The position numbers and the translations under genes are program-made. Positions 1-64,000 of a stretch of DNA of 64,000 nucleotides are shown piece by piece (the first letter of the stretch is position 1; the number at the start of each line of letters is the position of its first letter). The notes beneath the pieces are model-generated. The model was not told where the DNA came from. It saw nothing but the letters and a program-made list of their open reading frames with translations, and did not search any database. The DNA is from an uncultured archaeon (GTDB lineage Archaea > Aenigmatarchaeota > Aenigmatarchaeia > QMZP01). Location: positions 944 to 64,943 of the forward strand of contig CAZCGK010000006.1 of assembly GCA_964498245.1 (NCBI GenBank), given 5' to 3'.

Positions 1-889
1 AACCCAACTCGGTGGTTTTTACTTCGTCCACATTCATTTCTCTTTTAATTTCAGAAAGGATTTTATCATTATTTTTTTTCAAGATTTTGTAATCTTTTTT
101 CTTAACTAAATATTCTTCAACTAAAAAACTAATATTTGCTAATTCAATAACATCTCTCAATGAAATATTTCTTTTAGATTTTAAGTATGTTACAATTTGG
201 TGTGGTTGTATTAAATCTTCTACACTTAAAATATCTAAATAAGTTTGTGCTTTAGTTACTAATTGTTTGTCACAAATCATCTTTCTCATATCCACTATTG
301 CAGCAAATTTAATGATATATTTATAATCTTTTGGTAAATCTTTAAGAATTCGTCTTTGTAACCATCTCTTTAGGTCAAATCCTCTTTTAATAAAATTTGC
401 TTTTACAGGAGGTAAAATATATATTCCTTGACCAAAAGTTTTGAATCCTAATCCAAGTAATCTATTTTGAATTTGTTTTTTGGGTTCATTATATTTTTGG
501 ATAAGTATGGTAAATAAAGGAGAATCTAGTTTTTCTATTAAATCTTCCTTTGATATATTTTCTTTCTGAAGTGTTTCATTAATTTTATCTAATAATTTTT
601 TAAGCTGTTTCTTTTCGATAGATTCTTTCTCTTTTTCATCTTTTACTTCTTTATACCTTTCTATTAACTCTTTGTTCTGTTCTTTATAAATCTGGAAAAG
701 AGTTTCATACTCTTCTTTAATCTTTTTGTTAGATAATGTCTGCCATAATGATACAAAAATGCTAATGATCCCTATGGTAAAACTAACAATTCCAACAAAA
801 GGATAAAAATATAAATAAAAGAAGATACTACTAACTATCAAAAAAATTCCTATTAATATAAATAAATGTTTTTTGATGAATGACATCAT
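1..889 (-). CDS. Hypothetical membrane protein (partial, runs off left edge): two N-terminal TM helices, Lys/Glu coiled coil, soluble domain
   Basis: Manual translation from ATG at 889 (MMSFIKKHLFILIGIFLIVSSIFFYLYFYPFVGIVSFTIGIISIFVSLWQTLSNKKIKEEYE...) stays open to position 2. Missing from the ORF track because it has no stop in the window. Starts 8 bp after the MTase stop. Confidence 0.8.
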   Translation of the reverse strand, partial: MMSFIKKHLFILIGIFLIVSSIFFYLYFYPFVGIVSFTIGIISIFVSLWQTLSNKKIKEEYETLFQIYKEQNKELIERYKEVKDEKEKESIEKKQLKKLLDKINETLQKENISKEDLIEKLDSPLFTILIQKYNEPKKQIQNRLLGLGFKTFGQGIYILPPVKANFIKRGFDLKRWLQRRILKDLPKDYKYIIKFAAIVDMRKMICDKQLVTKAQTYLDILSVEDLIQPHQIVTYLKSKRNISLRDVIELANISFLVEEYLVKKKDYKILKKNNDKILSEIKREMNVDEVKTTELG

Positions 890-897
890 TATACATT

Positions 898-1827
898 TTA
901 ATTTGATCCCACCATCTCAGTTATTTTTTTCTGCTTTAATTCATCTATTGTTTCCTTTATTCTCTTCTCAGCTAATCTGACATATTCTTCTTCAATTTCA
1001 TAACCTACAAACTTACGATTTGATAAAATCGCAGCCACAGCAGTTGTTCCGCTTCCCATAAATGGGTCAAGAACAACATCATTTTCAAAAGTGTATAGTT
1101 TTATGCATCTAAGAGGTAATTCCACAGGGAATGGTGCCGGATGGCCTACTTTTTTAGCAGATTCGGCGCCAAAAGTCCAGATACTTTTGGTTAATTCTAA
1201 AAATTCATCTTTTGTCATTGTTGCTCTCTCATTGTTATGATTGGCTCTTGTAAAGGTGTCTTTTGAAAAAACAAGGATATACTCATGAATATCTCTTAAT
1301 ACGGGATTTTTTGCGGATAACCAGCTTCCCCATGCAGTGGAAGGACTAGCAGTAGATCCTTTGTTCCAAATTATCTCCCCTCTCATTAAAAATCCGACCT
1401 TCTGCATATCTTCAATAATAAAAGCATGTAATGGAATGTAAGGTTTTCTTCCTAAGTTTGCTACATTAATACAAACCCGCCCACCGGGAACAAGAACTCT
1501 ATAAACTTCTTTCCACACTCTACTTAGAAAATCTCTGTACTCTTGTAAAGAAAGATTTTCGTCATATTCCTTTCCAACATTATACGGTGGCGAGGTTACC
1601 ATTAAATGAACGCTGTTATCTGGTAGTTCTTCCATTTTCTCACTAGATTTGCAGAATATTTTGTTAATATTTTCTTTAGAGATCTTATTTTCAACAAATC
1701 TTATTCCTTTTTTTTCTCTCGGTAAACCTTCATATAAACGACTATTATAAAATCTTGAGGAATCATGATTTATTCTCCCAGGCGAACCAAAACTACTTGT
1801 CTTTGTTCCGTTTCTTTTACTTATCAT
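898..1827 (-). CDS. DNA methyltransferase, beta class (N4-cytosine/N6-adenine)
   Basis: Catalytic motif VTSPPY precedes the SAM-binding motif VLDPFMGSGTT; HPAPFP motif present. ATG at 1827 preferred over GTG at 1836. Confidence 0.93.
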   Translation of the reverse strand: MISKRNGTKTSSFGSPGRINHDSSRFYNSRLYEGLPREKKGIRFVENKISKENINKIFCKSSEKMEELPDNSVHLMVTSPPYNVGKEYDENLSLQEYRDFLSRVWKEVYRVLVPGGRVCINVANLGRKPYIPLHAFIIEDMQKVGFLMRGEIIWNKGSTASPSTAWGSWLSAKNPVLRDIHEYILVFSKDTFTRANHNNERATMTKDEFLELTKSIWTFGAESAKKVGHPAPFPVELPLRCIKLYTFENDVVLDPFMGSGTTAVAAILSNRKFVGYEIEEEYVRLAEKRIKETIDELKQKKITEMVGSN

Positions 1828-2713
1828 TCTCACCAAACCTCATTAAATTAAGGAATTTTTCAGCTTTTTTCTCGTAAGTATCTTCCTTATTTGCTACTTC
1901 GATAAGTTTTCCAAGTTCTTTTTTAGTTTTCATTCCTGCAAAAAACATCCGCTCTTCTTTCAATAAATCTAAAAGGTGTTGCTTAAACTCAGAATAGGAA
2001 TCAAATCTCATAAAGCCCTCTTGTTCTGTTGACTTGATATTTTCTCCATTATTATCTAAAGGTTTTGGATTTAATGACCAGAACCCCTGAATAATACCAT
2101 AATTTTTTAAATTGTCAACTTTTGTATAATAACTTCTTGTGATTGGTGTATTCCCAAGAATTATAATAGGAATTTTTGCAGATTTTAAAGAAGCGATTCT
2201 TACACTTATGCTTTTACCTATTGCCTTTAACATAGTGTCTGATCTCAACAATCCAGGATTACCTTGGTGTGTTCTATAATCACCCAAACATTTTAGGGAA
2301 AATTCAGAATTTTTTAATAATTCCCAATTCCATACAATAGACATCTTAACTTCAAAAATAGCAATTATATCTTCTGGTTCCTGAAAAATGGAATTAGTTC
2401 TACATATCGCAACATCAGCAGGGGAACCTTTAGTTAACTCTAACTCTTCACAAACAACATTTCTTACGGCATGAGCATTTAACTCTTTTGCAATAGGATT
2501 AAGAATCTCTTGTGACCATTTTTCTGTGTAAGCACCAATAAAAGCATTTCTGCTTTGTAGAGTGGTTTTTATACCTTTGTAATTTTTTGGCCAATAAGCG
2601 TAATACTTTCCATCTTTTGTAACATAAAAAAGTTGTTCTGGTGTTGCTATTTTTAATGATTTAGTAAAAAAATCGATCTCTCTTTCCTTAGTCCATAAAT
2701 GTTTATCTGACAT
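1817..2713 (-). CDS. Putative type II restriction endonuclease (PD-(D/E)XK fold)
   Basis: Candidate catalytic motif PADVAIC...IFEVKMS. Overlaps the MTase start by 11 bp. Likely start MSDKHLW at 2713. Confidence 0.75.
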   Translation of the reverse strand: MSDKHLWTKEREIDFFTKSLKIATPEQLFYVTKDGKYYAYWPKNYKGIKTTLQSRNAFIGAYTEKWSQEILNPIAKELNAHAVRNVVCEELELTKGSPADVAICRTNSIFQEPEDIIAIFEVKMSIVWNWELLKNSEFSLKCLGDYRTHQGNPGLLRSDTMLKAIGKSISVRIASLKSAKIPIIILGNTPITRSYYTKVDNLKNYGIIQGFWSLNPKPLDNNGENIKSTEQEGFMRFDSYSEFKQHLLDLLKEERMFFAGMKTKKELGKLIEVANKEDTYEKKAEKFLNLMRFGENDK

Positions 2714-2855
2714 TCTTCCCACCATTCCTTTTAATTTCATTAATCATAAAATTCTCAATCTGCTTTGATAAAATCCAGCCATTCTTTTCGCAAATTTTTT
2801 TATATTCTTCGTAAGTTTTCTCATCAACGCTTAATGAAATAATTTTCTTCCCCAT
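2703..2855 (-). CDS. Small ribbon-helix-helix (CopG/Arc-like) regulator, 50 aa
   Basis: Manual translation MGKKIISLSVDEKTYEEYKKICEKNGWILSKQIENFMINEIKRNGGKNVR*: alternating beta-strand (KIISLSV), helix, G-x-x-x-S turn, helix. Overlaps the endonuclease start by 11 bp. Below the ORF-track size cutoff. Confidence 0.8.
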   Translation of the reverse strand: MGKKIISLSVDEKTYEEYKKICEKNGWILSKQIENFMINEIKRNGGKNVR

Positions 2856-2870
2856 TTTTAACCCCATAAT

Positions 2871-2888
2871 TTATATAATCTTATATAA
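2871..2888 (-). promoter_or_regulatory. Tandem palindromic TTATATAA boxes (TATA box / candidate RHH operator)
   Basis: TTATATAA at 2871-2878 and 2881-2888, 10 bp apart, 16-33 bp upstream of the RHH ATG. Confidence 0.45.
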
Positions 2889-3028
2889 AGATAAATAAGA
2901 ATTCTTTATAAAAATTTCGCTGCCCCGCCTTTTTTAATTGAAAAACAAAATATATATTTCAGTATATAATTTTCTGGCGCCCTCGCAAAAACTCTCCTCA
3001 CTCCTTCGGAGTTCGTCGCCCTATCGGG

Positions 3029-3127
3029 TCACTTAACAGCGGTTATGAGGCAAAACTTCGCTTCGCTCGTTTTGACCCAAATTTGTCCTTTCGGACAAAC
3101 TTCTCATAACCGCAATATGTCAAGTGA
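3029..3127. repeat. attC-like imperfect inverted repeat / cruciform
   Basis: TCACTTAAC (3029-3037) pairs with GTCAAGTGA (3119-3127, one mismatch). GCGGTTATGAG (3039-3049) pairs with CTCATAACCGC (3103-3113). Two internal hairpins at 3051-3074 and 3082-3099. Confidence 0.6.
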
Positions 3128-3390
3128 AATTTTCAGAACCAAGCCCCTCACAGAGTTCGGGGAAAAATAAATCTTCCATTAATCATTCCGATTTATTTTT
3201 GTTGTGAAAACTCGAAACCTTTAATGTTCTCATTACTTCGGACTTAAAGCTTTCGCCACTCCAAGTATTCGTGGTCAACTAACATCAATTATACCAACAA
3301 TAAGTTTACAGAACCCAAACGATAGATTTATAAATAAAAGTAAACAAATTAAATTCACTGATTCTGATAAAATACGGGGTTTGAATTTTT

Positions 3391-4026
3391 ATGGAAAACA
3401 AAATACAAGAAATAAAAACTGGAACAACAACTGTTGGCATTGTCTGCAAAGATGCGGTAGTCCTTGCTGCTGATAAGAAATCCACTATGGGATTTTTGGT
3501 AGCCAGTAAGGATACAGAAAAAATACTGCAACTCGATGACCATATAGCAATGACAACAGCAGGTGTTTCTGGAGATACACAAGCACTCCACAGATATATA
3601 AGAGCAGAATTAAAGCTTTACAAGTTAAAAGAGGAAAGGAGAATACCTGTAGAAGCTGCGGCAAATCTCATAGCAAATATACTTTATGCCAGAAGGTTTT
3701 ATCCTTATATTGTCCAGCTTATTGTGGGTGGATATGACACACAGCCCAGACTTTACAGCTTTGATATGGCTGGAGCTATTCAAGAGGAAAAGGAATATTT
3801 TTCCACAGGTTCCGGCTCACCAACTGCTTTCGGAGTTCTCGAAGATAAATACCAACCTGATATGTCGGTGGAAGAAGCAAAAAAGCTTGCTGTAAGGGCT
3901 GTAAGAGCCGCAACAAAAAGAGATGTTGCTTCCGGTGGAAGGGGAATTGATGTGGTTGTGATAGATAAAGAAGGTTTTCACAGAGTTCCGGAAAATGAAG
4001 TAAAGAAACTTGAAGAGTCCGAATAA
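3391..4026 (+). CDS. psmB: Proteasome beta subunit
   Basis: Short propeptide then catalytic TTTVG; GSGS and RD..SG motifs. Confidence 0.97.
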   Translation: MENKIQEIKTGTTTVGIVCKDAVVLAADKKSTMGFLVASKDTEKILQLDDHIAMTTAGVSGDTQALHRYIRAELKLYKLKEERRIPVEAAANLIANILYARRFYPYIVQLIVGGYDTQPRLYSFDMAGAIQEEKEYFSTGSGSPTAFGVLEDKYQPDMSVEEAKKLAVRAVRAATKRDVASGGRGIDVVVIDKEGFHRVPENEVKKLEESE

Positions 4027-4107
4027 AGAGAAGCAATAACAAAAAGAAAGTGATTTGAAACTTTTTCCATTCATGTTTTTAGCTTTTCTCATATAAAGGT
4101 GGTCTCT

Positions 4108-5979
4108 ATGTCTATTTTAAAAGAACTCAGAGAAAAACTCCCGAAGAACGCGGATATAACAGAAGTCATGTTCGAAGGTTCAGAGATAGTTATCTACACC
4201 AAAAACAAAGATTTTTTTCGAAAGGGTGAATCCATAATAAAGGAGATAGTTTCCGAATTAAAGAAAAGGGTGGAGATCAGACCTGATTCATCAATCTGTA
4301 TGGAAATGGAAAAAGCAAAGAAGAAGATAGAAGAAATAGTGCCTAAAGAGGCTGGTATAAAGGCTATATATTTCGAGCCCGAACTCGGGAAGGTTATAAT
4401 AGAGGTGCAGAAACCGGGTCTGGTAATAGGAAAGGGTGGTGAAACTTTTCGGAAAATAAGAGATGAAACGCTGTGGCTTCCGAAAATAGAAAGAGCACCT
4501 GTAATAAATTCTGAGATTGTGAGGGCTGTGAGAAATCTTTTCCATATAGAGCTTGAATACAGAAAGAAATTTCTTAATAAAGTTGGTCAAAAGATAAACG
4601 AACCCACGGTAAAATTCGAGAAGAATAAAGAATGGGTCAGGATAACGGCCCTCGGTGGCTTCAGACAGGTTGGTAGAAGCTGTATTCTTGTTCAAACAAA
4701 AAGATCAAATGTTCTGCTGGATTGTGGTGTAGACCCAGCAACTTCAGAACATCCTTATTTCGAAGTTCCGGAATTTGATCTTGAAAAACTGGATGCTGTG
4801 TGTCTGAGTCATGCACATCTTGATCACTGTGCATGCATTCCGTATCTCTATGATAGAGGTTATACCGGTCCTCTTTACTGTACCCCTCCCACAAGGGATT
4901 TAATGGTTCTGCTGTGTTTGGATTACATAGATGTGTGCCATAAAAATGGAATAGAGGTTTATCCAAAAAAAGCTGTAGAAAAGGCAGTAAAACATTCCAT
5001 TACTCTCGGCTACGGGGAGGTCTCTGATATTGCAAGTGATATCAGACTAACCTTTCAACCTGCGGGTCATTTGCTCGGTTCATCACTCATTCACCTTCAT
5101 ATAGGCGAGGGGCTTCATAACATTCTCTACACAGGTGATTTCAAATTCGGTCATTCAAGACTTTTTGACCCTGCAAGCACACAGTTTCAACGAGTGGAAA
5201 CCCTTATAATGGAGTCAACATATGGTGGTGTCTCGGATATCATGCCTCCGAGGAGAGAGGTAGAGGCAAATCTTCTCAAAATACTGGAAGAAACTGTAAA
5301 GAGTGGTGGTAAGGTTCTGATACCATCCTTTGCTGTTGGTAGGGCACAGGAAATAATGGTTATTCTCGCGCAGAGCGGTTTTGAATATCCTGTATATATA
5401 GAAGGTATGATCTGGGATGCTACAGCTATACATACAGCATATCCTGAATATCTTTCCAGATACCTTCAGAGAGAAATATTTCACAAAGGCAGAAATCCTT
5501 TCATATCCGATATCTTCAAGAGGGTGCAACCAAAAGAAAGAGAAAACATAATAGATTCCGGAGAGCCTGGAGTGGTGATTGCAACTTCTGGCATGCTCAT
5601 CGGAGGACCAGCTATTGAATATCTCAAAGGCTTTGCACATGTAAAGAAAAACAAATTGGTTTTTGTCGGATATCAGGCTGAAGGAACGCTGGGAAGGAGA
5701 ATACAAAAAGGATGGAGAAGCATACCCATTTCCGGGGAGGGAGGAAAAACAAAAACACTGGAATTAAAACTTGGAGTGGAGACTGTTCATGGACTTACCG
5801 GTCACGCATCAAGAAAGGAGTTAATGTTCTATTTGAAACGCCTATCGGCCAGACCAGAAAGGGTTATAATCAATCATGGTGAACCTAAAAAATGTTTGGA
5901 ATTGGCAAGAGATCTCCACAGGGTATATAAAATAGAAACTCTTGTACCCAAAAATATGGAAAGCGTAAGACTGAGATAA
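4108..5979 (+). CDS. fttA: KH-domain beta-CASP ribonuclease aCPSF1 (FttA)
   Basis: N-terminal KH region (KPGLVIGKGG), MBL motif SHAHLDH, AGHLLGS, YTGDF and GHA motifs; adjacent to psmB as is usual in archaea. Confidence 0.95.
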   Translation: MSILKELREKLPKNADITEVMFEGSEIVIYTKNKDFFRKGESIIKEIVSELKKRVEIRPDSSICMEMEKAKKKIEEIVPKEAGIKAIYFEPELGKVIIEVQKPGLVIGKGGETFRKIRDETLWLPKIERAPVINSEIVRAVRNLFHIELEYRKKFLNKVGQKINEPTVKFEKNKEWVRITALGGFRQVGRSCILVQTKRSNVLLDCGVDPATSEHPYFEVPEFDLEKLDAVCLSHAHLDHCACIPYLYDRGYTGPLYCTPPTRDLMVLLCLDYIDVCHKNGIEVYPKKAVEKAVKHSITLGYGEVSDIASDIRLTFQPAGHLLGSSLIHLHIGEGLHNILYTGDFKFGHSRLFDPASTQFQRVETLIMESTYGGVSDIMPPRREVEANLLKILEETVKSGGKVLIPSFAVGRAQEIMVILAQSGFEYPVYIEGMIWDATAIHTAYPEYLSRYLQREIFHKGRNPFISDIFKRVQPKERENIIDSGEPGVVIATSGMLIGGPAIEYLKGFAHVKKNKLVFVGYQAEGTLGRRIQKGWRSIPISGEGGKTKTLELKLGVETVHGLTGHASRKELMFYLKRLSARPERVIINHGEPKKCLELARDLHRVYKIETLVPKNMESVRLR

Positions 5980-5983
5980 AAAA

Positions 5984-6331
5984 TTATCTGTGAACAACTG
6001 CATAATGAGGTGTAAGTATAAGCCAATTTTGTTCTACACCTGCAATATCACCACTGTTTGCTGCAACACCCTTTTTTATTTTATCCACAGCTCTCTTTAA
6101 TTCTCCCATATCTTTATCTTTAAGATTTTTTATATTGAGAAAAACTATTTCACCCTCTCTTATATGCTTTAGAACTCTATCTGTATCTGCGAAATCATTG
6201 AGTCTTTCTATCCTTATTCCTATTTTTCCAGGTCTTTTTTCCTGAGTATCCATCACATTGACTTCCATGTACTCTTCTTCCTCATATTCAGGTATTTCTT
6301 CAGGCCTGCGGGAAAAGAATTTCAGTACCAT
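5984..6331 (-). CDS. sepF: Cell division protein SepF (DUF552)
   Basis: VLKHIREGEIVFLNI...LKRAVDKIK...GDIAGV..NWLILTP signature. True start MVLKFF at 6331; the ORF-track extension is unlikely. Confidence 0.88.
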   Translation of the reverse strand: MVLKFFSRRPEEIPEYEEEEYMEVNVMDTQEKRPGKIGIRIERLNDFADTDRVLKHIREGEIVFLNIKNLKDKDMGELKRAVDKIKKGVAANSGDIAGVEQNWLILTPHYAVVHR

Positions 6332-6384
6332 ATCAACCCTCCAATTTATTCGAATTATTGAGTATAATTGTGAATGTAAGATTT

Positions 6385-6648
6385 TTAAACTTTTAATTTT
6401 GATTTGTTTTTCATACTTTCCAGAATGGAAACCATGTTCCATATCTGTGTTCTTGCATATGATGAGATGTTCGGATCGTTGGAAGCATCATCAAGTATCG
6501 AGATTAAGCAAGATATCTTTTCTTCTTCCGTTTTCAAATCCTTTATTAAGCTTAAAGATTCTTCAATGGAGGTTTTCACGTTTTTTGGAACACCTTTATT
6601 TTCAAGGAGTTCTTGAATGATATCATCAAGTGTCACCTCTTTCTTCAT
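6385..6648 (-). CDS. UPF0147 family protein
   Basis: VPKNVK...LDDASNDPNISSYARTQIWNMVSILE signature. Confidence 0.9.
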   Translation of the reverse strand: MKKEVTLDDIIQELLENKGVPKNVKTSIEESLSLIKDLKTEEEKISCLISILDDASNDPNISSYARTQIWNMVSILESMKNKSKLKV

Positions 6649-6663
6649 TTTCTCACCCCCTAT

Positions 6664-7011
6664 TCATCCTCCGTATTCCTGATCCTTTCCTGCTTTCAGC
6701 AATTTCTGCCTCAGTTCTTCAATTTTATCATTAACCATTTTTTCCGTTTTTTCAACAGATTTTAATCTTACTTCTAATGTTTCTTTTTTTTCATTCAACT
6801 CTTTTTTAAGGGTTTCCACAGGGGTTTTTACCAAAACTGGTCCAGCGATCTTATAGGCATTTTTTTCTTCTGTTTTTTCCAACTCATTTAAAGCTTTTTC
6901 TATTTCTAAGGATTGAAGCTTTAGATTTTCTTTTTGTGCGAGTATTGTTTGGAGTTGTTGCTGGTAAATCTGAATTTGATTCAAGAGTTGTTGATTGTGT
7001 TGCGAAACCAT
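6664..7011 (-). CDS. pfdB: Prefoldin beta subunit
   Basis: Coiled coil, hairpin (YKIAGPVLVK), coiled coil; position in the exosome superoperon. Confidence 0.95.
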   Translation of the reverse strand: MVSQHNQQLLNQIQIYQQQLQTILAQKENLKLQSLEIEKALNELEKTEEKNAYKIAGPVLVKTPVETLKKELNEKKETLEVRLKSVEKTEKMVNDKIEELRQKLLKAGKDQEYGG

Positions 7012-7026
7012 TTTAAACCTCCTTTA

Positions 7027-7164
7027 TCATATAGCTTTTACTCTTTTTGTTATTTTCGGTCTTGTCTTTTTCAATACTCTGTAACCACAATATGGACAGA
7101 TAATTTTTTTAGCGGTTTTCAAATCTATTTCAACTTCCTTTCCACAGTTAAAACACTTATACAT
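7027..7164 (-). CDS. rpoP: RNA polymerase subunit P (Rpo12)
   Basis: Manual translation MYKCFNCGKEVEIDLKTAKKIICPYCGYRVLKKTRPKITKRVKAI*; Zn ribbon; canonical position after rpl37ae. Missed by the ORF track. Confidence 0.95.
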   Translation of the reverse strand: MYKCFNCGKEVEIDLKTAKKIICPYCGYRVLKKTRPKITKRVKAI

Positions 7165-7199
7165 TAAACAACCTCCTGTTTCAATAATTACGTTTTTGA

Positions 7200-7412
7200 C
7201 TAAGTGGGTTTATATGCTTTACCTGCAAACTTTGCTCCACACTTTTTGCATATCCATATACCGCTTATTTCCCTTCTCAATGCAATTTTTGTACATTCTG
7301 GGCATTTGTACTTTTTTTGTGTACCTATTTTTATCAGCCTTTCTTTTATCTTGCTTCCGTATCTTGCCCCATATTTACCTGTAAATCCAACTTTTTTTGT
7401 TCTCTTTCCCAT
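7200..7412 (-). CDS. rpl37ae: 50S ribosomal protein L37Ae (eL43)
   Basis: TKKVG.TGKYGARYG; CPEC...GIWICKKCG.KFAG.AY. Confidence 0.97.
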   Translation of the reverse strand: MGKRTKKVGFTGKYGARYGSKIKERLIKIGTQKKYKCPECTKIALRREISGIWICKKCGAKFAGKAYKPT

Positions 7413-7457
7413 TTTGTTCCTCCTTCATAATTTATGAGACTAAGAGAAATTTATAAT

Positions 7458-8225
7458 TTATGATAGCAACTTTCTTAAAATTTTTCCCTTTTCAAGCGCA
7501 ATTTTAAATGCTGTTTCTATTTCATTCATATCCAAGGGTTCTGAGCCCATTTTCTGAAGAGCGCATATGTTTCCGTTATCTTTGGTTGCTATTATCAATT
7601 TTGTTCCCATAACTCTTTCTTCTTCCAGCGTTGGGTCTACAACGAGTTTGTCTGCTATTTTAGCTACACTTACAACAACGGGTTTAAACCTTACCGGAAG
7701 GCTTTTGATTTTCTTTTCGTAATTGATCTTTTCTCCGTCATATTCCGGAATCTTTGTGCATAGCAATGCCTGGATTGCGGCAAGGGCTGAAGCATCTATA
7801 AGATTACCTGAGTGATTGAGTGTGTGAATGTCCAAGTTTATTATCCATACCTTTTCTCCTTCTGTTATACATAATTTTTCCGTATCTATTGCACCAGATT
7901 CCCGTATTCCCCTGTCCACAACTCGTGCAAGTTCTATCGCATCTTCTTTCGGTGGTCCTGTCTCGAATTCCGGAGAAGCAAGAGGTGAGAATTCTGCATT
8001 TACTATCAACACGCCCTCATTTGGTTTGTCAGGAAAGGGAGCACCAACGCTCATTTTTACACCAGCGAGAACCTGTGTATCACCTATACAAACCTTTGCC
8101 GAGCCATCTGCTTTGTAGACAACATCCTTTTCAATGATTATCTTTCTATATTCATCCAGCTTTCTATCATCCATTCGTTCTCCCTTTGCAATAAGATTTA
8201 TCATGTATTCATCTTTTATTCGCAT
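7458..8225 (-). CDS. rrp42: Exosome complex component Rrp42
   Basis: RNase PH fold: KADGSAKV, IELARVVDRGIRES, GNLIDA. Confidence 0.96.
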   Translation of the reverse strand: MRIKDEYMINLIAKGERMDDRKLDEYRKIIIEKDVVYKADGSAKVCIGDTQVLAGVKMSVGAPFPDKPNEGVLIVNAEFSPLASPEFETGPPKEDAIELARVVDRGIRESGAIDTEKLCITEGEKVWIINLDIHTLNHSGNLIDASALAAIQALLCTKIPEYDGEKINYEKKIKSLPVRFKPVVVSVAKIADKLVVDPTLEEERVMGTKLIIATKDNGNICALQKMGSEPLDMNEIETAFKIALEKGKILRKLLS

Positions 8226-8238
8226 TTTAACACCCTCC

Positions 8239-8925
8239 TTATTTTATTCTCCACTTTTCTCTTAGTGCTTCTTTCTGCTTTTCATAAATTATCTTGCAAC
8301 CCTTAATGGCGAGGTTTATGATGTTTTTTATATCTTCAGGAGACATATCTCCATCCATTTGAAGAAGTGTGATCTTGTCCAACCTGGGCATGTATGCTAC
8401 AGGTAAATCGCATTGGGTTATATCCTCTTCCTTACCTTCAAGATCAAGAACGTACTGATTTTCTATTTTTCCTCCTGCAACAGCCGCAACCAGATCTCTC
8501 ATCGGTATACCTGCATCGGCGAGGGCAACACTTGCTGCATTTATACCAGCTGTTCTTGTTCCTGCATCAGCTTCGATTATGTCAATAAACACTTCTATGA
8601 TAGATTTTGGAAATTCTTCGAGAAAAATTGCCGGTTCTAAAGCATGTCTGGTTACTTTTGAAATTTCCTGGCTTCTTCTGGAAGGACCTGGTTTTACCCT
8701 CTCTTCTGTGGAGAATGGAATCATATTGTAGTACGTTTTGAGAACTGCTCTATCAGAAATTTGCATGTGTCGTGGAAACATCGTTCTGGGCCCGTAAACC
8801 GCGGCTATAGCTGTGGTTTTTCCCAAAGAAACAAGAGCAGAGCCGTCTGCTTCTTTTATAACACCAACTTTTATCACCAAAGGTCTTAATTCATCTGGCT
8901 TTCTATTATTTTTCCTATCCACCAT
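8239..8925 (-). CDS. rrp41: Exosome complex exonuclease Rrp41
   Basis: ADGSA, AVYGPR, PSRRSQEIS, EADAGTR, QMDG motifs. Confidence 0.96.
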   Translation of the reverse strand: MVDRKNNRKPDELRPLVIKVGVIKEADGSALVSLGKTTAIAAVYGPRTMFPRHMQISDRAVLKTYYNMIPFSTEERVKPGPSRRSQEISKVTRHALEPAIFLEEFPKSIIEVFIDIIEADAGTRTAGINAASVALADAGIPMRDLVAAVAGGKIENQYVLDLEGKEEDITQCDLPVAYMPRLDKITLLQMDGDMSPEDIKNIINLAIKGCKIIYEKQKEALREKWRIK

Positions 8926-9622
8926 CTTTATCACTCTCCGATTTTTTCTTTATTTCTTCGTCCAGCATTTTTGAGATTTTTTCTGTCAATCCTTCTGCAT
9001 GGGGTTCTTTTTCTATCGTATCTATTACTCTTTTTACGAGTTTTACATTTTCACCATCAACCCACAGGATGCCGTTTTGTCCTACACTTATTTTACAACC
9101 CGTTTTTTCTTTTATTATATTTATCATTGACCCACCTCTTCCTATTAATCTTGGAACTTTGGCTGAGCTCATTTTTAGTATCATTCCTCTTCTGAATTTT
9201 TTGGCACGAGGATCGTGCATTGTAAGGTATATAGAACTTCCGCTGATATGGGATATTTTTGTGTAAAGGGTATCACCTATTCCATAAACACTGGAAAGAT
9301 CGGTTTTTGTGATGTCTATAAATCTTGTTATACCGAAAAGTGGCAGATAAGCTTCATGAACGGAATTTATATCCAACACCCAGCCATTGGTCTGTATATC
9401 TATTACCTCACCTATTACCATATCTCCAACTCTCGGAACATAGACACCTGATAAGGGTATTACTGATATCACTCTTCCCTGAACAGAGACTATACCTACC
9501 TTTTTTGAGATAATGGCTTTATCTTCTCTAAAACAATTCTTTCCAGGTATATAATCCATAGATTCTATTATTTTTTCTCCCGGTAATACCACTTCTCTTT
9601 CCCTTCTGAGCAATTTTGCCAT
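8915..9622 (-). CDS. rrp4: Exosome RNA-binding protein Rrp4
   Basis: VVLPGE; S1 domain (YVPRVGDMVIG); KH domain (VPRLIGRGGSMI, VGQNG). Confidence 0.95.
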   Translation of the reverse strand: MAKLLRREREVVLPGEKIIESMDYIPGKNCFREDKAIISKKVGIVSVQGRVISVIPLSGVYVPRVGDMVIGEVIDIQTNGWVLDINSVHEAYLPLFGITRFIDITKTDLSSVYGIGDTLYTKISHISGSSIYLTMHDPRAKKFRRGMILKMSSAKVPRLIGRGGSMINIIKEKTGCKISVGQNGILWVDGENVKLVKRVIDTIEKEPHAEGLTEKISKMLDEEIKKKSESDKDGG

Positions 9623-9681
9623 TTGATCACCTTTTTTTCTTTAAAGGAAAGATTTTTAAAACCTTTACCAGAAAGTGGAGT

Positions 9682-10380
9682 TTATGTTTTCTTTATTATC
9701 TTTGTTTCCACAGAACCAGAGGTTAACTCGTTGAGTTTTGCATATATTTCCGATTGCATCCCGGATGGGATTTGTATAACTGCCATCCACCCGTCTTCTT
9801 TCCACTCTTCTTTTTTTATCAATACCATGTTTCTTAGCACCGAGTTCACACGACCTGCATACTGAATGGGAATCTTCACTGCTATCTCTACAGTTTCTAC
9901 TTTTATTGGAATTATCTCTCTGATCTTTTCCAGTACATACTCGAACTGTTCCTTGGGTGGTCTGAAGGGGTCTATATTTATCCTTGCCTCTTCCATCGCA
10001 TTCAGTATTCTACCGATCGGATGTGGTAAATTGGTTTTAGGATCTACACCCTTTCGGGATATCATATATGCTATTTGTTTTTTGTTTTCCTCAACGAGTT
10101 TTCTTCTCTGTTCTGTGGTAAGCTGTATATCCCCGTTTTTTATTATGTCTTCTGCAACCTTGTATACATCTGTAGTGCCGAAATGTTTCACGAGCTCCCT
10201 TTCTGGTACCCTTTCCCCTTTTTTTGCATCTTTGAATATTTCATGCACGGCAAGAATATTTTCTATGGAAATATTTTTGCCTTTTTTAAATTCCAAAGCA
10301 AGCTCCGAATCAACCAGGATTTCAAACTGGGTGTTGTTCTTTCGAAGCCTTGCTATTACAGCCTTATCGAGAGAAACCAT
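9682..10380 (-). CDS. Ribosome maturation factor SBDS/Sdo1
   Basis: AVIARL...FEILVD, IFKDAKKG, QLTTEQRR, PHP..RI..AM.EA motifs. Confidence 0.95.
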   Translation of the reverse strand: MVSLDKAVIARLRKNNTQFEILVDSELALEFKKGKNISIENILAVHEIFKDAKKGERVPERELVKHFGTTDVYKVAEDIIKNGDIQLTTEQRRKLVEENKKQIAYMISRKGVDPKTNLPHPIGRILNAMEEARINIDPFRPPKEQFEYVLEKIREIIPIKVETVEIAVKIPIQYAGRVNSVLRNMVLIKKEEWKEDGWMAVIQIPSGMQSEIYAKLNELTSGSVETKIIKKT

Positions 10381-10392
10381 AAAACCCCCCGA

Positions 10393-11088
10393 TTACTTAT
10401 TACCAGTAAGGTTTGTTTTTTCAATTTTTCCCTTTCTTATTATCACAGATTCTATATATTTGTCTTTCATGCCCTTTTCTCCGGCTTTCAGTGCCTTAAG
10501 TGCCAGTTCCTTTGCCTGCTTGAGATCCATATTTTCTTTATATCCAGCATTCAAAATCCTTTTTGCCTTTTCTGAACCTCTTCCTATTGCCTGTGCTTTC
10601 CACTCAATCATTGTTCCAGAAGGCTCTGTTTCAAAAAGCCTCGAACCTGTTTTATCCACACCTCCTATAAGGAGTCCTACACCGTACGGTCTTACACCTG
10701 CATATTGTGTGACCAAATGCTTTCTATCGGCAATGAATTTCGTAAGGGTTTTTACAGATATTGGTTCACCATAGGTTATCATATTTATTTGCGCCTTTAT
10801 TCTTGCTATATCTATAAGACTTCTTGCATCTGCAATCGAACCTGCACTCACAGCAGCAATGCTATCATCTATTTCGTATATTTTCTTAAATGATTCTGAA
10901 ACTGCAAGAGGCATTGACTGCTTTACCGCTGCAAGAATAACAGCATCCTTTAAGACTATTCCTACAGAAGTGGATCCGTTTTTTACCATTTGTCTTGCAT
11001 ATTCTACTTGAAGCAATCTTCCATCTGGTGAAAATACGGTAATAGTTCTGTCATAAGCCATGTAGTTTGGTGGTATTGGTTGGGGCAT
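10393..11088 (-). CDS. psmA: Proteasome alpha subunit
   Basis: AYDRTITVFSPDGRLLQVEYA; RPYGVGLLIGG; LFETEPSG. Confidence 0.97.
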   Translation of the reverse strand: MPQPIPPNYMAYDRTITVFSPDGRLLQVEYARQMVKNGSTSVGIVLKDAVILAAVKQSMPLAVSESFKKIYEIDDSIAAVSAGSIADARSLIDIARIKAQINMITYGEPISVKTLTKFIADRKHLVTQYAGVRPYGVGLLIGGVDKTGSRLFETEPSGTMIEWKAQAIGRGSEKAKRILNAGYKENMDLKQAKELALKALKAGEKGMKDKYIESVIIRKGKIEKTNLTGNK

Positions 11089-11206
11089 GAAAACCACTTT
11101 AACAAATTAATCTTGCATTTTCAGTAAATATAATAAAGGATATGTTATATATAAAAGTTCGGAATATAAAAAACTTTTAAGTTTTAATTTTTTTAAGGAG
11201 TTGTGT

Positions 11207-11596
11207 ATGCCAAACAAATGCACTCGTTGCGGGAAAATATTTCCAGATGATTCTAAAGAGATTTTAAACGGTTGTGATGAATGTGGATCGAAATTCTTTT
11301 TTTACATTCGTCCAGAAGCACTTGAAAAAGCAGAAAAGGAATTAAAAGCTTTGAGCAAAAAGGAAGTTGAGGAAATAGAAAAGGATATAAGGCAGATTAT
11401 ATCCACACCTGCAGAGGAAGAAACCGTTGTCTTGGACCTCGAAGCGATAAGGGTAATAAAACCGGGTAAGTATAAGATAGATGTGGTCAATCTCTTTAAT
11501 CAAAGACCCATAGTTATAAGAGTTGGTCCAGGAAGATACGAAATTGACCTCTCAACATTAATGACGAGATTGAAAAGAAAGCCTCGATGGGGATAG
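11207..11596 (+). CDS. Zn-ribbon protein, DUF2072/OapC-like
   Basis: MPNKCTRCG...ILNGCDECGSKFFFY; C-terminal IRVIKPGKYKIDVVNL. Confidence 0.8.
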   Translation: MPNKCTRCGKIFPDDSKEILNGCDECGSKFFFYIRPEALEKAEKELKALSKKEVEEIEKDIRQIISTPAEEETVVLDLEAIRVIKPGKYKIDVVNLFNQRPIVIRVGPGRYEIDLSTLMTRLKRKPRWG

Positions 11597-11605
11597 GGAT
11601 TTGAT

Positions 11606-11863
11606 ATGATGGATATAGCTTTTGTTTCAGGAATGTCAGGTCTGATATGTTTGCTTTTGGCTTTTATTATGAATCTTTTCAAGAAGTTTTCCCAAGAATC
11701 ATCAAGCTATCTCCTATTAAACATTGTGGGTGGAACATTGCTGGGATATTATGCTTATACTTTAAACAGCATTCCCTTTCTTATTCTTGAAATCATATGG
11801 ACAGGATTTGCTTTTTATAAGCTTTTAAGGGTCTTAATTTTCCATTCTCGAATAAATAAATGA
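11606..11863 (+). CDS. Small 3-TM membrane protein (CBU_0592-like)
   Basis: Hydrophobic pattern G..CLLLAF...YLLLNIVGG..L..Y.......F..LE.IW. Confidence 0.6.
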   Translation: MMDIAFVSGMSGLICLLLAFIMNLFKKFSQESSSYLLLNIVGGTLLGYYAYTLNSIPFLILEIIWTGFAFYKLLRVLIFHSRINK

Positions 11864-11878
11864 AAGAATTGGAACTAT

Positions 11879-13462
11879 TTAAAATCTTCCTATTTTTAAA
11901 GCGGCTGCTGAAGGGATTTTTTCCCTTTTCGATTTGATGATATAGGCTATAACACCGGCGGTAATACCAATAACTATCAGGATTATTATAATAGTTATCA
12001 TTCCTGGCTGAGCTCCTGGAACTTTCACACAGGTATTTTCAGAGCATCCATATTGGCATATTTCTATCAGCTTCCATTCTGTGCCTTCTGGAGAACATTC
12101 TTCAAGTTTGTTTCCAGAACATCTCCTTTCTCCTGGTTTGCATATTTGTGAAATTTGTTCTGGAATTTCCAGAGATTGAGCATAAAGTTCTGTTTCCAGA
12201 GAGTTCAAAACACTTTCGTCTACTTCGGATTCCACTGTGTAGGTTATTACTATTTCATCACCTTCGCTCATCTCAGAATAAAGGAAAAGGTATTCCGGAT
12301 CCCTTTCTACAACTTCTATGGTTGCTCCCGGAGCCGTGACTGTGATATTATCTGCACTTTCTGCAAAGGTTTTCGGAATCTTTTCATATATCATAAAGTT
12401 CTTGACTTTTCCTTTACCTTTGTAAGTATAGTGATTCTCTATCACGGATTTTCCATCAGAATATCGGAAGTTTCTTTTGGCTTCTACATGTGGGGTTATG
12501 GATTCCGAGAGTCTGAGGAGATTTTCTTTAGCCTGCTCACTGAGATTTGCAAGGCCGAGAACCTTTTCTATAGCTTTCTGGAGTTTTGTGTTTTCTCTCA
12601 AACCAATGCCGGGAACAAGTGTGGGTTTTGATGTTGCATTCTTTTCTGGTGATACAGTTGGTCCTGCTGCCATGATTGCTCCGCCTGTAACACCAGTTTC
12701 ACCTGTGGTTGCTCCACCCGTTGTTGTCTGAGCTTCCTCCTCTGCTGGTGTTATGGTCAATGTGGTGGATGCCTGATCTCCAACGGCATTCTGAGAGGTT
12801 ACTGTAGCATAGATATGGTAAGTTCCTGGTGAAAGATCGCTTGTGGAGAATGTCCAGGATTTCTGTATGGTTTTCTGTGCACCAGAAGAGTATATGGTAT
12901 TATCATTCCAGTCGGTTATGGAGGATATTGATGGGTTTGTGGTCATATCTGCATCCACATCCGTTATATCCACGGTTGCGGTTGTGGAGATCTCCAGTAT
13001 AACGGTTACGGAATCTCCCTGCGTGACTGTGTAAGGAGCATTGAGAAAGCTTGCCGTTACCGAGTTTGGAGAGGTTATGGTAACCACAGTCTGCTGTGAG
13101 GATATGGATTCTTCTGTGTTTGCCTGGAAATTCCATGTTATTGTCCTGTCTGACGGATTGTACTGACATGCCATGCTCTTTGCTTCAAAGGTTATCTGGG
13201 CTGAAGGGGAATCCTGTCTCAGGCTGAAGGGTATGGTATCTACCGGAGAGAGGCAGTTTGCATCATAACCAGCAGCCGTAACCGTTACAACTGTATCCCC
13301 GGTTATGCCCGTACAGCTTACGGATATCGTTCCTGTCTCACCAACGGCTATAGTTTTTGTGCTTTCTGTATTTGTACAGGATATTGTTGCATTAGCAGAG
13401 CTAAAACTGAGAAAAACTGTCAGCAAGATTGCAATTACTGTTATTAGGATTTTCCTCTCCAT
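11879..13462 (-). CDS. Cell-surface protein with signal peptide, Ig-like domains, 6-Cys module and C-terminal TM anchor
   Basis: N-terminal signal peptide; Thr/Gly-rich linker; C-x6-C-x7-C-x12-C-x3-C-x4-C at 12029-12142; TM (ITIIILIVIGITAGVIAYII) followed by a basic tail. Confidence 0.8.
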   Translation of the reverse strand: MERKILITVIAILLTVFLSFSSANATISCTNTESTKTIAVGETGTISVSCTGITGDTVVTVTAAGYDANCLSPVDTIPFSLRQDSPSAQITFEAKSMACQYNPSDRTITWNFQANTEESISSQQTVVTITSPNSVTASFLNAPYTVTQGDSVTVILEISTTATVDITDVDADMTTNPSISSITDWNDNTIYSSGAQKTIQKSWTFSTSDLSPGTYHIYATVTSQNAVGDQASTTLTITPAEEEAQTTTGGATTGETGVTGGAIMAAGPTVSPEKNATSKPTLVPGIGLRENTKLQKAIEKVLGLANLSEQAKENLLRLSESITPHVEAKRNFRYSDGKSVIENHYTYKGKGKVKNFMIYEKIPKTFAESADNITVTAPGATIEVVERDPEYLFLYSEMSEGDEIVITYTVESEVDESVLNSLETELYAQSLEIPEQISQICKPGERRCSGNKLEECSPEGTEWKLIEICQYGCSENTCVKVPGAQPGMITIIIILIVIGITAGVIAYIIKSKREKIPSAAALKIGRF

Positions 13463-13463
13463 A

Positions 13464-16400
13464 TCACACTACCTCGTAATCTACAAATGTTATATCCACA
13501 GGCTCGTCTGAGAAGAACTGCTGACTTTTGTAGAAGAATGGTATGAGCAGCGTGTATTTGCCTGGTTGTGGTTGAGTGAGGAATGTTACATGCGCCTGTC
13601 CTGTGGAATTCATATATATTGCAGACCCGTACCAATTATCCTTTCCGCTTTCCGGACCCCCACCGAATAATTCAAATAACGGAATAGCTCCTCCGGTCTT
13701 TGTTAGATGTCTTACGAAGGGTGCCATCATAAGATTTTGCGAGGCATTTATGATTCCATTAATAAACTCACCTGGTGAGAATGGTCCTGTATCAGTTAGG
13801 GTTACCTTTGTTTGACTATCAGAACCATGTATTACTATCATGTACCCTTCCATATCGCTTATATTACTTGGAGTTTCAATTACCTGAAGGAATATGAGTG
13901 CAGGTCCTGAAGTTGTATTGGTTGGAATGGTTAGATTGAGTGAAAGGTTTCCATCGGGAGAGAGGAAACCGTAACCCTCATCCACCACGGGTACTTCCTC
14001 ATCGCCTGTGGGTTTGAACTGAAGTGTTTGCAGTTTTGCTCTTACCTCTCCCATTACTGGAGAACCGCTCTGGTTTCTAACGGTCAAGAAAAGTGTAATA
14101 TTTTCTCCTGGTTTGTATTCCAGCTTGCTGATATTTACAGTTATGTTGAAGTTTCTTACCAGGAATGGTTTTTCTGCCCAAGTGCTTCCCATTTCTGGAA
14201 CATTGACATCTACACTTGCATGATATTCACCTGCTGGAAGGTTCGAAAGAATGAATGTTACGGTTCCGTTTTGGGATGTGAGATTATACATCGGTGGAAT
14301 TTCGGGACATCCAGTAGTAGTCTCATTATCTTCGGGGGGCGGTTCAATCATCATACACCAAACATTAAGAGTAACCGATGCATTTGCCACTGGGACTCCT
14401 ATACTGTCCGTGACATTCACGGTTACATTTACGGTCTCATTAACAAAGAACTTTTCTTTTCCATTACCAAGTATTATTTTAACATTCATCGGTTTTATCA
14501 TGAACCATCTCTCTGCTTTCTGAACTGTGCCGTTATATTCAACTTCAAGTTGGAGGAGGTAGTTTCCTGGAGCTGAAGGTGTAACAAAGTTTCCTATCAC
14601 TTCTCCATATGAATCTGTTGTGTAGTTCTCGGATGATGGATAGATTTCAACCGGTTGCCAGCTCCATTCATCGATCAGTTGCCTCTTATATACTGTTGCT
14701 CCGACAACAGGATCACCGCTTGCATTCATAATTTTTATCCAGAATTGCACATTCTTGTTGGTCTGGAGGATTTCGTTCATGAGGAAGGACACCTGGAAAC
14801 TAACTACTCTGAAATGGACTCTATGTTCTGTGCTTATACCTGAACAGGTAACATTGAGTTTGGCTTCATATTCTCCGGGGTTTAGAGTCTCCGGAATCGT
14901 GAAGACAAGTCTCACTCCTGGAGGTCCCGGGCCTTCGTATGCTCCAAGATACCACTGCTGTATGCTTGATCTGTCTGCTTCCAAGTTCCAAGACTGGGTA
15001 TCTCTTATTTCCACAAGCTCAAACTTTTCACAGGAACTCTCTTCATCAATATCCTGCCAATCAGCTGACCAGACCTCTATAATTACTGTGGCGTTTTCTC
15101 CTGCCCATGCATCGTGTGGTTCCATCCATGCATTTATATAATGTTCACCTTCGCTTTTTACTTCAAACCATCTCCATTCTTCAAAGCTCTCTACACCCTT
15201 ATCACTCTGAATATCTACCTTGAATATAGCATCATATGAGCCTCTCTCTGTAGGAACAGTGAAAGTAAGATATGTTGTATTTGTGGTGGTTGTATTGCAT
15301 ACACCATAGAACGTTTCTACTCCTGTGAAGATGTTCCTTACCCTGTCAAGACAGAAATTTACATTGGTTATATTGCTCGTATCACCTGAGATTGATAACT
15401 TTGCTGTGAGCGATCCGCCTTCTATTGCAGTGTCAGGCATGCATGTTGACACATCAGGTGGACAGACAAAACTGATGCTCACACCGAACTGAGTAACCAT
15501 GAACCATACATGTCTTTCTGTTGAACTTACCGTTCCTGAAATATTGGCTGTAACATTTATTATGGCAACATATTCTCCTGTATCATTTGGAGCAATGAAT
15601 CTTAATTCAGCCCTGCCCGTGGTATCGGTTGTCTGATTATCCTTAATTACTTCGACAGATACTGGTATCCACCCATCAATCTTCCTGAATTCTATTATTG
15701 AAACATTCGCTCCTGCGACTTTATTTCCTTCGGGATCGTTAACATATACAGCAATTATCGCATTTTCACCCTCTGATAATCTGTCTGTGTTGCTGTTTTC
15801 TCCTATAACCCAAGCGTCAGCAAAAAATGTTGCAACCTCAAATCCTTCCCAGTAAGTTGCAGCGTCCTTACCTGCTATGATTTCCGCTTCGTAACGAGCT
15901 GGTTCACCCGGAACAGGTATGTTTATATATTTGAATCCTGAGGAATCTGTTTGGCCCAGATAATAATAACTTATATTTTGTCCTGGCTCCCACAGACCGT
16001 GTTTCCATATTCTCACACTTATATCAACACCCTCTTGCGGAGACCCTGATTTGAAAACATAAAGTCTTCTTGTAAAGTTCTCTCCAGGTAAATAAATCCA
16101 TTTATCATCCATTCTGTCTATTCTAAGCTCATAGGTGTTTATATCAAATCCTGTCCATGTGATTTCATTTCCATCTCCTTCTCTGAGTTTGACATCGACC
16201 TTTCCTGTGAGATTTGCTGGTAAAGTGAAACTAAGCGTGGCTATACCTGAAGGGTCTGTATCTATATACTGAGTTGTGAAACTCACATCATCCATTATGC
16301 TCCTGTGTTCTTTCTGTGAGTAGATTTCATCTATTGTTATGTTAATTCCTGACCATGCGGTACCGTTTGGGTATCTTAAAACAGCTTTTATGGTCACATT

Positions 16401-19400
16401 ATCTCCTGGAGAGAACGGTCCGCCTTCAGGCCATGCCCAGAATTCTTTGGTTCGGACATTGAAATGATAATATTCTGTGGTAATCTTATCATCAGCAAGG
16501 GTTTTGAATTCAAGTTGTGCTTCGTATTCCCCTGGACCAAGATTTGGTGTAAAACTATATTGTTCATAAGACCCGGCATTGGCTGTTATATTGGTTTCAT
16601 TGAGATTATTTACACCTGTTGATGTCCAGTCCCAGGTATTCTTTATATCCACAACTGTAACAGTAACATTTCCCTGATATTCACTTCCATTGGGATAGAG
16701 AATATCAAACACGATCGTCACATCCTCTCCCGGAGAGATATCATGTACTGTATTGGGATCCCAGTGGATTATTTCTATTTTGTAGGAACCTGCTTCAAAC
16801 CAGTAAAACTTCTCTGCACTTCCAACTTCCGCTACCAGTGTATATCTGCCTGGAGTATCTATAGTGATGTTCTGAAGGGTAAACCCTTGGGAGGTTATGT
16901 TGATCGTATGTTCTTGAAGAGTTATCCATCTGTAATCGTCTTTCAGTATTACTCTTCCTTCAACAGTTTCATTAGGTGCCGGTGTTACAGTTATATTAAA
17001 TGTTATCGGCTCTCCTGTGAAGAATCTTCTTTCCTCCCCTACAGGCGGAACTGTATCTATGGTGATTTCATAATCGCTTATCTTGAACCACACTTCTCTC
17101 ATTCTGCTTTCACCACTCGGAATATGGGTTACATTAAACCTTGCTATGTATTCTCCTGCTGAGAGTCCGGATGTAGTAAAGGTTATTCTCTTTCTGTTCA
17201 TCGGTGAGGTTTGGTTTTCTACAGTTATCTGTGAGGTTATTGCCGAAGATATGTTAAGCCAAGTTTTTCTGTCTCTGAGATCTATAAAGGAAAGAACGTA
17301 ATTTGATGGGTTCTCCAGAGCTCCTGAACTCAGTTCTACAACAATAAAGAGTTCTACTTCATCCTGCGGTGTAAATGAACCCTTTTCGGTGAAAGCATGA
17401 ACCTCAAAAGACTGGATGGAAAAACCTATGTAAACTCTTCTTCCATTTTCGCATTCTGTTCCTGGATCGGTTCCTTGCTTGTAAACACAGAGCTCTGCTT
17501 CGTATTCTCCGGGCTGAAGGTTATCTGTTATTATATTGTACGTTCCTGTTCCTGATACATTTAAGGGATTTTTAGAGTATCCGGAAATAGAAGTACCGGA
17601 CCACATATCTCTTAGTGCTTGAAGGTGAACTGTTATGTTGATAGGAGAACCATCCGGATTTCTGGCATCGAGATATACCGTTATATTCTGTCCAGTATCA
17701 TAGGCCCATTTTTCAGTCCAGAAATTCAGATCGAATGTCTTCACCCTGAACCATCTTTTAGAAACAATTATGTTTCCCGTTACATTATCTGTGACACTTA
17801 CATAAAGAACATACTCTCCTTCTGATGAAGGGGAAATGAATGTAAGGTAATTACTCTCCTGTATATTGCTGGTGATGGTCTGAAGTTGAGTTTCCGTTCC
17901 TGTATCCATACTCCTGTACTTCATACTGAGCTGGGAGACACTTATTTCTCCGCCTGTTGGATTGGATATATTCACTTCAACCTGAATTGTGGAGCCTGCA
18001 GGAAACTCTTCCATTTCATTTCCGTTTTCATCAAAAAGTTTGACGTTTACAGCAATGCTTCTAACCTCGAATTCAGGAAGTAACCACGGATCTTTTTGTA
18101 ACTCTCCGCTAACATTAACCATCGGTCTGTACACACCGGATTCTTTAGGTGCTTTGAAAATGACCTTCGTTCTACCCCCTGCATCTGTTGGAGATGCCTG
18201 ACCGACCATTTTAGCCTCCTTAAAGGTCCAGGGCCATGACTCGGTATTGACAAGCTGATATACGCTAACATTTTTTCCCTCCAGAGCGGAACCACCAGGG
18301 TCTTTAACAGTTATCCACATTTCGACGTTTTCTTCAGGTGCATAAACTCTCTTCGATGGATTTACAAGCTCACCGGAAATCTGATAGTTCTGAACAGAAA
18401 ACCATACATAAGCATCAGAGGTTGCACCGAGATCGTAAGCGTTAACCCTTACAACTGCTTCATACTGTCCAATGGGAAGGTTTGATACACTAAAACTGAA
18501 ATCTACAGTTATTTCATTTCCAGTAGTGTTCTTTGAATAGCCATAGGGATAAAGGCTTTTATCAATCTCGGTCCAAGTCATAGTATCTCTTAGCTCTACA
18601 AGAGTCAGGGTTGCGTTTACGGGAGAACCATCAACTTTTTTGACCACTATCTTCATACTTGCATTTCCGGATTGAGACACATACCAAGGATCAGCCCATC
18701 CATAAACTTCCAGAACCGAAACTTCAAACCATACTTCATGTAATTCTTCTTTTTGCTCACTATCATTCGATCTTACCTTTATTATAGCCATGTAGTAGCC
18801 CTGATCCAAACTCTTTCCTGCCTTTGCTTTTATCCATACATTCGCAACTCCTCCTGAAGTTTGACTTGAATTGGATTTGTCGTAGATATCAATTGGAACA
18901 GGAACAGGAGGTCCTCTCTGAACATATAAAAGGTTTTCTATCGAAACCTCAGAACCGTCCGGAACTAATGTACCGTTGAAATATTCGGCATGTACCTCAA
19001 AGGTTATATTATCTGTTGGTTCAAATTTCCACCGGAATTCGCCTGTTTCGCTTTTCGTGTATGCCCATACATCAAGATTGCTTACTTTGAACCATGCTTC
19101 TCCCTTGTCTTTGTTTCCATTCATGTCGGTAAGCTCTATCTCAGCTATATAGGGACCGGAAGTTAGCTGAAGGTTGGATAAACTTAGTCTTAACACAGGC
19201 CTTCCCCATTCATCATCAGGAATTTCTTTATATTTGCTTACATTGAGATTTGTATATTCTCTGTGAGTGATTTCGTTTCTTATTTTTGTAATAGAAAGTG
19301 TATATTCGGATGAATCCACTCTGTTTGTATCTCCGTGACCACCGAGATTGTATACATTGATGTGGAAGTAAACCTCATCATTCGGACCGAATCTCCACTT

Positions 19401-21116
19401 CCAGCTGCTGTTGCTGCAGGGGCCATCCATGGTGTCAACCCAAATATCATAAAGTTTTACGTTAAATCCCGTACCTGTATAGCCCTCTCCTTCGGAAGTG
19501 TTGATTCTGAGTTTCACATGATACCAACCAGGAGAATTTGGAGCAGTAAAGTATATTCTATTTCCCGAAGAAACTCTTTGAGATGCGGAAACGATTGAAT
19601 CTGTAATATCATCCCAGCTTTCGTTTCTTATTTCAAGAATTTCAATCCTGGTTACCGGGATGGGTGTGTAGTTTCCTGTAAAGGCCTTTACCTCAAGGGT
19701 TATATTCTCTCCTGTTCCATATCTCCATCTCCAAGCATCAAATTGATCCTTAGTTTCAGTATATGCAATTATATTCTGCACGAATATTGTGGTTTCGCCT
19801 CTTGCAAGACCGGCTGAAGTGTTAACCTCGACCTCTATTATGAACTCGCCTGTTTCATTTGGAGCATTGAAAGTAAGAAGCTTTGAAAATTCCATAAATC
19901 CTGGTTCCGTATGATTCAGTTCACCGCTTAATTTGGACATACAATCCTTACCCTTTATGTCCTTACATCCAACAATCCTTGCATTATATACACCCTCTCC
20001 TGATATCTGCTCACCGGTTTTCATATTTATGACAAAGAGCCCGAGTTTGACCGGCTGACCTTTCAAAAAGCCTGTTATATGTTTCATTTCGGTGAGGGGA
20101 ACAAGATCAACCCTTATGCTCCTTATTTCAAACCACACCTTTTCCAAACGTGTAGAACCGGATTTTGTAATTTCTGCTTCTACATAATATTTCCCATTGG
20201 AAAGCTCAGAAAGAGAATATGGGTTGGTCTCATAAACACCATCGGATATTTCCTGAGAAGAGTTGAATGTATATACCGTGTTACCTTTCGCATCTTTTAG
20301 ATACACATCAATATTGGCATTTTTAACCGGAATGGAAGAACCTGTACTGCTGGTGATTGTGGTTGTTATTCTAACTTTTAGCAAGTCCTCGTTGCTGAAA
20401 AGGTATTTTTTCTTTCCATCTCCACCCATCACATTCACCTTTACTTCGAACGGCGGTGCCTCAAATGCTGCCATGGCGAGACCGTTTCCAAGAACTACGA
20501 GGTAATCACCGTATTCTTTTATCTGATAGGTTATCCCAGCGGTTCCGTTGGAATTGGTTGTGATGCTTGTAGAATTCACAACACTTCCATTTATCAGTTT
20601 GATTTTTACCGGAAGTGTCACATCAGAAGCTGGAGATAATCCTGTGGGAAGAACATTCTGAACGGAAATTGTAATAGTAACTGTATCATTGAGAGAATAA
20701 GTATATTTATCAGTGGTAACAAGATATCTTTTTTCTGCTTCAACCTTAAACTGACCTGTTACAAAACCTGTATCAGAGAATTTAGTTGCTTGGACGGAGA
20801 TGGAATATATTCCCAGTGATGTAAGAGGAACTGGGTCAGATGTATATCTTCCATCAGAATCCGTGGTTTTTGATTGTGTTGAAATTGTAGATCCGTTCGG
20901 AGAAGTAAGGGTTATCGTGACGCTTGCTCCTGTGATTGGTCTTCCTGTGGTTAAGCTCCTGACCAGACCTGTAATCGTGACATTGTCTCCTGGTTTATAA
21001 ATCACATCATCTGTTCCTACTGAAACATCCAAGGGGGCTGCTTGAGTAGTAGAGATAAAAGTTAGAAATAGGAAACCTATCGACCATATGATCGTTGCGA
21101 AAATTTGCTTTTTCAT
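13464..21116 (-). CDS. Giant (2550 aa) secreted protein of about 20 tandem macroglobulin (MG2)-like beta-sandwich domains
   Basis: Signal peptide. Recurring T-D/E-K-x-x-Y/F-x-P-G-D/E-x-V starts and G-x-Y ... W-F-x-V ends about every 100-120 aa. Many N-x-S/T sequons; no C-terminal TM. Confidence 0.75.
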   Translation of the reverse strand: MKKQIFATIIWSIGFLFLTFISTTQAAPLDVSVGTDDVIYKPGDNVTITGLVRSLTTGRPITGASVTITLTSPNGSTISTQSKTTDSDGRYTSDPVPLTSLGIYSISVQATKFSDTGFVTGQFKVEAEKRYLVTTDKYTYSLNDTVTITISVQNVLPTGLSPASDVTLPVKIKLINGSVVNSTSITTNSNGTAGITYQIKEYGDYLVVLGNGLAMAAFEAPPFEVKVNVMGGDGKKKYLFSNEDLLKVRITTTITSSTGSSIPVKNANIDVYLKDAKGNTVYTFNSSQEISDGVYETNPYSLSELSNGKYYVEAEITKSGSTRLEKVWFEIRSIRVDLVPLTEMKHITGFLKGQPVKLGLFVINMKTGEQISGEGVYNARIVGCKDIKGKDCMSKLSGELNHTEPGFMEFSKLLTFNAPNETGEFIIEVEVNTSAGLARGETTIFVQNIIAYTETKDQFDAWRWRYGTGENITLEVKAFTGNYTPIPVTRIEILEIRNESWDDITDSIVSASQRVSSGNRIYFTAPNSPGWYHVKLRINTSEGEGYTGTGFNVKLYDIWVDTMDGPCSNSSWKWRFGPNDEVYFHINVYNLGGHGDTNRVDSSEYTLSITKIRNEITHREYTNLNVSKYKEIPDDEWGRPVLRLSLSNLQLTSGPYIAEIELTDMNGNKDKGEAWFKVSNLDVWAYTKSETGEFRWKFEPTDNITFEVHAEYFNGTLVPDGSEVSIENLLYVQRGPPVPVPIDIYDKSNSSQTSGGVANVWIKAKAGKSLDQGYYMAIIKVRSNDSEQKEELHEVWFEVSVLEVYGWADPWYVSQSGNASMKIVVKKVDGSPVNATLTLVELRDTMTWTEIDKSLYPYGYSKNTTGNEITVDFSFSVSNLPIGQYEAVVRVNAYDLGATSDAYVWFSVQNYQISGELVNPSKRVYAPEENVEMWITVKDPGGSALEGKNVSVYQLVNTESWPWTFKEAKMVGQASPTDAGGRTKVIFKAPKESGVYRPMVNVSGELQKDPWLLPEFEVRSIAVNVKLFDENGNEMEEFPAGSTIQVEVNISNPTGGEISVSQLSMKYRSMDTGTETQLQTITSNIQESNYLTFISPSSEGEYVLYVSVTDNVTGNIIVSKRWFRVKTFDLNFWTEKWAYDTGQNITVYLDARNPDGSPINITVHLQALRDMWSGTSISGYSKNPLNVSGTGTYNIITDNLQPGEYEAELCVYKQGTDPGTECENGRRVYIGFSIQSFEVHAFTEKGSFTPQDEVELFIVVELSSGALENPSNYVLSFIDLRDRKTWLNISSAITSQITVENQTSPMNRKRITFTTSGLSAGEYIARFNVTHIPSGESRMREVWFKISDYEITIDTVPPVGEERRFFTGEPITFNITVTPAPNETVEGRVILKDDYRWITLQEHTINITSQGFTLQNITIDTPGRYTLVAEVGSAEKFYWFEAGSYKIEIIHWDPNTVHDISPGEDVTIVFDILYPNGSEYQGNVTVTVVDIKNTWDWTSTGVNNLNETNITANAGSYEQYSFTPNLGPGEYEAQLEFKTLADDKITTEYYHFNVRTKEFWAWPEGGPFSPGDNVTIKAVLRYPNGTAWSGINITIDEIYSQKEHRSIMDDVSFTTQYIDTDPSGIATLSFTLPANLTGKVDVKLREGDGNEITWTGFDINTYELRIDRMDDKWIYLPGENFTRRLYVFKSGSPQEGVDISVRIWKHGLWEPGQNISYYYLGQTDSSGFKYINIPVPGEPARYEAEIIAGKDAATYWEGFEVATFFADAWVIGENSNTDRLSEGENAIIAVYVNDPEGNKVAGANVSIIEFRKIDGWIPVSVEVIKDNQTTDTTGRAELRFIAPNDTGEYVAIINVTANISGTVSSTERHVWFMVTQFGVSISFVCPPDVSTCMPDTAIEGGSLTAKLSISGDTSNITNVNFCLDRVRNIFTGVETFYGVCNTTTTNTTYLTFTVPTERGSYDAIFKVDIQSDKGVESFEEWRWFEVKSEGEHYINAWMEPHDAWAGENATVIIEVWSADWQDIDEESSCEKFELVEIRDTQSWNLEADRSSIQQWYLGAYEGPGPPGVRLVFTIPETLNPGEYEAKLNVTCSGISTEHRVHFRVVSFQVSFLMNEILQTNKNVQFWIKIMNASGDPVVGATVYKRQLIDEWSWQPVEIYPSSENYTTDSYGEVIGNFVTPSAPGNYLLQLEVEYNGTVQKAERWFMIKPMNVKIILGNGKEKFFVNETVNVTVNVTDSIGVPVANASVTLNVWCMMIEPPPEDNETTTGCPEIPPMYNLTSQNGTVTFILSNLPAGEYHASVDVNVPEMGSTWAEKPFLVRNFNITVNISKLEYKPGENITLFLTVRNQSGSPVMGEVRAKLQTLQFKPTGDEEVPVVDEGYGFLSPDGNLSLNLTIPTNTTSGPALIFLQVIETPSNISDMEGYMIVIHGSDSQTKVTLTDTGPFSPGEFINGIINASQNLMMAPFVRHLTKTGGAIPLFELFGGGPESGKDNWYGSAIYMNSTGQAHVTFLTQPQPGKYTLLIPFFYKSQQFFSDEPVDITFVDYEVV

Positions 21117-21208
21117 TGATTTAATAATTGCACCTCGGTTGTATTTAAATTTTATTTTTTTGTATAAACATTATCTGAATAAAGGGTTAATTTAATTTGA
21201 TTTTGGTT

Positions 21209-24200
21209 TTACTGTATTGCTCTAATTTTAAACATATATATTGCTGCTGCACCTGCAACAAGTATTGCAATTATGAGATACCATATCCATGTATAATCTG
21301 GGGATTTACATTTTTCCTCTGAACAGCCATATTGGCATATTTCCAAAGTCTCCCAGGATGTTCCTTCTTGATTACATTGCTGGAGTTCCTGACCCAGGCA
21401 TCGCTTTTCTCCAGGTGTACAAACTTGCTTGAGTGGTTGTTCTTCAGGTTGTTTACAGTCTTCAGGGCAGTTTTCAGGAGTTTCTCCCTCCTCGCAAACA
21501 CCATTTATATTGCAAACTTCCTCCGAAACTTGAACTTCTTCTCCTGCTATTGCGAAGTAGGAAAAGCCTGTGCTTTCTGCCTCATAGTAAACTGTTTTTG
21601 AATCTTCAGATATCAGGGTTGTTGGAAGTTTTTGCCAGGAGGTTGTATAGCGGTATAAAGAGATTGTGGATTTGTTTATGTTATTCTCTTCTATCCAAGA
21701 TTTGTTCACATGGAACTTTATAGTTGCTTTTTCAAGATTGTTTCGCAGGTTTCTGTGGGTTATTTCTATGTATTGGTATACTTTACCGGAAACTTCATGA
21801 GTTACATCTGCTGGTTTCCCTTTAAGCTTGGTCACCTTTATGTAAACAGAGGTAGCAGGATTTATGACCATTATACCTATCTCATGGATTCCAATTTCTT
21901 TCTTATTGAGTTTGAAGATTGAAACATTTCCGGGGTTTACCCTGCTCCAGGAGTAGGCCACGTAAGGAAGAATTTCTTGTGGTGTGTAGCCTGCACCTCC
22001 ACCCGTATCATAGGTGATGGAAGATTCGGGTGGTGTGTAGCTGACCGTTAGGTAATAAACAGAGGAGATTCCTGTGTTACCTCCTGCATCTCTACATCTT
22101 ACACTCCAGTTATAGTTTCCGTTAGAGAGGGATTTTGTAAAGGTTTGGGATGTGTCTTTTGTTATTGAAGTATCGGTCTGATCTGTGATGCCATTTATTA
22201 GAAGTGTGCATGAAGTTATACTGCTTGCATCTGTTACATTGTAAGTGAATGTTACCGTACTTGAGGAGGTCCAAGTGGATGCATTTGAAGGAGAGATAAG
22301 GGTAACGCTTGGCTGAATGGTATCCACTGTGAATGTGATACTTGCATGGTTAATATTTCCGGCGGTATCATTCATCCAGAGGATAAGGGTTGATTGCTGA
22401 TTGTTAAGAGCGGTAAATGTTTGGTTTGAGCATGAAGGTAGGCTTGTGTTCGTTCCATTATATTGATACCAGCATGTATCAAGATTGGCTTCGGTGTAGG
22501 TGAAGTTTAGCCAGAGAGTTGTGGTATTGTATGTGGTGTTTTGTGGCGAGAGTATTGTTATTGTTGGTGGGGTGGTATCAACTGTGAAGTATTCCTGTGC
22601 AGAGCCTGTATTTCCTGCGGAATCGTTGGCATAGACTATAACATTGTTCAATCCTTCTGATGCTGTTATGGTTATGTTTGAACATGATGCTAATATTATG
22701 TTACTTCCTCCGTTTAATGAATACCAGCATGAATCAAGGTTTGCGTCCTGAACTGTATAGTTCAGATCTATAGATGTTGTTGCATATGTGGTGTTTTGTG
22801 GTGAATAAATTGTTACAGTTGGTTGTGTTGTATCTACGGTTACATACCAAGTTCCGTTCCAACCCCAGTTTCCAACGCTGTCGTTTATATAGACCGAGTA
22901 GGAGATTATTCCATCTCCTTGGTTTGTAGCATTGAAGTAGCAGGCATAATTTCCGAGCATGGTCATGGTGTAGTTTGCCTGAGTTCCGTTGTTGAGCTCA
23001 AGTATGCAAGCTTGCGGCGTATCATCTGTGAATGTTATGTTTATTTCGAAATAATTTGTATTGATATGAGAATTGTTTGAAGGTGTGGGTGAGACAATGA
23101 TTATGTTCGAAGGCGGACCTGTGCTTACGTAGGTTGTAAATATTACCCCATCATCTGCAGAGGAAAGGTTCCAGTCTGTTTCGGTATCCGTTCCGTTCCA
23201 GTGGTTTGCAATGATATAGGAAGTATATACACCCTCGGTGGAATTTGACACATTAAGTTCAACCACTTCCCATTCTCCTATGGAGAGGTTAAGGAAAGTA
23301 TCATTCAATATTCCTGTTCCTACCACACTGAGATTATATTCCTCTCCAAGGCTGTTGTTTCCGAAATTAGTTATGTTTATGAGATATGTTGCATTTTGTC
23401 CTGCCTGAACAAATCTTTCCATAACGGTGAGGTTTTCGAATGTGAGGTTATGAAGTGTGCTTCCAACCACGTAGGTGGAGAATGTGCTTACGGTAAAGCT
23501 AAGATTCTCTCCATCAAATACTACATCCATACATCTGGTCGGTGGACATGGTTGAAGGTCTGATGGCAGGAAGCTTCCGTTAAAGCTTCCGTAACCTATT
23601 GACGGATCTTTTATACCAAGCAGTCCTGTGATATTATATATTGTTATTCTTGCAGATGTTGTGAGATTTGGTTTATCTCCCTGTCCATTCCATTCAGAAT
23701 CATTTATACCTATCCTTCCTGCTTTCATGAGGTTTTTCATTGCGAATTGCATTATAGCGGACGCTTTTTCTTTCGTGCTCATATCTACAGGCTGCGTGAA
23801 GTTAATCTTCACAACACCGGGAATCTCTATCACCAGAGGTACAGCAGAGAAATCACCTGTAGCTGCAATCTGATTGAAGTTTGTGGTGCTTCCACCGAAT
23901 TTAGGAGTACACACAACATAATCGGTTCCGTTATCCCATGCAAATCCTATGTTTTCAACAGGACATTCATTTGTGCAACCTGTTATATTCACGAGAGTTC
24001 CATTCGGTAAGGGCATCTGCGGAGGAAGTTCAAGTACATTTGGAGGGCAACTTGGAACAACACTCATGTTGAAAAGCAAGACTGGAACAAGAAATTCATA
24101 ATAGAAAACTGAATCATTTGTTGCTTTTACCGTGATGTTTACATCGCTGATATACTTTATGTTTACATTGAGATTGGAGTAATCTATAAATGCTCCAGCC

Positions 24201-24916
24201 CTGTACCAACCATTTCCTAAATCCTCTGCCTGAATGAATTCCGGTCCTCCTATTTGGGAGAAATTCATCGTAACATTCAATCCAGGAACACCTACACTCT
24301 CACCATTAGTAAAGTTTGCAACGATCTCTACCCAGTTTCCATCATAGAAAAACATGTCTGTTGTATTGGACAAATTCAGTGCTGGTCCAGGGCCAAATTG
24401 GCTCCAAGGTGTGAATCCAGGACCGAAGGGTTGAAGAACCTCAAAATTCAGTATTGTTGTATTTGTTGAATCATCGGTGAATGTTGTTGTCACATTTATT
24501 TGATAAAGTTTTCCTTTATTCGGTATGCTTATGTTAAAGAAGAAATATTGTGTTGTTCCGTTCTCTATGAAGCCTGAGGAAGTTGTGTTGGACCATACAA
24601 GATGCATAACAGATCCTGCACTTGTGTTGGAGAAAGTTGTGGATTGAGCTGTAGTCTGAGCAGATCCTTCAATGAATACAAGCTCTGCAGGGAGGGTTAT
24701 GTTGACTTTAGTTATGTTCAGAGCAGAGTCTGTATTTGTGATGCTGATATTGAGTATCTGGTTGGACTGATCCGGATATGGAATAGCAACCTGAGATGGT
24801 TGAATGCTGGATTGAAATGTTGCACCATGAACTGAAAAAGAATAAAATGATATACATAATAACAATACAGCTATAAAACAAAATACTGCTCCTATCTTTA
24901 AATTAACTTTTTTCAT
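21209..24916 (-). CDS. Cell-surface glycoprotein with Ig-like repeats, PGF-pre-PGF-type domain, Cys-rich modules and C-terminal TM
   Basis: Signal peptide from MKKVNLK (24916). Repeats TVDTTxPTxTIxSPQNTTY...NDxAGN. ESTGFSYFAIAG (PGF-pre-PGF-like); CNINGVCEEGETPENCPEDC; 6-Cys module at 21308-21421; TM plus basic tail. Confidence 0.85.
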   Translation of the reverse strand: MKKVNLKIGAVFCFIAVLLLCISFYSFSVHGATFQSSIQPSQVAIPYPDQSNQILNISITNTDSALNITKVNITLPAELVFIEGSAQTTAQSTTFSNTSAGSVMHLVWSNTTSSGFIENGTTQYFFFNISIPNKGKLYQINVTTTFTDDSTNTTILNFEVLQPFGPGFTPWSQFGPGPALNLSNTTDMFFYDGNWVEIVANFTNGESVGVPGLNVTMNFSQIGGPEFIQAEDLGNGWYRAGAFIDYSNLNVNIKYISDVNITVKATNDSVFYYEFLVPVLLFNMSVVPSCPPNVLELPPQMPLPNGTLVNITGCTNECPVENIGFAWDNGTDYVVCTPKFGGSTTNFNQIAATGDFSAVPLVIEIPGVVKINFTQPVDMSTKEKASAIMQFAMKNLMKAGRIGINDSEWNGQGDKPNLTTSARITIYNITGLLGIKDPSIGYGSFNGSFLPSDLQPCPPTRCMDVVFDGENLSFTVSTFSTYVVGSTLHNLTFENLTVMERFVQAGQNATYLINITNFGNNSLGEEYNLSVVGTGILNDTFLNLSIGEWEVVELNVSNSTEGVYTSYIIANHWNGTDTETDWNLSSADDGVIFTTYVSTGPPSNIIIVSPTPSNNSHINTNYFEINITFTDDTPQACILELNNGTQANYTMTMLGNYACYFNATNQGDGIISYSVYINDSVGNWGWNGTWYVTVDTTQPTVTIYSPQNTTYATTSIDLNYTVQDANLDSCWYSLNGGSNIILASCSNITITASEGLNNVIVYANDSAGNTGSAQEYFTVDTTPPTITILSPQNTTYNTTTLWLNFTYTEANLDTCWYQYNGTNTSLPSCSNQTFTALNNQQSTLILWMNDTAGNINHASITFTVDTIQPSVTLISPSNASTWTSSSTVTFTYNVTDASSITSCTLLINGITDQTDTSITKDTSQTFTKSLSNGNYNWSVRCRDAGGNTGISSVYYLTVSYTPPESSITYDTGGGAGYTPQEILPYVAYSWSRVNPGNVSIFKLNKKEIGIHEIGIMVINPATSVYIKVTKLKGKPADVTHEVSGKVYQYIEITHRNLRNNLEKATIKFHVNKSWIEENNINKSTISLYRYTTSWQKLPTTLISEDSKTVYYEAESTGFSYFAIAGEEVQVSEEVCNINGVCEEGETPENCPEDCKQPEEQPLKQVCTPGEKRCLGQELQQCNQEGTSWETLEICQYGCSEEKCKSPDYTWIWYLIIAILVAGAAAIYMFKIRAIQ

Positions 24917-25108
24917 ATACAAATAAATAATTAGCTTGAGACCTATATAAAATTTTAAATCGTATCCGCAAAATAAAGCAGCTTGCAAAAATAAACCTTT
25001 ATAAACCTCTGCAGTATTCTAAATATATAATCTATAATATATTATTCTCTCCTGTTCCAAATCTCGGAATCGATTAAAGCCTTCAGTTTTTGCGGAGGTG
25101 ATAACCCC

Positions 25109-25834
25109 ATGAAGGCTTTAATCATTGCAGCGGGAGATGGAACAAGGCTGAGTAAATATACCAAAACACTACCCAAATCTCTCCTCAAGATAAATGGAAA
25201 GACCATATTGGAAACAATTTTAACCAACTGTAAATCCCTAGGCATAAAAGATTTCGTGATAGTTACCGGATATCTTCAAGAAAGGTTCAGAAAATTTTTA
25301 ACTGAAAATATTATCAACAAGATGGGAATAAACGTCGAATTCGTCAGTAACCCGTACTTTGAGAAAGAGAACGGTATCTCTGCTTACTGTGCAAAGGATG
25401 TTTTGAAGAATGAAAAAAATTTTCTCCTTCTCATGTCCGATCACATATTTCATCCATCACTGCTTAAAACACTGCTAACTGTAAAAATAGATAACGGCTG
25501 TGCTCTTGCAATTGACAAAAATATTTCTGAAATCTATGATATAGAGGATGCAACAAAGGTCTACGAGGTCAAGGGAAAAATAAAAGATATAGGCAAAAAT
25601 CTTAAGAGCTTCAATGCGGTAGATACCGGTTTCTTTTTATGCACACCCGAGCTCTTTACAGCTCTCGAGAAGCAGATAAATAAAGGAAATGATAAGCTTT
25701 CGGATGCGATGAGATTTCTTGCTAAAAAAGGTAACCTTGCATCCGTAGATGTTTCAGGCAAGTTCTGGCTTGATATAGATACGGAAAGAGATCTGGAATT
25801 TGCAAAACACAGAATCTCAAAAATTACCGGGTGA
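25109..25834 (+). CDS. NTP transferase, CTP:inositol-1-phosphate cytidylyltransferase (IPCT)-like
   Basis: IIAAGDGTRL...PKSLL; MSDH; ATKV..KGKIKDIGKNL...VDTGFF; WLDIDT - the pattern of the IPCT domain; GGAGGTG SD upstream. Confidence 0.8.
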   Translation: MKALIIAAGDGTRLSKYTKTLPKSLLKINGKTILETILTNCKSLGIKDFVIVTGYLQERFRKFLTENIINKMGINVEFVSNPYFEKENGISAYCAKDVLKNEKNFLLLMSDHIFHPSLLKTLLTVKIDNGCALAIDKNISEIYDIEDATKVYEVKGKIKDIGKNLKSFNAVDTGFFLCTPELFTALEKQINKGNDKLSDAMRFLAKKGNLASVDVSGKFWLDIDTERDLEFAKHRISKITG

Positions 25835-26529
25835 GATTCATGTTTTCCATATATCGAACAAGACTTTTTCAGAGATACAGGCAAACAGGGGATAAGATCA
25901 GAGAATGGGCAGCAATGAATCTCCTTAAACTGTTTCCAAGTGTAAAGCCAAATGAAATAACAGTTTTGAGTTTCTTTATTGGGTGTATTGCAGCTCTGTG
26001 TTTTGCAACAGATAAAATACTTCTCGGGGCATTGTTTTATTATATTTCAGACGTGCTAGATGGCGTAGATGGAATTGTTGCGCGATATAAAAAACTTTCC
26101 TCTCCCTATGGTGCTTTTCTGGATTCATGTCTTGATAGGTATGTTGATGGGTTTGTAACAGGAGGTATTATGCTTTATCTTTACAGAAGCGTTGAAATGT
26201 ATATACTTATAATAGTTGGCATGTTTGCGTTTTTAGGTATATTTTTGGGAAGCTATTCTGCTCATAGAGCCGAAGCTTTGCAAAGGGTTGTGTTAAGGAG
26301 TTGGATACCGTTTGAGAGGCGAGTGAGGATGCATGTTATAGTATTATGCGCATTGTTAAACCAACTGTTTTATTCTCTTATAATTATTGGGATTATAGGC
26401 AATCTTAATATGCTTTTAAGATTGCGACCTTCTGCCCTGAAGAATCCAAAAAGATTGAAAAAAAGTGAAATGGACCTTTTACCCAAAACCTCTCTGACGA
26501 TGATAAAAGCATTGCAAAAACATAAATAG
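25831..26529 (+). CDS. CDP-alcohol phosphatidyltransferase (DIPPS-like)
   Basis: Signature D-x-x-D-G-x-x-A-R-x8-G-x-x-x-D-x-x-x-D (DGVDGIVARYKKLSSPYGAFLDSCLD); overlaps the IPCT stop (GTGA). Confidence 0.9.
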   Translation: MRFMFSIYRTRLFQRYRQTGDKIREWAAMNLLKLFPSVKPNEITVLSFFIGCIAALCFATDKILLGALFYYISDVLDGVDGIVARYKKLSSPYGAFLDSCLDRYVDGFVTGGIMLYLYRSVEMYILIIVGMFAFLGIFLGSYSAHRAEALQRVVLRSWIPFERRVRMHVIVLCALLNQLFYSLIIIGIIGNLNMLLRLRPSALKNPKRLKKSEMDLLPKTSLTMIKALQKHK

Positions 26530-26550
26530 TCTCTGGTTTTAAAGAAAATT

Positions 26551-27402
26551 ATGATGTTCTGGCTTCTCCTTGTTACAGGCATTATTGGCTTTACTCTGGC
26601 CGCATACTGGGATCTTAAAACCACAGAATTTCCAGACTGGCTGCCTTATTCCATGATCGTATCGGCTCTCGTCATAAGAGGTATTTTTTCATGGATTGAA
26701 AATGATATATGGATTCTGTTAAATTCCTTCATTTTCGGGGTTCTCTTTCTTGCTATAGGTTTGGGTATGTATTTAGCAAAGCAGTGGGGAGATGGTGACG
26801 CATGGTTACTGGGAGCAATGGGATTTCTGTTTCCAGATAATCGGGGATTTCAGGAATACATGAAGTCTGTTACAGGTTTTCCATTCCAACTTAATCTTCT
26901 CTTTAATTTCTTTCTTATAGCCTTTATCTACCTTATAATATATTCTGTCATTCTGGGAATAAAAAATCCCAAGCAGAGTAGAAAATTTTTCAGGAAACTG
27001 AAAAGAAGTCTCAAAGAAATAGGAACAGTGGTCGGTAGCTTTTCCGTGATTTGTCTTGGACTTGCATATTACTTTTATATCGCATTTCGCATTCCTTTGA
27101 AATCCCTTTACCTCCTTTTAAGCTTTCCTGTTTTGCTTTTTTGCATTCTCATATTTATGCATTACGGGAGATTTATTGAGAAAAATCTCTTCAGAAAAAA
27201 AGTTCATGTGAACAGGTTAAAACCCGGGGATGTTCTGGTATCAGATAAATGGAGAGGTCTGACCGAAGAAGAGGTTAAAAGATTGAAGAAAAGGGGTGGT
27301 TATGTATGGATAAAAGAAGGTGTGAGATTTGCTCCGGTATTTCTCATCACGATTCTTGTCACTCTGTTCTATGGGGGATTGGTATGGTTGTTTGTGGTGT
27401 GA
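26551..27402 (+). CDS. Prepilin peptidase (A24 family)
   Basis: AAYWDLKTTEFPD; WGDGDAWLL (GxGD); C-terminal WIKEGVRFAPVFLI. Confidence 0.88.
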   Translation: MMFWLLLVTGIIGFTLAAYWDLKTTEFPDWLPYSMIVSALVIRGIFSWIENDIWILLNSFIFGVLFLAIGLGMYLAKQWGDGDAWLLGAMGFLFPDNRGFQEYMKSVTGFPFQLNLLFNFFLIAFIYLIIYSVILGIKNPKQSRKFFRKLKRSLKEIGTVVGSFSVICLGLAYYFYIAFRIPLKSLYLLLSFPVLLFCILIFMHYGRFIEKNLFRKKVHVNRLKPGDVLVSDKWRGLTEEEVKRLKKRGGYVWIKEGVRFAPVFLITILVTLFYGGLVWLFVV

Positions 27403-27485
27403 AATAGAAAATTAGTTTGAATCTTCTCCAATTGCAGATATTTATTTTGGATTTAAACCAATAAGATTTAACAGGTGAATTAAAA

Positions 27486-28988
27486 GTGTCTAACATAGAC
27501 ATTGTTTCCTCTTTTCACGAAAATGTGATTGAAAAAATAAAATCGGAAAAGTGTAATTCGAAAGGCAAAAATTTAAGAGTTCTGCTTTTGACCATACCAT
27601 TCAGCATTCCTGCTGGAGCAGCAATAATGCCACAGAGGTTATTCTACGGTTTGCTCAGAAAAGGTGTTGATGCAAAGGTTATAACACACTGGTGGGATTG
27701 TGGTTTTGAACCTCTTGTTCGTTATTCTGTAATTTCTAAAGAAGATTACAGAACATTTTTCAGAACAAGAGATCTCAATGGAAACAGACTGGCTGAAGTC
27801 AAATCTTGGAAAATTGTAAAAACAAATGAAGGGTTGAAAAAAATACCTGCAAAAATAAAGGTTCTCGTATCAAGAAAATCTCTGATAGAAACCAGCAGAG
27901 AAGTGGTAAAGGAAGTATGTGATTATTTATTAGATACCCAGTTCAAACCGGACATAGTACATATACATACTCACACATTTATGTATGATGGAACTTTGCA
28001 TGATATCTTGCAACTTCTGGGAAACCCCCCTGTAGTTTACACACTCCATGCAGTAATAAAAAGGATTTCAAAGGAAAGAGAAAGAGCACAGAGAGAAACT
28101 GTAAAAACATCGAACGGTCTTATCACAATATCGGAAGGATGGAAAAAAGCTGTTGAAAAACTGTATGGAAGAAGTTGTGCATATATTCATAACGCAACAG
28201 ATTACTTTCTCTATACCTGTGATAAAGATGTTGAACGAAGGGCAAAAGAGCTGTATAACATACTGAACCCCGAGAGGGGCAGGCTTTTACTTTTTTCTGG
28301 TAGAATTGAGGAAATAAAAGTTGAGGGATTACCAAAAGCATTCAGTGAGATCGCCGAAAAATGGAATGTAAAACTAATTATTGTGGGGGATGCTGGAGGA
28401 GAAAACAGTATTAAGAATTTAGTGAGATGGGGTTTGAAAAAGGAACATTTAAACAGAGTAATTTTTGTTGGATGGATAAATGGTATAACAGAATCCGGAA
28501 GAAGAGAGATCGCTGCTTATTATAAAATGTTAAATCTCGATAATAAAATCAATGGGGCTCTTGTCATGCCTGTAAAAACGGAGGATCACTACGGCCTTTC
28601 AGTTCTTGATGCTATTGCCATGAAAGCCCCTGTAATTACCTGCAAAGGTAAACTCGCTACTTATGGCTGTCTTCCAGACCCAGAGAGTTTAGTGAAGGCA
28701 ATTGAATTTGTTTTTTCTAATCCGGAAAAAGTGAGAGAAAAAGTAGAAAAATCATATAATGTTTTGAAGAAGGAATATTCTGTGGATGAATATTATGTTC
28801 CGAAACATTTAGAATTCTATTATTATATAATGGATGAAAGGAAAAAAGAGCTGAAAAACAAAAAGAAAGAAAGAATCAAAAAAATGATTGAATTGATTAG
28901 AAAAAGAAAAGAAGAGAAAGTTAGAAAACTCATTAGGGTGATCAAAATACGTAAAGAGGGACGTTTGCTGATTAATCAAAATTTATAG
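27486..28988 (+). CDS. Glycosyltransferase family 4-like (GT-B) protein
   Basis: PDIVHIHTH, VYTLH, ITIS, IHNA, LLFSGRIEE.K, FVGWI, EDHYGLSVLDAIAMKAPVI (degenerate ExFG-x4-EA); Lys/Arg/Glu-rich C-terminal tail. Confidence 0.7.
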   Translation: MSNIDIVSSFHENVIEKIKSEKCNSKGKNLRVLLLTIPFSIPAGAAIMPQRLFYGLLRKGVDAKVITHWWDCGFEPLVRYSVISKEDYRTFFRTRDLNGNRLAEVKSWKIVKTNEGLKKIPAKIKVLVSRKSLIETSREVVKEVCDYLLDTQFKPDIVHIHTHTFMYDGTLHDILQLLGNPPVVYTLHAVIKRISKERERAQRETVKTSNGLITISEGWKKAVEKLYGRSCAYIHNATDYFLYTCDKDVERRAKELYNILNPERGRLLLFSGRIEEIKVEGLPKAFSEIAEKWNVKLIIVGDAGGENSIKNLVRWGLKKEHLNRVIFVGWINGITESGRREIAAYYKMLNLDNKINGALVMPVKTEDHYGLSVLDAIAMKAPVITCKGKLATYGCLPDPESLVKAIEFVFSNPEKVREKVEKSYNVLKKEYSVDEYYVPKHLEFYYYIMDERKKELKNKKKERIKKMIELIRKRKEEKVRKLIRVIKIRKEGRLLINQNL

Positions 28989-29014
28989 TTTTATTCTGGA
29001 TAATATTTATTTAG

Positions 29015-31762
29015 GTGTTCATTTTGGTAAAATGTCCATGGTGTGGAAAAGAATTGGAACCTGTTGGCAACAAGTACATATGTAATAATCCAGACTGTGA
29101 AATTGAAGGAATAAGGGAGACTTATGAAATTCTCAAATATCTTGCAGATTCTTTAAAGAAAAAGGATGTTTCCTCTGTTCCTGTTTCTGAACCATATGAA
29201 CCTGCTCGACCATCAGAAGAGAAAATCACCTGTCCAAAATGTAAAGTAAATTATGTGAAAATAGTACGAACAAGAACAGACAGATATGGAAATACAATTT
29301 ATTTATTGCATTGTCCGAAATGTGGGTTCTATGAAATGCCGGATTATGAACTCGAATATCATATCGAAAGGGAAAAACAGCTAAAAGAGTTTCATAAAGA
29401 ATTCACAGATTTTAGAAGAAAGATAAAAAAAGAGTGGTTCGGAAACAGGCCTTGGGGACAACTTTCCAAAGAAGAGAAGAACAGATACTTGGATGAACTG
29501 AAGAGATTCGAAGACGAAATGGCAAAAAAATACAAGCATATAGAAGACCTTATAAAAAGACGAGATAAGGAACGAAGAGAAAGGTTAAGATACATAGAGA
29601 AAAGAAAAGTTGAAGAGGAAGAAAAAAGAAAATACAGAACATCCAGGTATATTGAAAAGATTGGCCCTATGGTTTTACATGGTCTTACTCTCGCCGCTTT
29701 TGTTGGGATAGGTGCTGTGATTTCCGGGATTCTGGGAAGCATAATGTTCTTCCTTGCGTTTCTTTCTTGGGGAATATATTACGTTATACCCAACCCCAGA
29801 CATTTTGATCTTCCCAAAGACTTAGAAAAGGAACTTGCTGAAAGAAAGATGCCTGATATATTCACACCTGGAATGCTGGAGTTTTACAGGAGATATTTTG
29901 CAAATGAGCACAGTGCTTATGGTTTTCTCAGAACCCTTGCAAAAACCTCAACATTTGTGTTTTTCATTTGGGGTCTGTGGAACAATAACAGTGTTCCCTT
30001 CTTGAATATAGTTTTGCTTTTGATTAGTTTTATCGGTTATTACTCCTTCAGAATAACCTACGATCCTGAAAGGCCATATGAGCTTATGGAATCGCTCATG
30101 AGGTTTGTAGTGCTGGGTGTGTTTGTAATACCATTCCTGATATTCTACCAGCTTTTCGATTCTCTTGTGCTTGCACTTATCGCTGTTGCATTTTTCGCAA
30201 TACCGCCTATACCCAGTGATAGAGACAGGTCTGAACTTTTCATAATGTATGATTTTTACGATAAGTTGATTTTCGTTATAATAATGGGTGCTGTTCTTAT
30301 AGGGTTTTTCGGCGGTTGGAATGTGCCTAAAGCAATGACATACACCTTTGTCTACTTCTGGATTGTTACAGGAATTGCAGGGTTTTTCTCACCTCCACAG
30401 GCAAGACCGACCATAGGTTTTCTCATGATTATTGCAGCAAGCATCATTTACGGAATAGGTCCGGGTCAGCAGGAGGTTGGTTCGACATTTTTGGGACCCT
30501 GGTGGCCGACAATACAGAATACCTTCCAGACTGTAACAGAACCGGTGATAAAGGCATTTTCAGGTCTGGCCGATACATTCAGATCAGGATGGTTGCTTCT
30601 TACGAATCCCGTTGGTTACGCAACCCAGCTTATGAACGGCACGCATGCAAAGAACCCCGTTGGAGAGACTGGAGCGCTGGGTGTTGAGATAACGGATTTC
30701 ACAATATCACCAATCTATGTTGGTCAGCCGTTTATCATAACCGTGACATTGCAGAACAAGGGAGCATTTGATGCGGAAAATGTGAAGGTAAGGTTTATGG
30801 TTGAGGAATATACCGCACCACAGGACAGGAAAGTTGTAAGTGTGGAGAAGATGAAGGTGACTGATCTGAATTTGAACACAGATTCAGGTGGTTGTATAAT
30901 GGAGAAATCAGGAAAGTACTGTGAAATAAATGTAGCAAGGGGCAGTGAGAAACTCTTGAGGCAGGATATCACACAGGTAACATTTGATTCTTCAGGAATA
31001 ACATGCAATGTTGTGGATAGATACAATCTCAGGAAGAAGTCCATACCACTTAGAGCTGAGGTTTCGTATGATTATGAGGTTGATTCCAAGGTAGAAGTAG
31101 AGTTTATAAGCAATGCAGAGTGGGAGAGATTGACCAGAGAAAATAAGCTCCAGCTCAGAGATGTGATTTCAGAATCCAGTACAGCACCGGTTCTTCTGAA
31201 TCTTGGAACAGCCGGTCTGAAGAATCCCATCAAAGCAGATCAGCTGTTCCATATAGGAATAAATCTGGTTTCGGATCAGAAAGATGGAAGAATCGATGAG
31301 ATTTACGAGATAAGACTTAACTATCCAGTTGATTTTGGAGAGGCTAAGTGTAATATTGAGCCGAGTGCTAATCCTGACCAGAAATCTAATGAAAACATCA
31401 GAACACTCATCTGGAATAAAGATAAACTTTCCAACATGAAAGCAGCAGTTATTTACTGCACCTTTAAACCTTTAGGGGGTAATTTCTCCGCACCAACAAA
31501 GACCTATACAGTCACGGCGCATGCGAAATACAGGTTTACTTCATGGAAAAGTAAGTCTGCAAGGATAGAGTTCGGAGGATATTGCTGTAGTGATGAGGAT
31601 TGCACAAAAGGACAGAGATGTTGTAAATATAGAGGAAGCAAAGGAGGATACTGTATACCTGAAAAAGAATACAATAGTGAGAAGTGCAAAGAGCCAAAAC
31701 AGAAATCTGAAAGTTTAAATAGTACCGGAAACGAAACACTTGCAAATGTTACGATAAAATAA
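29015..31762 (+). CDS. Large hypothetical membrane protein: two Zn ribbons, coiled coil, about 9 TM helices, Ig/CARDB-like ectodomain, Cys-rich C-terminus
   Basis: CPWC/CNNPDC and CPKC/CPKC pairs; hydrophobic core around aa 215-490; VTLQNKG CARDB-like strand; terminal CC-x4-C-x5-CC-x9-C. Confidence 0.75.
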   Translation: MFILVKCPWCGKELEPVGNKYICNNPDCEIEGIRETYEILKYLADSLKKKDVSSVPVSEPYEPARPSEEKITCPKCKVNYVKIVRTRTDRYGNTIYLLHCPKCGFYEMPDYELEYHIEREKQLKEFHKEFTDFRRKIKKEWFGNRPWGQLSKEEKNRYLDELKRFEDEMAKKYKHIEDLIKRRDKERRERLRYIEKRKVEEEEKRKYRTSRYIEKIGPMVLHGLTLAAFVGIGAVISGILGSIMFFLAFLSWGIYYVIPNPRHFDLPKDLEKELAERKMPDIFTPGMLEFYRRYFANEHSAYGFLRTLAKTSTFVFFIWGLWNNNSVPFLNIVLLLISFIGYYSFRITYDPERPYELMESLMRFVVLGVFVIPFLIFYQLFDSLVLALIAVAFFAIPPIPSDRDRSELFIMYDFYDKLIFVIIMGAVLIGFFGGWNVPKAMTYTFVYFWIVTGIAGFFSPPQARPTIGFLMIIAASIIYGIGPGQQEVGSTFLGPWWPTIQNTFQTVTEPVIKAFSGLADTFRSGWLLLTNPVGYATQLMNGTHAKNPVGETGALGVEITDFTISPIYVGQPFIITVTLQNKGAFDAENVKVRFMVEEYTAPQDRKVVSVEKMKVTDLNLNTDSGGCIMEKSGKYCEINVARGSEKLLRQDITQVTFDSSGITCNVVDRYNLRKKSIPLRAEVSYDYEVDSKVEVEFISNAEWERLTRENKLQLRDVISESSTAPVLLNLGTAGLKNPIKADQLFHIGINLVSDQKDGRIDEIYEIRLNYPVDFGEAKCNIEPSANPDQKSNENIRTLIWNKDKLSNMKAAVIYCTFKPLGGNFSAPTKTYTVTAHAKYRFTSWKSKSARIEFGGYCCSDEDCTKGQRCCKYRGSKGGYCIPEKEYNSEKCKEPKQKSESLNSTGNETLANVTIK

Positions 31763-31791
31763 CAAATCAGAAGTTTAAAGTTATTAACGCT

Positions 31792-32649
31792 TTACACCCC
31801 AACCATAAGCCGGAGTGTGTTTCTCAAACCCGGAGCAAGACCGAGAATCAAAACCACGATTTTCAGAAAATTCTTGAAATCTCCCCTTTCTGCGTAACGG
31901 TCTATGAGGTAAAGAACCGGAGGAACAATCAGAGCCTTGAGCAGGAACATGGCATAGCCACCGAGATATGGAAAGAGCAGTCTTGGCACGACGTGCTGCT
32001 CAACATAACCGAAGAATGTGACTGCCACAAAGGTTGCTGTGGCATCCAGAAAATGCGCGGAAATTATTCCCAGATTTTTATTGGACAAAAATCCTGCAAG
32101 AGATTTTGTGAAGGGTTTTTTTGGATAAAGTCTTTGGGAAAAAAACCTCGGAGAAAAAAACAGCAAAAACCAAAAAAATGTTCCTCCTGTTATAAGCAGG
32201 AGGGGTAAAGGATTCCTAAGGGGTAAAAGAATTACATTTACGATATCCAGGGCAATGCCTATAGAGAACATGGTTTTCCAGTAGGGAATTCTCCAGAATT
32301 TCTGGATAAGAAGTGAAAGCATGAGAACGAAAAGAGCCAAGGAAAAGGTTATTATATAGCTTCCTGGTGTTGGAAATACTGGCAATCCATAGAAAGCATT
32401 GAGCTCAGGAGAGAGAATTTCTGCATAGGCTGCATCATGCAGAACTCTCGTGCTCGAGCCCCAGAAAATGAACGGAAGAATTGCAAAGAGGAAGTGTTTA
32501 TCAATGTGAATGTTGAGTTTTTTCAAAAGTTTGAAAACGTATATAACAGCGATTACAAGGATAAGGGAGTATGCAACTGTATTAATCGGATTGAACCAAC
32601 CGTTTACGAGAATTGGCTCTATAAAATATTCATGAAAAAATTCGAGCAT
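31792..32649 (-). CDS. DUF63 family membrane protein
   Basis: NPINTVAY, RVLHDA, FPTPG.Y, AHFLDATATF, GYVEQHVV, LGLAPGLRNTLR. Confidence 0.88.
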   Translation of the reverse strand: MLEFFHEYFIEPILVNGWFNPINTVAYSLILVIAVIYVFKLLKKLNIHIDKHFLFAILPFIFWGSSTRVLHDAAYAEILSPELNAFYGLPVFPTPGSYIITFSLALFVLMLSLLIQKFWRIPYWKTMFSIGIALDIVNVILLPLRNPLPLLLITGGTFFWFLLFFSPRFFSQRLYPKKPFTKSLAGFLSNKNLGIISAHFLDATATFVAVTFFGYVEQHVVPRLLFPYLGGYAMFLLKALIVPPVLYLIDRYAERGDFKNFLKIVVLILGLAPGLRNTLRLMVGV

Positions 32650-32716
32650 GCTATTTTTTTATTTCGGATATATTTAAATAAAGAATAATCAAATAATTAG
32701 ACAAGGAGGTTCTATT

Positions 32717-33742
32717 ATGAAAAAGATAATGGCTGCATTCATTGTTTTGCCGATACTAGTGATGTCAGTAGTAGCACAACCGTTTGCTTCGGTGTCTCCA
32801 GTAAAAATTCAGGGATTGATGGTGCTGGGAAAAGGGGTCGCAGCAAATCCAAATGATCCGATGGACTTCAGGATAGCAAAAATAGGTATAGGTAAGGTAA
32901 AGGTGCCTGTATTTGAAGAGGTGTTTACAGTAGGTGTGCTCAAACTTGATGAAGAAAAATACAAGCTTAAGGAGATAACTGTTGATGAAGGTCGTGTTAC
33001 AGGTAAGATTTATGCAAACGGAAGCGAGGTGGGTTCATTTGACCTTTCTTCGGTAATGAAGGGGGATACAGAGGTATGGGCAGGCACGATAACAATCAAT
33101 GGTAAAGTATACAATACCTATATAATAGAAGGAGTTAGACCAGTAAGACCAGGAGAACTCAAGGAAAAGGTAGCCGATTATTGCAAAAAACATCCAAAAG
33201 ATAAGAACTGCAGGGAAATAATCTCAGAGAAATTCTGTGAAAACAACCCCGAAGACAGAAGGTGCAGAGCAATATTCATAGCACAGTGCATGAAGGAGGA
33301 TAAGAATCTGGAAGATATGAGATGCAGAGAGGCATTGAAGGAATTCTGCAAAGAAAATCCAACAGATAAACGATGCGTGCCTTTTGAACTCAGGAGAGCA
33401 AAGCATTACTGCGAAGAACATTCCGACTCACCGCTGTGCAGAAAGATCGGTGAAAGGGTTCTGGACTTCTGTAAAGAAAATCCGGAAAATGAGGGCTGTA
33501 CGGTTGTGAAAAAAATTATTCAGGAAAGACCGAGACTCTTTGAAAAGATTCAGGAGATCAGGAAAAGGATAACAGAACTGAGAACAAAAGCCACAAAAAT
33601 ACAGGAAAAAATAGAAGAGGAGGGAATCGGTGAAGGAAATGTAACAGAGGCTGTGACAGAAAGTGCTGAAGAAATCGTCGAGATTGGCAAAGGTGTAGGA
33701 AAATTAGGCACAGAAATGGTAGGAGTAGGTGGAGGGGAATAG
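32717..33742 (+). CDS. Secreted protein with tandem [YF]C-x8-C repeats
   Basis: Signal peptide; beta-rich N-domain; five C-x8-C repeats plus one C-x11-C variant; acidic/Gly tail. Confidence 0.75.
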   Translation: MKKIMAAFIVLPILVMSVVAQPFASVSPVKIQGLMVLGKGVAANPNDPMDFRIAKIGIGKVKVPVFEEVFTVGVLKLDEEKYKLKEITVDEGRVTGKIYANGSEVGSFDLSSVMKGDTEVWAGTITINGKVYNTYIIEGVRPVRPGELKEKVADYCKKHPKDKNCREIISEKFCENNPEDRRCRAIFIAQCMKEDKNLEDMRCREALKEFCKENPTDKRCVPFELRRAKHYCEEHSDSPLCRKIGERVLDFCKENPENEGCTVVKKIIQERPRLFEKIQEIRKRITELRTKATKIQEKIEEEGIGEGNVTEAVTESAEEIVEIGKGVGKLGTEMVGVGGGE

Positions 33743-33743
33743 A

Positions 33744-33944
33744 ATGCTCAAAGAACTTGTTATCGCAGCACTGATATTTTCGATAATCCTCATCAGCGGA
33801 TGTATACAGCAGCAGGCTCCAACACCCAGCGAGGGTCAGGTTGTACAGGCCGAGGATCAGGCAATGGAGCAGATAGAGCAGGAGATAGATCAGGCTATCG
33901 AAAACATAGATTTAACAGACATAGAGAACTCTTTGGAGATTTAA
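33744..33944 (+). CDS. Small lipoprotein (66 aa)
   Basis: Lipobox-like LISGC after a hydrophobic stretch; Gln/Glu/Asp-rich body; GGAGGGG SD upstream. Confidence 0.75.
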   Translation: MLKELVIAALIFSIILISGCIQQQAPTPSEGQVVQAEDQAMEQIEQEIDQAIENIDLTDIENSLEI

Positions 33945-34126
33945 ACTTTTTTTCTTTTCTTTTTTCTTTTTATTTCACGTTTATGGATAACTATAACCGG
34001 AGGGAGAAAGAGGAGTATAAACACAAAAAATCCCGTGAATAAATAGATAAGAATTGTGAAAATTATACAAATAATAACAATCAAAGCTGTTATAAACCAT
34101 GACCATCGAGGAAGATTTCTTCTCAT
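33941..34126 (-). CDS. Small 2-TM hypothetical protein with basic tail
   Basis: MRRNLPRWSWFITALIVIICIIFTILIYLFTGFFVFILLFLPPVIVIHKREIKRKKKRKKV; directly follows porA. Confidence 0.6.
   Translation of the reverse strand: MRRNLPRWSWFITALIVIICIIFTILIYLFTGFFVFILLFLPPVIVIHKREIKRKKKRKKV
33945..33975 (+). terminator. Oligo-T tract, candidate archaeal terminator
   Basis: T-rich run immediately after the lipoprotein stop. The same bases encode the KRKKKRKKV tail of the convergent gene, so the tract may be coding-driven. Confidence 0.35.
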
Positions 34127-34131
34127 AAAAA

Positions 34132-35268
34132 TCACATCACCCATTCAACACCATCAAACCCGGATTTAACCTTCTTTATTATATCCCGGATGTTCTGAAG
34201 GGTGATGTCCCGTCCACCCAAACCGGCTATAAATCCAGAAACTTTGGGTCTTTCTTCAAGAGAATAAAGTGCGGATCTGACTTCATCATACACTGCGCCA
34301 TTGGCGCCTATGGATACATCCTTTTCTATAACAGCAAGGGATTCTAAATTCTGGCAGAGTTCTCTCAACTCCTCTGCTGGGAACGGTCTGAAGGATTTTA
34401 TCCTTATTATTCCTATTTTCTCTTCTTCAGCAATCTCTCTTATAGTCCCGGTGAGAGAACCTAAGGTTATAATAGCATGGGTTTTACCTTCGAGATTTAT
34501 TCCCTCAACAAGACCGTTCCCGTATTTTCTTTTGAAGGTCTTTGCAAACTCTCTGTTCACTCTCTTTATCACGGATTTTGAACTCTCTAGGGTTTCCTGC
34601 TGTTGTCTTCTGAAGTACATGAAATATTCAGGGGTGCCAAGAGAACCCATTGTTACGGGTTTTTTGGGATTCAGAGAAAACATGGGCTTGTATTCCGGAA
34701 GAAATCTATCTATTTCTGAATCCTCCTCAAAACGAACGTTCTCATATGTATGAGAAACAACAAAACCATCAAGACAGATCATAACAGGGTTGTGAACCTC
34801 CTCTGCTATCTTAAAGGCTTGAATATGTGTGTCATATGCCTCTTGTGCATTTTCCACATATATCTGTATCCAGCCAGAATCTCGCGAAGCTATTGAATCC
34901 TGCTGGTCGTTCCAGATATTGATGGGGGCAGAAAGAGCGCGGTTTGCAACTGTCATTACCACAGGTAATCTCATGCCTGATGCTATGAAAAGCATTTCGT
35001 GCATCAGGGCAAGACCCTGAGAGGCTGTTGCTGTGTAGGAGCGGAGACCTACTGCTTCAGAGCCTATGCATGCAGCCATTGCTGAATGTTCACTTTCAAC
35101 CCTTATCATTTCCGCATCGAGTTTGCCATCGGCTATCATCTTTGCCAGGGTTTCCACTATGTGTGTTTGAGGTGTAATGGGATAGGCTGCAATTACTCTG
35201 GGTTTACACTGTCTCACAGCCTCGGCAACCGCTTCCGAGCCTTCGACAACATTTCGAGGAACACTCAT
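34132..35268 (-). CDS. porA: Pyruvate/2-oxoacid:ferredoxin oxidoreductase alpha subunit
   Basis: AAYPITPQT, VESEHSAM, TATASQGLALMHE, NRALSAPINIWND, GLGGRD. Confidence 0.95.
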   Translation of the reverse strand: MSVPRNVVEGSEAVAEAVRQCKPRVIAAYPITPQTHIVETLAKMIADGKLDAEMIRVESEHSAMAACIGSEAVGLRSYTATASQGLALMHEMLFIASGMRLPVVMTVANRALSAPINIWNDQQDSIASRDSGWIQIYVENAQEAYDTHIQAFKIAEEVHNPVMICLDGFVVSHTYENVRFEEDSEIDRFLPEYKPMFSLNPKKPVTMGSLGTPEYFMYFRRQQQETLESSKSVIKRVNREFAKTFKRKYGNGLVEGINLEGKTHAIITLGSLTGTIREIAEEEKIGIIRIKSFRPFPAEELRELCQNLESLAVIEKDVSIGANGAVYDEVRSALYSLEERPKVSGFIAGLGGRDITLQNIRDIIKKVKSGFDGVEWVM

Positions 35269-35546
35269 CTTTCTCTCTCCTTTTCTATTGCATTCTGCGG
35301 ACACTCATTCATGCATATCAAGCATCCCTTGCAGTAATCATAGTTCACAACAGCCCTTTTCTTTCCATTAATTTCTTTTATTTGTATGCAATCCTCCGGG
35401 CAATACCATGTACATATTCCGCATCCAACACACTTATCCGTTATTTTTGGTCTGAATGTTCTCCATGAACCGGTTTTATTTCTTTCTGCTGAACCCGCCT
35501 CTGTCACAACAGCACCCGGGGTTACATTTTTTTCTTTCTCATTCAT
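35265..35546 (-). CDS. porD: Pyruvate/2-oxoacid:ferredoxin oxidoreductase delta subunit (2x[4Fe-4S])
   Basis: TGSWRTFRP; CVGCGICTWYCP; YDYCKGCLICMNECP. Confidence 0.95.
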   Translation of the reverse strand: MNEKEKNVTPGAVVTEAGSAERNKTGSWRTFRPKITDKCVGCGICTWYCPEDCIQIKEINGKKRAVVNYDYCKGCLICMNECPQNAIEKERER

Positions 35547-35550
35547 TTTC

Positions 35551-36075
35551 TCAGACCTTTGTATTTTCATATGCCTTTCTAACCAGGGTTTTATTCAGTT
35601 CCGAGAGTTTTTCAGGAAAATTCTCATCTATCGCTTTTTCTACAGAGGTTATGGAAACGAGGTTCGTAACCTTTGCAAACACACCGAGCATGGCTGTGTT
35701 GACTATGTTTTTTCCTAAAATCTCTAAAGCAAGGGAGGTTGCATCATAGGTATATGTTTTGTATTTTAGGGATACGGATTTGTTTGTATTGATAATTGCT
35801 ACGGATTCCTCTTTCAAGCCTTCGGTTATCTCCGGAAGGTCCAGAAGGGAATCATCCAAAACCACTATATAATCCGGTGAGTATACATGTGAACGAAGGG
35901 TTATCGGTTTCTCCGAGATTCTGCAAAAGGCCTTAACAGGAGCTCCTCTTCTTTCTACTCCAAATGCAGGGAAAGCCTGAGTGTATTTTCCATCCAGGCC
36001 CGAAGCTTTTGCAAGAAGGGAAGCTGCTGTAACCGCGCCTTGACCGCCCCTTCCGTGAAAACGTATTTCTATCAT
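35551..36075 (-). CDS. porC: Pyruvate/2-oxoacid:ferredoxin oxidoreductase gamma subunit
   Basis: [17 protein letters not shown]; [13 protein letters not shown]; IVNTAMLG. Confidence 0.95.
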
Positions 36076-36135
36076 AATAAACACTATTAAGTTCTTTTTG
36101 AGTTTAGACAAATTTAAAATTTTAGATTCACAATT

Positions 36136-36945
36136 TCATTGAAATCGATACCCCAGTTTTTCAAAGATCTCCTTCATTCTCAGTGAATCCTTCCATGTTA
36201 TCGGGCTTTCGGAAATTATGGTTGCACTTAGCTTTCTTTCAAGGAGCTCCTTAGCAAGTGGTTCGAAGGGTGGACTGTTGGTGTCTATAATCAAATGATT
36301 CTTTTCTCCCTTTAAGGTCCACTCAATGCCTGAGAAATGAATGTGAAGGTGTTTGGGTTTGAACCTCTCCTCAATAGCATCTAAAATTTCTTTATAATCT
36401 ATCTTGCCCCTGTTTCTTGCATAGATATGGGCAAAATCTATGCAAAACGAACACCCCGTTTCTTCGGCCAGCTGCAGAATTTCCTCCAAACTTCCGTAAG
36501 TGGTGTGCTTTCCTGTGGTTTCAGGGGCAAGTTTTATTTTCCAGCCCTTTTCTTTTATCACATTCTGAATTTCGATAATCGCGTCTCTTACCATTTTATG
36601 AACGGTTTCTTTTGTTTTTTTACCGAAATAGGCTGGATGGAAAACTACACATGTCGCGCCTAAATAATGCCCTCTTTCGCATGAATCCAGTATTCTTTTT
36701 ATACTTGCATCGATTTTTTCCTTTTCGTCCGAAGCAAGGTTTATAAAATAAGGGGCGTGAATTGAAAGCTGTATGCCCAGTTTTTTTGCTTCGCTGCCGC
36801 ATTGCTTTGCGAGATCGTTGCTCATTTTCACACCTCGAACGAATTCTACCTCCATTGCCTGAAGACCGAGTTCCTTTACCTTTTTTATTCCCTCCAGTGT
36901 GGATTTTTCCGGTGAGCCGGCTGGACCGAGTTTTATGCTGAACAT
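36136..36945 (-). CDS. nfo: Endonuclease IV (AP endonuclease, TIM barrel)
   Basis: SIHAPYFINL, VFHPA, APETTGK, CIDFAH, HIHFSGI, HL, ISESP metal ligands. Confidence 0.9.
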   Translation of the reverse strand: MFSIKLGPAGSPEKSTLEGIKKVKELGLQAMEVEFVRGVKMSNDLAKQCGSEAKKLGIQLSIHAPYFINLASDEKEKIDASIKRILDSCERGHYLGATCVVFHPAYFGKKTKETVHKMVRDAIIEIQNVIKEKGWKIKLAPETTGKHTTYGSLEEILQLAEETGCSFCIDFAHIYARNRGKIDYKEILDAIEERFKPKHLHIHFSGIEWTLKGEKNHLIIDTNSPPFEPLAKELLERKLSATIISESPITWKDSLRMKEIFEKLGYRFQ

Positions 36946-37005
36946 AGAATCACCACATCGATGAATCTACCATCCACCCAGACCTGGAAATTCGGATTTT
37001 CATTT

Positions 37006-37173
37006 TCAAATTCCCAAGATTCCGAATTTTAAGAGAAGTTCCAAGACTATTAGAAAAACACATACTCCAATAACATGCTCGGGCTTAAGCTTTATCGCCT
37101 CCTTCGATTCTTCAAAGTACATAACAAGTCCAGCGGTGGACCGAGGCATTGTGATTCGATTTCTTCTTGGCAT
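37006..37173 (-). CDS. secG: Preprotein translocase subunit Sec61beta
   Basis: Manual translation MPRRNRITMPRSTAGLVMYFEESKEAIKLKPEHVIGVCVFLIVLELLLKFGILGI*; AGL..YF...I.L.P plus TM signature. Missed by the ORF track. Confidence 0.9.
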   Translation of the reverse strand: MPRRNRITMPRSTAGLVMYFEESKEAIKLKPEHVIGVCVFLIVLELLLKFGILGI

Positions 37174-37365
37174 ATAAATTTTTTTGATCTAACATTTATT
37201 AAAATTTCCCGTCGGTGTGTTTTCCAAGAGAATTATTAAAGGTGATTAATCTGAGATACAATTCACTTTTAATTGTTTGATGTATTGAACTGCTTCCTGA
37301 ATGGGATTTAGACATCTCCTGAAACAAAATAAATTTATAAATTTATCAAACTAATATTTTGATAT

Positions 37366-37893
37366 ATGCATACAGAATTATTTCAGATTGTGAACATTCC
37401 GGGAGTTCTGGAGAATACAGGAATTTACCAGTTTATTCTTCCTTTTCTGCTTTCCCTTGCGATAACATATGGTATTCTTTCCTATGCACTTGGAAACAAG
37501 ATTCAAAAATCTGCAATAGGTCTCATCTCTCTTGTGCTGTCCTTTTTTGTAATGCTTTATTCAAGTTGGAATCTCATGATAGTGAACTTCTTTGCAAATC
37601 TAAGCGGCTCTGCTCTGCTTGTTGCTACAGGTATTCTTGTTATAGTGATTTTTCTCGGGCTTTTTGGAGTAAAACCTGAAAATATTGTGGGAGGAGAAAA
37701 GGGTATAACAAAAGCCGGGTGGATTTTTATATTCACTCTTGTATTCATAGGTATACTCCTGTTCCTCGGAACAGGATGGTGGAGTCTGATACCTACAGCG
37801 TATTTAAGTCCTGATTTCCAGGCAGCAATTCTTATTATAATTATAATTGCACTTGCAATGTGGTGGATGACAGAGGAAAAGACAGGGGAATGA
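37366..37893 (+). CDS. Hypothetical multi-pass membrane protein (5-6 TM)
   Basis: Long hydrophobic ORF; FILPFLL..AI.YGIL start resembles DPANN membrane proteins seen near pilus genes (recalled, not verified). Confidence 0.7.
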   Translation: MHTELFQIVNIPGVLENTGIYQFILPFLLSLAITYGILSYALGNKIQKSAIGLISLVLSFFVMLYSSWNLMIVNFFANLSGSALLVATGILVIVIFLGLFGVKPENIVGGEKGITKAGWIFIFTLVFIGILLFLGTGWWSLIPTAYLSPDFQAAILIIIIIALAMWWMTEEKTGE

Positions 37894-37905
37894 ATAACAA
37901 AAAAT

Positions 37906-38709
37906 TTACTTCTTCTTTCCTTTCAGATCATTTACAGCATTAGAAAGAGATCTGAGTGTTTGCATGATTGTTGTGAGTGTGTCTTTAATAACAAGTTCTA
38001 TCGAATCCATTTTCTCTGAGATTTCCGAAATAGAGGATTTGTAGGTATCTATCTTATCCTCTATCTTTTTCAGATCGGTTTTTCTTTCATCCCTTACCTG
38101 CTTAAGCGTTTCCTCCAAGGAGAATATCTTGCTTTCCATTTTGTTAATCTCTTCTCTGAGGTCTACGATTTCCTCTTTCAATCTCACCATTTTTTCCTCC
38201 ACTATTGCTTCTGCAAGCTCCTCCAAAGCACGTCTCCTTTCTTCTCTTATTTCTTCTTTGGTTTTTCGCTCTCTGAGTTTGGGAAGGGACTGTTCGGTTT
38301 CGAACATTTCAGGAGGTCTTTGTTTTATTCTCTCAAACTCCTCTGCAGAAAGCGGTGGGGGAGGAAGGGATGTTTCCTCTGATAGTTTTTCCGGCGGTAG
38401 GGGAGGTTCTTCGGGAATTGATTCTTTGATATCGGGCATTGCAAACTCGCTGTATGGTGGTGGTTCTGGTGGGGCTGTGGGAGAAGGTTCTGCTGGCTTT
38501 TCTACTTCAGGTCTTTCTCTGGAAACAGCGGTTTTCAGTGCTTCTTTCATCGCAGCATTTATTTCAAAAGAACTGTAACCTTCTTTTCTGAGCATCTCTA
38601 TTATTTCTGGCTCTGAAATCCCACGAGAAAGCATTGATCTAACCCTATCCAGCGGTATTCCTCTTTTTGGAGGTGTGGTTTCTTTTGATTTTCCACCAAA
38701 TGGCCACAT
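37906..38709 (-). CDS. Hypothetical protein: small helical N-domain, Pro/Glu-rich linker, long coiled coil
   Basis: Composition and heptad pattern; co-oriented with 38740-39144. Confidence 0.7.
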   Translation of the reverse strand: MWPFGGKSKETTPPKRGIPLDRVRSMLSRGISEPEIIEMLRKEGYSSFEINAAMKEALKTAVSRERPEVEKPAEPSPTAPPEPPPYSEFAMPDIKESIPEEPPLPPEKLSEETSLPPPPLSAEEFERIKQRPPEMFETEQSLPKLRERKTKEEIREERRRALEELAEAIVEEKMVRLKEEIVDLREEINKMESKIFSLEETLKQVRDERKTDLKKIEDKIDTYKSSISEISEKMDSIELVIKDTLTTIMQTLRSLSNAVNDLKGKKK

Positions 38710-38739
38710 ATTATCCTTAAGTGTGTTTTTGAATTTTTT

Positions 38740-39144
38740 CTATTTATTTGTTATTTTTTCTTCTATTATTTTTTCTACCTCTTCACGTGTAACAAAGTTT
38801 GATTTCAATGGATTGTATATTTCTACAAGCTCTTCAAGTTCACTTATTTTTGCTTTTGTGGCAAGATTTCTCATATATTTTATTATTTCTTTTATCGTGT
38901 TTTCCATTTGCGAAACCTTTGTTTCCAATTTCTTTATTTCCCCTTCATTATCGGCTATGGATTTTTGAACCTGCTTTGTCAATGAAAGCATGTTTTTTTC
39001 CAGTGATCCGATCCGAGAATCCAGAATCTCCCTTTCCTGCTCCAAAATTCTGAGCCTTTGTGTGTTATCGTTTATTCGATCAACCATTTCATTTATTATT
39101 TTTGCCAGAGGTTTCGATTCTCTTTTCTCATCAAAAACAACCAT
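38740..39144 (-). CDS. Hypothetical coiled-coil protein
   Basis: Heptad-rich 134 aa ending ELVEIYNPLKSNFVTREEV; divergent from the secretion ATPase. Confidence 0.7.
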   Translation of the reverse strand: MVVFDEKRESKPLAKIINEMVDRINDNTQRLRILEQEREILDSRIGSLEKNMLSLTKQVQKSIADNEGEIKKLETKVSQMENTIKEIIKYMRNLATKAKISELEELVEIYNPLKSNFVTREEVEKIIEEKITNK

Positions 39145-39205
39145 ATTTAATATTGATGAGGTTTGTTAAAAATGTTTATTTTATACCTTAACCAAAAGAA
39201 ATAAT

Positions 39206-41500
39206 ATGGCTGATGAGCTGAAAATATGTGAGTATTCGTATGACAGAGAAAGAATGAGGCTCAGGGTAAATTGCCTCGGATGTCTTTTCGGTGCATCTCT
39301 GGAAGATTATGAAGAATGCATGGCAAGGACAATAGATAAGATTCTTGAAGTAAAAAAAGTTGCGAGTATTGTTCTCGCGAAAGAAAGGGAATATGAATAC
39401 GATTATGAACAAACAAAAATGCTTGTAGAAGTTGCAAATGTTATAGAAAATGTTATAAGGGAAAAGCTCTTGTCTTTAGAAAAGTTTGGAACGAAATGCA
39501 GAAGATATTTTCCTGAATGGAATGCAAAGCTGAGGTATATAGTTTTTGATCTCATGAGAAGGGATCCTATAGGGGCATATGTTGAAACTCTGAGAGAGAT
39601 AAGAGAAGTGAACATAAAAATGAAAAAGACTCCAAGCGCGGATGAATACGAATGCCTTCACATGTACAAAAACAATATTCTTAACAGATTAAAAACCATG
39701 CTTGAATCTACAAAACTCATAAATCTTGTTAAGGACAGATTGGCTGGGTATCACATAGGTGACAGATCACTTTACAGAGAAATCTTGATGCCAAGTGTGA
39801 GACCAAACTTCATGCTTACGAGATACATCATCACACCTCCGGAAAGGGGAAAATCTGTAGATAAATACAGTGTAGGGGATATAGAGGTTGAAATTTTTCG
39901 GTTACCTGAGACTACAGAGTATCTTTATTTTGTTATACCTCCTGAATTCAGGTTATCTCAGGAAAAGTATACACTTCTGGATGCAGCAAGAAGATACATG
40001 GCAACTCATAAATCAACAAGTGCTGAATTTGTAGGTTCTGAAAAGATCAGGGAAATATTTTACAATATAGGCAAGGATATGATAAGGGAAGTTGCATCCC
40101 AAATGGGTATTGACCTGACTGTAAAGGAACTTGAACAGCTTGCAAACATTCTAACGAGATATACAGCTGGTCTTGGTGTGCTGGAGGTTTTGCTTGCTGA
40201 TGAAAAGGTTCAGGATATATACATAAATTCGCCCGTAGAAAGACAGCCAATTCTTATAAATCATCAGGATTGGGAGGAATGCAGGACAAATCTCATACCA
40301 ACCATGGAAGATGCGGAGGCATGGGCCACAAGGCTCAGAATCCAGTCCGGCAGGCCTCTGGACGAAGCGAATCCTGTTCTGGATACGGATATTGCAATTC
40401 CGGGAGGTAAAGCAAGGTTTGCTGTTATAACAAGAAACCTTTCTCCCAGCGGTCTTGCCTTTGCGATAAGAAGGCACAGAGACAAACCCTGGACACTCCC
40501 GCTTTTTATAAAAAACCGCATGCTCAATCCTCTTGCAGCAGGATTGCTTTCCTTTTTCATAGATGGAACGGTTTCACTGCTGGTTGCAGGTGGAAGGGGG
40601 GCTGGAAAAACCTCTCTTTTAGGTGCACTTATGGTGGAAATATTGCCAAAGATCAGAGTCGTTACAATAGAGGATACTCTGGAGTTACCTGTGGAACAGC
40701 TCAGAGATCTGAATTACAATGTAGAGAGGCTCAAATCCAGATCTGTTATAACAAGGATTGAAACAGAAATGCCTGCGGATGAGGCGTTGAGAACAGCATT
40801 AAGGCTTGGAGATTCCGCTCTGATAGTGGGAGAGGTAAGAAGTGTTGAGGCAAGGGCTTTATATGAGGCTATGAGAATTGGCGCGCTGTCCAATGTTGTT
40901 GCCGGAACAATACACGGTGAATCAGCTTACGGTGTTTACGACAGGGTTGTGAACGATCTGGGTGTTCCTCCAACATCATTCAAGGCAACAGATATAATAT
41001 GTATATGCAAGAGTTTGCGTTCTGCAGACGGTCTTCACAGATTCAGAAGACTTACCGAGATAACAGAGGTCAGGAAAAAGTGGGAAGAAGACCCTGTGAA
41101 GGAAGGGGGGTTCGTTAATCTCATGGAGTACTCTGGTAAAGAAGATATACTAAAACCTACGGATATTCTGCTTAATGGAGAATCCGAGGTTGTAAACAGG
41201 ATTGCCTCTTATGTAAAGGAATGGAGTGGTAACTGGGATGCTGTCTGGGAGAATATCCAGCTCCGAGCAAAGATAAAGAAGACACTTGTAGAACTTTCGG
41301 AAAAACTCAACAAACCCGAGCTTCTCGAGGCAGAATGGGTTGTGAGATCAAACTCTAAATTTCATTTAATAACCGAGGATTTGAGAAAAGAAATAGGTTT
41401 TCCGGAGCCGAACAGAGTTTATGAAGAGTGGCTCTCCTGGCTCAAAGAAGAGTTAAAACTCGGTTCTGTACCAAAGATAAGAATATCGGAATTGTTATAA
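39206..41500 (+). CDS. Type II/IV secretion / type IV pilus assembly ATPase (VirB11/TadA/FlaI family)
   Basis: Walker A GGRGAGKT, Asp box TIEDTLEL, Walker B LIVGEVR, His box TIHG; long N-terminal extension with CLGC...C. Confidence 0.92.
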   Translation: MADELKICEYSYDRERMRLRVNCLGCLFGASLEDYEECMARTIDKILEVKKVASIVLAKEREYEYDYEQTKMLVEVANVIENVIREKLLSLEKFGTKCRRYFPEWNAKLRYIVFDLMRRDPIGAYVETLREIREVNIKMKKTPSADEYECLHMYKNNILNRLKTMLESTKLINLVKDRLAGYHIGDRSLYREILMPSVRPNFMLTRYIITPPERGKSVDKYSVGDIEVEIFRLPETTEYLYFVIPPEFRLSQEKYTLLDAARRYMATHKSTSAEFVGSEKIREIFYNIGKDMIREVASQMGIDLTVKELEQLANILTRYTAGLGVLEVLLADEKVQDIYINSPVERQPILINHQDWEECRTNLIPTMEDAEAWATRLRIQSGRPLDEANPVLDTDIAIPGGKARFAVITRNLSPSGLAFAIRRHRDKPWTLPLFIKNRMLNPLAAGLLSFFIDGTVSLLVAGGRGAGKTSLLGALMVEILPKIRVVTIEDTLELPVEQLRDLNYNVERLKSRSVITRIETEMPADEALRTALRLGDSALIVGEVRSVEARALYEAMRIGALSNVVAGTIHGESAYGVYDRVVNDLGVPPTSFKATDIICICKSLRSADGLHRFRRLTEITEVRKKWEEDPVKEGGFVNLMEYSGKEDILKPTDILLNGESEVVNRIASYVKEWSGNWDAVWENIQLRAKIKKTLVELSEKLNKPELLEAEWVVRSNSKFHLITEDLRKEIGFPEPNRVYEEWLSWLKEELKLGSVPKIRISELL

Positions 41501-42846
41501 AGAACAGGAAACCGATAAATACACGTTATGTTTCTGGACTCTATAAACCATTTTTCCATAAGAATGTAATCTATACCGTATCCTTCCGGAACTTTGCAGG
41601 TTTTGTAAAACTCAAGGAGTTGCTCAAACCTTTTGTCAACCTCGGGTGCATACTCGGCATAGCCATCCATGAAATTTTTCCTTTGGGCAATTCCTGTTAC
41701 CCAGTGTCCCAGAGTCCAGTCTGTAAGTATTGTTGAATTTTCTGGAGTGTTTTTCTTTATCCAGAGAAAAGCATCGGTTTGTTCTTTAGTAGGCCACCAG
41801 GAAGCATAGGTGCTTACAGTTCCCGGAATAAAAATAATGAGATAAACTACCATTCCAATAAGCAGAATTTGCTTGAATTTTGATCGAATGCTTTCCAGCG
41901 CGGAAGATGAAAGCAAAGCAAATACAGGAAAGAGATAAATGAAAAATCTTCCGGAAATAAGAGAGAGAACAAATGCAAAAATAAACCAAAATCTAAGAAA
42001 AGAATTTTTCGTGAGAAAAAAACCTGAAAGCGTGAGGAGAAAAACAGGAATATAAAGAGAATCCAGAGGTGATGAGAACTCCCATACATGCTTTCCGATA
42101 TCCAGATATTCCAACCCGTATCCTCTGGTAAGATAATCCTTATGCAGTTCTGTATAAACCGGAATTCCCAGGTTTGCAAGTACAGGCAGATATATGAGGG
42201 CTGAAAATCCAAAAGCTGAGAAAAGAGTCACTGCTAATGCTTCTTTTTTGTCTCTTAAAAGGAATGCAGCAAGAATGAGAAAAACCAATCCCGTTTCCCA
42301 GTGATAAAGGAAGGTTAATGCAAAAAAAGGAGAAAAGAAATACCAGGGTTTTTTCCTGAGAATGAGGTATATGCCTGCAAGACCGAGGATTATGGGAGGA
42401 CTCCTCGTGGATAGATTGGAAAAGAGGTAAAGAAATAGAGGTGAAAGAACACAAAGCACGAAAGAGACTTTCTGGTTTATTCCCAAAAGTTTTGAAAGTT
42501 CCCAGATGAGAATTCCTGCAAAACCTCCTAGTATGCCTAAGAAAATAACACCGCCCCATTCCGGACCGAAAAGCAAAGCAAAACCCGCGAGAGTGAATAC
42601 AAAACCTGGAGGATATGTATAAGGTCTTCCTCCAAAGCTCAGGTTATCGTACCAATTAAATTCTCCCTGAATTATATCTAGGGCAATCCTCTGGTGATAG
42701 TACTGAGGGAAACCTATTATTCCCGGAATGTTAAACATATACCATCTAATGAGAACGGGTAAAATAGCAAAAAGAAACGCAAGGGTAAATAAAACCGGTT
42801 TCCTATATTCTGAAAATATATGCATAACCGTTTTCATTCGCAACAT
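41419..42846 (-). CDS. GT-C fold membrane glycosyltransferase-like protein (ArnT/PMT/STT3-related)
   Basis: About 11-13 TM; YHQR and GGRPYTYPPGF loop; C-terminal WIKKNTPENSTILTDWTLGHW..IAQRKN domain. Confidence 0.65.
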   Translation of the reverse strand: MLRMKTVMHIFSEYRKPVLFTLAFLFAILPVLIRWYMFNIPGIIGFPQYYHQRIALDIIQGEFNWYDNLSFGGRPYTYPPGFVFTLAGFALLFGPEWGGVIFLGILGGFAGILIWELSKLLGINQKVSFVLCVLSPLFLYLFSNLSTRSPPIILGLAGIYLILRKKPWYFFSPFFALTFLYHWETGLVFLILAAFLLRDKKEALAVTLFSAFGFSALIYLPVLANLGIPVYTELHKDYLTRGYGLEYLDIGKHVWEFSSPLDSLYIPVFLLTLSGFFLTKNSFLRFWFIFAFVLSLISGRFFIYLFPVFALLSSSALESIRSKFKQILLIGMVVYLIIFIPGTVSTYASWWPTKEQTDAFLWIKKNTPENSTILTDWTLGHWVTGIAQRKNFMDGYAEYAPEVDKRFEQLLEFYKTCKVPEGYGIDYILMEKWFIESRNITCIYRFPVLYNNSDILIFGTEPSFNSSLSQESHSS

Positions 42847-44140
42847 CGAACATCTCCGACAATCTTTTTATAGCTCCGGGATGGAGGACTTTCTCTTCAT
42901 ATCTGTTTATGTATATGTATTTTGCATTGTATTTACTTAAGATATATCTGATCTCCCTTTCGCTTTGAGAAGTAAAAATCTTTTCCAAATCATTTCTTCT
43001 TTCCAGATAATCGGGCACAAATTCCTGGAGGTATCCTAGTATATTTTGCCTTTCTGCTATCACAGGTATCCATGGACCTGAGACCTGCCAGGGAGATGCT
43101 ATAACGCTTTCTTCAGGCGTGTTCTCTTTTATCCATAAAAGCATTTCATAATCCTTTTCGTTCATCTCACTCCTTTCAGTGAGAGAAAAGGATACTGCAG
43201 GAATAAGAAAAAGAATCAAAAGAATCCAGGCTGTTGCAAGTCCGGGCTTTCCCAGGGAATTCTTCATGAGGGAAAAACCTCTGGCGGAAAGAACCGAAAG
43301 AGGTATTGCAAGATAAAATATAATTCTTTCCCGATAGAAAGGAAGAAAAACCATAGCGAAAAGAAGCAAAACAAAAAGTACATAAAAATCTTTTAGTTTT
43401 TTGTGTTTTCTTATTGCTAAAGGCAAAAGGAATAAAGGTATCCATGAGATTTGGATACGGTTTATCCTCCATAGAGCGTACGATGTGTCCACAGGATGCG
43501 GAGAAAACCAGAGAAAAGAAATCAGGATAAGCAGAGAAAAGGATATCAGAGAAGGAAGCACGACAAGAATTCTTTTTCTGTACAGAATTATGATAATGAG
43601 AATCAAGATAATGTAAGAAAGAAAATGTGAAATGGAAAGTATAAATGATGAAATCGCGGCAATGTATGCAGATATCCTTTGGTTTTTGCTCCGCTCTAAG
43701 GAATAGAGCGTGAAGAAAATCAAAACCGTTCCAAAATTCTGGGGAAAAACCGAAAAGGTGAAGGTATCCACTGTTTCGATAAAAGAGGAAAAGAAAACCG
43801 TTGCAAGAATAGATTCATGAAAGGACAAAAACCTTCTGCACCAGAGATAGAAAAACAGGATTGAGAAAATCCCGAAAACCGGACCGAAAAACCTGAAAAC
43901 AGAGATGTTACCGATTAGAGTGAAGGGATAAAGAACAATGTGAAAAAACGGTGGATAAAAATAGCTTATACCTCCGGAGGAAAGTCCGTCATAGAACGGG
44001 CTGCGAAAAATCTCTGAGGCTGCTTTTATATGAAACCAGCTGTCGCTTCCTTTCGGAAAATTGCTTGCAAGGGCTGGAAAAAAATAAAGTATGAATGCAA
44101 GAAGAATTACAGAAAACGCATAGAGATTTTTCCTTTTCAT
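42803..44140 (-). CDS. GT-C fold membrane glycosyltransferase-like protein, paralog of 41419-42846
   Basis: GSDSWFH, GGISYFYPPFF; C-terminal WIKENTPEESVIASPWQVSGPW..IAERQN. Confidence 0.65.
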   Translation of the reverse strand: MKRKNLYAFSVILLAFILYFFPALASNFPKGSDSWFHIKAASEIFRSPFYDGLSSGGISYFYPPFFHIVLYPFTLIGNISVFRFFGPVFGIFSILFFYLWCRRFLSFHESILATVFFSSFIETVDTFTFSVFPQNFGTVLIFFTLYSLERSKNQRISAYIAAISSFILSISHFLSYIILILIIIILYRKRILVVLPSLISFSLLILISFLWFSPHPVDTSYALWRINRIQISWIPLFLLPLAIRKHKKLKDFYVLFVLLLFAMVFLPFYRERIIFYLAIPLSVLSARGFSLMKNSLGKPGLATAWILLILFLIPAVSFSLTERSEMNEKDYEMLLWIKENTPEESVIASPWQVSGPWIPVIAERQNILGYLQEFVPDYLERRNDLEKIFTSQSEREIRYILSKYNAKYIYINRYEEKVLHPGAIKRLSEMFDVANENGYAYIFRI

Positions 44141-44172
44141 TGTTATTTCCTTAATCCCCATGACTTTTATAT

Positions 44173-44853
44173 ATGAAGCACCAGAAAAATATCATGCAGA
44201 AATTCTCTGTCATTCTTCCTGCATACAATGAAGAAGGCAAAATAGAAAGGGTTATAAGGGATTTGAAAGGAACATATCCTTGTTCTCACATAGTGGTTGT
44301 GGATGATGGTTCGGAAGATGAAACTTTTAGAAAAGCGCGTCTTGCAGGATGTGAGGTTTACAGGTTAAATAAGAATATGGGAAAAGGGTATGCATGCAGG
44401 TTTGGTGTAAAGAAGGCAAAACACGAAAGAATGGTTTTCTTTGATGCGGATGCTCAGTTTGATGTAAGAGATATAAGAAGACTTGTGGAAAGGTTGGGAG
44501 AGTACGATATGGTTATAGGCTCAAGGGATTTTTCAAGCTTGCCTGTGCAGAGGAGGATATCCAACATCTTTGCAAGAATTCTCATAAACTCCATAACAGG
44601 AAAAAAATACAGTGATGTTCTCTGTGGTTTCAGAGCTGTTAGGAGAAAAAGTTTTGAAATCTTGGATTTGCAAAAGAACAGATATGAATTTGAATCTGAA
44701 ATGTTGATAAAAGCGAAAAAGAGAAATCTAAAGGTCTGTGAGGTTCAGGTAAGGGTTGATTATTCGGATTATAAAGGCATGTCTTTTGTACAGAGTTTAA
44801 AGCTCATGATTTATCTTATTCGAGAATGGTTTAAAGCAAAGGTAAGAATATGA
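44173..44853 (+). CDS. GT2 glycosyltransferase (polyprenol-phosphate glycosyltransferase/DPM1-like)
   Basis: VILPAYNEE, VVDDGSED, NMGKG, FFDADAQF, GSR, DVLCGFRA, YEFESEML. Confidence 0.9.
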   Translation: MKHQKNIMQKFSVILPAYNEEGKIERVIRDLKGTYPCSHIVVVDDGSEDETFRKARLAGCEVYRLNKNMGKGYACRFGVKKAKHERMVFFDADAQFDVRDIRRLVERLGEYDMVIGSRDFSSLPVQRRISNIFARILINSITGKKYSDVLCGFRAVRRKSFEILDLQKNRYEFESEMLIKAKKRNLKVCEVQVRVDYSDYKGMSFVQSLKLMIYLIREWFKAKVRI

Positions 44854-45287
44854 ACTGGCTGTGGATTCTGTTTTCAATTGTTCCAGGAATTGAGGCAAGG
44901 GGAGCAGGTCTGTATCTTGCTTGTTCGAAGAATTATCTGTTTATACCTTTTGCTGTTTTCCTGAACTTCCTCTCTGTTATGATTTTCATAAGACTCCTGG
45001 ATTCTGAAAAAATACCAGAGAAAGTGGAAAAATTCCTTGAAAAAAAGGCTGGAAAACATATGAAGCGCGCTGAGAAATGGTTTTCAAAACACGGAAACCT
45101 TGCAATATTCTTTCTCATAGCACTGCCTTTCACTGGTATAGGCTCGTATACCGGAGCCTTTATAGGAAGGGTTTTTGGACTCGAGACCAGGGTTTTCTAT
45201 GGATATGTGTTTTTAGGAATACTTTTTTCTGTGCTGATTGGAGTTATCGCGGGATACTGGATTGGTTTTACAGGGATTGTGTGCTAA
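44850..45287 (+). CDS. Small multi-drug export-like membrane protein
   Basis: VPGIEARGA; FIALPFTGIGSYTGAF-type motif. Confidence 0.75.
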   Translation: MNWLWILFSIVPGIEARGAGLYLACSKNYLFIPFAVFLNFLSVMIFIRLLDSEKIPEKVEKFLEKKAGKHMKRAEKWFSKHGNLAIFFLIALPFTGIGSYTGAFIGRVFGLETRVFYGYVFLGILFSVLIGVIAGYWIGFTGIVC

Positions 45288-45429
45288 AAGGGATTATAAC
45301 GGTTTCATTATTTTAAAGAATTGGTTAATCCGAATCTTTGAAAAAATTCCTTATAAATTCACTAAAAATGCGAAAAATTTAAAAATAATTCGCATTAATA
45401 GCTGCTCGAGGCAGAACATTTAAATAAGA

Positions 45430-46722
45430 CTATATTGTTCCCTTGTAGTACATCTTGGGTGTTTTGTAAAAAGTGTGTTTTATGCCCAAGAGGGCTTTTA
45501 TTACAGCTATTGTGTTGGTTATCTGAACCACAAAACCTATGACAAATATATACGGAATGTATATCAAATCCTTATATCTTCTGTCCATTATAAGTGCAAC
45601 CGCACATTCAAAGAGGTATCCGCAAGAGAGCACAAGCAGGATCAGGCCTGTAGGTGAAAAGAACTCTCGAACAACCTGCTTGACTGATTTTGTAAGCTCG
45701 TAAAAATTGAATATTTCTCCTGTTGTGTTTGGACCAAACCATGGCGACATCGTAATGATTGTGGAAACGGTCACACCCAAAATGAACGGAAATACAAGAA
45801 AACCTGTGGTTATGAAGAAAAGGTCTATCTTCTGTTTTCTTGTCAAAGTTTTGGAGGAGAATATTCTTCCGAGGTATTCTTTCATAACCTGTGTTGTGCC
45901 GTATGCCCATCTCTGTTGCTGTTTTACAAATGCTTTAAGGGTTTCTGGAACCTCTCCGTGTGCTTTAACATAAGGCAAATAAACCTGTTTGTATCCCCTG
46001 TCCAGAATCCTTACTGTTAAATCCAAGTCCTCGGTTATGCTGTTTTCGTTCCAGCCTCCTGCAGCTATCAGTACATCCTTTCTTATTGCACCTCCTGTGC
46101 CGCAGAATATGGCTGTTCCCAATTTTTCCTTCACAGGCATGGAGCACTGATGGAATGCGGAATAGGAAGTCATCGCTATTCTCGAGGTTTTATTTTTTCT
46201 TGGATTTAGATAGTCCCATCTGGTTTGAACAAAGGCAACACTTTCATCCTCAAGAAACGGCTGAACAGCCTTTTTCAGAAAATCCCTTCCTAAAATATAA
46301 TCTGAATCGAAAATCACTATTATATCTCCTTTGGAAACCTTTAAAGCGTCATTGAGAGCTCCTGCCTTGAAACCTCTTCTGTTTTTTCTTCTTATGAGTT
46401 TAAAACCCCCTCTTTCTTTCTGAAGTTTTTTAAGAAGCTCTGTGGTTTTATCGGTGCTATCATCTATAACTATTATCTCATATCTATCCTTTGGATAATC
46501 GAATTCAAGGCAGTTTTTTACGCATCTCACCACAACAGGATCGTTATAAACAGGTATGTGTATGGATACCTTTGGGAATTCTTTAATGGGTTTGTTTGTT
46601 TCCTTTCTTCCGCGGAAGAATATACTGGAAAATGCAAGAACATAGTATTTTAAGGAGTAAAATATCAAAGGTGCCATGCATATGTAAAACAGGGTTTTTC
46701 CCAGAGCAACAAGGCCATCCAT
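45430..46722 (-). CDS. Processive GT2 glycosyltransferase, cellulose-synthase-like
   Basis: IPVYND, VIDDS, GFKAGALN, IFDSD, FVQTRW, FCGTGG, ITEDLD and QQQRW (D,D,D,QxxRW); flanking TM helices. Confidence 0.9.
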   Translation of the reverse strand: MDGLVALGKTLFYICMAPLIFYSLKYYVLAFSSIFFRGRKETNKPIKEFPKVSIHIPVYNDPVVVRCVKNCLEFDYPKDRYEIIVIDDSTDKTTELLKKLQKERGGFKLIRRKNRRGFKAGALNDALKVSKGDIIVIFDSDYILGRDFLKKAVQPFLEDESVAFVQTRWDYLNPRKNKTSRIAMTSYSAFHQCSMPVKEKLGTAIFCGTGGAIRKDVLIAAGGWNENSITEDLDLTVRILDRGYKQVYLPYVKAHGEVPETLKAFVKQQQRWAYGTTQVMKEYLGRIFSSKTLTRKQKIDLFFITTGFLVFPFILGVTVSTIITMSPWFGPNTTGEIFNFYELTKSVKQVVREFFSPTGLILLVLSCGYLFECAVALIMDRRYKDLIYIPYIFVIGFVVQITNTIAVIKALLGIKHTFYKTPKMYYKGTI

Positions 46723-46794
46723 TCAATCAACACCCTTGGTTTTTTTGAAGGATAATAAATATTAATCGGTAATTCAATAAATTTGTGTGGTGCT

Positions 46795-47427
46795 ATGAAT
46801 AAAAATTTGGCGTTTTTTATGTTTTTGTTTCTAATAGTTTTCTCTGCAGGTTTTCTTACCGGTTATTTTCTGGAAAGAACGGGAATTATATACACCAAAA
46901 ACGAGCTTGAAAATCTTAGGAACGAAATAGAAAACATGCAGATTCAGGAGATGTTTATTGCTGGTGAAAATGTTGATTGCAGACTTTTGTTCTCAACCAT
47001 GGGAAAGGTTTCCTATGATCTTTACGATCTTGTTAAGAGGCTGAAAGACATAAATCCGGAATCTCCACAGTTCTATAGTGTAAAAAAACAGGCAGATTTC
47101 CTTTCTCTAAAAGCTTGGATAATAGCAAGGAGTATACAGGAAAAATGTACAAAGGATATTGTGCCTGTCCTGTATTTCTACTCACCTTCAGATTGTAAAG
47201 AATGCGCGAAACAAGATGAGATACTTCAGAGAATAAAACAAAAATACAATCAGACTCTGGTTTATGCAGTAGATTACACCCTGAATGAGCCGGCGATAAA
47301 TCTTGTAAAGGCAGCGTATGAGATAAAATCCGTTCCGTCCATGATAATAAACCATCGGCTTTACGGAAAGCTGAATGAAAGTGAAATAGAAAATATAATA
47401 TGCCAGCAGATAGAATGCGAAAATTAA
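46795..47427 (+). CDS. Membrane-anchored thioredoxin-like protein
   Basis: N-terminal TM; LYFYSPSDCKECA (CxxC); SVPSMIIN (cis-Pro loop); extra Cys residues. Confidence 0.7.
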   Translation: MNKNLAFFMFLFLIVFSAGFLTGYFLERTGIIYTKNELENLRNEIENMQIQEMFIAGENVDCRLLFSTMGKVSYDLYDLVKRLKDINPESPQFYSVKKQADFLSLKAWIIARSIQEKCTKDIVPVLYFYSPSDCKECAKQDEILQRIKQKYNQTLVYAVDYTLNEPAINLVKAAYEIKSVPSMIINHRLYGKLNESEIENIICQQIECEN

Positions 47428-47888
47428 AAAAGAGTGAAATTGAATCTGAATTTTTTCCCGATGATATTCTCCACATCCATTCCAAAATATTTTTCCTTTT
47501 CCCAAGAGTTTATTCCCAGTAATTCAAGAGTTTTCTTTTCTAAGTTATAACCGCTTTCATTTCCAAAAAGTTCTATAATTTTATCTACCTTGTTCTTAAG
47601 CCTTTCATTCAGGTTTACTTTGATGTCGTGCTTCAGTTTTATGGGAAAACCATCAATAATTTTACCCTCTTTCACAAGTTCATTATAACATTGAAAAACT
47701 TCAAAGCTGAATACACCATGATGGTAAATTAGAAATCTGTTTCCTAAGGTCTTTTCTTTAGAAAGAGCTTTACTTACAGGATCGAAATGCTCTATGAGAA
47801 ACATAAGTTTGACTAATTTTTTTCTACCTTCTATCTTATCCTTCAAGGTCTTAATCAGATACAGTATAACTTTTTTAGTTGTTTTCAT
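47424..47888 (-). CDS. Winged-helix protein, Panacea/DUF4065 (SocA)-like
   Basis: KKLVKLMFL ... F.IYHHGVFSFEV....ELV..G resembles the KLQKLLY...YGP pattern of this family. Confidence 0.5.
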   Translation of the reverse strand: MKTTKKVILYLIKTLKDKIEGRKKLVKLMFLIEHFDPVSKALSKEKTLGNRFLIYHHGVFSFEVFQCYNELVKEGKIIDGFPIKLKHDIKVNLNERLKNKVDKIIELFGNESGYNLEKKTLELLGINSWEKEKYFGMDVENIIGKKFRFNFTLF

Positions 47889-47904
47889 GTTTTTTTCTTT
47901 CTCT

Positions 47905-48645
47905 CTAAATCTTTTTAATATTATCTACGAGTTTGCTTATAAAGCTTCTAAAAGAAAATGCTGGACTGTAGTTTTTTGTTATATAATGACAGATAACTTT
48001 TATTTTTCTTGAAATTTCCTTTTCAATATAGTCCTCTACAAAGTAATAACCTTTGATTAATTGAGACATTCTTTGATAATTACCGTCTCCTTTCCATGAT
48101 GGAAATATTAAACAGATGATAACCTTTTCTGCTTCTCTATTATTCTTAATCTTTTCTATTGTTTCTTTAACAACATTTCTAAAGTTATTACCAGAAATAA
48201 TACGTTTGATTTCAATAAAAACTTTTTCCTGTCCTTTTCTGCATATAATATCAGGATATAGTTCCTTTCTCGTTACGCCTGATTTTTGAACAGCGATCTT
48301 TCTTTCTTCCAGCTCACATGCTATTAAAAACTTGCACAACATGTCCGTATATACACACTCTTTGAAGAAATAATCTTTTCGAGGTTCATTTTTGTACTGT
48401 CCTCTTAAATACTTTTTCCAGAATTCCTTACTCACGGATTTCAGAGTTTTGTAAATATTTTCCTGTAATTCTTTCATGAACTTTTCTATATTCATTGTCT
48501 TTGTGAACACCTCCTCCCAGCTTGATGGATCAAACAAAGAGTAATAGAAAAGTTTGTGTTTGTCTTTTTCTGAAGATATATTCCTGAACACTAAGTTTCT
48601 GAACTCGGTATATTTTACTTTTTTAGGAGCTTTGAATGATTTCAT
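47905..48645 (-). CDS. Hypothetical protein with PD-(D/E)XK nuclease-like C-terminal domain
   Basis: LYPDIICRKGQEKVFIEIKRI; AT-rich gene. Confidence 0.55.
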   Translation of the reverse strand: MKSFKAPKKVKYTEFRNLVFRNISSEKDKHKLFYYSLFDPSSWEEVFTKTMNIEKFMKELQENIYKTLKSVSKEFWKKYLRGQYKNEPRKDYFFKECVYTDMLCKFLIACELEERKIAVQKSGVTRKELYPDIICRKGQEKVFIEIKRIISGNNFRNVVKETIEKIKNNREAEKVIICLIFPSWKGDGNYQRMSQLIKGYYFVEDYIEKEISRKIKVICHYITKNYSPAFSFRSFISKLVDNIKKI

Positions 48646-48759
48646 GAAAAAGTTTTTCAAACATTTTCCTAAAAAATATTAGGTTAATGGTTATCCGTAT
48701 ATTATAATGAAAAAATAAAAGTTATTGATTAAATATTCTCTGATATTATAAAACAAAGG

Positions 48760-50226
48760 GTGATTCGTATTTCCGGGAAATTCTTCATAACCACACCGAT
48801 ATTCTATGTGAACGATGTTCCGCATATAGGACATGCATATACCTGTATAGTAGCGGATACCATTGCAAGATGGCACAGACTGAGGGGAGAGGAGGTTTAT
48901 TTTCTCACAGGAACCGATGAAAATTCGGTTAAAACGGTTCAGGGAGCAAAAAAACACGGTTATGCTGATATAAAGAAATACACCGATGTGATGGCTGAAA
49001 GGTGGAAGGAGACGTGGAAGATTCTGGGCATTTCATACGATGATTTTATAAGAACAACCGAGGAAAGGCACAGGAAAACCGTGGAGAGGTTTTTCCTTAA
49101 GGTTTACCAGAAAGGAGATATTTATAAAGGCAGATACGAAGGCCTTTATTGCGAGGGTTGCGAAACATATTTAACGGAAAGCGAACTTGAAAATGGTTTG
49201 TGCCCTGTGCATAAGAAACCTCCCAAAAGAATTGTGGAAGAAAACTATTTCTTTAAACTTTCCAGATATGAAAAGAAACTTCTGGAGTATATAGAGAAGA
49301 ATCCGGATTTCGTACAGCCTGAAACCAGGAGAAATGAGGTTATAAGTTTTATCAAATCCGGCCTCAGGGATATAAGCATATCCCGTCCAGGGCTTGAGTG
49401 GGGAATCAGGCTTCCTATAGATAAAAATCATGTTTTCTGGGTATGGTTCGATGCTCTTGTGAATTACATATCCGCTGATGAGAGAAGGTGGCCTGCGGAC
49501 CTGCATTTGATGGCTAAGGATATTCTGAGGTTTCATGCTGTGATATGGCCTGCGATGCTCATGAGTGCCGGATATCCCTTACCGAAAAAAATATTTGCGC
49601 ACGGATTTTTTACAGTAGAAGGGGAAAAAATGAGCAAGTCTCTGGGAAATATTGTAGACCCCCTAGAGCTTGTGAAAAAATATCCTTTGGATGCGATCAG
49701 ATATTATCTTCTCAGGGAGGTTCCTCTGGGAGAAGATGGGGATTTTTCTGAGGAAGCCCTGAAAGAAAGGCTTAACAATGAGCTTGCAAATGATCTGGGA
49801 AACCTTCTGAGCAGGGTTCTGGTTATGATTGAAAAGTTCTTCGGTGGAAAGATTCCTGAAGGTAAGCCGGATGAAAAACTTTCTGCAGAGCTTGACCTGG
49901 AGAGAATAGAAAAGCTGATGGAAAGGCTTGAACTCCATCACGCTCTGGATGAAATATGGGAGTTCATACGTGCATGCAACAGGTACATAAATGAAAAAAA
50001 ACCGTGGGAGCTCGAAGGTGATGAAAGAAAAAATGTGATATATACCCTTGCGGATTCCATGAGAATTATATCCATTCTGATAAATCCGTTTATGCCAGAG
50101 ACTTCTCTAAAAATTTCAAAACAGCTGGGAATTAAACCCGGAACATGGGATGAGACAAGACCGGGTCTTATCAAGGCCGGAATGGAAATAAGGAAAGGAG
50201 ATTACCTTTTCAAAAAGATAAAATAA
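48760..50226 (+). CDS. metG: Methionine--tRNA ligase (short, MetRS1-type)
   Basis: [31 protein letters not shown]...CPVH, VWFDAL, KDILRFH, KMSKS; no C-terminal tRNA-binding domain. Confidence 0.96.
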
Positions 50227-50237
50227 AGGGAGAATTC

Positions 50238-51518
50238 ATGCAGGAGAGCACTGCATTTATCTGCTATTACACCAAACATAACAGGAACGGTTTTAATGCA
50301 CTAATAGGGGCTTTAGAAACAAAGGATTGTTTTCAGGATGTAAAGCTCTATATTTTTAGAAAGGAAGGGAATTTATTCTCATCTCTTGATAGTATTGTTA
50401 AACGACATTCCAAAGTGATTATCGGCTTTTCCTTTTTCACAACACAGCTGTGGAAGATTTATCCTGTGATAAAGAAATTGAAACAGAAATATGGAAAAAG
50501 GATTCTTTGCATTGCTGGAGGACCGCATCCCACGGGAGATCCCCTGGGCACGCTTAGAATGGGATTTGATATTGTGGTGAGAGGTGAAGGTGAGGAAACA
50601 TTTATTGAGCTTCTGAGAAGGCTTGAGGAAAACGAGGATTATGAGGATGTAAAGGGAATTGTCTTTATGGCTGAGGAAGGGTATCATTTTTCAGGCTGGA
50701 GAAAACCTGTTGATCTCAATTCTTATCCACCGTTTGCTGTTGAGCATAGTCTGTTTGGTCCGATAGAGATAACCAGAGGTTGTCCCTTTGCCTGTTATTT
50801 CTGTCAAACTCCTCGCATTTTTGGTACGAAACCAAGACACAGAACCGTTGAGAATATCTGCAAATACGTAAAGATTATGAAGGGGAAAAACAGAACAGAT
50901 ATAAGATTTGTTGCACCTAACGCATTTTCTTACGGTTCTCCTGATGGCAAAGAAGTGAACATTCAGGCTTTGGAAGAACTTCTGGAAAGCTTGAGGCAGA
51001 TTTTGGGCAGGAGTGGAAGGATATTTTTTGGATCGTTTCCCTCTGAGGTCAGACCAGAACATGTAACAGAGGAAACTTTGGATTTGGTTATGAAATACGC
51101 GAATAATGATAATTTAATTATAGGGGCCCAGTCCGGTAGCCAGAGAATTCTGGATATGTGCCACAGACAGCATAGTGTTGAGGATGTGTACAATGCTGTA
51201 AGGCTTACCAGGAAGGCAGGATTAAGAGCAAATGTTGATTTTATTTTCGGATTGCCCGGAGAAACCGAGAAGGATGTAGAGATTACACTAAAGGTTATCA
51301 AGGATTTGGTAAAAATGGGTGCGAAAATACACGTGCATGCCTTCATGCCTCTACCACAGACTCCCTTTGCAAAGGAAAGTTTCAAACCTTTGGATAAGGA
51401 GTTGATCAGAAAAATAAGCAGGATGATATCCCAGGGCTTTGCATACGGAGCATGGATGGAGCAGATCAACATTGCAAGGAAAATCGCAGAATATTTAAAA
51501 ACAGGTGTATTAAAATGA
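50238..51518 (+). CDS. B12-binding-domain radical SAM protein (TIGR04013-like)
   Basis: [26 protein letters not shown] (CxxxCxxC), [15 protein letters not shown]. Confidence 0.88.
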
Positions 51519-51574
51519 TAGTTTTTAAAAAGGATTTTCGTTCATAAATAAACCAAATTAAACATGGTGGGAAA

Positions 51575-52792
51575 ATGAGTGATGAGGAAAAGCTCGGAGG
51601 TAAAAACCTGAAGGCTGTAGTGGAGGAACTTGAAAGCATTAGAGGTAGGCATACAGAGCTTGTGACTGTTTATATTCCTAAGGGCTATAATCTTAATAAA
51701 GTTGTGGAGCAGATAAGATCAGAACAGGGAACAGCACAGAACATAAAATCAAAAACTGTTAGAAAAAATGTGGTCGGTGCGCTTGAGAAAATCCTCCAGC
51801 ATTTAAGGCTTTACAAGGAAACCCCGGAAAACGGTCTGGCCATCTTCTGCGGAAATGTATCTGAAAAGGAGGGTGTGTCTGATATAGAACTCTGGGCCAT
51901 AGAACCGAAAGAACCGATAAAAACAAAGCTTTACTGGTGCGGACAGGAGTTTATTCTGGATCCATTGAAGGAAATGGTAAGGGAAAGAGAGGTTTACGGG
52001 CTTATTCTGTTTGATAAATCCGAAGCAACCATAGGCATACTCCGTGGAAAGTACATAGAAACCTTAAAGCACCTGCACTCCCTCGTTCCGGGAAAGACAA
52101 AAGCAGGTGGCTGGTCCCAGGCAAGATATGCAAGGATAAGAGAGGGTCTTCTTCACGATTTCATGAAAAAGACCGGAAGTATTGCAACGGAAATTTTTTC
52201 ACAGGAAAAAGATTTGAAGGGCATAATAATAGGCGGCCCAGGGCCTACTAAAGAGGAGTTTGCTAAGGGAGATTTTCTGAGATATGACCTCAAAAAGAAG
52301 GTTATCGGTATAGTAAACACATCTTACACAGGGGAATATGGTTTGAGGGAAATGGTTAACCGAGCTGAAGATATAATAGCAGATGCATCTATAATCAAGG
52401 AAAAGAAAATTCTTGAGAGGTTCTTTACAGAGCTTTACAAAGATTCTGGATTTGCAGTGTATGGTTTCTTTGAAACCATAGATGCACTGAGAAATGGTAA
52501 TTTGGAATTGCTTCTTATTTCTGAAAATTTTGATTGGGTTAAGGCCAAGTTCAAATGCTCATGCGGAGAGGAATTTGAAAGAATAGTGAACAAAAAGAAA
52601 ATAGAGGATCAAAAATGTCCCAAATGCGGGGGAAAACCGGAGATTGCAGAGGAGCATGATTTAATGGAAAAAATAATGAAACTTGCAGAAGATATGGGAA
52701 CTCAGGTTGAAGTTATATCTCAGGGAATCGGCATGGGAGAACAGTTTAAAGAGCTTGGAGGGATCGGAGGGATACTGAGGTATAAGATGTAG
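51575..52792 (+). CDS. prf1: Peptide chain release factor aRF1 (atypical GGWSQ loop)
   Basis: GRHTELVTVYIP, AQNIKSK (NIKS), LYWCGQEF (YxCxxxF), GGPGPTKEEF, Zn ribbon CSCG...CPKCG, LGGIGGILRY. Confidence 0.95.
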   Translation: MSDEEKLGGKNLKAVVEELESIRGRHTELVTVYIPKGYNLNKVVEQIRSEQGTAQNIKSKTVRKNVVGALEKILQHLRLYKETPENGLAIFCGNVSEKEGVSDIELWAIEPKEPIKTKLYWCGQEFILDPLKEMVREREVYGLILFDKSEATIGILRGKYIETLKHLHSLVPGKTKAGGWSQARYARIREGLLHDFMKKTGSIATEIFSQEKDLKGIIIGGPGPTKEEFAKGDFLRYDLKKKVIGIVNTSYTGEYGLREMVNRAEDIIADASIIKEKKILERFFTELYKDSGFAVYGFFETIDALRNGNLELLLISENFDWVKAKFKCSCGEEFERIVNKKKIEDQKCPKCGGKPEIAEEHDLMEKIMKLAEDMGTQVEVISQGIGMGEQFKELGGIGGILRYKM

Positions 52793-52841
52793 TGGGTGTT
52801 TGAAGAATTAATTTATTCAAATTGATACAAAATTTAAAGGG

Positions 52842-53360
52842 ATGTCCAAAACCCAGTTTGAAGAGGATTTTGGAATTGATCTTTCTTCACCGAATCTTGA
52901 TATAGTTAAAGCTGTAGAAGTTGCGATAGAGATAGAAAAGATGGGAAAGCAATTCTATGAATATTATGCTGAAAAGGCAGACCCGGAAGCGAGGATGTTT
53001 CTGGAGTTTCTTGCAAAAGAGAAAGAAAAACATATTGAAATTCTTAAAGAACTCAGAGCTTCCCTCAAACTTAGAAATGCATGGATAGAGCTTAAGCAGG
53101 ATAGAGAAATAGAGGGTATGCTTGAGAACCTTCAGGTGTTTAAGGAAAAACTGGAAATAAAGGTGGAAAGCGTGGATATGATAATGAAATGCATAGAGAA
53201 TGAAAAGAAAACCAGGGAGTTTTATGAAAGGCTTGCGGAAAATGTGAAGAGTGAAGAGGGAAGAAAATTCTTTCAAGCCCTTGCAAAATGGGAAGATTCA
53301 CACTACAAACTCCTCGGCAGGATTTTGAAAGCTTCCACGAGTTTCAGTATGGAGATGTGA
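52842..53360 (+). CDS. Ferritin-like/rubrerythrin-family protein
   Basis: AIEIE..G..FY ... LA..E..H repeated twice (four-helix bundle pattern). Confidence 0.88.
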   Translation: MSKTQFEEDFGIDLSSPNLDIVKAVEVAIEIEKMGKQFYEYYAEKADPEARMFLEFLAKEKEKHIEILKELRASLKLRNAWIELKQDREIEGMLENLQVFKEKLEIKVESVDMIMKCIENEKKTREFYERLAENVKSEEGRKFFQALAKWEDSHYKLLGRILKASTSFSMEM

Positions 53361-53642
53361 TTATACAAATACAGTGGTGTTGTCAAATTCTATCAATGGT
53401 TTATTCTTAATCCTTTTGAATCTTCTTTCACACTTCTTACATAACGTTGCTATCTCTATTTCAACATCCGTTTCAGAAGAAAGTTTTTTGAAATATTTTT
53501 TGAGAAATATAAAATTCTGGAAATCTATATCACCGATATATACACTTTTATGCAACCTTACAAAACCGTTATTTCTTAAAAAATTTCTTATTTTTTCCCT
53601 TTTTCTATCATCACTTATATCATAGCTTGTTATTGCAAGCAT
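53361..53642 (-). CDS. cas2: CRISPR-associated endonuclease Cas2
   Basis: SYDISDDRKR...GFVRLHKSVYIG; GGTGA SD before ATG at 53642. Confidence 0.93.
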   Translation of the reverse strand: MLAITSYDISDDRKREKIRNFLRNNGFVRLHKSVYIGDIDFQNFIFLKKYFKKLSSETDVEIEIATLCKKCERRFKRIKNKPLIEFDNTTVFV

Positions 53643-54591
53643 TGCTTTCACCAAACGGTACAAATTCGCTTCTATCGAGAATGTAATCAACCCAGTGATT
53701 AATTCTTTTCTTTATTAATGATTTTGTTTTATCCAGCTTGTTAAGAACATTTTCTATAACAATTTTTCTACCCTTTTCGTTAAGATACATACCTCCGTGT
53801 TTTTTCGGATTCAATATTTTTTTAAACACAAGCCTTAGGATAGTCGAATCTACAATTGGTTGCCTGAATTCTTCCATAAAATCCAACACAAGACACGGTT
53901 TCCTGCCTTTTTCTTCATGGTAAAAACCTATGTAAGGATCAAACCCTTTCATTACAAGATATTTCCATAGTTCAGAAAAAAGAATACCATATCCATAACT
54001 CAGAGAAGCATTAACTATATCTTGAGGTGGACGTGTTCTCCCATTAAAACGAAAGAATTTTGGAATTATTTTTCTGAGAGACTCAAAATATAATTTTGCA
54101 GAAATGCCTTCTATGCCTCTTAATTCTTCTATAGATTGTTTTTGATAAATTTTTGACAACCAAGTTTCAAGCTGTCCAGCATATTTCATTAAAAGATTAC
54201 ATTTTTCTTTACTCGTTCTTTTTCTTGAGTATGCAAGTGATTTTATAATACCGATTTTATTTTTTATGCATGCATGAACAATACCTTGAATTATGTCAAT
54301 GTTTTTTTCTATAGACTTTTTATATTGCATTTTTCTTAATATGGGAAAATTTTCATTTGTTATGTAATATAATTTTGCAACAGGCATACCGAATCTGTCC
54401 ATGAATGTAAGATCTTTTTTAGAATTGACTATAAGAGCTATTGCAGAAGAACTTATGCCGCAGCTTTTATATAATATTATTCTTTCAATGTTGGTTATAG
54501 AATATTCTTCACTTTTTTCATCCGTATATAGAACCAACCTGCCCTGTTTTTTACCGATAAATGTGCCGTGTTTATCTATTATTATATTCAT
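53620..54591 (-). CDS. cas1: CRISPR-associated endonuclease Cas1
   Basis: LRGIEG..AKLYF, R.RPPQD.VNA.LSYGY, DPYIGFYH, LVLDFMEEFRQPIVD. Confidence 0.96.
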   Translation of the reverse strand: MNIIIDKHGTFIGKKQGRLVLYTDEKSEEYSITNIERIILYKSCGISSSAIALIVNSKKDLTFMDRFGMPVAKLYYITNENFPILRKMQYKKSIEKNIDIIQGIVHACIKNKIGIIKSLAYSRKRTSKEKCNLLMKYAGQLETWLSKIYQKQSIEELRGIEGISAKLYFESLRKIIPKFFRFNGRTRPPQDIVNASLSYGYGILFSELWKYLVMKGFDPYIGFYHEEKGRKPCLVLDFMEEFRQPIVDSTILRLVFKKILNPKKHGGMYLNEKGRKIVIENVLNKLDKTKSLIKKRINHWVDYILDRSEFVPFGESNACNNKL

Positions 54592-55483
54592 TGTGTTCAC
54601 CTTTGCAGAATGAATTGAAACAACATGAATTGCATAATAACGTTTTCTTTCCCTGAGGGAAAACGCGCCTTAGATAGTATGAAATACATTTATCTCTCAG
54701 GTCTTTTGCATATTTTCTTAATTCATCGTCTATTTTGAAGGAATATGCTTTATTAGCATCTAAATAATATATTGTACCCTTGTTACAATTTTTATGAAAA
54801 ATTCTTTCAAGAGCAATAGAATAGAATACCACCTGTAATTTATCCGTGAACCATGGTTCATTTTTTGGAGAATTGCCTGTTTTTATTTCTTCTACTGTAA
54901 AGGTGTTATTTTTCTGAAAAATTATATCTATTCTGCCAGACACGGCTATATCTTTACTCGAAAAATAATATTCTTTCGCAAACGGGAGTATGATTTTCTT
55001 TATTTCATTTATTGTGGTCTTGTTAAAGAGCATAAATTCTATTCTTTCTCTATCTCTGACCCACCTTTTCAAAACAGAATTATTAATTTTTTCAACAATA
55101 TCCTTTGGAATATTTTGCTCTGTACATATTTCTGATATTTTATTTTGCCATAGAAACATGAAATTGTTTAAAGATCTAGTATAATTAAGCGATTCTATCA
55201 AATCCTCAAGAAGTTCATAATAATCTTTGATTAGAATCCTATGTTTTATCAAGCCAATCGACATGTTGAATGATTTTTCCGATTTACCTTCGATAGCAGA
55301 ATAATAAAATTTTCGTGGACAAATGTAAAAAGATATGTACGACCTTACGGGTAAAATTATATTTTTGTCTGTATTCCAATACTCAGAATATCCTCTGAAT
55401 TTATCAGAAATAGAGGAGGCGCCTCCTGAGTTTATCTGCTTCATCTTGCGCATCAGCCAACTATCCTTACTAGAACAAGTCAA
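54572..55483 (-). CDS. cas4: Cas4 family exonuclease (long, Csa1/Cas4a-like)
   Basis: CPRKFY, SGRIDII, VEEIKTG, QVVFY, C-terminal CNSCCFNSFC Fe-S ligands; strong SD AAGGAGGTGA before TTG at 55483. Confidence 0.9.
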   Translation of the reverse strand: MTCSSKDSWLMRKMKQINSGGASSISDKFRGYSEYWNTDKNIILPVRSYISFYICPRKFYYSAIEGKSEKSFNMSIGLIKHRILIKDYYELLEDLIESLNYTRSLNNFMFLWQNKISEICTEQNIPKDIVEKINNSVLKRWVRDRERIEFMLFNKTTINEIKKIILPFAKEYYFSSKDIAVSGRIDIIFQKNNTFTVEEIKTGNSPKNEPWFTDKLQVVFYSIALERIFHKNCNKGTIYYLDANKAYSFKIDDELRKYAKDLRDKCISYYLRRVFPQGKKTLLCNSCCFNSFCKGEHNEYNNR

Positions 55484-55648
55484 ATTATCACCTCCTTATT
55501 CTTAATGAGAAATAGTTTGAATCAAATAGCAAATACTTTACATGAACGGTTCAAATTTTATTGAACACATAGAAAATTTTTATATTGTTCAATTATTTGT
55601 TTAACCATAAGCCAAATATTTATAAGTTTTAATTTGTTTTTCATTCTT
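55484..55648. promoter_or_regulatory. Divergent cas promoter region with repeated TGAAC/GTTCA palindromic half-sites
   Basis: TGAAC-G-GTTCA at 55543-55553; ATTGAACA (55560-55567) / TGTTCAAT (55586-55593) flank a TTTTTATA box; TTTGA-A-TCAAA at 55516-55526. Confidence 0.55.
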
Positions 55649-56875
55649 ATGGGAAAAGTTCTGGTAATGAGTGTCGGTGTTGGTGGAAACAACAAAGAAA
55701 GCCTTGCAAACGCTTTGAAATATTCCATCCAACACCACAATCCGGAAAAAGTAATATTTCTTGTTTCTGAGCAGAGTAAGAATGAAGTATTACCGCTTAT
55801 AGTTGAGGATATGGATTCTGAGTATGAAACTATAGATGTGTCCGATATAAACGACATAGATAAATTATATGAAAAATTTGTAACTATATTTTCTCTGTTG
55901 TTGAAAAGAGGATATAAACATAAAGATATAGTTGTAGATTTCACAAGTGGCACAAAAGCCATGAGTGCTGCCCTTGCAATTGCAAGTATATCTATGGAAA
56001 TAGAAAATCTTAGTTATATAATGGGCGATAGAAAGGATGGTACTGTTATATCTGGTAGGGAGAGAATTCTGCCATTAAGACCTTATAGTATATTAATTGA
56101 TAACCAGCTAAAGATAATCGATACTTTGTTTTCATTCTACAGGTTTGATGCATGTATAGATATAATCAATACATTAAAACGGAAAACCAATGCTGATGAT
56201 ATACAAAGCATTCTTAATAAATATGAAAACATTTGTTTGGCCTATTCTTTGTGGGATAAGTTCGACCACAGTTCTGCACAAGAGAAATTAAAAGATGTAA
56301 AGAATATTTTGCGCAAAAATTATGGATTTTTAGGCAGACTTAATGCTTTAAAGAAAAATGAGGAAAATGATGTTTTCGAATATCTGATAGCAGATCTGAT
56401 AAACAATGCTAAGAGAAGAGGAAAGGAAGGAAGATATGATGATGCTGTTGCCAGATTGTATAGAGCAGTTGAGATGGTTGCTCAGTACAGACTTAAATCT
56501 CTGGGATTTGATACCTCTGATATAGATATGAGAAAAATACCAGAAAAACATAAAGAGAAATACAATCAACTCAAAGATAAAAAAACGGGTAAGATAAAGC
56601 TACCTCTTTATAAAAGCTATGAATTGTTATCCGATATTGACGATGAAATTGGTAAAAAGTTTTATGAAAACGAAGAGCTCCAGAAATATTTAAGAGTCAG
56701 AAACGACTCGGTTTTAGCTCATGGAATAACACCTATTACGCAAGAATTATACGAAAAGTTATTGAAAGCCACTATAGATTTTATAAAAGATGTTTTCCCA
56801 GATATTGAAAATCTCATGAGAATCTCTGAATTTCCCAGTTCAATACCCATTGAACGGTACAAAAAAGAGATTTAG
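55649..56875 (+). CDS. csm6: CARF-HEPN ribonuclease (Csm6 / TIGR02710-like)
   Basis: SVGVG strand; VDFTSGTKAMSAAL CARF motif; GRYDDAVARLYRAVEM; HEPN RNDSVLAH. Confidence 0.88.
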   Translation: MGKVLVMSVGVGGNNKESLANALKYSIQHHNPEKVIFLVSEQSKNEVLPLIVEDMDSEYETIDVSDINDIDKLYEKFVTIFSLLLKRGYKHKDIVVDFTSGTKAMSAALAIASISMEIENLSYIMGDRKDGTVISGRERILPLRPYSILIDNQLKIIDTLFSFYRFDACIDIINTLKRKTNADDIQSILNKYENICLAYSLWDKFDHSSAQEKLKDVKNILRKNYGFLGRLNALKKNEENDVFEYLIADLINNAKRRGKEGRYDDAVARLYRAVEMVAQYRLKSLGFDTSDIDMRKIPEKHKEKYNQLKDKKTGKIKLPLYKSYELLSDIDDEIGKKFYENEELQKYLRVRNDSVLAHGITPITQELYEKLLKATIDFIKDVFPDIENLMRISEFPSSIPIERYKKEI

Positions 56876-56898
56876 GAATAGAATTAAAAAAGCATGAT

Positions 56899-57633
56899 AT
56901 GATGAACACCCAACAAATCTTCCAGATAGCAACTCTGGGTGAACAACCAGAACCAATAATATATTTGTTGAAGGCATATCCAAATACAAAAAAGATTTTT
57001 CTTATTTGTAGTGATAAGTCTGTGGATTATTCCGAACCGATAGAAAAAACATGCGATATTCTCGATATTGATGTGGATAAAAGAATAATTCAACCGCAAA
57101 AAATTTCCAACATCATAAAGGAAATTATAATTATCGCAAAGGAATGCGGTTATTCTCCACCGGTTTTCTATGGCATTAGAAGCAAAAAACCTCATAAAAT
57201 AATAAAAGAAGCCAAAGCAAAGAAAAGAGAAAATGCTAACATCTTCATCAATATAACTGGTGGAACAAAGGTTATGAGTTCTGCCGCTTTATATTCTGCG
57301 TATCTTATAGGCGCGAAAGCGTTTTATGTATGGAAAAATGATGATAATGGTGATATGGAAATAATAAATCTACCTACATTGAATTTATCGATAGAAAATT
57401 TTCTTTCACCAGTGCGTCTTAAGATACTTGGTGTTCTTTATGAAAAACAAAAGGTAAAGTCTTCCGAGGAGATAAGAAAGGACACGGAAATCCAAAAATC
57501 TACCATCAGCCATATTATAAGAGAACTGGAAAAAATAAACCTTGTAAAAACAACAGGAGGACGAAGTAAATATCTTCAGACAGAAATAACAGAAGAGGGT
57601 AGATTGATATATGAAATTTACGGAAAGAGGTGA
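56899..57633 (+). CDS. CARF + winged HTH protein (Csa3-like regulator)
   Basis: INITGGTKVMSS CARF motif; C-terminal LKIL...STISHIIRELEKINLV...ITEEG wHTH. Confidence 0.82.
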   Translation: MMNTQQIFQIATLGEQPEPIIYLLKAYPNTKKIFLICSDKSVDYSEPIEKTCDILDIDVDKRIIQPQKISNIIKEIIIIAKECGYSPPVFYGIRSKKPHKIIKEAKAKKRENANIFINITGGTKVMSSAALYSAYLIGAKAFYVWKNDDNGDMEIINLPTLNLSIENFLSPVRLKILGVLYEKQKVKSSEEIRKDTEIQKSTISHIIRELEKINLVKTTGGRSKYLQTEITEEGRLIYEIYGKR

Positions 57634-59906
57634 GAGAAATGATAGATATAGAATCTGTAAAAATTGGTGCATTGCTACATGATATAGGAAAACCTTTAGT
57701 TGGTAGGAAAGAATTTATTGGTAAAACACATTCAAGAATAGGATATGAATTATTACAACCTTTAAAATCTTTGCTTGGTGAGAAATCACTCAAGGCTGTT
57801 TTATATCATATGTACGAAGAAAGAAAACGTGAATGTATAGATTATAATAAGCTAGATGATGAATGTATTATCGTTGATATAGCCGACAATCTTGCTTCTG
57901 CATCTGATAGAGAAGAAAAGGAAAGCGATGAAAAAAGTTCTTATATTATCGATCCTATAACAAAGAAAACAGTCGAACCTTATCTACATGGCATAAAACA
58001 CTTGAAAAACTTACCACTTTATCTTTCAAAAATACCAAATTTCAACAAAAGTATAATACTTTCAAAGATTTTGCTTGAACCAAAACCATCAAATGGAAAC
58101 AATTCAGAAGTTAAAAGTGGTCTTAGTGAAATAACTAAACTGCTAAAAAAATGGAGAGCATCTTATTATTCTCCCAACCATTCTTTATACCATCATATAA
58201 AACTTACAGCAGCAATAGCAACATGTATCGCATATGACATGAAAAACGGCATTATTAATATAGAGAATGTCAAAAATTATGACGTTAAATTTGCTCTCGT
58301 CTCAGGAGATATAAGAGGTATACAAAACTTTATTTCGCAATCAAGAAAATTCAGAGATTTGCATAATTCCAGCCAGATAATAATGGATGTAATAAATAAT
58401 TTAGCTGAATGTATAGAATCAAAATATGGAATTCAGAATGTTCTGTATAAAGGTGGTGGAAATTTTTTGGTATTACTTCCTTACTCTGAATATGAAAAGG
58501 ATATAGAAAAACTTGAAAACAGATTTCAGCAGTATTTATCCGGTATGGGATGGAAAAAGGGTATTAAAAAACCATTTTCTGTTTTGTTTTCTGTGAGCAT
58601 TTTGAGAAAAACAGGTAGTGAGAATAAAACAAACTCACACGAAATAAGTAATTTCGGTAAATGCTGGGAGCGATTGCAGAAAATATCATTTTATGGAAAG
58701 TCAAGAGGTTTCAAAAAGATTATTGAAAAAAATTATCATGAAATTGATGATTATTTTCCTGATATTGTTCATGCAAGACAATATGAAGAATTTATATGTT
58801 CCCTTTGCGGTGAAAGAGAAGGCATGTATAAAACGGATAAAGAAAAACGAGAGATTCTTTGCGAGATATGCTACAGAAAAAGAAACAGAAAAACCAGAAC
58901 GTATGTTGACCTTGGAGAAATTGCAATAGCTTCTATCAAAGACAAGGTAATTAATTTTATGGGTGTCAAAGAATTTGAAAAGATTGTAGGAAAATCAATA
59001 AATGATATCTCGTATGATGATTTGATCAAAATAAAAGAGAATATCACAAAAAAGAATGTGAAAAAGGAGGTTAAGGAATTTTTTGCAAAGCTCAAGATAC
59101 CAAAAGAAATAGCGGTATTAAAAATCGATGGAGATAACCTTGGTAGATGGTTTTCTGGAAAGGGGATAAAAGAAGAGTGTGAAAAGGAAAAGCGAAGAGT
59201 TAGGAAAACTACAGAAAAAGGGAAAGAGGAAGAATGTAAAGTTACAATAGCAACAATTTCTTATCTAAGCGAACAGATAAAGAGTTTGGAAAGAGATATA
59301 ATAAAAACCATCAAAAAATGTAAAGGAGAATGCGTATACACAGGTGGTGATGATACTCTTGCCGTGTTACCTTTATCCCAAGCTGTTCGGTGTGCAATGG
59401 AGGTCAATGAACTTTTCAGAAAAAGGTTTACAGGAACCGATAATGAGCAAAAAATAACAATTTCTGCAGGCATATTTGTATGCGATCATCACTTCCATTT
59501 AAGATTTGCACTTGAAGAGGCAGAAAAAATGCTTTCTACATCGAAAGGTGAAGGTAAAAATAAATGTACAATTGGAGTTATGGGCAAGGTTGGAAATTAT
59601 ATAACATATGAATGGAAAGAGCTTGAAAGATTATGGAATGGTATAAACCTGATAAAAATTCCGAGGAATGAACTATACAAATTAAGAACAATTCTTCACA
59701 GCAAATCTGATGAAACGGAAAAACTGAACGAAATTAGAGCGTTCTTGATATATCAGCTTTCGAGAAAGAAAGAAGATGAGATAGAGGAATTCAGGAATTT
59801 TGTTGAGTTTATTCTTCGGGAAATAAAGAATGATGGTATCAGATTTTTGAACAAGTTTTTCCAGCTTGTGGAAATAAAAACTGAGGAGGTGGATAATGAA
59901 AAGTGA
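57630..59906 (+). CDS. cas10: Type III CRISPR large subunit Cas10 with HD nuclease and intact cyclase palm
   Basis: LLHDIGK...HSRIG...ADNLAS (HD); SGDIRGIQNFI; YKGGGNF; Zn ribbon CSLC...CEIC; KIDGDNLG; YTGGDD. Confidence 0.96.
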   Translation: MREMIDIESVKIGALLHDIGKPLVGRKEFIGKTHSRIGYELLQPLKSLLGEKSLKAVLYHMYEERKRECIDYNKLDDECIIVDIADNLASASDREEKESDEKSSYIIDPITKKTVEPYLHGIKHLKNLPLYLSKIPNFNKSIILSKILLEPKPSNGNNSEVKSGLSEITKLLKKWRASYYSPNHSLYHHIKLTAAIATCIAYDMKNGIINIENVKNYDVKFALVSGDIRGIQNFISQSRKFRDLHNSSQIIMDVINNLAECIESKYGIQNVLYKGGGNFLVLLPYSEYEKDIEKLENRFQQYLSGMGWKKGIKKPFSVLFSVSILRKTGSENKTNSHEISNFGKCWERLQKISFYGKSRGFKKIIEKNYHEIDDYFPDIVHARQYEEFICSLCGEREGMYKTDKEKREILCEICYRKRNRKTRTYVDLGEIAIASIKDKVINFMGVKEFEKIVGKSINDISYDDLIKIKENITKKNVKKEVKEFFAKLKIPKEIAVLKIDGDNLGRWFSGKGIKEECEKEKRRVRKTTEKGKEEECKVTIATISYLSEQIKSLERDIIKTIKKCKGECVYTGGDDTLAVLPLSQAVRCAMEVNELFRKRFTGTDNEQKITISAGIFVCDHHFHLRFALEEAEKMLSTSKGEGKNKCTIGVMGKVGNYITYEWKELERLWNGINLIKIPRNELYKLRTILHSKSDETEKLNEIRAFLIYQLSRKKEDEIEEFRNFVEFILREIKNDGIRFLNKFFQLVEIKTEEVDNEK

Positions 59907-60354
59907 ATATGAACTGGGGAAGCAAATTGCAAAAGAACTAGCAAATGCAGGTGTTTCAGAGACCAAATACAGACAACTGTATAACATAATCATCAACAGT
60001 TCAGCATATCAAGATGTTGAAAGAAGGCTTAAGAAAAAAGAAGGCTCGGATACAGAAAGAGACAAACAAATAGAAAATGAAATACTTGAAGTGTTCAACA
60101 GACTGAAGGGTGTATTAATTTACAGTGCAACCCGAGGAGAATTGGCTAGTGGTGATAATAAACGAGAAAGATTTGAGAAATCACAGAAAGTTACAGAATT
60201 CTTTTTGCAAAAGCTATCCCAATACAAACCAGAGATTGAGGATTTCAGAAGGTTCAAAAAAGTAATGGAGTATGCAACCATGTTCTTTAAATTTTACAGT
60301 GATCCCAAACTGAAAAATTTCCGAGAGAGTCTTGAAAATAAAAACCTGATATAG
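59896..60354 (+). CDS. csm2: Type III small subunit (Csm2/Cas11)
   Basis: Alpha-helical 152 aa directly after cas10; TKYRQLY...L..L.Y...R...F....EY...F.K. Confidence 0.7.
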   Translation: MKSEYELGKQIAKELANAGVSETKYRQLYNIIINSSAYQDVERRLKKKEGSDTERDKQIENEILEVFNRLKGVLIYSATRGELASGDNKRERFEKSQKVTEFFLQKLSQYKPEIEDFRRFKKVMEYATMFFKFYSDPKLKNFRESLENKNLI

Positions 60355-60365
60355 GAGGTGAAATT

Positions 60366-61022
60366 ATGGAAAGTAGAGCAAAATTGAAAGAAAGGGTTGT
60401 TTTAAACTGCGTGTTAACCGTGAAAAGTCAGCTGCATATAGGTGCGGGAAAGGAAGCCATAACTCCAGGAACGACAGACCTGGTTGTGATAAGGGATTCC
60501 AACGACATGGTATACATTCCCGGATCTTCGATAAGGGGCTGTCTGAGAATGGAAGCAGAAAAGCTTTCAGATGAGGAAACCATAGAAAAAATTTTTGGTA
60601 GAGCTGATAAAGAGAGTTTGGCATCAAAAATTATTGTAAGAAACGGTTATTTGAAAGAAGAGGAAGTGATAGGACTGGACACACGACCCGGTATTCAAAT
60701 AGACAGGGAAACAGGTAGTGTAAAAAAAGGTGCCCTGTTTTTCACAGAAGCAATACCAAGGGGTACAAAGTTTTACTTTCAGATAATTGTAGACAATCCT
60801 ACAGATGAAGAGCTCCAGCTTATACTTGCAGCAATCAGAGCAGTTAATGACAGAGGACTAGGTCACGGTGTTTCAAGAGGATTCGGACATGTTGTGATCA
60901 AAATAAAAGACGATTCTGTAATCAAAACGCCAACATCCTACATCACAGGGGAAACAGAAAGTTTCATTGAGAAATACAAAAAACTGAATCTCGATGACCT
61001 TATTATAAAAGCGAGTGATTGA
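60366..61022 (+). CDS. csm3: Cas7-group RAMP (Csm3)
   Basis: LHIGAG, TTDLVVIRD (candidate catalytic Asp), YIPGSSIRG, R.GI.IDR.TG, G-rich loop GLGHGVSRGFG. Confidence 0.92.
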   Translation: MESRAKLKERVVLNCVLTVKSQLHIGAGKEAITPGTTDLVVIRDSNDMVYIPGSSIRGCLRMEAEKLSDEETIEKIFGRADKESLASKIIVRNGYLKEEEVIGLDTRPGIQIDRETGSVKKGALFFTEAIPRGTKFYFQIIVDNPTDEELQLILAAIRAVNDRGLGHGVSRGFGHVVIKIKDDSVIKTPTSYITGETESFIEKYKKLNLDDLIIKASD

Positions 61023-61023
61023 A

Positions 61024-61764
61024 ATGCAAATCGCACCTGAATTAAAGGAGAGAAGAATCGTTAAATGTGAAATGAAATTGTTAGAGACAGGTAGGAAGTG
61101 GCTGATACTTGATTCTTCCATGAATCTGCAGATACCTGGTTCATGGATAAAGGGTATAATAAGAAGAGAAGCCGAAGAAAGACAGTACTTAATTATAGAT
61201 AATCAGAAGTTTGTAAAATGTGCTGTAGGGCAGAAATTCGATTTCAGAGCATTAAAACACGGAAACAGTTATAAAGAATTCTGGGACGAAAGAGAGAAAA
61301 AATGGAAGGAACCAGCAAAATATATACCGCCTTTTGCTAATATAAAAAGGACATACACTTACAGCAGAAAATATAAGAGACACTACGGTACATTTTGCGG
61401 AAACTTGAGACAGGAACGACAAATTAATAATGAAAAACAAAAACTTGAAATAATATGCGATGTCTGCAAAATATTCGGTTGCGCAGGGGGATTTTACAGT
61501 TATGCAAGTAAAGCAAAATTCAGCAATGGATTTATGAACAATGTAAACTTTACTTTCTCTATAGTATTTGATATCAGTAACGAAGAAGATACACGTCTTT
61601 ATAACAGGCTTATTGAAGTTTTAAAAGCATTCGAAAACGGAAACACAATTCTTGAGAAGGAGATTCTACCAAGACATAGATTAAATAGAACACTGGGTTT
61701 TTCCTTGAAAGTGGTTGAAGAAAAAACTATAAAACCTGAGGATTATCTGGGAGGTGAAATATGA
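61024..61764 (+). CDS. Atypical/degenerate Cas7-like RAMP with basic-aromatic insertion
   Basis: LQIPGSWIKGIIRREAE and CDVCKIFG...SKAKFS are RAMP-core motifs; lacks the N-terminal xHIG motif and the C-terminal G-rich loop. Confidence 0.6.
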   Translation: MQIAPELKERRIVKCEMKLLETGRKWLILDSSMNLQIPGSWIKGIIRREAEERQYLIIDNQKFVKCAVGQKFDFRALKHGNSYKEFWDEREKKWKEPAKYIPPFANIKRTYTYSRKYKRHYGTFCGNLRQERQINNEKQKLEIICDVCKIFGCAGGFYSYASKAKFSNGFMNNVNFTFSIVFDISNEEDTRLYNRLIEVLKAFENGNTILEKEILPRHRLNRTLGFSLKVVEEKTIKPEDYLGGEI

Positions 61765-62834
61765 GTCCTGTAATTCTGGATGTAACAATCAAACTCCTCT
61801 CACCTATGTACATAGGTGTCGGGTATGAGTTTACTCACTTAAAGCGTTGCAAGGATTATATTCCGGGAATAGTTCTGAGAGGCGCGTTTGAAACAGCTAT
61901 CACGGAAATTTATGGAGATAAAGATATTGTGGAAAGTGTTCATAACAAAATATTTCAGAAATACGAAATGAAAAATGGTAAAATCATAAATAGCAATAAA
62001 AAGGGAAATGCCTATTTTCGTCCAGCATATCCAATGATTGAAGAAACGAAACTGTTACCCTGTCCACAAAATGTCTCATATTGTCCTAAATGTGGAAAAT
62101 TGCTTCGCGATAAACCTATTTGTCCAGAACATAACGAAAAATGTAAAAGAATAAAATGGATTTCTGAAGAAGGATTGGAAATGGTTATGAATAATGGAGA
62201 AGTGAATGAGAAACTGAATGGTGAAATTCCGAAAAAAAGAAAAATATGGAGAATATCTCTTGAAACCAGTAAGGGCACGGTGAAGGAAGGACCCTTTGTA
62301 TATGAAGCAATTGAAAAAGATGAATGTTTTCATACCCGGATAATTTTGTTGAAGGACTTTGTAAAGGAGTTCATAAACGCTGCTAAATACTTAGAAGACA
62401 GTGGTATCGGTGCACTTACAAAAATGGGATTTGGTGAAGTTGAGATAAAAATCAAACAATCTCAACACGAACCAAACACTATTAAATCATTGGATAAGGA
62501 TGAAATTTCTATAACAGCTCTATCTCCAATAATTACTTCTTCACCTGATGTTTTAAAGGAAGTTTCTAAATCGGATTTGCGAATAAATTATGAACCTGAG
62601 TTGAGAAGACTTGAACTATCTGGATACAACGGCTCTGTTGTGCCTGTTCGAGGATGGTCTTTAGAATATAAAAGGAGAAATCTTCAGTTTGCACTGGATA
62701 AAGGTTCTGTTATATTTTATAAAATTGGAAAAAACATTGATAAGGAAAAACTCATCGACGAGATTAAAAGAGCTCAAATATTCGGTATAGGTAAAAATTC
62801 GATGTTTGGCTTTGGTTGGATCATGTTCCATTAA
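61761..62834 (+). CDS. Cas5-group RAMP with two G-rich loops (Csx10/Csm4-like)
   Basis: LLSPMYIG, DYIPGIVLRGA, CPKC...CPEH, GIGALTKMGFG and GIGKNSMFGFG. Confidence 0.75.
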   Translation: MSPVILDVTIKLLSPMYIGVGYEFTHLKRCKDYIPGIVLRGAFETAITEIYGDKDIVESVHNKIFQKYEMKNGKIINSNKKGNAYFRPAYPMIEETKLLPCPQNVSYCPKCGKLLRDKPICPEHNEKCKRIKWISEEGLEMVMNNGEVNEKLNGEIPKKRKIWRISLETSKGTVKEGPFVYEAIEKDECFHTRIILLKDFVKEFINAAKYLEDSGIGALTKMGFGEVEIKIKQSQHEPNTIKSLDKDEISITALSPIITSSPDVLKEVSKSDLRINYEPELRRLELSGYNGSVVPVRGWSLEYKRRNLQFALDKGSVIFYKIGKNIDKEKLIDEIKRAQIFGIGKNSMFGFGWIMFH

Positions 62835-63025
62835 ATGTTATCAATATGAAACTCATATTGATAGAAGAAGGCTTGCTACGATGACCTTTCCTTATTGAGG
62901 GCGGGCTATTGCCCGCCCGTTTGCATATTTATAAATACCCATTCCATATTCTGATGTAAATTTTCTCATTCAATAAAAACCGATTTTAGATAATTTTTGA
63001 GCTTAAAATTCAATTTTAAGGTGCT
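62835..63025 (+). promoter_or_regulatory. CRISPR leader, preceded by two hairpins
   Basis: AT-rich non-coding stretch before repeat 1; TTTATAAA at about 62928; hairpins TATCAATATG/CATATTGATA (62839-62863) and GGGCGGGC/GCCCGCCC (62899-62918). Confidence 0.7.
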
Positions 63026-64000
63026 GAAGAAATCGGAAATAGGAAAGGAGTACATGGCAACTTTCTCCTAGATATGCATTAGGATAACCTTTGTTTCTAC
63101 ATGAAGAAATCGGAAATAGGAAAGGAGTACATGGCAACGTAGCTGTTGTATGCTCTTGCTATTATTTTGCTATTTTCTTGAAGAAATCGGAAATAGGAAA
63201 GGAGTACATGGCAACCTCCTTATAATTCTTTTCGCAATTTCTGGAGTTACCAATTGAAGAAATCGGAAATAGGAAAGGAGTACATGGCAACAATTATTCC
63301 TCCGAGCACTCCAAGATAAGGCGCTTTTGAAGAAATCGGAAATAGGAAAGGAGTACATGGCAACTGAGTTTCTCTTTGCAGATATTCCTTAGTTTTTTGA
63401 GTAGAAGAAATCGGAAATAGGAAAGGAGTACATGGCAACTCCACACTCCAAAACCCAAGGGTCATTTTTGAAATCACTGGAAGAAATCGGAAATAGGAAA
63501 GGAGTACATGGCAACGAATGTCTCTGAGTGCGATCAGTTCATCATAATCTTTATAGAAGAAATCGGAAATAGGAAAGGAGTACATGGCAACGTGTGGAGT
63601 GAAATTTAAAATTTTTACATTTTTCATTTTTTGAAGAAATCGGAAATAGGAAAGGAGTACATGGCAACTTATGAAACATTTGTCTGTCAGAATGTCTACA
63701 TACATGCTCGAAGAAATCGGAAATAGGAAAGGAGTACATGGCAACAGTTAAATATTTGCTTTTCTTCCCCAGCATTGAGAGTATAAGGAAGAAATCGGAA
63801 ATAGGAAAGGAGTACATGGCAACTTATTCACCTCCCGATTCATTCTATCTTACCTTTTCCCAGAAGAAATCGGAAATAGGAAAGGAGTACATGGCAACTT
63901 GTTTTCAGATTTCATGGTTTTAGCCATGAAATCACCTCGAAGAAATCGGAAATAGGAAAGGAGTACATGGCAACTGTAAATTACTGTTTTCGTATCGTCG
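63026..64000 (+). CRISPR. CRISPR array: 13 identical 36-bp repeats GAAGAAATCGGAAATAGGAAAGGAGTACATGGCAAC, 12 complete spacers (37-42 bp) plus one truncated
   Basis: Repeat starts at 63026, 63103, 63180, 63256, 63329, 63404, 63480, 63556, 63633, 63710, 63788, 63863, 63939. The 3' end ATGGCAAC resembles the 8-nt ATTGAAAC-type handle, which with the leader position supports + orientation. Confidence 0.99.

Follow-up and report, generated by a model that had tools for sequence, protein, structure and literature searches.

A folded, attC-like site that probably bounds mobile gene cassettes in archaea of hydrothermal vents

Background

Between a set of restriction-modification (R-M) genes and psmB, the gene of the proteasome beta subunit, a contig of an uncultured archaeon (GenBank assembly GCA_964498245.1, contig CAZCGK010000006.1) carries a palindrome of about one hundred nucleotides, which raises the question of what such a structure does there. 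The first-pass annotation of the 64,000 nucleotides that we analysed, called here the window, read the palindrome as an integron attC-like site and the R-M genes as a cassette that had arrived beside psmB. Archaeal integrons were reported only in 2022, with canonical bacterial-type attC sites: they are found, mostly as CALINs, in 75 archaeal MAGs (Ghaly et al. 2022, PMC9668308). Among the Hadarchaeota, 3-4% of genomes carry integrons, and one Hadarchaeales MAG has 107 attCs (PMC9668308). The nine archaeal attCs tested in that work, one of them from Hadarchaeota, are canonical, with the layout NNNTAAC-AANTC-L''...L'-spacer-GTTANNN and two bulged bases, and the published Hadarchaeota site GTATAACAACTCGCTGGAGCGGAC... 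is of this type (PMC9668308).

Our answer is that the palindrome is quite probably a real integron-like, structure-specific recombination site, bounding mobile gene cassettes in hydrothermal-vent archaea. It fails several of the defining features of a canonical attC, and is a variant of the attC-like kind, not a member.

Results

Anatomy of the site

The core of the element occupies positions 3026..3128 and is read on the minus strand. Reading of the sequence and a repeat search both give a perfect 11-bp inverted repeat, GCGGTTATGAG (3039-3049) and CTCATAACCGC (3103-3113), enclosed by an outer 8-bp repeat, CACTTAAC (3030-3037) and GTCAAGTG (3119-3126), whose one mismatch reads on the minus strand as a G.U(T) wobble. 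Two hairpins lie inside (3050-3076 and 3079-3102), and the spacers between the repeats are asymmetric: a single nucleotide, A3038, on one side and five, AATAT (3114-3118), on the other. The palindrome with its internal hairpins and unequal spacers is thus present much as it had been described, with coordinates right to within 1-3 nt; the claims of a single mismatch at one core end, and of a GTTAAGT end that points, on the minus strand, into the R-M genes, also hold.

On that strand the core folds into a structure of 103 nt in which a 4-nt bulge separates the stem P1 from the 11-bp stem P2, and P2 leads to a three-way junction. Its parts follow one another as the 5' strand of P1 with the box CACUUGAC (3126-3119), the bulge (3117-3114), the 5' arm of P2 (3113-3103), hairpin A (3102-3079), hairpin B (3076-3050), the 3' arm of P2 (3049-3039) and the box U-GUUAAGUG (3038-3030), in which GUUAAGUG, at 3030..3037, is an R'-type box. 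The conserved parts reach further than was first described, from 2976 to about 3142. The site is an island of 41-43% GC between flanks of 26-27% GC, and sits in a gap of 523 nt (26-31% GC) between an ORF of 54 amino acids (2703-2867, minus strand) and psmB (3391-4026, plus strand).

By our own estimate, chance alone gives about one perfect 11-bp inverted repeat with both arms within 100 nt in 64 kb. The fold as single-stranded DNA has z = -7.9 for the minus strand and -6.1 for the plus strand, and none of 200 shuffled sequences folded as well. A covariance model built on homologues from other contigs, model R1, scores the site at 96.6 bits (E = 4e-28), and a second model of the family, R2, run with filters off, at 88.9 bits. 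The whole element is far beyond chance, on account of the z-scores of its fold, the GC island and the 96.6 bits.

Relatives and covariation

The first-pass annotation had proposed a search for further copies. Pattern scans and the covariance model brought to light some 60 related copies, spread over about 45 contigs from archaeal genomes and metagenomes, all of them outside the window and many in arrays between genes. A first scan, for both arms of P2 in one genome per species, yielded five archaeal loci in GTDB genomes, including one in a Hadesarchaea MAG (L048), and one bacterial palindrome. The latter, at 4247-4310 of a contig labelled Chthonomonadaceae (L047), matches both 11-nt arms, but its interior is one long perfect hairpin from which the motifs of the family are absent; it is probably unrelated. 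A looser pattern led to 31 JGI metagenome contigs. Within the 64-kb window there is no second copy, either by blastn or by the family model with filters off, and two pattern scans of viral contigs returned chance matches only.

The copies share one layout, given here for the strand that corresponds to the minus strand of the window. Its 5' half reads N5-UAAC(A/G), the bulge UAU(U), the 11-bp P2 and GAAGU followed by hairpin A; its 3' half reads AUUUGG followed by hairpin B, the return strand of P2, U and GUUA-N5. In a first alignment of 33 copies, 93% of the cells predicted to pair do so, against 84% in shuffled alignments. Model R1 was built on this alignment, and then picked up many more divergent copies, in which the sequence of P2 is completely different while its pairing is kept. 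With 53 copies aligned, the paired cells amount to 93.7% against 76% in shuffles, and cells with a double change number 261 against 67. In P2 alone, 97% of the cells are paired and 9 of the 11 pairs show compensatory changes, although a few sites have mismatched P2 arms.

Metagenome contigs that overlap the region cover the core (about 3024-3133) several times more deeply than its flanks, and join many core variants to unrelated flanks; a 50-kb Logan contig that carries psmB begins inside the element. A shorter subfamily was seen on four contigs (L051, L052, L076, L079), with a core of 63 nt, boxes CAACG/UGUUG and tandem G.A pairs in hairpin B. Its copies lie only 160-250 nt apart on L052, and adjoin DNA methyltransferase genes on L076 and L079.

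Arrays and cassettes

At 15 loci the covariance model finds between 2 and 5 copies in the same orientation: five on L052, L056 and L044, four on L061 and L067, three on L072 and L069, and several pairs. The interval from one site to the next has a median of 728 nt (range 145-9666) and mostly holds one or few ORFs. The cargo includes methyltransferases, a toxin-antitoxin pair, a DUF4268 gene and a helicase. The largest ORF of a cassette is on the strand of the site in 9 cases and on the opposite strand in 20; two cassettes have none.

The ends of these intervals are complementary. When the 5 nt that follow GUUA in one site are compared with the 5 nt that precede UAAC in the next site, a mean of 3.68 out of 5 form Watson-Crick pairs, the match being perfect in 14 of 28 cassettes and 4/5 in another 6. 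The same two extensions taken within a single site give 1.74/5, and random pairs of sites 1.88/5. Since the complementarity is found across cassettes and not within sites, each stretch from one site to the next holds both halves of a single helix; sites in arrays are hybrids of two cassettes, as in integrons.

The pairing extends beyond these five bases. The last 15 nt or so of a cassette, on the 5' side of a conserved AAUUK motif, pair with a stretch 35-65 nt from the start of that cassette; two small hairpins and a conserved GAGUU motif come before this stretch. The duplex energy of this outer helix, P0, is -26.3 kcal/mol within own cassettes and -17.9 kcal/mol between foreign ones. As tail and head of the same cassette pair, a cassette closed into a circle would rebuild an element of about 200 nt.

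The types of core are not tied to particular tails or heads. Together with the mismatched arms of P2 in a few sites, this indicates that exchange inside the core, or on both sides of it, also happens, and the simple rule by which a core goes with the upstream cassette has exceptions.

An interval of 9.7 kb between two sites of L077 (1673-11340) holds genes of defence type, in which an ORF of 588 aa accompanies an N6/N4 methyltransferase (611 aa), a ResIII/SNF2 helicase (700 aa) and an SMC-like ATPase (635 aa). A DUF4268 gene lies directly upstream of the L077 array. An AT-rich palindrome, AAATTATATAC-N4-GTATATA, is conserved at window positions 2960-2975, with equivalents in L044, L060, L074 and L056; it follows the strand of the outer helix where a number of different cassettes begin, and could be a cassette-borne TATA box or a protein-binding site.

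The restriction-modification unit

The R-M unit begins, on the minus strand, with a head at 2976..3036 that is identical on all R-M contigs. It opens with the extension AAGUGA and continues with hairpin C (3028-3019), hairpin D (3012-3000), the motif GAGGAGAGUU (2999-2990) and the 3' strand of P0 (2991-2976), whose partner, on contig L056, is the cassette's own tail GGCGCCCGAGCAAAAA. Four ORFs follow on the same strand. The first gene, at 2703..2867 in the ORF list, encodes the 54-aa protein, which was initially read as RHH-like; it has no match in Pfam, and its sole NCBIfam match is at chance level (E 0.04). An ORF of 307 aa (1817..2740), with no match in Pfam, NCBIfam or PDB, is a putative restriction endonuclease by its position, as it always precedes and overlaps the methyltransferase gene. 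The latter, at 898..1836, is predicted to encode an N6/N4 DNA methyltransferase, an assignment made secure by PF01555 (E = 3e-53) and by an NCBIfam match to adenine-specific DNA methyltransferase. The last ORF (1..889) runs off the left end of the window and reads as a transmembrane/coiled-coil protein with weak family matches only. The covariance model, applied to positions 1-3025, finds no site between it and the methyltransferase gene.

The 54-aa protein is found identical on 11 contigs, together with the unit of putative endonuclease and methyltransferase, and on every contig that reaches far enough a site of the family lies about 240 nt upstream of its ORF. The DNA that these contigs have in common begins at CCUCAUAACCGC-UGUUAAGUG, and what precedes it is of three kinds: a cassette with a DUF5655 gene on L056, L172, L173 and L179, one with a HepT-MNT toxin-antitoxin pair on L177 and L178, and a short ORF-less cassette in the window. 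On L056 the unit stands between two sites whose outer halves match each other, and comprises the 54-aa ORF, an ORF of 308 aa, the N6/N4 methyltransferase, an ORF of 465 aa and a D12 methyltransferase. The 5' flank of the second site, GGCGCCCGAGCAAAAA-UUU-CACUUAAC, is complementary to the sequence just behind the first, UGUUAAGUG...UUUUUGCGAGGGCGCC. The R-M unit of the window thus has the appearance of one mobile cassette, in agreement with the original proposal. That the array continues to the left was also foreseen, and the scan of the window with the model leaves this as the only direction in which it can extend. Downstream of the methyltransferase gene, the window differs from L056 with no site in between, so that the contents of cassettes must also change by other routes.

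The proteasome side

Read on the minus strand, the window presents a junction, an ORF-less cassette of about 245 nt that ends in the site, and the AT-rich R-M cassette, which runs off the left end. The body of the ORF-less cassette (3129..3282) has a head, with GUUAGUUGA and two hairpins, that resembles the heads of other cassettes, and then a tail (3127..3142) made of an AAUUU motif and the 5' strand of P0. In this cassette, 3130-3142 pair with 3198-3210 at 85%. Including its 3' core, and with a crossover placed at G|UUA, the whole unit would correspond to 3037-3282. Positions 3118-3288 are absent from a strain variant, in which 3117 is joined to 3289, and from the Hadesarchaea MAG locus L048.

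The array starts at the junction, about 90 nt upstream of the start codon of psmB. This junction, ATTGTTGGTATAA-TTGATG-TTAGTTGACC (3273..3301, minus strand), has the boxes but lacks a hairpin. Positions 3289-3316 are 100% identical to 333-360 of L048, where a full core comes next. A comparable case is offered by L172, where the region at about 7620-7660 is the same cassette junction as L056 8886-8987, with the interior of the hairpin gone (UAAC-AUAU-GCGCGGC-UGUUA). Sites can be lost, as L172 shows, when the palindrome is precisely deleted. For the junction at 3273-3301 there are two readings, a site deprived of its hairpin or a simple site of dif/attI-like type.

The first housekeeping gene to the right of the array is psmB (3391..4026, plus strand; PF00227), and the neighbourhood is archaeal: psmB, aCPSF1, SepF, prefoldin, RpoP, L37ae and the exosome operon with Rrp41/42/4 and SBDS. 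Further along the window, a type III CRISPR-Cas cluster (53623-62831) comprises Cas1 (53623-54600, minus strand), a Cas4/Csa1-like nuclease (54575-55483, minus strand), Csm6 (55634-56872), a CARF-wHTH protein (56899-57630), Cas10 (57630-59903) and another four small ORFs that probably encode RAMP or small subunits. At 13467-24988, two minus-strand ORFs of 2550 and 1259 aa with N-termini resembling signal peptides come after an ORF of 527 aa, and are probably surface or secreted proteins.

Discussion

RNA genes and dispersed repeats

A palindrome with branched hairpins need not be a recombination site, and two quite different readings deserve to be weighed. A housekeeping RNA gene, such as RNase P or SRP, can be set aside: Rfam gives no match at gathering thresholds over the 64 kb, and only chance-level ones at E <= 10 over 2850-3400; ARAGORN finds no tRNA or tmRNA; and the arrays and hybrid sites complete the case. 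A transcribed structured RNA is a broader possibility, either as a processing, stabilising or terminating signal at the borders of cassettes or as a free ncRNA gene, and in such a scheme the pairing of heads and tails would serve RNA folding. The RNA does fold strongly on both strands (z about -4), the element is a GC-rich island in an AT-rich genome, and in hairpin B the loops are GNRA-like and the G.A pairs sheared. On the minus strand one G.U pair is invariant, a position in P1 has G.U in 24 of 52 copies, and G.U is overall commoner than A.C, by 101 pairs to 16; however, 75 of the 101 fall at two fixed positions. On the other strand these two positions would be fixed A.C mismatches, which could play a role like that of extrahelical bases. 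The absence of any match in Rfam even at E <= 10 also counts against an RNA, as does the fact that the element is neither single-copy nor syntenic, and the arrays, hybrid sites and shuffled R-M units call for recombination of DNA. We thus find an RNA in place of a recombination site improbable, but a role as RNA could exist beside the role as DNA.

A selfish dispersed repeat of the MITE, REP or PATE type, spreading apart from any exchange of cassettes, would also be palindromic, would exist in many variants per metagenome, and would make assembly contigs break where it lies, all of which is seen. A family of this sort, unrelated to gene cassettes, was one of the outcomes that the first-pass annotation had set against its own proposal. 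The copies speak strongly for cassettes: one stands alone in 64 kb, those in arrays are all co-oriented and lie between genes, their stems covary rather than copy one sequence, their flanks pair across each cassette, and no transposase is associated with them. The probability of a dispersed repeat is accordingly very small.

Position of the crossover and proposed mechanism

We return to the integron-like recombination site. The crossover must lie between P2 and the variable extensions. The motif UGUU is invariant in 52 of 52 aligned copies, of which about 33 were chosen with a pattern that contains GCTGT and the remainder were not; UAAC, on the 5' side, is less constant. Singleton sites with no other site in the 5-7 kb before them (L045/L063 and L070/L078) lack UAAC. 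The invariance of UGUU and the lack of UAAC in sites that come first in an array favour the G|UUA side, while the linkage of cores to tails or heads is inconsistent and does not indicate a side. We infer a crossover at G|UUA, between G3037 and U3036, which is the canonical position of integrons; the bases after GUUA belong to the next cassette.

The following scheme can then be proposed. In a free circular cassette, one strand would fold into a structure of about 200 nt with several helices: the outer helix P0, a P1 of 9 bp (N5-UAAC / GUUA-N5), the 4-nt bulge and the 11-bp P2, then the three-way junction with the conserved GAAGU and AUUUGG and the two small hairpins. The folded single strand would be the substrate of a tyrosine recombinase of the Xer/IntI kind, not encoded in the vicinity, and cleavage and strand exchange would take place at G|UUA. 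Once the cassette is integrated, the core would be left at one of its ends, and the rest of P1 and P0 would open the next one.

The recombinase: integron integrase or XerA

As had been noticed at the outset, no integrase is visible in the window: a motif regex and phmmer with an approximate IntI1 query detect no tyrosine recombinase there. The wider search for an IntI-like gene that had been proposed yielded little. In 289 kb of window and loci together there is no intact integrase, and only two degraded genes of Xer/IntI-like type were found, neither in the canonical position, at 2183-3135 of L054 (minus strand) and about 590-1092 of L077 (minus strand), 0.5-1.6 kb from sites of the family. 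Each is out of frame and lacks a central catalytic segment that is nearly the same in the two (profile positions about 117-260 and 147-250). Their best match is TIGR02249, the integron integrase, with archaeal XerA about equal, the diagnostic middle part being absent. The remnant on L077 comes after a small ORF similar to the 54-aa protein of the window. The L054 gene has intact homologues (P0005, P0012), and these stand in unrelated contexts with no family sites nearby.

This leads to the conjecture that the housekeeping recombinase XerA integrates folded cassette circles at a dif-like chromosomal site, in the manner of an IMEX such as CTX phage. The single-stranded genome of this phage forms a forked hairpin, and XerCD inserts it at dif. 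The XerA reading differs from the preferred one only in the enzyme and the landing site. The dif site of Pyrococcus abyssi is ATTGGATATAA-TCGGCC-TTATATCTAAA (archaeal XerA/dif: PMC2958812). The logo of the left arm over 48 of our sites, AATTK-N4-TAA|C, has the layout of the arm ATTGGATATAA, and the junction at 3273-3301, written as ATTGTTGGTATAA-TTGATG-TTAGTTGA, resembles that dif with its dif-like arms and a 6-nt spacer. The XerD arm of E. coli, which we take to be ATTTAACATAA, has the same layout as the logo. The lack of an integrase in or beside any array, and the nearly equal scores of the two fragments as XerA_Arch and as integron integrase, are also what one would expect. Against this, the similarity to dif is short and judged by eye, the neighbourhoods of the arrays differ (psmB, TBP and others), and P2 varies freely in sequence like the L boxes of attC, unlike a second Xer arm; the window has no xerA gene. 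A Xer-type mechanism without a dedicated integrase is, on the pattern of IMEX elements, a serious alternative for the enzyme, but the full reading, with integration by XerA at a dif-like site, seems to us rather doubtful.

The comparison with Xer/dif and IMEX systems is nevertheless instructive. The vent sites appear to share with them an 11-nt arm, ATTK-N4-TAA, beside the point of cleavage. The substrate is probably a folded single strand in both, elements build up in tandem at one site, and an integrase of their own is lacking. They differ from IMEX in the many small cassettes with one hairpin site each, and in a second arm, P2, that is unconserved. It is possible, and we suggest it tentatively, that they form an undescribed class, with a multi-helix site of about 200 nt, an arm of Xer/dif type and no linked integron integrase, by which hydrothermal and subsurface archaea stack cassettes for defence and other functions, possibly by way of XerA. 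If this were true, the vent sites would be a living intermediate between Xer/IMEX integration and integrons.

Comparison with integron attC sites

The likeness to attC sites and CALINs is extensive: sites in the same orientation between short gene cassettes; ...TAAC / GTTA... boxes, with a crossover at G|TT that we infer here; an inner stem kept in structure and not in sequence; two halves of one site in each cassette; a cargo of R-M, toxin-antitoxin and unknown genes; most arrays without an integrase; and an occurrence in Hadarchaeota. The sites also differ from attC. The central spacer is a 4-5:1 bulge, where attC has a bubble of roughly 5:6. The inner stem is a perfect 11 bp without extrahelical bases, and the terminal structure is a conserved three-way junction with GAAGU, AUUUGG and an invariant G.U. 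A P1 of 9 bp, an extra outer helix of 12-17 bp and two hairpins bring the element to about 200 nt, beyond the attC plan, and the ORFs are mostly antisense to the site, which is non-canonical for integrons.

The check that had been recommended, a covariance model of attC, gave no match. Our model R3, built on 7 published attCs (aadA7 and six archaeal sites), is a small stand-in for the model of IntegronFinder; against the sites of the family it returned nothing at E <= 10 with default filters, and noise with filters off. The proposal of an attC-like site therefore stands as far as the function at cassette boundaries, the boxes, the arrays and the hybrid ends are concerned, but is not supported as a claim of membership among canonical integron attC sites. 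A partial parallel exists in the VCR sites of the sedentary chromosomal integrons of Vibrio cholerae, which, like the vent sites, are long, homogeneous within a lineage and branched at their ends, and form large arrays. Unlike the vent sites, VCRs have canonical R and L boxes and extrahelical bases, and an adjacent intIA is kept.

Conclusions

A second site architecture that obeys the logic of cassettes would mean that surveys based on attC models undercount the cassette arrays of archaea. The site described here would give a concrete substrate for asking whether IntI or XerA moves the cassettes, a question that bears on the origin of integrons from Xer-type systems. For the archaea themselves, it indicates that R-M and toxin-antitoxin modules are shuffled as cassettes among uncultured inhabitants of hydrothermal vents.

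Follow-up and report, generated by a model that had tools for sequence, protein, structure and literature searches.

Introduction

Alpha-2-macroglobulins are built from about eight macroglobulin (MG) domains plus a thioester domain, and in Sulfolobales S-layers the exposed large partner diverges more quickly than its anchor. The two Sulfolobales partners are encoded in the order slaA, slaB: SlaA is a secreted, N-glycosylated protein of multiple beta-sandwich domains that has no membrane anchor, and SlaB carries a signal peptide, N-terminal beta-sandwich domains, and a single C-terminal transmembrane helix (PMC6911244). Structures of this system are available from the PDB. Very long secreted chains of beta-sandwich domains also occur among the tandem Ig-like adhesins, which include the Big_1/invasin-intimin adhesins, the RTX adhesins, and a 51-domain adhesin of Mobiluncus (PMC10619420). 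Among DPANN archaea, SlaA-like and SlaB-like proteins have been proposed for Nanobdella aerobiophila (Kato et al., bioRxiv 10.1101/2023.10.27.564410), and MSTP-like S-layer proteins of 745–794 aa have been predicted for Aenigmarchaeota (Johnston et al., bioRxiv 10.1101/2024.05.28.596244).

Here we describe a pair of adjacent genes in a 64-kb stretch of DNA from an uncultured archaeon of the Aenigmatarchaeota; this whole stretch is referred to below as the window. One gene encodes a protein of 2550 aa (the giant) and the other a membrane-anchored partner of 527 aa (the anchor). An earlier note, made from the sequence alone, had dealt with the giant only.

Results

The giant gene is intact and encodes a protein with a predicted signal for secretion

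The features of the giant gene and its upstream region are as follows.

21117..21208, minus strand: AT-rich intergenic stretch 5′ of the giant gene, with TATA-like elements TTTATACA and AAATTTAAATAC and GAGGTG 14 nt ahead of the ATG (read from the sequence)
13464..21116, minus strand: giant gene, 2550-aa secreted protein, with ATG start and stop codon at 13464–13466 (ORF list and translation)
21039..21116, minus strand: Sec-type signal peptide, residues 1–26 (MKKQIFATIIWSIGFLFLTFISTTQA / APLDV), the sole hydrophobic segment of the giant; cleavage site predicted from the sequence pattern
13839..21038, minus strand: 22 tandem MG/Ig-like beta-sandwich domains, residues 27–2426 (our own HMM, Pfam MG2, and AF2 models)
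13467..13838, minus strand: C-terminal beta-rich domain D23 of ∼125 aa, residues 2427–2550 (hhalign against D1–D22)

The giant is read in a single intact frame and is the largest protein encoded at the locus. All of the start motifs quoted in the earlier note were located in it (TDDVIYKPGDNV at residue 35, TDKYTYSLNDTV at 135, TEKWAYDTGQNI at 1134, TEKGSFTPQDEV at 1243, and SKLEYKPGENI at 2330), as were the end motifs (VWFEI at 327, AWFKV at 674, VWFEV at 795, RWFRV at 1121, and RWFEV at 1982). An assembly artifact as the source of the ORF was ruled out by an independent run, in which one 50-kb contig spans 7401–27400 with 0 differences from the window, and by copies at least 99% identical in three further metagenomes. 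The four metagenomes that we mapped on the locus represent near-identical strains, and no hypervariable segment was found in the giant across them, which says nothing either way about diversifying selection. Runs matching the locus were exclusively metagenomes of DNA, sampled at hydrothermal vents and in marine sediments; RNA runs gave zero matches.

In every giant ortholog, an A-x-A-like site immediately precedes a conserved V/LDVSxGTD motif. A nearby Peptidase_A24 gene suggested class III (prepilin) signal peptides, which we rejected because the N termini look Sec/SPase I-type. The TATA-like elements in 21117..21208 may serve as the promoter.

The giant is a fixed chain of 22 domains

A whole-protein self-BLAST of the giant returned only the self-hit, and the repeats were exposed by fragment BLAST and by a domain HMM that we built and iterated. 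This HMM placed 22 non-overlapping repeats of ∼100 aa within residues 34–2426 (E-values of single domains, 1e-9 to 1e-25), which refines the earlier estimate of about 20 macroglobulin-like domains, and it found 22 copies in each of seven full-length orthologs. Orthologous domains are 30%–59% identical (mean, 43%), and paralogous domains inside the giant have a mean identity of ∼30% in global alignment and are 20%–41% identical in local self-matches. BLAST offsets of ∼325 aa hinted at a three-domain super-repeat, which was rejected because the hhalign matrix had no periodicity. The fixed number of 22 in seven orthologs, the higher identity between orthologs than between paralogs, and the lack of a super-repeat indicate that the architecture is old and fixed and is not an expandable repeat stalk. 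Near-identical, number-variable repeats, the mark of tandem-repeat adhesins, were not found in the giant. Its N-terminal half is better conserved than its C-terminal half. Domain D23, which follows the repeats, is unrelated to them (hhalign scores of at most 27 against D1–D22); it is kept at 35%–48% identity in seven close orthologs, is modeled at a pLDDT of ∼80–90, and has zero Pfam or PDB matches.

The AF2 models, which span residues 1–1130 and 1351–2550, are all-beta (pLDDT 78.6 and 79.1; pTM 0.43–0.47), with linkers of 2–3 residues between successive domains. Neither contains a helix of more than four residues, which indicates that an alpha/alpha-toroid thioester domain is absent; residues 1131–1350, which lie outside the models, are two repeat domains according to the HMM. 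Pfam MG2 matches the giant with an E-value of 4.3e-28 (97.9 bits; cutoff, 32.8) in three stretches, the best of which is 35–125, and weaker matches were obtained with Big_1, CarboxypepD_reg, and bMG3. Relatives of the giant match MG2, MG3, and MG4, and the family also matches Big_1 and Invasin_D3. The chain of MG-type beta-sandwich domains proposed earlier is borne out by the Pfam MG2 match, the domain HMM, and the all-beta models, and its signal peptide marks it as secreted.

Fold comparison was less discriminating as to the type of sandwich. Alpha-2-macroglobulin/complement/TEP structures outnumbered every other class in the Foldseek PDB top 50, with TM-scores of just 0.1–0.2 for the 1130- and 1200-residue models. 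Foldseek matched any long beta-sandwich chain, including NUP210, hydin, mastigoneme, and complement/A2M proteins, and in BFVD it matched phage Big_1/FN3/Ig proteins. As these phage chains scored E-values equal to those of MG proteins, the searches support a tandem beta-sandwich chain and cannot separate MG from Ig or Big_1. The MG assignment made earlier thus has the Pfam MG2 match and the all-beta models in its favor, but the fold evidence is not specific to MG.

The giant is not an alpha-2-macroglobulin

The C-x-E-Q motif occurs nowhere in the giant, there is no Pfam match to TED, and A2M_BRD, like A2M, CUB, and A2M_recep, was unmatched at E ≤ 1, in agreement with the earlier reading that the thioester and the bait region are missing. 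The Pfam domains A2M, TED, A2M_recep, and CUB were absent from the giant and from three large relatives; two relatives gave sub-threshold A2M_BRD matches only (E about 1e-3; 19.9 bits versus a cutoff of 22.7). With alpha-2-macroglobulins, complement C3, and TEPs (including bacterial ECAM and Salmonella A2M), the giant shares the MG beta-sandwich with a T-D-x-x-x-Y-x-P-G-[DE]-x-V start motif and the very short linkers between MG domains. It differs from alpha-2-macroglobulins in that it lacks a thioester motif or domain, a bait region, a CUB domain, and a receptor-binding (MG8) domain, in that it has 22 MG-like domains compared with about 8, and in that it is archaeal and is paired with a membrane anchor. 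The giant is not a member of the alpha-2-macroglobulin family.

Orthologs of the giant are 36%–47% identical to it across 97%–99% of its length. A phmmer search of 1.84 billion representative proteins with the C-terminal half (1351–2550) gave 28 matches, 18 of them at E ≤ 1e-30. Most full-length matches begin at the query's own position in the chain, which identifies them as members of the giant's own family. In longer relatives (3055–3629 aa), the match to this query stops at about residue 2250–2280 of the window's giant, near the D20/D21 boundary, and some relatives carry extra C-terminal modules (PPC, DUF4215, or FN3-like). In answer to what the earlier note had asked, we found neither a described S-layer or adhesin family matching over the full length nor a thioester/A2M_comp domain, and the giant is not a member of any S-layer or adhesin family described so far. 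Neither the giant nor the anchor was matched meaningfully in NCBIfam, and the search of all PDB chains with the giant sequence gave one chance match (E 0.26). The giant family is rare, unnamed, and without a solved relative.

The gene behind the giant encodes a membrane-anchored partner

The second gene and its features are as follows.

11879..13462, minus strand: anchor gene, 527-aa partner, whose start codon lies 1 nt past the giant's stop codon (TGA-t-ATG junction)
12728..13387, minus strand: anchor head, residues 26–245, two beta-sandwich domains and four conserved Cys, the most conserved part of the anchor (alignments)
12029..12142, minus strand: six-Cys module, residues 441–478 (CKPGERRC...CQYGCSENTC; translations and alignment)
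11936..12001, minus strand: C-terminal transmembrane helix, residues 488–509 (hydropathy peak 3.05), followed by a basic cytoplasmic tail, residues 510–527
11840..11878, minus strand: T-rich tract past the anchor stop codon, a possible archaeal oligo-T terminator (read from the sequence)

The anchor thus consists of a signal peptide, a two-domain head, a flexible Gly/Ser/Thr/acidic linker, the Cys-rich module, and the membrane helix. Topology was identical in the four anchors that we scanned by hydropathy (signal peptide and C-terminal transmembrane helix), and all nine paired anchors have a C-terminal hydrophobic stretch followed by a basic tail. In 8 of 29 homologs, the second head domain shows a weak resemblance to CARDB/NPCBM_assoc/DUF11. 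We found 32 anchor homologs, and all of the named ones are from Ca. Aenigmarchaeota. A sequence search of PDB chains with the anchor found nothing, and the anchor profile gave only noise (E > 0.03). NCBIfam detected no PGF-CTERM sorting signal in the giant or the anchor. A 1259-aa protein encoded upstream contains the same six-Cys module, and it alone contains a PGF-pre-PGF domain (E 2.7e-33, NCBIfam). The T-rich tract would act as the terminator.

The earlier observation that the giant has no C-terminal anchor is correct insofar as its only hydrophobic segment is the signal peptide, but this does not imply that the protein is free of the cell, as a membrane-anchored partner is encoded 1 nt downstream.

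The pair is conserved and the giant is enriched in sequons

We found an anchor homolog directly behind a giant of 1719–2897 aa in all 11 of the loci examined (the window, L001, L004, L006, and L009 through L015), all of which are archaeal and the named ones Aenigmatarchaeota. The two genes are co-oriented in the window, and across loci the junctions are overlapping or 1–19 nt long. L012 shares the housekeeping synteny of the window (proteasome alpha, SBDS, Rrp4/41/42, SepF, and FttA), which indicates that the pair belongs to the core genome and not to an island. Anchor heads are 40%–65% identical even in L011 and L012, whose giants have diverged past BLAST recognition. This pattern is what one would expect if an adaptor on the membrane side is conserved while its exposed partner evolves fast, and the head may be the part that binds the giant. 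Adjacency in 11 of 11 loci, with giants diverged beyond recognition, is hard to explain without functional coupling, and the giant is likely tethered to the cell, since the gene that follows its own after 1 nt encodes a conserved partner with a membrane anchor.

The repeat region of the giant (residues 27–2426) contains 77 N-X-S/T sequons, compared with 26.7 ± 4.9 expected, an enrichment of about threefold. Sequons were enriched in nine of nine giants tested (z = 8–13.5) and unenriched in nine of nine anchors (z from −1.9 to +1.4), and cytoplasmic controls had z near 0. The giant is thus probably heavily N-glycosylated. Both the giant and the anchor are acidic (pI about 4.3–4.7).

A conventional S-layer gene adjoins the pair in one relative

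No S_layer_C gene is present in the 64-kb window. In L015, an 825-aa S_layer_C protein (E 1.7e-24) is encoded 280 nt behind the anchor; it shows no sequon enrichment (z = 0.3). S_layer_C homologs were also found in Ca. Aenigmatarchaeota. L015 is the only case in which S_layer_C lies beside a giant on the same contig, and the S_layer_C loci of L016 and L017 have no giant within 10 kb. The S_layer_C/MSTP-like proteins (Johnston et al., bioRxiv 10.1101/2024.05.28.596244) share phylum and cellular compartment with the giant, but they are 700–850 aa long and unrelated to it in sequence. The S_layer_C protein most likely belongs to the envelope as a component of its own, side by side with the giant-anchor pair.

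Discussion

The giant-anchor pair resembles SlaA/SlaB in layout. The order of the large and small genes is the same; the giant, like SlaA, is probably secreted and N-glycosylated, built of beta-sandwich domains, and without a membrane anchor; and the anchor matches SlaB in size (about 475–530 aa), signal peptide, N-terminal beta-sandwich domains, and single C-terminal transmembrane helix. The faster divergence of the large partner follows the Sulfolobales pattern as well. There is, in contrast, neither a sequence match (all PDB chains) nor a fold-level match (Foldseek PDB top 50). With its 22 MG-type domains, the giant is about 1.8 times the length of SlaA; in the anchor, we identified no coiled-coil stalk like that of SlaB but a Cys-rich module and a flexible linker of low complexity; and the lineage, unlike the SlaA/SlaB system, also has conventional S_layer_C-type candidates. 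The SlaA/SlaB-like layout is probably a parallel that arose independently from MG-type domains and not a homology. As far as their description goes, the N. aerobiophila candidates (bioRxiv 10.1101/2023.10.27.564410) likewise combine, in a DPANN archaeon, an unanchored Ig-fold glycoprotein with a C-terminally anchored Ig-fold protein; they are described as about 1000 aa long with 4–5 Ig folds, and the description does not present them as an adjacent gene pair.

Could the pair be the organism's main S-layer, with the giant forming the lattice as a SlaA-like canopy and the 527-aa protein serving as a SlaB-like membrane stalk? Gene order and topology match, in that the large glycoprotein is unanchored and its partner of ∼500 aa is anchored, and both proteins are acidic. 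The module is core-genome, single-copy, and always paired, its fixed number of 22 individually conserved domains would suit a defined lattice subunit, a SlaA-like/SlaB-like precedent has been proposed in another DPANN archaeon, and the 64-kb window holds no other S-layer candidate. We nevertheless regard this as unlikely: Aenigmatarchaeota encode S_layer_C/MSTP-like proteins of 700–850 aa for which p6 lattices are predicted, the gene for one such protein adjoins the pair in L015, the giant far exceeds the compared S-layer proteins in size, and SlaA, SlaB, and the solved S-layer proteins are unmatched by sequence and missing from the Foldseek top 50. Because the phylum has conventional candidates, one of them next to the pair in a relative, the pair is probably not the main S-layer.

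The remaining two readings leave out the anchor. In one, the giant works on its own as a classical fibrillar adhesin, attaching itself to the S-layer or a host or being released, and the anchor gene is unrelated and merely co-expressed. In its length, its tandem beta-sandwiches, and its short linkers, the giant resembles Big_1/Ig-repeat adhesins of bacteria and Ig chains of phages, and the family varies at its C-terminal end, where some relatives carry PPC, DUF4215, or FN3-like modules. We consider this improbable, given the invariant tight linkage to the anchor gene across unrecognizably diverged giants and the lack of any ligand-binding tip domain recognized by Pfam. The giant (whose location at the surface is itself predicted) also differs from tandem Ig-like adhesins in that its repeats are ancient, unhomogenized, individually conserved, and fixed in number, in that it has no sortase, T1SS, or autotransporter attachment signal, and in that its attachment would run through a separate protein. 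The other reading starts from the filament, cage, or lattice of the earlier note and takes it to be unanchored and released from the cell, where it would shield against proteases or viruses much as alpha-2-macroglobulin does. The MG2 match, the MG3 and MG4 matches of relatives, the predominance of A2M/complement/TEP structures in the Foldseek PDB top 50, and the giant's lack of its own anchor would agree with it, but it is already contradicted on its defining features and has very little chance of being right. CxEQ, the thioester domain, and A2M, TED, A2M_recep, and CUB are all missing, so that shielding in the alpha-2-macroglobulin sense is unsupported (the bait region and the receptor-binding domain are absent too); phmmer recovered family members and no alpha-2-macroglobulin protein; the Foldseek E-values are equaled by phage Ig/Big_1/FN3 chains; and the invariant membrane-anchored partner points to a tethered state.

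On balance, we favor, with only slightly better than even confidence, a model in which the giant and the anchor form a two-component, membrane-tethered, glycan-coated cell-envelope structure specific to Aenigmatarchaeota. Both proteins would be exported, as their Sec-type signal peptides suggest, and the two-domain head of the anchor would bind the giant non-covalently and so keep it on the cell. The linker, stalk module, Cys-knot, and membrane helix of the anchor would keep the giant spaced from the membrane. The giant may then be the outermost glycan-coated element of the envelope, as an ordered coat or a stiff fiber that lies on, or reaches past, a conventional S_layer_C-type S-layer; coexistence with such a layer is indicated by the gene content of one relative, L015. 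It could serve as a contact and protective surface, plausibly including contact with host cells, a role suggested solely by the DPANN lifestyle. A bolder version of the tethered model, which we put forward as a speculation that will probably not hold in full, is a second shell, ordered and coated with glycans, or an array of stiff spikes, specific to Aenigmatarchaeota, in which a 22-domain MG chain stands on a dedicated membrane stalk outside the conventional S-layer and is used for docking onto hosts. If true, this would be a previously unseen type of archaeal envelope and a thioester-free use, in archaea, of MG chains that are otherwise familiar from the alpha-2-macroglobulin/complement superfamily.

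The Aenigmatarchaeota are uncultured DPANN archaea, and next to nothing is known about their cell surface or way of life. The pair gives a defined molecular handle on how such very small cells construct their exterior and, possibly, make contact with hosts. It may be of use for antibody or FISH-style probes, cryo-ET interpretation, metaproteomics, and heterologous expression. Archaea would appear to use chains of macroglobulin-type domains as a structural surface element, without the thioester machinery that is the hallmark of the alpha-2-macroglobulin/complement family, and the pair may be a second, independently evolved case, after SlaA/SlaB, in which an unanchored canopy protein is combined with an anchored stalk protein.

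The giant gene and its repeat domains

The giant is encoded by a single uninterrupted ORF of 2550 codons with an ATG start (window 13464-21116, minus strand). The gene is not an assembly artifact, because in an independent run a 50-kb contig matches window 7401-27400 with 0 differences and three other metagenomes contain copies that are ≥99% identical; it occurs in metagenomes of hydrothermal vents, marine sediment, and seawater. All 10 peptide strings quoted in the earlier note were found in the protein, where domains are expected to start and end. About 20 domains had been claimed, and a domain HMM, seeded with residues 798-908 and iterated on the giant and its orthologs until it converged, counted 22 non-overlapping copies (D1-D22), which span residues 34-2426 with per-domain E values of 1e-9 to 1e-25. 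Self-BLAST of the whole protein was uninformative; BLAST of fragments gave many internal matches (25-41% identity, best E 4e-12). Residues 2427-2550 (D23) are a separate beta-rich domain with no profile similarity to the other 22 (hhalign scores ≤27). An hhalign matrix of the domains contained one subgroup of D8/D11/D12/D14/D17/D19 and a second of D1/D2/D3/D21/D22, with no super-repeat period. The claims that the giant lacks a thioester and a C-terminal anchor of its own also held: the C-x-E-Q motif is absent, and the N-terminal signal peptide is the sole hydrophobic stretch.

Domain type and fold

Pfam MG2, a macroglobulin-like (MG) domain, matches the giant at E 4.3e-28 in three stretches (best, residues 35-125). 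Weaker matches are to Big_1, CarboxypepD_reg, Wzt_C, Arrestin_C, transthyretin, and bMG3, all of which are beta-sandwich families, and the giant has no Pfam match to A2M, the thioester domain (TED), CUB, or the receptor-binding domain. Its large relatives match MG2, MG3, and MG4, with no Pfam match to TED. The predicted assignment of the domains as MG is based on these Pfam matches and is strongest for the terminal domains.

We built two AlphaFold2 models, of residues 1-1130 and 1351-2550, each on six-sequence alignments (mean pLDDT 78.6 and 79.1; pTM 0.43 and 0.47). Both are all-beta, with no helix longer than 4 residues, and 2-3 residues separate the last strand of one domain from the first strand of the next. 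In Foldseek searches of the PDB, the majority of the top 50 matches were to complement C3/C5/CVF, ECAM, Salmonella A2M, CD109, TEP1, and A2ML1; NUP210, hydin-like ciliary proteins, a mastigoneme, and MyBP-C were also matched, and all matches had TM scores of 0.1-0.2. Phage Big_1, FN3, and Ig chains scored equally well among viral models (down to E 4e-28), and Foldseek therefore shows only a long tandem beta-sandwich chain.

The giant family

In a word-indexed search of 5.8 billion clusters, just five relatives matched over the full length (36-47% identity, 97-99% coverage), and a sixth was distant. When the C-terminal 1200 residues were searched exhaustively against 1.84 billion representatives with phmmer, 28 proteins matched at E ≤ 1e-3 (18 of them at E ≤ 1e-30), none of which was an alpha-2-macroglobulin; full-length family members in this set are 2482-3629 aa long. 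The closest genomic relative of the giant is the contig L002, which carries the label Candidatus Aenigmatarchaeota and is 64% identical in its best segment.

The 22 domains are kept in all seven close orthologs, and orthologous domains are 30-59% identical (mean 43%; D9 highest, D21-D22 lowest), which exceeds the mean of about 30% between paralogous domains inside the giant; the architecture is thus old and fixed. The N-terminal half is the better conserved. For relatives of 3055-3629 aa, alignment to the C-terminal-half query stops around residues 2250-2280 of the giant, close to the D20/D21 boundary, so their C-terminal end appears different. Some members (P0004 from L009, residues ~2504-2897; P0041; P0047; P0049) are extended at the C terminus by 390-1350 residues that include FN3-like, PPC, DUF4215, or CarboxypepD_reg modules, which makes the C-terminal end the modular, variable end of the family.

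A probable membrane-anchored partner behind the giant

The earlier note, which proposed a filament, cage, or lattice, overlooked the neighboring gene: an ORF for a second protein, the anchor, starts 1 nt past the giant stop codon (TGA-t-ATG).

Layout of the anchor
11879-13462, minus strand, anchor ORF, 527 aa; junction read from sequence
Part 1, Sec-type signal peptide
Part 2, conserved head of ~220 residues: two beta-sandwich domains, four conserved cysteines
Part 3, low-complexity linker (Gly/Ser/Thr/acidic)
Part 4, variable middle module; in some homologs a PGF-pre-PGF-like domain instead
Part 5, six-cysteine module
Part 6, transmembrane helix, residues 488-509
Part 7, basic tail after the helix

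The second head domain is weakly CARDB/NPCBM_assoc/DUF11-like. We found 32 anchor homologs, and those with a name are all labelled Candidatus Aenigmarchaeota. In 11 of 11 loci examined, an anchor homolog lies directly behind a giant ORF; the two share a strand and either overlap or are separated by ≤19 nt.

Length of the giant in the 11 loci
Window, 2550 aa
L001, 2565 aa
L004, split gene
L006, 2550 aa
L009, 2897 aa
L010, 2558 aa
L011, 2175 aa
L012, 1719 aa
L013, 2347 aa
L014, ≥2214 aa
L015, 2048 aa

The L004 ortholog (450-8185), on a MAG contig, is divided into two ORFs, 450-3914 and 3956-8185, by either a frameshift, a stop codon, or an assembly error, and the anchor gene behind it is intact. 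Anchor heads are 40-65% identical even in L011 and L012, whose giants have diverged past BLAST recognition. As L012 has the housekeeping synteny of the window, the pair belongs to the core genome. P0006, the one distant giant-like protein, has no anchor-type neighbor.

Glycosylation sites

The giant contains 77 N-X-S/T sequons, against 26.7 ± 4.9 expected from composition-preserving shuffles (z ~10), whereas the anchor has 4 against 4.8 expected. The asymmetry is family-wide: all nine giants have z values of 8-13.5, and all nine anchors fall between -1.9 and +1.4; enrichment is near zero in the cytoplasmic proteins of the window. From these sequence counts, we read the asymmetry as probable selection for dense glycan coating of the giant and not of the anchor, which would fit a giant that is the most exposed component.

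Genes around the pair

The flanks of the giant gene consist of archaeal housekeeping genes (exosome Rrp41, Rrp42, and Rrp4, SBDS, proteasome alpha and beta, FttA, SepF, aRF1, and MetRS). Together with the labels on L002 and on the anchor homologs, they assign the window to an uncultured DPANN archaeon in the phylum Aenigmatarchaeota. Other features are listed here.

Further features of the window
21209-24988, minus strand, third surface-protein gene, 1259-aa ORF directly upstream of the giant and on its strand, probably starting at an internal ATG at 24916
22575-22843, part of its Ig-like repeat region
25109-26529, 27486-28988, and 44173-46722, nucleotidyltransferase, CDP-alcohol phosphatidyltransferase, and several GT2/GT4 glycosyltransferases around the surface-protein cluster, which may supply envelope glycans or lipids
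26551-27402, plus strand, Peptidase_A24 (prepilin-peptidase-like) gene
29015-31762, plus strand, 915-aa ORF that matches nothing in Pfam: zinc-ribbon-like CxxC pairs at the N terminus, a stretch rich in Lys/Glu/Arg, several hydrophobic helices in a block, and a C-terminal beta-rich region with a Cys-rich tail at its end
39206-44161, T2SSE-family secretion ATPase (764 aa) adjoining two unannotated 452-475-aa ORFs, one sequon-enriched (z = 3.9); possibly for assembly of a type IV pilus or archaellum-like structure, ~18 kb away from the giant
53620-62834, type III CRISPR-Cas locus: Cas1, Cas4/Csa1-like nuclease, Csm6 (HEPN), Cas10 with HD domain, further ORFs
63025-63592, repeat array after it, period 76-77 nt, ≥8 units, repeat roughly GAAGAAATCGGAAATAGGAAAGGAGTACATGGCAAC

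The 1259-aa protein combines a signal peptide with Ig-like Big_13/Big_7 repeats and a PGF-pre-PGF domain (E 2.7e-33), and it contains 62 sequons against 22.8 expected (z = 9); it shares the six-Cys module and transmembrane helix with the anchor. Its gene is not conserved beside the pair in other loci. Divergent metagenome contigs were recruited to 22575-22843 at 10-30 times the local depth, which means that other organisms, more abundant in the same samples, commonly carry a related domain. The Peptidase_A24 gene (278-283 aa, with a conserved C-terminal extension) lies near the giant 5' end in four loci (the window; L001 9004-9846; L002 8584-9420; L010 104-949). Class III (prepilin) signal peptides, which this gene might suggest for the giant and anchor, were rejected, as both proteins have Sec-type ones.

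Discussion

The giant and anchor genes are co-oriented and almost certainly co-transcribed, with an AT-rich region containing TATA-like elements upstream of the giant and a T-rich tract after the anchor. Both proteins have Sec-type signal peptides, and only the anchor has a membrane helix. Judged from gene order, topology, and composition alone, we consider it fairly probable that they form a two-component structure tethered to the cell surface.

In this layout a small anchored stalk protein comes after a large glycoprotein that has no anchor, as in SlaA/SlaB of Sulfolobales, and the pair might accordingly be the main S-layer. We regard this as unlikely, because a separate S-layer protein is indicated. 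MSTP-like S-layer proteins of 745-794 aa have been predicted for Aenigmarchaeota (Johnston et al., bioRxiv 10.1101/2024.05.28.596244). The L015 locus encodes an 825-aa S_layer_C protein (11712-14189, plus strand; PF05124, E 1.7e-24; sequon z = 0.3) 280 nt beyond the anchor homolog, which places a conventional S-layer candidate in the gene cluster of a giant-anchor pair. Among the homologs of this S_layer_C protein is one with the label Candidatus Aenigmatarchaeota. The L015 cluster is flanked by further genes for very large surface proteins. There is no S_layer_C gene within the 64-kb window, and no giant near two other S_layer_C loci. Most likely, then, the pair coexists with a conventional S-layer, on evidence from L015 and the phylum rather than from the window's own genome. 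We detected no homology, in sequence or at the fold level, to SlaA, SlaB, or any S-layer protein of solved structure; the pair resembles SlaA/SlaB in layout and is not a member of that family.

That the giant is a self-sufficient adhesin with an incidental neighbor is a still weaker proposition, since typical adhesins have expandable, homogenised repeats, unlike the old and fixed repeats found here. A free alpha-2-macroglobulin-like trap or cage is very improbable: the giant shares the MG domain with the alpha-2-macroglobulin/TEP family, but it lacks the thioester, TED, bait region, and receptor-binding domain, and on these grounds we rejected membership of that family.

In the tethered two-component structure, the giant would be exported and N-glycosylated, the conserved head of the anchor would keep it at the cell surface, and the linker and stalk of the anchor would space it from the membrane. 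With stiff links between them, the 22 domains could make up an ordered coat or a long fiber as the outermost cell surface, with roles in protection and contact, for a DPANN cell plausibly host contact. Full-text literature searches found no paper on the giant family or the gene pair, which we place with the two-component surface assemblies of archaea and with surface proteins built of tandem beta-sandwiches. For a phylum still without cultures, the pair provides a concrete starting point for work on the envelope.

What the first reader, a model, noticed from the sequence alone, without database searches (positions are those of the whole stretch)
52081..52140. aRF1 has GGWSQ in place of the near-universal GGQ catalytic motif
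Seen: GGA AAG ACA AAA GCA GGT GGC TGG TCC CAG GCA AGA TAT encodes GKTKAGGWSQARY. Gln-to-Trp needs two base changes (CAG to TGG), so a single sequencing error is unlikely. The stop-decoding motifs NIKS and YxCxxxF are intact. Known: GGQ is essentially invariant in class-I release factors and its Gln is methylated; shifted-Gln loops occur in Vms1/VLRF1-type and bacterial aeRF1-like rescue factors. Inference: either a working termination factor with a register-shifted catalytic Gln, or a stop-codon-reading paralog repurposed for ribosome rescue or tRNA cleavage.
Basis: partly seen in the sequence, partly recalled or inferred. Interest (0 to 1): 0.72.

Follow-up and report, generated by a model that had tools for sequence, protein, structure and literature searches.

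The report
Archaeal release factor with GGW, not GGQ
The protein that ends translation in this DPANN archaeon carries Gly-Gly-Trp where textbooks describe a universally conserved Gly-Gly-Gln catalytic motif. The change is fixed across a large Aenigmatarchaeota lineage and arose again independently in a second lineage, so nature has an alternative catalytic loop that nobody seems to have described.

Summary
ORF 51575-52792 (+) is a full-length aRF1 (TIGR03676, 480 bits against a cutoff of 235) with NIKS and YxCxxxF intact. TGG at 52112-52114 (W180) sits exactly on the Gln of GGQ in an ungapped alignment.

It is not an error or a one-off. Of the 120 closest protein clusters, 116 have GGW, always encoded by TGG with synonymous variation around it (omega about 0.1-0.2). 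They come from JGI, ENA, NCBI and Logan and are named Aenigmatarchaeota.

GGQ and GGW alleles occupy the same genomic slot (KaiC-like ATPase, aRF1, Nop5), so this is the housekeeping ortholog, not a paralog.

A second lineage, related to Diapherotrites and only 39-41% identical, independently shows GGWSQ. Other lineages show GGMSQ and GGFSQ.

Every W/M/F origin has Gln at +2, against 21% in the GGQ background. Where +2 Gln is lost, Asn appears at +3. This matches the GGxSQ loop described for VLRF1-type factors.

The best reading is a working omnipotent release factor in which a bulky hydrophobic residue fills the peptidyl-transferase-centre pocket and a neighbouring amide probably helps.

Three things were not tested: peptide-release activity, whether a second aRF1 exists in the genome, and whether Mtq2 has been lost. 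I found no description of this variant in the searched literature.

The parts
51575..52792 (+). aRF1 gene (405 aa plus TAG stop). It is the canonical archaeal class-I release factor ortholog with GGW in place of GGQ.
   Evidence: ORF. TIGR03676 aRF1_eRF1 equivalog, 480.1 bits against a cutoff of 234.7. Pfam eRF1_1, eRF1_2 and eRF1_3 all hit. The AF2 model has pLDDT 90, and the best PDB matches are aRF1 4af1 and eRF1 5lzt (TM 0.80).
51626..51979 (+). N domain (residues 18-135), the stop-codon recognition domain.
   Evidence: PF03463 eRF1_1, E = 1.2e-16.
51740..51751 (+). NIKS motif (N56-S59), intact.
   Evidence: Translation. N56, I57, K58 and S59 are invariant in 86 clade members.
51932..51952 (+). 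YxCxxxF motif (Y120 W C122 G Q E F126), intact.
   Evidence: Translation. Y120, C122 and F126 are invariant.
51995..52384 (+). M domain (residues 141-270), which carries the catalytic loop.
   Evidence: PF03464 eRF1_2, E = 3.7e-38.
52079..52105 (+). Loop leading to the motif (S169-A177, SLVPGKTKA). It has a fixed length and is highly conserved.
   Evidence: S169, V171, P172, G173 and K174 are invariant in the clade. Per-column entropies are near 0.
52106..52114 (+). GGW tripeptide (G178 G179 W180; GGT GGC TGG). W occupies the position of the catalytic, normally N5-methylated, Gln.
   Evidence: ungapped alignment. 116 of the 120 closest clusters have GGW. All loci read use TGG.
52115..52120 (+). 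S181-Q182. Together with GGW this forms GGxSQ. Q182 is the candidate displaced amide.
   Evidence: Gln at +2 in 96/134 GGW, 9/10 GGM and 6/6 GGF sequences, against 40/194 GGQ sequences. In GGWSA sequences, +3 is Asn in 32/36. The GGxSQ motif of aVLRF-1 and acVLRF-1 is described in PMC6514570.
52124..52141 (+). Conserved arginines at the start of the helix after the loop (R184, R187, R189), a predicted rRNA-binding surface. Y185 replaces the usual Phe.
   Evidence: R184, R187 and R189 are invariant. The role of these arginines is described in PMC6514570.
52391..52789 (+). C domain (residues 273-405) with an inserted CxC...CxxC zinc ribbon (C328, C330, C348, C351; 52556-52627).
   Evidence: PF03465 eRF1_3, E = 2.6e-25. 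Zn_ribbon_8 gives a weak hit at residues 326-354. The Cys columns are invariant.

Best explanation
This is the organism's ordinary, probably only, omnipotent class-I release factor aRF1. It reads all three stop codons through an intact N domain (NIKS, YxCxxxF) and inserts its M-domain loop into the peptidyl-transferase centre. The canonical Gln has been replaced by Trp. I propose that hydrolysis still works because the two glycines and the backbone of the third residue do the essential positioning. The indole would take over the 'packing' role that the N5-methylated Gln side chain normally plays against A2451, C2452 and U2506. A nearby amide (Gln at +2, or Asn at +3 in sublineages) probably helps hold the water, giving a GGxSQ-type loop like that of VLRF1-family hydrolases. 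SHOWN: identity as an aRF1 ortholog; W at the Gln position; lineage-wide fixation under purifying selection; convergent recurrence; and the association with the +2/+3 amide. INFERRED: retained release activity, the packing role of Trp, the role of the shifted amide, and the expected loss or idleness of the Mtq2 methyltransferase.
For: Family and structure. (1) The protein is an aRF1 equivalog at twice the cutoff, has all three domains and gives a high-confidence eRF1 fold.

Fixation. (2) W180 aligns without gaps on the Gln. (3) 116 of the 120 nearest 90%-identity clusters are GGW. They come from four independent repositories, and the named ones are Aenigmatarchaeota. Five species-representative genomes labelled Aenigmatarchaeota with at least 61% identity are GGW, and those below about 57% are GGQ.

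Selection. (4) The codon is always TGG while neighbouring codons vary synonymously. dS is saturated, and omega is 0.09-0.19 where it can be computed. The loop has a fixed length and near-zero entropy, unlike the inactive aeRF1 relatives described in PMC6514570.

Orthology. (5) GGQ alleles (P0116, P0040) and GGW alleles (P0087, P0046) share the arrangement KaiC-like ATPase <- aRF1 -> <- Nop5. The window and P0004 share MetRS -> aRF1. (6) GGQSA alleles nest inside the GGW clade in 98-100 of 100 NJ bootstraps with the motif columns excluded. The two states therefore interconvert within one gene lineage.

Convergence. (7) A second clade (P0198 and P0273-P0279, all PSKHTKGGWSQ) is 39-41% identical to the window protein but 47-49% identical to a GGQ aRF1 named Diapherotrites. 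It shares aRF1-TruD synteny with that relative. (8) GGM and GGF variants also exist, and the intein-free ones I read show GGMSQ or GGFSQ.

Organism and literature. (9) All three stop codons end ORFs in the window (TAA 21, TGA 15, TAG 13). TGG encodes ordinary conserved Trp elsewhere, for example VWFDA in MetRS. (10) The Gln side chain has a packing role and methylation adds van der Waals contacts (PMC5799190). [quoted passage not shown] 2000, seen only as an entry in the reference list of PMC12440015).
Against: There is no biochemical evidence; activity is inferred.

I could not inspect any whole genome of the clade. A second GGQ-type aRF1 elsewhere is therefore not excluded.

The +2 Gln is absent in about 27% of GGW sequences, and four (GGWSAS) have no amide at +2 or +3. 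The shifted amide therefore cannot be strictly essential.

In model organisms, substitutions of this Gln are poorly tolerated in vivo. Yeast Q182E could not be propagated even with a wild-type copy present (PMC12440015).

The NJ trees are crude, so the number of independent origins and reversions (14-17 Fitch steps) is approximate.
Confidence: 0.62

Rival explanations
1. It is a functional canonical release factor, but the neighbouring Gln or Asn is irrelevant. Catalysis needs only the GG-positioned backbone, any bulky side chain is tolerated, and the S-Q association is historical or structural (for example helix capping) rather than catalytic.
For: GGWSAN and GGWSAS sublineages exist and persist. 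GGQSQ is also common in ordinary aRF1s (40/194), so S-Q may simply be a permissive background. Published work assigns the Gln side chain a packing role, not a chemical one (PMC5799190).
Against: All eight or so independent W/M/F origins carry +2 Gln, against a 21% background. When Gln is lost, Asn appears at +3 in 32/36 cases, against 2/110 in GGQSA. That pattern is hard to explain without selection for an amide there.
Confidence: 0.2
2. The GGW protein binds stop codons but cannot hydrolyse. Release would be carried out by another factor (a second GGQ aRF1, a VLRF1-like hydrolase or a Pth-type enzyme), or the protein has been repurposed for rescue or hibernation, like Pelota or Balon.
For: The Gln is treated as essential in vivo in model systems (PMC12440015; references cited in PMC6514570). 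I could not search whole genomes. The aeRF1 superfamily includes inactive members (PMC6514570).
Against: It shares synteny with GGQ alleles, and GGQ alleles are nested inside the clade. NIKS and YxCxxxF are intact and invariant. The loop is rigidly conserved and of fixed length, whereas inactive families show variable, poorly conserved loops. It scores far below the cutoffs for Pelota (84 against 178), acVLRF1 (51.5 against 125) and Rv2629/Balon (27.5 against 320). There is no second eRF1-like ORF in the 64 kb window and no genome with two hits in the scan.
Confidence: 0.12
3. It is an artefact: a sequencing or assembly error, a pseudogene, or a lineage in which TGG is not read as Trp.
For: None beyond the rarity of the motif.
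Against: More than 130 independent sequences from separate projects carry it. The ORF is intact and omega is about 0.1-0.2. TGG encodes conserved Trp in MetRS and elsewhere in aRF1.
Confidence: 0.01

Closest known systems
Canonical archaeal/eukaryotic class-I release factor aRF1/eRF1 (TIGR03676; PDB 4af1, 3agk, 3vmf, 1dt9)
   Same: It shares the three-domain architecture, NIKS, YxCxxxF, the Gly-Gly pair, the arginines after the loop and the zinc ribbon in the C domain. It also sits in a housekeeping genomic context and is positionally orthologous to GGQ alleles.
   Different: The third residue of the catalytic tripeptide is Trp rather than the Gln described as universally conserved and N5-methylated (PMC6144793, PMC5799190). 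The loop continues S-Q-A-R-Y instead of the usual S-A/S/Q-x-R-F.
aVLRF-1 / acVLRF-1 (Vms1-like release factors of archaea and Actinobacteria/Chloroflexi; Burroughs and Aravind 2019, PMC6514570)
   Same: The loop formula is GGxSQ, a Gln two residues downstream of the di-glycine and preceded by a tiny residue. GGWSQ fits it exactly.
   Different: Those proteins lack the NIKS codon-reading N domain, act in ribosome rescue rather than at stop codons, and have a longer loop. The window protein scores 51.5 bits against a cutoff of 125 for NF041024. The similarity is convergence within the superfamily, not membership.
Pelota/Dom34 and Balon (aeRF1-like factors without GGQ)
   Same: Same superfamily and overall fold. 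The canonical Gln is absent.
   Different: They also lack NIKS, and their loops are variable and poorly conserved. Here NIKS and YxCxxxF are intact and the loop is invariant. Scores are far below the cutoffs.
Laboratory GGQ mutants of RF1/RF2/eRF1 (for example eRF1 AAQ in 5lzv, Gln substitutions)
   Same: The same position is altered. In vitro work indicates the Gln side chain is not strictly needed for hydrolysis.
   Different: Those are engineered and are generally deleterious or lethal in vivo. This one is a naturally fixed, ancient and recurrent state.

Membership tests
aRF1/eRF1 class-I release factor | Three domains (eRF1_1, eRF1_2, eRF1_3) and a whole-protein score above the curated cutoff | tested here: met
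   TIGR03676 480.1 bits against 234.7. PF03463, PF03464 and PF03465 are all above cutoff. AF2 and Foldseek give top hits to aRF1 and eRF1.
aRF1/eRF1 class-I release factor | Stop-codon recognition motifs NIKS and YxCxxxF | tested here: met
   QNIKS at residues 55-59 and YWCGQEF at 120-126. Both are invariant in the clade.
aRF1/eRF1 class-I release factor | GGQ catalytic tripeptide | tested here: not met
   The tripeptide is GGW (G178 G179 W180), and W aligns on Q without gaps. The protein therefore belongs to the family by descent but fails its functional hallmark motif. I file it as a variant, not as a proven peptidyl-tRNA hydrolase.
aRF1/eRF1 class-I release factor | Orthology: same genomic slot as bona fide GGQ aRF1 genes | tested here: met
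   The KaiC-like ATPase <- aRF1 -> <- Nop5 arrangement is shared by GGQ (L002, L003, L088) and GGW (L004, L087) loci. MetRS -> aRF1 is shared by the window and L006.
aRF1/eRF1 class-I release factor | Single copy in the genome | tested here: inconclusive
   There is no second eRF1-like ORF in the window. No whole genome was accessible.
aRF1/eRF1 class-I release factor | Stop-codon-dependent peptidyl-tRNA hydrolysis with aEF1alpha-GTP | not testable with these tools
   This needs a biochemical assay.
aRF1/eRF1 class-I release factor | N5-methylation of the motif Gln by Mtq2(-Trm112) | not testable with these tools
   There is no Gln at the position, so the canonical substrate is absent. Whether Mtq2 is present in the clade could not be checked. 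No NPPY methyltransferase was found in the 171 kb of clade DNA I hold, which is uninformative.
VLRF1-type release factors (aVLRF-1/acVLRF-1) | GGxSQ catalytic loop | tested here: met
   GGWSQ. The motif definition comes from PMC6514570.
VLRF1-type release factors (aVLRF-1/acVLRF-1) | Family-level sequence membership and an architecture without a codon-reading N domain | tested here: not met
   NF041024 scores 51.5 bits against a cutoff of 125. The PF18859 hit lies under the much stronger eRF1_2 hit, and every ordinary aRF1 has it too. An N domain with NIKS is present.
Pelota/Dom34 | Score above the family cutoff and absence of NIKS | tested here: not met
   TIGR00111 scores 84.4 bits against a cutoff of 177.65. 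NIKS is present.
Balon / Rv2629 hibernation factors | Score above the family cutoff and absence of both NIKS and GGQ | tested here: not met
   NF052289 scores 27.5 bits against a cutoff of 320. NIKS is present.
Intein-bearing aRF1 alleles | Hint/LAGLIDADG insertion between GGX and Ser | tested here: not met
   The window protein is 405 aa and aligns contiguously. Inteins are present in relatives only.

The most novel reading that the evidence does not exclude
The 'universal' catalytic Gln of class-I release factors is replaceable in nature. At least two DPANN lineages have converged on a GG-[W/M/F]-S-Q loop. In it, a bulky hydrophobic residue would mimic the packing of N5-methyl-Gln, and a Gln displaced by two residues (or an Asn by three) would supply the amide. 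This would be a distinct, previously unrecognised catalytic-loop solution for stop-codon-dependent termination. It may have evolved together with loss of the Mtq2 methyltransferase in reduced genomes. Intein homing at exactly this site may help move the motif module between alleles.
Probability: 0.4. Interest if true: 0.88.

Novelty: new variant of a known kind. Interest (0 to 1): 0.77.

Why it matters
GGQ is cited as the one motif shared by the unrelated bacterial and archaeo-eukaryotic release factors. [quoted passage not shown]

These lineages have lived for a long time with Trp, Met or Phe at that position in their housekeeping aRF1. They offer a natural experiment on four questions:
- What is the minimal chemistry of peptide release?
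- What is the methylation for?
- Can the VLRF1-type GGxSQ loop support stop-codon-dependent termination?
- How does the translation apparatus of DPANN archaea drift?

The finding is also practical. Motif-based filters that require GGQ to call an aeRF1 active would misclassify these proteins. The variants also suggest loop designs that could be tested in model aRF1 and eRF1 proteins.

Tried and rejected
- Sequencing error or pseudogene: rejected.
- Recoded TGG: rejected, because conserved Trp positions in MetRS and aRF1 use TGG.
- Paralog hypothesis: tested by synteny and phylogeny, and not supported.
- Second eRF1-like gene in the window: none found (phmmer against all six-frame ORFs).
- Rfam and tRNA scans of the window found nothing, so rRNA peptidyl-transferase-centre covariation could not be examined.
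I treat this as weak evidence.
- Regex scan for NPPY-type (Mtq2-like) methyltransferases in all held loci: none found, which is uninformative.
- dN/dS: synonymous sites are saturated for most pairs, so only a few usable values were obtained.
- Cluster look-up for taxon names of the rare variants returned almost no names.
- The primary papers on Gln substitutions (PMC2175178, PMC60236) are not held. I therefore cite only what other held papers say about them.
- Strict reading of the 'register-shifted catalytic Gln' idea: rejected, because GGWSAN and GGWSAS sublineages exist. It is kept in the softer form 'amide at +2 or +3'.
- Sister relationship of the GGM/GGF group to the GGW clade: not robust (about 51% of bootstraps), so I do not claim a single origin.
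Full report
OBSERVATION. The window holds an ORF at 51575-52792 on the + strand (405 aa, TAG stop). At 52088-52129 the DNA reads CCG GGA AAG ACA AAA GCA GGT GGC TGG TCC CAG GCA AGA TAT, which encodes PGKTKAGGWSQARY. The Trp codon (W180) lies at 52112-52114. NIKS (residues 56-59) and YxCxxxF (YWCGQEF, 120-126) are present.

WHAT THE PROTEIN IS. All three eRF1 domains hit above the Pfam cutoffs. The NCBIfam aRF1/eRF1 equivalog model TIGR03676 scores 480 bits against a cutoff of 235. Pelota (84 against 178), acVLRF1 (51.5 against 125) and Rv2629/Balon (27.5 against 320) all fall far below their cutoffs. phmmer against PDB sequences aligns residues 12-404 to Halobacterium aRF1 (4af1, E = 3e-79) and to human eRF1. 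The alignment has no gap around the motif: GKTKAGGWSQARYARIR against GKQRKGGQSAQRFARLR. W180 therefore occupies the position of the catalytic Gln. An AlphaFold2 model built on 86 homologs has mean pLDDT 90, with lower confidence only in the loop. Foldseek returns aRF1 and eRF1 structures first, with TM 0.80 to eRF1 in the eRF1-eRF3 ribosome complex.

GENOMIC CONTEXT. The window is ordinary archaeal chromosome. It encodes a proteasome subunit, aCPSF1/FttA, SepF, prefoldin, exosome subunits Rrp4/41/42, OapC, pyruvate:ferredoxin oxidoreductase and glycosyltransferases. MetRS and a B12-binding radical-SAM protein lie immediately upstream of aRF1. A rubrerythrin-like protein and a type III-A CRISPR-Cas locus lie downstream. 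All three stop codons terminate ORFs (TAA 21, TGA 15, TAG 13). There is no second eRF1-like ORF in the window, and no tRNA or Rfam hit.

NOT AN ERROR: A LINEAGE-WIDE STATE. The search of the 5.8-billion-protein collection returned 120 best clusters at 61-79% identity. Of these, 116 have GGW (81 GGWSQ, 35 GGWSA) and 4 have GGQSA. They come from JGI, ENA, NCBI and Logan assemblies, and those with names are called Aenigmarchaeota or Aenigmatarchaeota. In the species-representative genome collection, the five MAGs labelled Aenigmatarchaeota with at least 61% identity are GGW. MAGs with the same label at 48-57% identity are GGQ. GGW therefore marks a large subclade, not the whole phylum. In the ten GGW loci whose DNA I read, the codon is always TGG, while the adjacent Gly and Ser codons differ synonymously, including TCN/AGY switches. 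Synonymous sites are saturated between most pairs. Where dS could be estimated, omega is 0.09-0.19. Within the clade the loop S169-x-V-P-G-K...G-G-W-S..R..R.R has a fixed length and is nearly invariant. Burroughs and Aravind describe the opposite for catalytically inactive aeRF1 relatives.

ORTHOLOG, NOT PARALOG. GGQ-type P0116 lies between a divergently transcribed KaiC-like ATPase (PF06745/DUF7125) and a convergent Nop5 gene. GGQ-type P0040 has the same ATPase upstream. GGW-type P0087 has exactly the ATPase <- aRF1 -> <- Nop5 arrangement. GGWSAN-type P0046 has the ATPase upstream and Nop5 a few genes downstream. P0004, like the window, has MetRS immediately upstream and Nop5 nearby. I also built NJ trees from an HMM-guided alignment of 327 aRF1s, with inteins removed and the motif columns excluded. 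In these, the GGQSA alleles P0040, P0092 and P0114 fall inside the GGW clade in 100 of 100 bootstraps, P0116 in 98, and L011 in 79. The two states are therefore alleles of one gene lineage and have interconverted. That is hard to reconcile with GGW being non-functional.

THE DEPARTURE FROM GGQ IS BROADER AND CONVERGENT. The exhaustive search of 1.84 billion 50%-identity representatives and the genome scan turned up further variants:
- GGM in 11 sequences, including three genomes (L024, L028, L063).
- GGF in six sequences, including a Nanoarchaeia genome (L069).
- Single GGS and GGE cases.
- More distant GGW proteins.

I followed up one of the distant GGW proteins, P0198. Its seven nearest clusters (60-66% identity) all read PSKHTKGGWSQ[RK]RFER. 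This clade is only 39-41% identical to the window protein. It is 47-49% identical to a GGQSS aRF1 named Candidatus Diapherotrites. It also shares aRF1-TruD synteny with that GGQ relative. GGWSQ has therefore arisen at least twice. Parsimony on the NJ trees gives 14-17 Q/non-Q changes overall. This is a rough figure.

THE NEIGHBOURING AMIDE. The +2 residue is Gln as follows:
- GGW: 96 of 134.
- GGM: 9 of 10.
- GGF: 6 of 6.
- GGQ: 40 of 194 (21%).

Each of the roughly eight independent W/M/F origins I can distinguish carries S-Q: the Aenigmatarchaeota W/M/F assemblage, the P0198 clade, P0167, P0205, P0251, L069, P0159 and P0154. Within the GGW clade, the +2 Gln was lost 11-16 times by parsimony. 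In 32 of those 36 GGWSA sequences the next residue is Asn, against 2 of 110 GGQSA sequences. About 95% of GGW proteins therefore keep an amide at +2 or +3, and four (GGWSAS) do not. Tyr also replaces the usual Phe at +5 in most W/M/F proteins. [quoted passage not shown]

MECHANISM. The following points rest on the literature. The two glycines adopt backbone angles that only Gly allows. [quoted passage not shown] N5-methylation stabilises it through extra van der Waals contacts with U2506, A2451 and A2452 (PMC5799190). Archaeal aRF1 is methylated at this Gln by Mtq2 (PMC6144793). [quoted passage not shown] 2000 in the reference list of PMC12440015.

On that basis I propose the following. The GGW factor still terminates translation, with the GG backbone doing the positioning. 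The indole (or Met/Phe side chain) would fill the pocket as a permanently hydrophobic stand-in for methyl-Gln. The +2/+3 amide would assist water placement. None of these steps is shown here. Trp cannot be a substrate for Mtq2, so I predict that the methyltransferase is lost or redundant in these reduced genomes. I could not test this.

RIVALS.
- A functional factor in which the neighbouring amide is irrelevant remains quite possible (0.2).
- A hydrolysis-dead stop-codon binder, or a repurposed factor backed up by a canonical aRF1 elsewhere, is disfavoured by synteny, nesting, motif conservation and family scores. It is not excluded, because I had no whole genome to search (0.12).
- Artefact or recoding is excluded for practical purposes (0.01).

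KNOWN OR NEW. Full-text searches for GGW with release factor and archaea, for Aenigmarchaeota with GGQ, for DPANN with GGQ, and for intein with aRF1 or release factor found no description of this variant. Recent papers still call GGQ universally conserved. The library does not cover subscription journals, so prior mention cannot be ruled out. I classify the protein as a new variant of a known kind. It is an aRF1 by descent that fails the family's hallmark catalytic motif.

VERDICT. It involves a whole clade, a convergent second clade, and Met and Phe versions. Interest is high (0.77). The decisive steps are a genome census for a second aRF1 and for Mtq2, and a release assay with W180 and Q182 mutants.

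Noticed in passing
relatives only: e.g. P0123 (912 aa, GGW|C...HN|SQARY), P0131 (GGQ), P0127 (GGM), P0125 (GGF), P0122 (mini-intein): Many aRF1 relatives (44/124 GGQ, 6/128 GGW, 6/8 GGM, 3/5 GGF among the proteins held) carry an intein inserted exactly between the third motif residue and the following Ser. The intein has an intein-splicing domain, often with a LAGLIDADG homing endonuclease and an HTH. I found no mention of an aRF1 intein in the searched literature. The window gene has none.
   Followed up: partly
L089 10001-11197 (GCA_003558235.1 PWMI01000075.1); P0198, P0273-P0279: There is a second, independent archaeal clade whose aRF1 reads PSKHTKGGWSQ. Its nearest GGQ relatives are named Diapherotrites, and it shares aRF1-TruD synteny with them.
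   Followed up: yes
L024, L028, L063 (GGMSQ); L069 (GGFSQ, Candidatus Nanoarchaeia STD1_207); P0154, P0159 (GGFSQ); P0213 (GGS plus intein); P0265, P0266 (GGE): Other natural replacements of the motif Gln occur: Met, Phe, Ser and Glu. The Glu and Ser cases are single sequences and unverified. P0266 is labelled [Eubacterium] cellulosolvens in NCBI, which looks like contamination of a bacterial assembly.
   Followed up: partly
P0040, P0092, P0114, P0116, L011: GGQ-SA-x-RF alleles are nested inside the GGW clade (79-100% of NJ bootstraps). The three positions Q/W, +2 and +5 seem to switch together as a module. An untested idea is that flanking sequence is co-converted during intein homing at this site.
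   Followed up: partly
window 63026-63979 (runs to the window end): A CRISPR array has at least 13 copies of a 36-nt repeat, GAAGAAATCGGAAATAGGAAAGGAGTACATGGCAAC, spaced 73-78 nt apart. The mechanical ORF 63247-63744 (-) lies over it and is spurious.
   Followed up: partly
window 53361-62834: A type III-A-like CRISPR-Cas locus lies directly after the aRF1 neighbourhood. It encodes Cas2, Cas1 and Cas4 on the minus strand, then Csm6 (CARF-HEPN), a CARF-wHTH protein, Cas10 with an HD domain, Csm2 and RAMP proteins.
   Followed up: partly
window 13464-21116 (-) and 21209-24988 (-): Two giant ORFs (2550 and 1259 aa) carry MG2 (alpha-2-macroglobulin-like) and bacterial Ig-like domains. They are probably surface proteins, as is common in DPANN archaea.
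   Followed up: no
window 898-1836 (-) and 1817-2740 (-): An N6/N4 DNA methylase overlaps a 307-aa ORF that has no Pfam hit. This may be a restriction-modification pair.
   Followed up: no
window 50238-51518 (+): A B12-binding radical-SAM protein sits between MetRS and aRF1. In the closest long contig (L006), MetRS directly abuts aRF1, so this gene is an insertion relative to that relative.
   Followed up: no

Follow-up and report, generated by a model that had tools for sequence, protein, structure and literature searches.

The locus analyzed here is a very divergent offshoot of a compact archaeal lineage of type III CRISPR systems; it is a new variant, not a new kind of machine. Judged from its sequence, it likely encodes a complete, probably active type III system with a Csm-like effector, branching deeply from that lineage and carrying a second Cas7. 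An earlier note on this DNA had proposed an undescribed type III variant. Its status as a new and divergent variant stands, but it is built on the plan of the compact clade plus one Cas7 paralog.

Organization and Authenticity of the Locus

The window, by which we mean the whole 64,000-nt stretch of DNA that was analyzed, comes from a rare uncultured archaeon. ORF calling identified five co-directional ORFs at 57630–62834 that form a tight operon (Table 1), exactly where five effector genes had been reported in the earlier note. Successive junctions measure −11, +11, +1, and −4 nt, the ribosome-binding site GGAGGTG lies upstream of three of the effector genes, and the coding strand shows no further ORF of at least 50 aa, whether between these genes or ahead of the array. 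The operon stands behind cas2-cas1-cas4 adaptation genes, and the order in the window is CARF-HEPN csx1/csm6, CARF-wHTH, effector operon, and then the CRISPR array. The general hallmarks of type III are present: a Cas10 with Palm/cyclase domains, a Cas7 backbone, a Cas5, and an adjoining array.

Table 1. Features of the CRISPR-Cas locus, in window coordinates
Feature	Position	Strand	Remarks
cas2	53361..53690	−	Pfam CRISPR_Cas2 on identical Logan contig
cas1	53620..54600	−	Pfam Cas_Cas1; homologous Cas1 in relatives' loci
cas4, PD-(D/E)xK	54572..55483	−	Pfam Cas_Cas4 / PDDEXK_1
csx1/csm6-type CARF-HEPN effector	55634..56875	+	Likely start ATG 55649, 408 aa
Csa3-like CARF + winged-HTH regulator	56899..57633	+	Overlaps cas10 start by 4 nt
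cas10, Csm1-like	57630..59906	+	HD, Palm1, Zn finger, Palm2 GGDD, C-terminal Cas11-like domain
cas11/csm2-like small subunit	59896..60354	+	152 aa; profile matches
cas7, Csm3/Csx7-like backbone RNase (predicted)	60366..61022	+	218 aa; Pfam RAMPs
Inactivated Cas7 paralog	61015/61024..61764	+	249/246 aa; Cas7 profile
cas5, Csx10-type	61761..62834	+	357 aa; two RRMs, two G-rich loops, Cys-rich insert
Terminator-like GC-rich hairpin, then T's	62899..62922	+	Closes cas operon; read from sequence
Putative CRISPR leader	62923..63025	+	TATA-like tttataaata ~62927–62940; function inferred from sequence
CRISPR array	63026..64000	+	13 identical 36-nt repeats (GAAGAAATCGGAAATAGGAAAGGAGTACATGGCAAC), 12 complete spacers; runs past window end

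The window agrees with an independently made Logan assembly at 100% identity across 9737 nt. In a second metagenome, the fourth gene occurs at 72% identity with the same neighbors, and its dN/dS of 0.12 indicates purifying selection. Thus, the locus is neither a chance arrangement nor an assembly artifact. The earlier note suggested a search for loci with the same five-gene order; the order Cas7/Cas7-like/Cas5 is conserved in the second metagenome. The compact relatives carry four genes.

Two signaling genes lie upstream of cas10. The CARF-HEPN protein scores 225 bits against TIGR02710 (cut-off 84), with matches to the Pfam Csm6 HEPN domain (1.4e-40) and PADLOC CARF_HEPN (8e-106), and its HEPN motif, RNDSVLAH, lies at residue 351; its homologs in relatives (E ~1e-77) come after the array. 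The CARF-wHTH regulator matches PADLOC CARF3 (4.9e-32), NCBIfam Csa3 (8e-13), and several wHTH Pfam families. With an intact GGDD motif in Cas10 and these two genes adjacent, the system looks competent for signaling, as had been proposed.

The array has an unstructured repeat and spacers of 37–42 nt. All 12 complete spacers are pyrimidine-rich on the + strand and, read from that strand, are antisense-like to purine-rich coding strands (purine fraction 0.38 vs. 0.585). A protospacer search with these spacers found none, and the orientation assigned to the array therefore relies on spacer composition together with the leader/TATA reading. Since its 13 repeats are identical and every one of the 12 spacers is antisense-like, the array looks live.

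A Csm1-Type Cas10 with a Csm2-Like Small Subunit and One Probably Active Cas7

Cas10 is 758 aa long from GTG 57630, although ATG 57639 is the likelier start and gives 755 aa. It matches the PADLOC Cas10 profile (E 1.9e-70) and the Pfam HD (3.8e-12) and Cas10-Cmr2_palm2 (1.1e-33) domains. The HD and GGDD motifs, previously described as intact, are both present: the protein contains H17-D18, GDIRGIQ at 226, CSLC/CEIC at 390/411, DGD at 500–502, and GGDD at 572–575, and all of these are invariant among the relatives, HD and GGDD being so throughout the compact clade. The only cut-off passed by Cas10 is that of III-A Csm1 (TIGR02578, 193.3 bits vs. 170, aligned over residues 10–747). Among PADLOC subtype profiles it scores 4.3e-39 to Cas10a, 5.2e-36 to Cas10b, and 7.8e-18 to Cas10d. 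Its sequence matches in the PDB are Csm1 and Cmr2 only, and this search returned no match to III-D Cas10 structures.

A Cas10 phylogeny had been called for in the earlier note. In a rough neighbor-joining tree built without a curated reference set, the window Cas10 falls inside a group of III-A and compact-clade proteins in 100 of 100 bootstraps and is sister to the two together in 88; its branch appears to lie outside the sampled III-A clade. In 6 of 100 bootstraps its sister is III-A alone, and in only 6 of 100 does it fall within the compact clade. This basal placement may reflect long-branch attraction.

Support for the reported Csm2-like gene is weak yet consistent: its product matches PADLOC Csm2 (1.6e-6) and, under the gathering score, Pfam Csm2 (2.5e-4), and the hhalign probability is 82% against the small subunit of the compact clade but 37% against Csm2. 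The single canonical Cas7 of the earlier description is confirmed by its profile matches (Pfam RAMPs 4.4e-30, Csx7 6.5e-24, Csm3 2.3e-20). Its D38, aligned with the catalytic D33 of Streptococcus thermophilus Csm3 (StCsm3), is retained; the CxxC Zn knuckle is missing from this protein and kept in its paralog.

An Inactivated Cas7 Paralog

The fourth gene, earlier called a degenerate RAMP, is indeed derived from Cas7: it matches a Cas7 profile (E 2e-8) and, by BLASTP, the Cas7 of the relative locus L004 (1e-8), and hhalign assigns 94% to Cas7 and 3% to a Csm5 alignment. It retains the IPGSWIKG and CDVCKIFG motifs and has acquired neither a catalytic Asp nor a G-rich loop from its Cas7 ancestry; a basic/aromatic stretch of ~80 aa is inserted in it. 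Its AF2 model is poor (pLDDT 45), and no relatives were found in the PDB. The paralog most likely sits at one fixed position in the complex. By analogy, we think that this position would be the 3′ cap, like that of Csm5, Cmr1/6, or the III-Dv Cas7-insertion subunit.

The loss of the catalytic Asp and G-rich loop would also fit a decaying remnant, in which this gene is pseudogene-like and the complex defunct, as would the scores of most subunits, which lie under the curated family cut-offs. Such decay is very improbable, however. No reading frame is broken, the junctions overlap, and the ribosome-binding sites are strong; the fourth gene is under purifying selection; Cas10, Cas7, and the HEPN protein each preserve all of their catalytic motifs; and identical repeats are accompanied by an adaptation module.

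A Csx10-Type Cas5

The last gene of the operon encodes a Cas5-group protein described earlier as having a double G-loop and a Zn-binding insert. Both G-rich loops (GIGALTKMGFG and GIGKNSMFGFG) and a Cys-rich insert at residues 101–128 (C101, C108, C111, C121, and C128) are seen; that this Zn-ribbon-like insert binds zinc is what we infer from the Cys pattern. The AF2 model has a pLDDT of 83 and a pTM of 0.85, and its best Foldseek match is the Cas5 domain of the III-Dv fusion protein (8s9v_A, 6e-21), followed by Cmr3 and then Csm4. A family profile matches residues 247–590 of 8s9t_A (3.7e-33). All 28 distant homologs match TIGR02674 Csx10 (best 2.3e-70); for the window protein itself the score is 38.4 bits (cut-off 177.3). 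It reaches 32.7 bits against the Csm4 model TIGR01903 (cut-off 55), and no match to the Csm4_C domain PF17953 was found in it.

It is useful to consider whether this 357-aa protein might instead be a Cas6-like pre-crRNA endonuclease, alone or in a dual role with Cas5, with the degenerate RAMP filling another slot. Searches of the 64-kb window and of the loci of ~12 relatives with 8–10 kb of flanks turned up no cas6, weak Cas6 profile matches fall on the G-loops, and in canonical III-A loci that already bear Csm4 (L007, L008, and L032) the place where cas6 usually stands is taken by Csx10-like RAMPs. Relatives of the protein also match Pfam AF_1859_N; in the Archaeoglobus fulgidus I-A system, AF1859 serves as cas6 (PMC8036902). 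However, the best structural matches all belong to the Cas5 group, no Cas6 is among the best 50, and a Cas6-only protein would leave the four-gene relatives without any Cas5. Moreover, Cas6 is supplied in trans for most type III loci (PMC12669027). We therefore regard a Cas6 role as quite unlikely and retain the assignment to Cas5.

A Compact Archaeal Clade with the Same Plan

The nearest relatives of the window Cas10, Cas11, Cas7, and Cas5 all lie in one compact archaeal clade, which has a four-gene module, cas10-cas11-cas7-csx10-like, and for which no name was found in the accessible literature. The module occurs in Nitrososphaeria, Bathyarchaeia, Methanosuratincola, Caldarchaeales, and one Halobacteria MAG. 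Our sample comprises 17 distinct Cas10s with it; roughly half of their loci have a detected ORF for the small subunit, and the remainder have an unannotated ~520-nt gap at that place. Like the window, these loci have the same families in the same order, an HD+ and GGDD+ Cas10, a Csx10-type Cas5 with a Zn-ribbon insert, a homologous Csm6-type CARF-HEPN protein, and, in the loci checked, an array directly downstream with no cas6 in the locus. An array and/or csm6 follows in many of them.

The window also differs from these loci. It has the extra inactivated Cas7 paralog between cas7 and cas5, whereas compact-clade loci have a single cas7; its Cas10 is ~100 aa longer (theirs are ~630–660 aa); its active Cas7, unlike theirs, has no CxxC knuckle; and identities are low, at ~25% for Cas10, ~25% for Cas5, and 37–42% for Cas7. 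In the compact clade, too, Cas10 resembles that of III-A and Cas5 that of III-D. Thus, the mixed signal is a trait of the whole lineage, not the mark of a recombinant locus, and the "hybrid" of the earlier note was not shown.

Comparison with Named Subtypes

The earlier claim that the effector fits neither III-A nor III-D cleanly agrees with the per-subunit profile scores, which do not all point to one established subtype. Canonical III-A systems have five effector genes, Csm1–Csm5, besides Cas6 and Csm6. The window shares with them the number of effector genes and a full-length Csm1-type Cas10 that has HD and GGDD and exceeds its family cut-off. It also has, like them, a small subunit resembling Csm2, a Cas7 resembling Csm3 in which the catalytic Asp is kept, and a Csm6-type HEPN effector. 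It differs in that its Cas5 belongs to the Csx10 family rather than being Csm4, its second RAMP is a Csm3-derived paralog rather than Csm5, and it has no adjacent cas6. None of the proteins scored reaches the Csm5 models (best 15.8–18.5 bits vs. a cut-off of 38.3). Nor can the operon be called minimal, as it had been, since it has as many effector genes as Csm1–5 and the four-gene relatives are smaller.

III-D systems typically have at least three Cas7 paralogs and a Cas10 that mostly lacks the HD domain, and csx19 is frequent, not universal. Their signature is csx10, a specific cas5 variant, often with csx19 and several Cas7 paralogs (PMC11026444). The window shares with III-D a Cas5 that appears to be of the Csx10 family and more than one Cas7 paralog, one of them with an insertion, as in III-Dv Cas7-insertion. 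By contrast, its Cas10 has a full HD domain and scores far better to III-A/III-B profiles, and its Csx10 score lies far under the curated cut-off. No Csx19 match was found among the five operon and two upstream accessory proteins, in libraries that may not hold Csx19 models, and Cas7 and Csx10-like profiles found no RAMPs in the 64-kb window beyond the two Cas7-family genes and Cas5.

An ordinary III-A or III-D system whose Csm4/Csm5, Csx19, further Cas7s, or cas6 lie just past the array is quite improbable. The window does end inside the array, up to 4.8 kb may follow (the source contig measures 68,799 nt), and arrays sometimes split type III loci. However, the operon already has every essential class (Cas10, Cas11, Cas7, and Cas5), a terminator-like hairpin ends it, the relatives with sequence past the array have only csm6 or adaptation genes there, and the independent Logan assembly likewise ends in the first CRISPR repeat.

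Few genes and a reductive appearance are also shared with III-F and III-H, which have a single Cas7. In III-F the cyclase is inactivated, and no CARF effectors are known. III-H likewise lacks CARF effectors, and its cyclase is inactivated (PMC12669027). [quoted passage not shown]

Proposed Mechanism and Implications

Judged by homology, the effector probably follows the Csm plan. The Csx10-type Cas5 and Cas10 would be placed at the crRNA 5′ tag, the single active Cas7 would build the backbone in several copies, and copies of Cas11 would form the minor filament. The array would be transcribed from the + strand, and the crRNAs would base-pair with invader transcripts, which D38 of Cas7 would cut at regular intervals. 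Target binding would switch on the HD nuclease and GGDD cyclase of Cas10; the resulting cyclic oligoadenylate would activate the CARF-HEPN RNase and be sensed by the CARF-wHTH regulator. The operon is probably a deep, fast-evolving branch from the compact lineage, its second Cas7 gained by duplication.

In type I-C systems, Cas5d matures crRNA. A broader reading assigns such a role to the Csx10-type Cas5 here, which has a Zn ribbon and, at its N terminus, a Cas6-like RRM, and unites the window and the compact clade in an unrecognized subtype-level group that would be signaling-competent, autonomous (with its own array and adaptation genes), and Cas6-less, to which the window would add a noncatalytic, insertion-bearing Cas7 cap. 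We consider this reading unlikely as a whole.

The gain from the window itself is modest: a very rare organism has yielded one further divergent variant. The lineage to which it belongs may be relevant more broadly. [quoted passage not shown] The small type III effectors of the 2025 classification are described as having lost it (PMC12669027). A lineage with an HD nuclease, a cyclase, and CARF effectors on four or five effector genes is unlike those. First, it would be a handy minimal model of the coupling between target binding and the activation of Cas10. Second, it could serve as a small scaffold for type III-based RNA detection. Finally, the stable association of a Csm1-type Cas10 with a Csx10-type Cas5 across an archaeal clade bears on how III-A and III-D are delimited.

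An operon that fits no single established subtype

An earlier note had described five genes encoding a minimal, signalling-competent type III effector that fits neither III-A nor III-D cleanly. The gene count is borne out by the ORF listing, in which five co-directional ORFs occupy precisely the interval assigned to the operon, with junctions of −11, +11, +1 and −4 nt and GGAGGTG ribosome-binding sites 5′ of cas11, cas7 and cas5. The lack of fit also holds. Subtypes are defined by core gene set and Cas10 clade in the 2025 classification (PMC12669027), and III-D is marked by csx10, often with csx19, and by a mostly absent HD domain (PMC11026444). The window fails as III-A on Csm4 and Csm5, which it lacks, and as III-D on csx19, the number of Cas7 paralogues and Cas10 type. 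Membership in III-F or III-H was rejected on the intact GGDD (cyclase) motif. The variant III-A2 is described as being without an identifiable Cas11; in the window a Cas11 is weakly identifiable.

The locus recurs in the independent Logan assembly SRR7051320, which is 100% identical across 9737 nt and ends within the first repeat. The rubrerythrin/cas2 region is directly preceded by housekeeping genes that encode MetRS, aRF1 and a B12-radical SAM protein, and with such neighbours the CRISPR locus is chromosomal. Because aRF1 is encoded, the organism is an archaeon. It is a rare one: in clustering of ~15 billion proteins at 90% identity, its aRF1 stands alone and its MetRS clusters with a single further protein. 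The window also holds two giant ORFs, of a kind common in small-genome archaea.

Features of the CRISPR locus and other genes in the window
Feature	Position	Strand	Remarks
Giant ORF	13464-21116	minus	2550 aa
Giant ORF	21209-24988	minus	1259 aa
154-aa ORF	47424-47888	minus	~5 kb upstream of cas locus; PADLOC PDC-M19A match, 6.4e-8 (candidate defence family)
Rubrerythrin/ferritin-like gene	52842-53360	plus	adjoins cas2
cas2, cas1, cas4	53361-55483	minus
CARF-HEPN gene	55634/55649-56875	plus
CARF-wHTH gene	56899-57633	plus
Effector genes (n = 5)	57630-62834	plus
GC-rich hairpin	62899-62922		3′ of effector genes
AT-rich stretch	between hairpin and CRISPR array		100 nt, with TATA-like tttataaata
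CRISPR array	63026-64000		13 identical 36-nt repeats; extends past window end
Spacers	63062-63938		12

Core proteins of the effector

The individual subunits largely answer to their first description. Cas10, said to have intact HD and GGDD motifs, matches generic Cas10 profiles at 1.9e-70 and the NCBIfam Csm1 model over its full length (193 bits; cut-off 170). Pfam detects its HD domain, and H17-D18, GDIRGIQ (Palm1), CSLC...CEIC, DGD and GGDD are all found and are invariant among its relatives. The closest Cas10s share only ~25% identity and belong to Nitrososphaeria, Bathyarchaeia, Methanosuratincola, Caldarchaeales and one Halobacteria MAG. The 152-aa protein, taken for Csm2-like, gives weak but consistent matches to Csm2/Cas11 (PADLOC 1.6e-6, Pfam 2.5e-4; by hhalign, 82% to the relatives' small subunit and 37% to Csm2), which point to that assignment. 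The 218-aa protein, called a canonical Cas7, is of the Csm3/Csx7 type (Pfam RAMPs, 4.4e-30), and its D38 lines up with the catalytic residue of S. thermophilus Csm3, D33.

The 357-aa protein had been read as a double-G-loop Cas5-group protein, and both G-rich loops and a Cys-rich insert, which probably binds zinc, are present. A word-based homologue search with it returned only itself, and exhaustive HMMER turned up just 28 relatives among 1.84 billion representatives (best 2.3e-10), every one of which matches the Csx10 model TIGR02674. Its structural model is good (pLDDT 83, pTM 0.85). The best structural match is the Cas5 domain of the Cas7-Cas5-Cas11 fusion of the III-D variant III-Dv (6e-21), followed by Cmr3 and then Csm4; Cas6 is absent from the top 50. 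The profile of its family aligns with residues 247-590 of 8s9t_A at 3.7e-33. Some family members are much longer, with 657 aa in a Halobacteria MAG (L023:11050-13023) and 524-553 aa elsewhere, which suggests fusions with an additional domain.

A compact archaeal clade

The relatives of the window operon form a strikingly uniform group of loci with cas10 (~630-660 aa), a small protein (~175 aa), a single cas7 (~230 aa) and a Csx10-like protein (~385 aa), in that order. This four-gene module occurs in TACK archaeal MAGs, in the loci L002-L005, L010-L020, L022, L023, L025 and L040. The small protein was found at roughly half of them; the rest show an unannotated gap in its place. The Cas10s carry HD and GGDD, and many loci have a downstream Csm6-type CARF-HEPN gene homologous to that of the window (E ~1e-77). 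At L004, the locus checked for repeats, a CRISPR array directly follows the module. As judged from gene content, the compact-clade effector consists of four genes. To our knowledge, this is fewer than in any signalling-competent subtype.

All four core proteins of the window are closest to this clade. Its Cas7 is 37-42% identical to compact-clade Cas7 versus 29% to a III-A Csm3, its Cas11 aligns with the compact-clade small subunit, and its top Cas5 match is a protein of the compact-clade type. The clade shows the same split signal, in that its Cas10s match Cas10a and Cas10b models far better than Cas10d and its Cas5 matches Cas5_IIId models. In a rough NJ tree of 79 Cas10s (100 bootstraps), the window Cas10 falls within a group of compact and III-A sequences in 100/100 replicates and is basal to both in 88/100. 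Given the nearest relatives and the shared split signal, the operon is therefore best read as a divergent offshoot of the compact lineage. The proposed hybrid origin is not sustained: the core proteins and the split signal trace to one clade, and we see no chimera of III-A and III-D modules. The window conforms to the clade except for an extra Cas7.

An inactivated Cas7 paralogue

This extra Cas7 is the fourth protein (246/249 aa), which the earlier note had called a degenerate RAMP. Indeed, it carries W at the catalytic Asp site, lacks the G-rich loop and bears an insertion of about 80 residues that is basic/aromatic in character. Pfam and NCBIfam barely detect it; a Cas7 profile made from relatives matches it at 2e-8, its IPGSWIKGIIRREAE and CDVCKIFGCAG motifs align with a thaumarchaeal Cas7 (BLASTP 1e-8), and hhalign gives Cas7 94% and Csm5 3%. 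The homologue search yielded one relative, a 72%-identical copy on an 884-nt metagenome contig, with a matching Cas7 C-terminus on one side and Cas5 N-terminus on the other; no further relatives turned up among the JGI metagenome contigs scanned. Against this copy dN/dS is 0.12, and the fourth gene is a real gene. Its AF2 model is unusable (pLDDT 45), Foldseek with that model gave no significant match, and a PDB sequence search gave chance matches only. Because structure prediction failed, we can only infer its fold and position. The window's operon has gained it as a second, inactivated Cas7.

CRISPR array and crRNA processing

The unstructured, purine-rich repeat has ATGGCAAC at its 3′ end, where ATTGAAAG/C is more usual in archaea. 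The putative crRNA tag is AUGGCAAC. An exact search found no match to the repeat in genome, metagenome or viral collections, and for this reason sister arrays were not recovered. Every one of the 12 spacers is rich in pyrimidines on the plus strand (purine fraction 0.21-0.45, mean 0.38). Coding strands of the organism have a mean purine fraction of 0.585, with values under 0.45 in just 7% of coding 40-mers. Selection for crRNAs that target transcripts would give rise to a strand bias of this sort. Transcribed on the plus strand from the leader with its TATA-like element, the array would yield crRNAs antisense to mRNAs, assuming that purine loading is common to invaders and that the array is oriented as read. 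Two spacer searches in viral contigs found no protospacers. A live, RNA-directed system is supported by the identity of all repeats and the pyrimidine richness of all spacers.

By homology, the effector would be a Csm-like complex, with Cas5 and Cas10 positioned at the crRNA 5′ tag, Cas7 as the backbone and Cas11 as the minor filament. The Cas7 paralogue would take up a single set position, probably as the 3′ cap. Once target RNA is bound, Cas7 D38 would cut RNA, the HD nuclease would be switched on and cOA would be made; cOA would then activate the CARF-HEPN RNase (HEPN motif RNDSVLAH) and also be sensed by the CARF-wHTH regulator.

No Cas6 was found in the 64-kb window or at the loci of the relatives. 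The 227-aa ORFs that lie 5′ of cas10 in the relatives were rejected as candidates, being HTH-CARF regulators. The Csx10-type protein might additionally process pre-crRNA. Relatives of the 357-aa protein carry a precomputed Pfam match, AF_1859_N, and AF1859 is presumably the cas6 of the A. fulgidus I-A locus. AF1859 is listed within that locus (PMC8036902). Moreover, canonical III-A loci with a complete Csm1-5 set, Csm4 included, carry an extra Csx10-like RAMP in the place normally taken by cas6 (L007:10001-11116, L008:7669-8784, L032:42-1016), and the neighbouring examples L035 and L039 give weak Cas6 model matches. Part of this RAMP family may act as Cas6. However, most type III loci depend on a Cas6 provided in trans (PMC12669027), and we therefore consider processing by the Csx10-type protein improbable.

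Implications

The novel-variant interpretation is supported in part: no established subtype fits, but the hybrid origin gives way to an offshoot of a compact archaeal lineage. Overall, this compact, signalling-competent clade is a more interesting object than the window itself.
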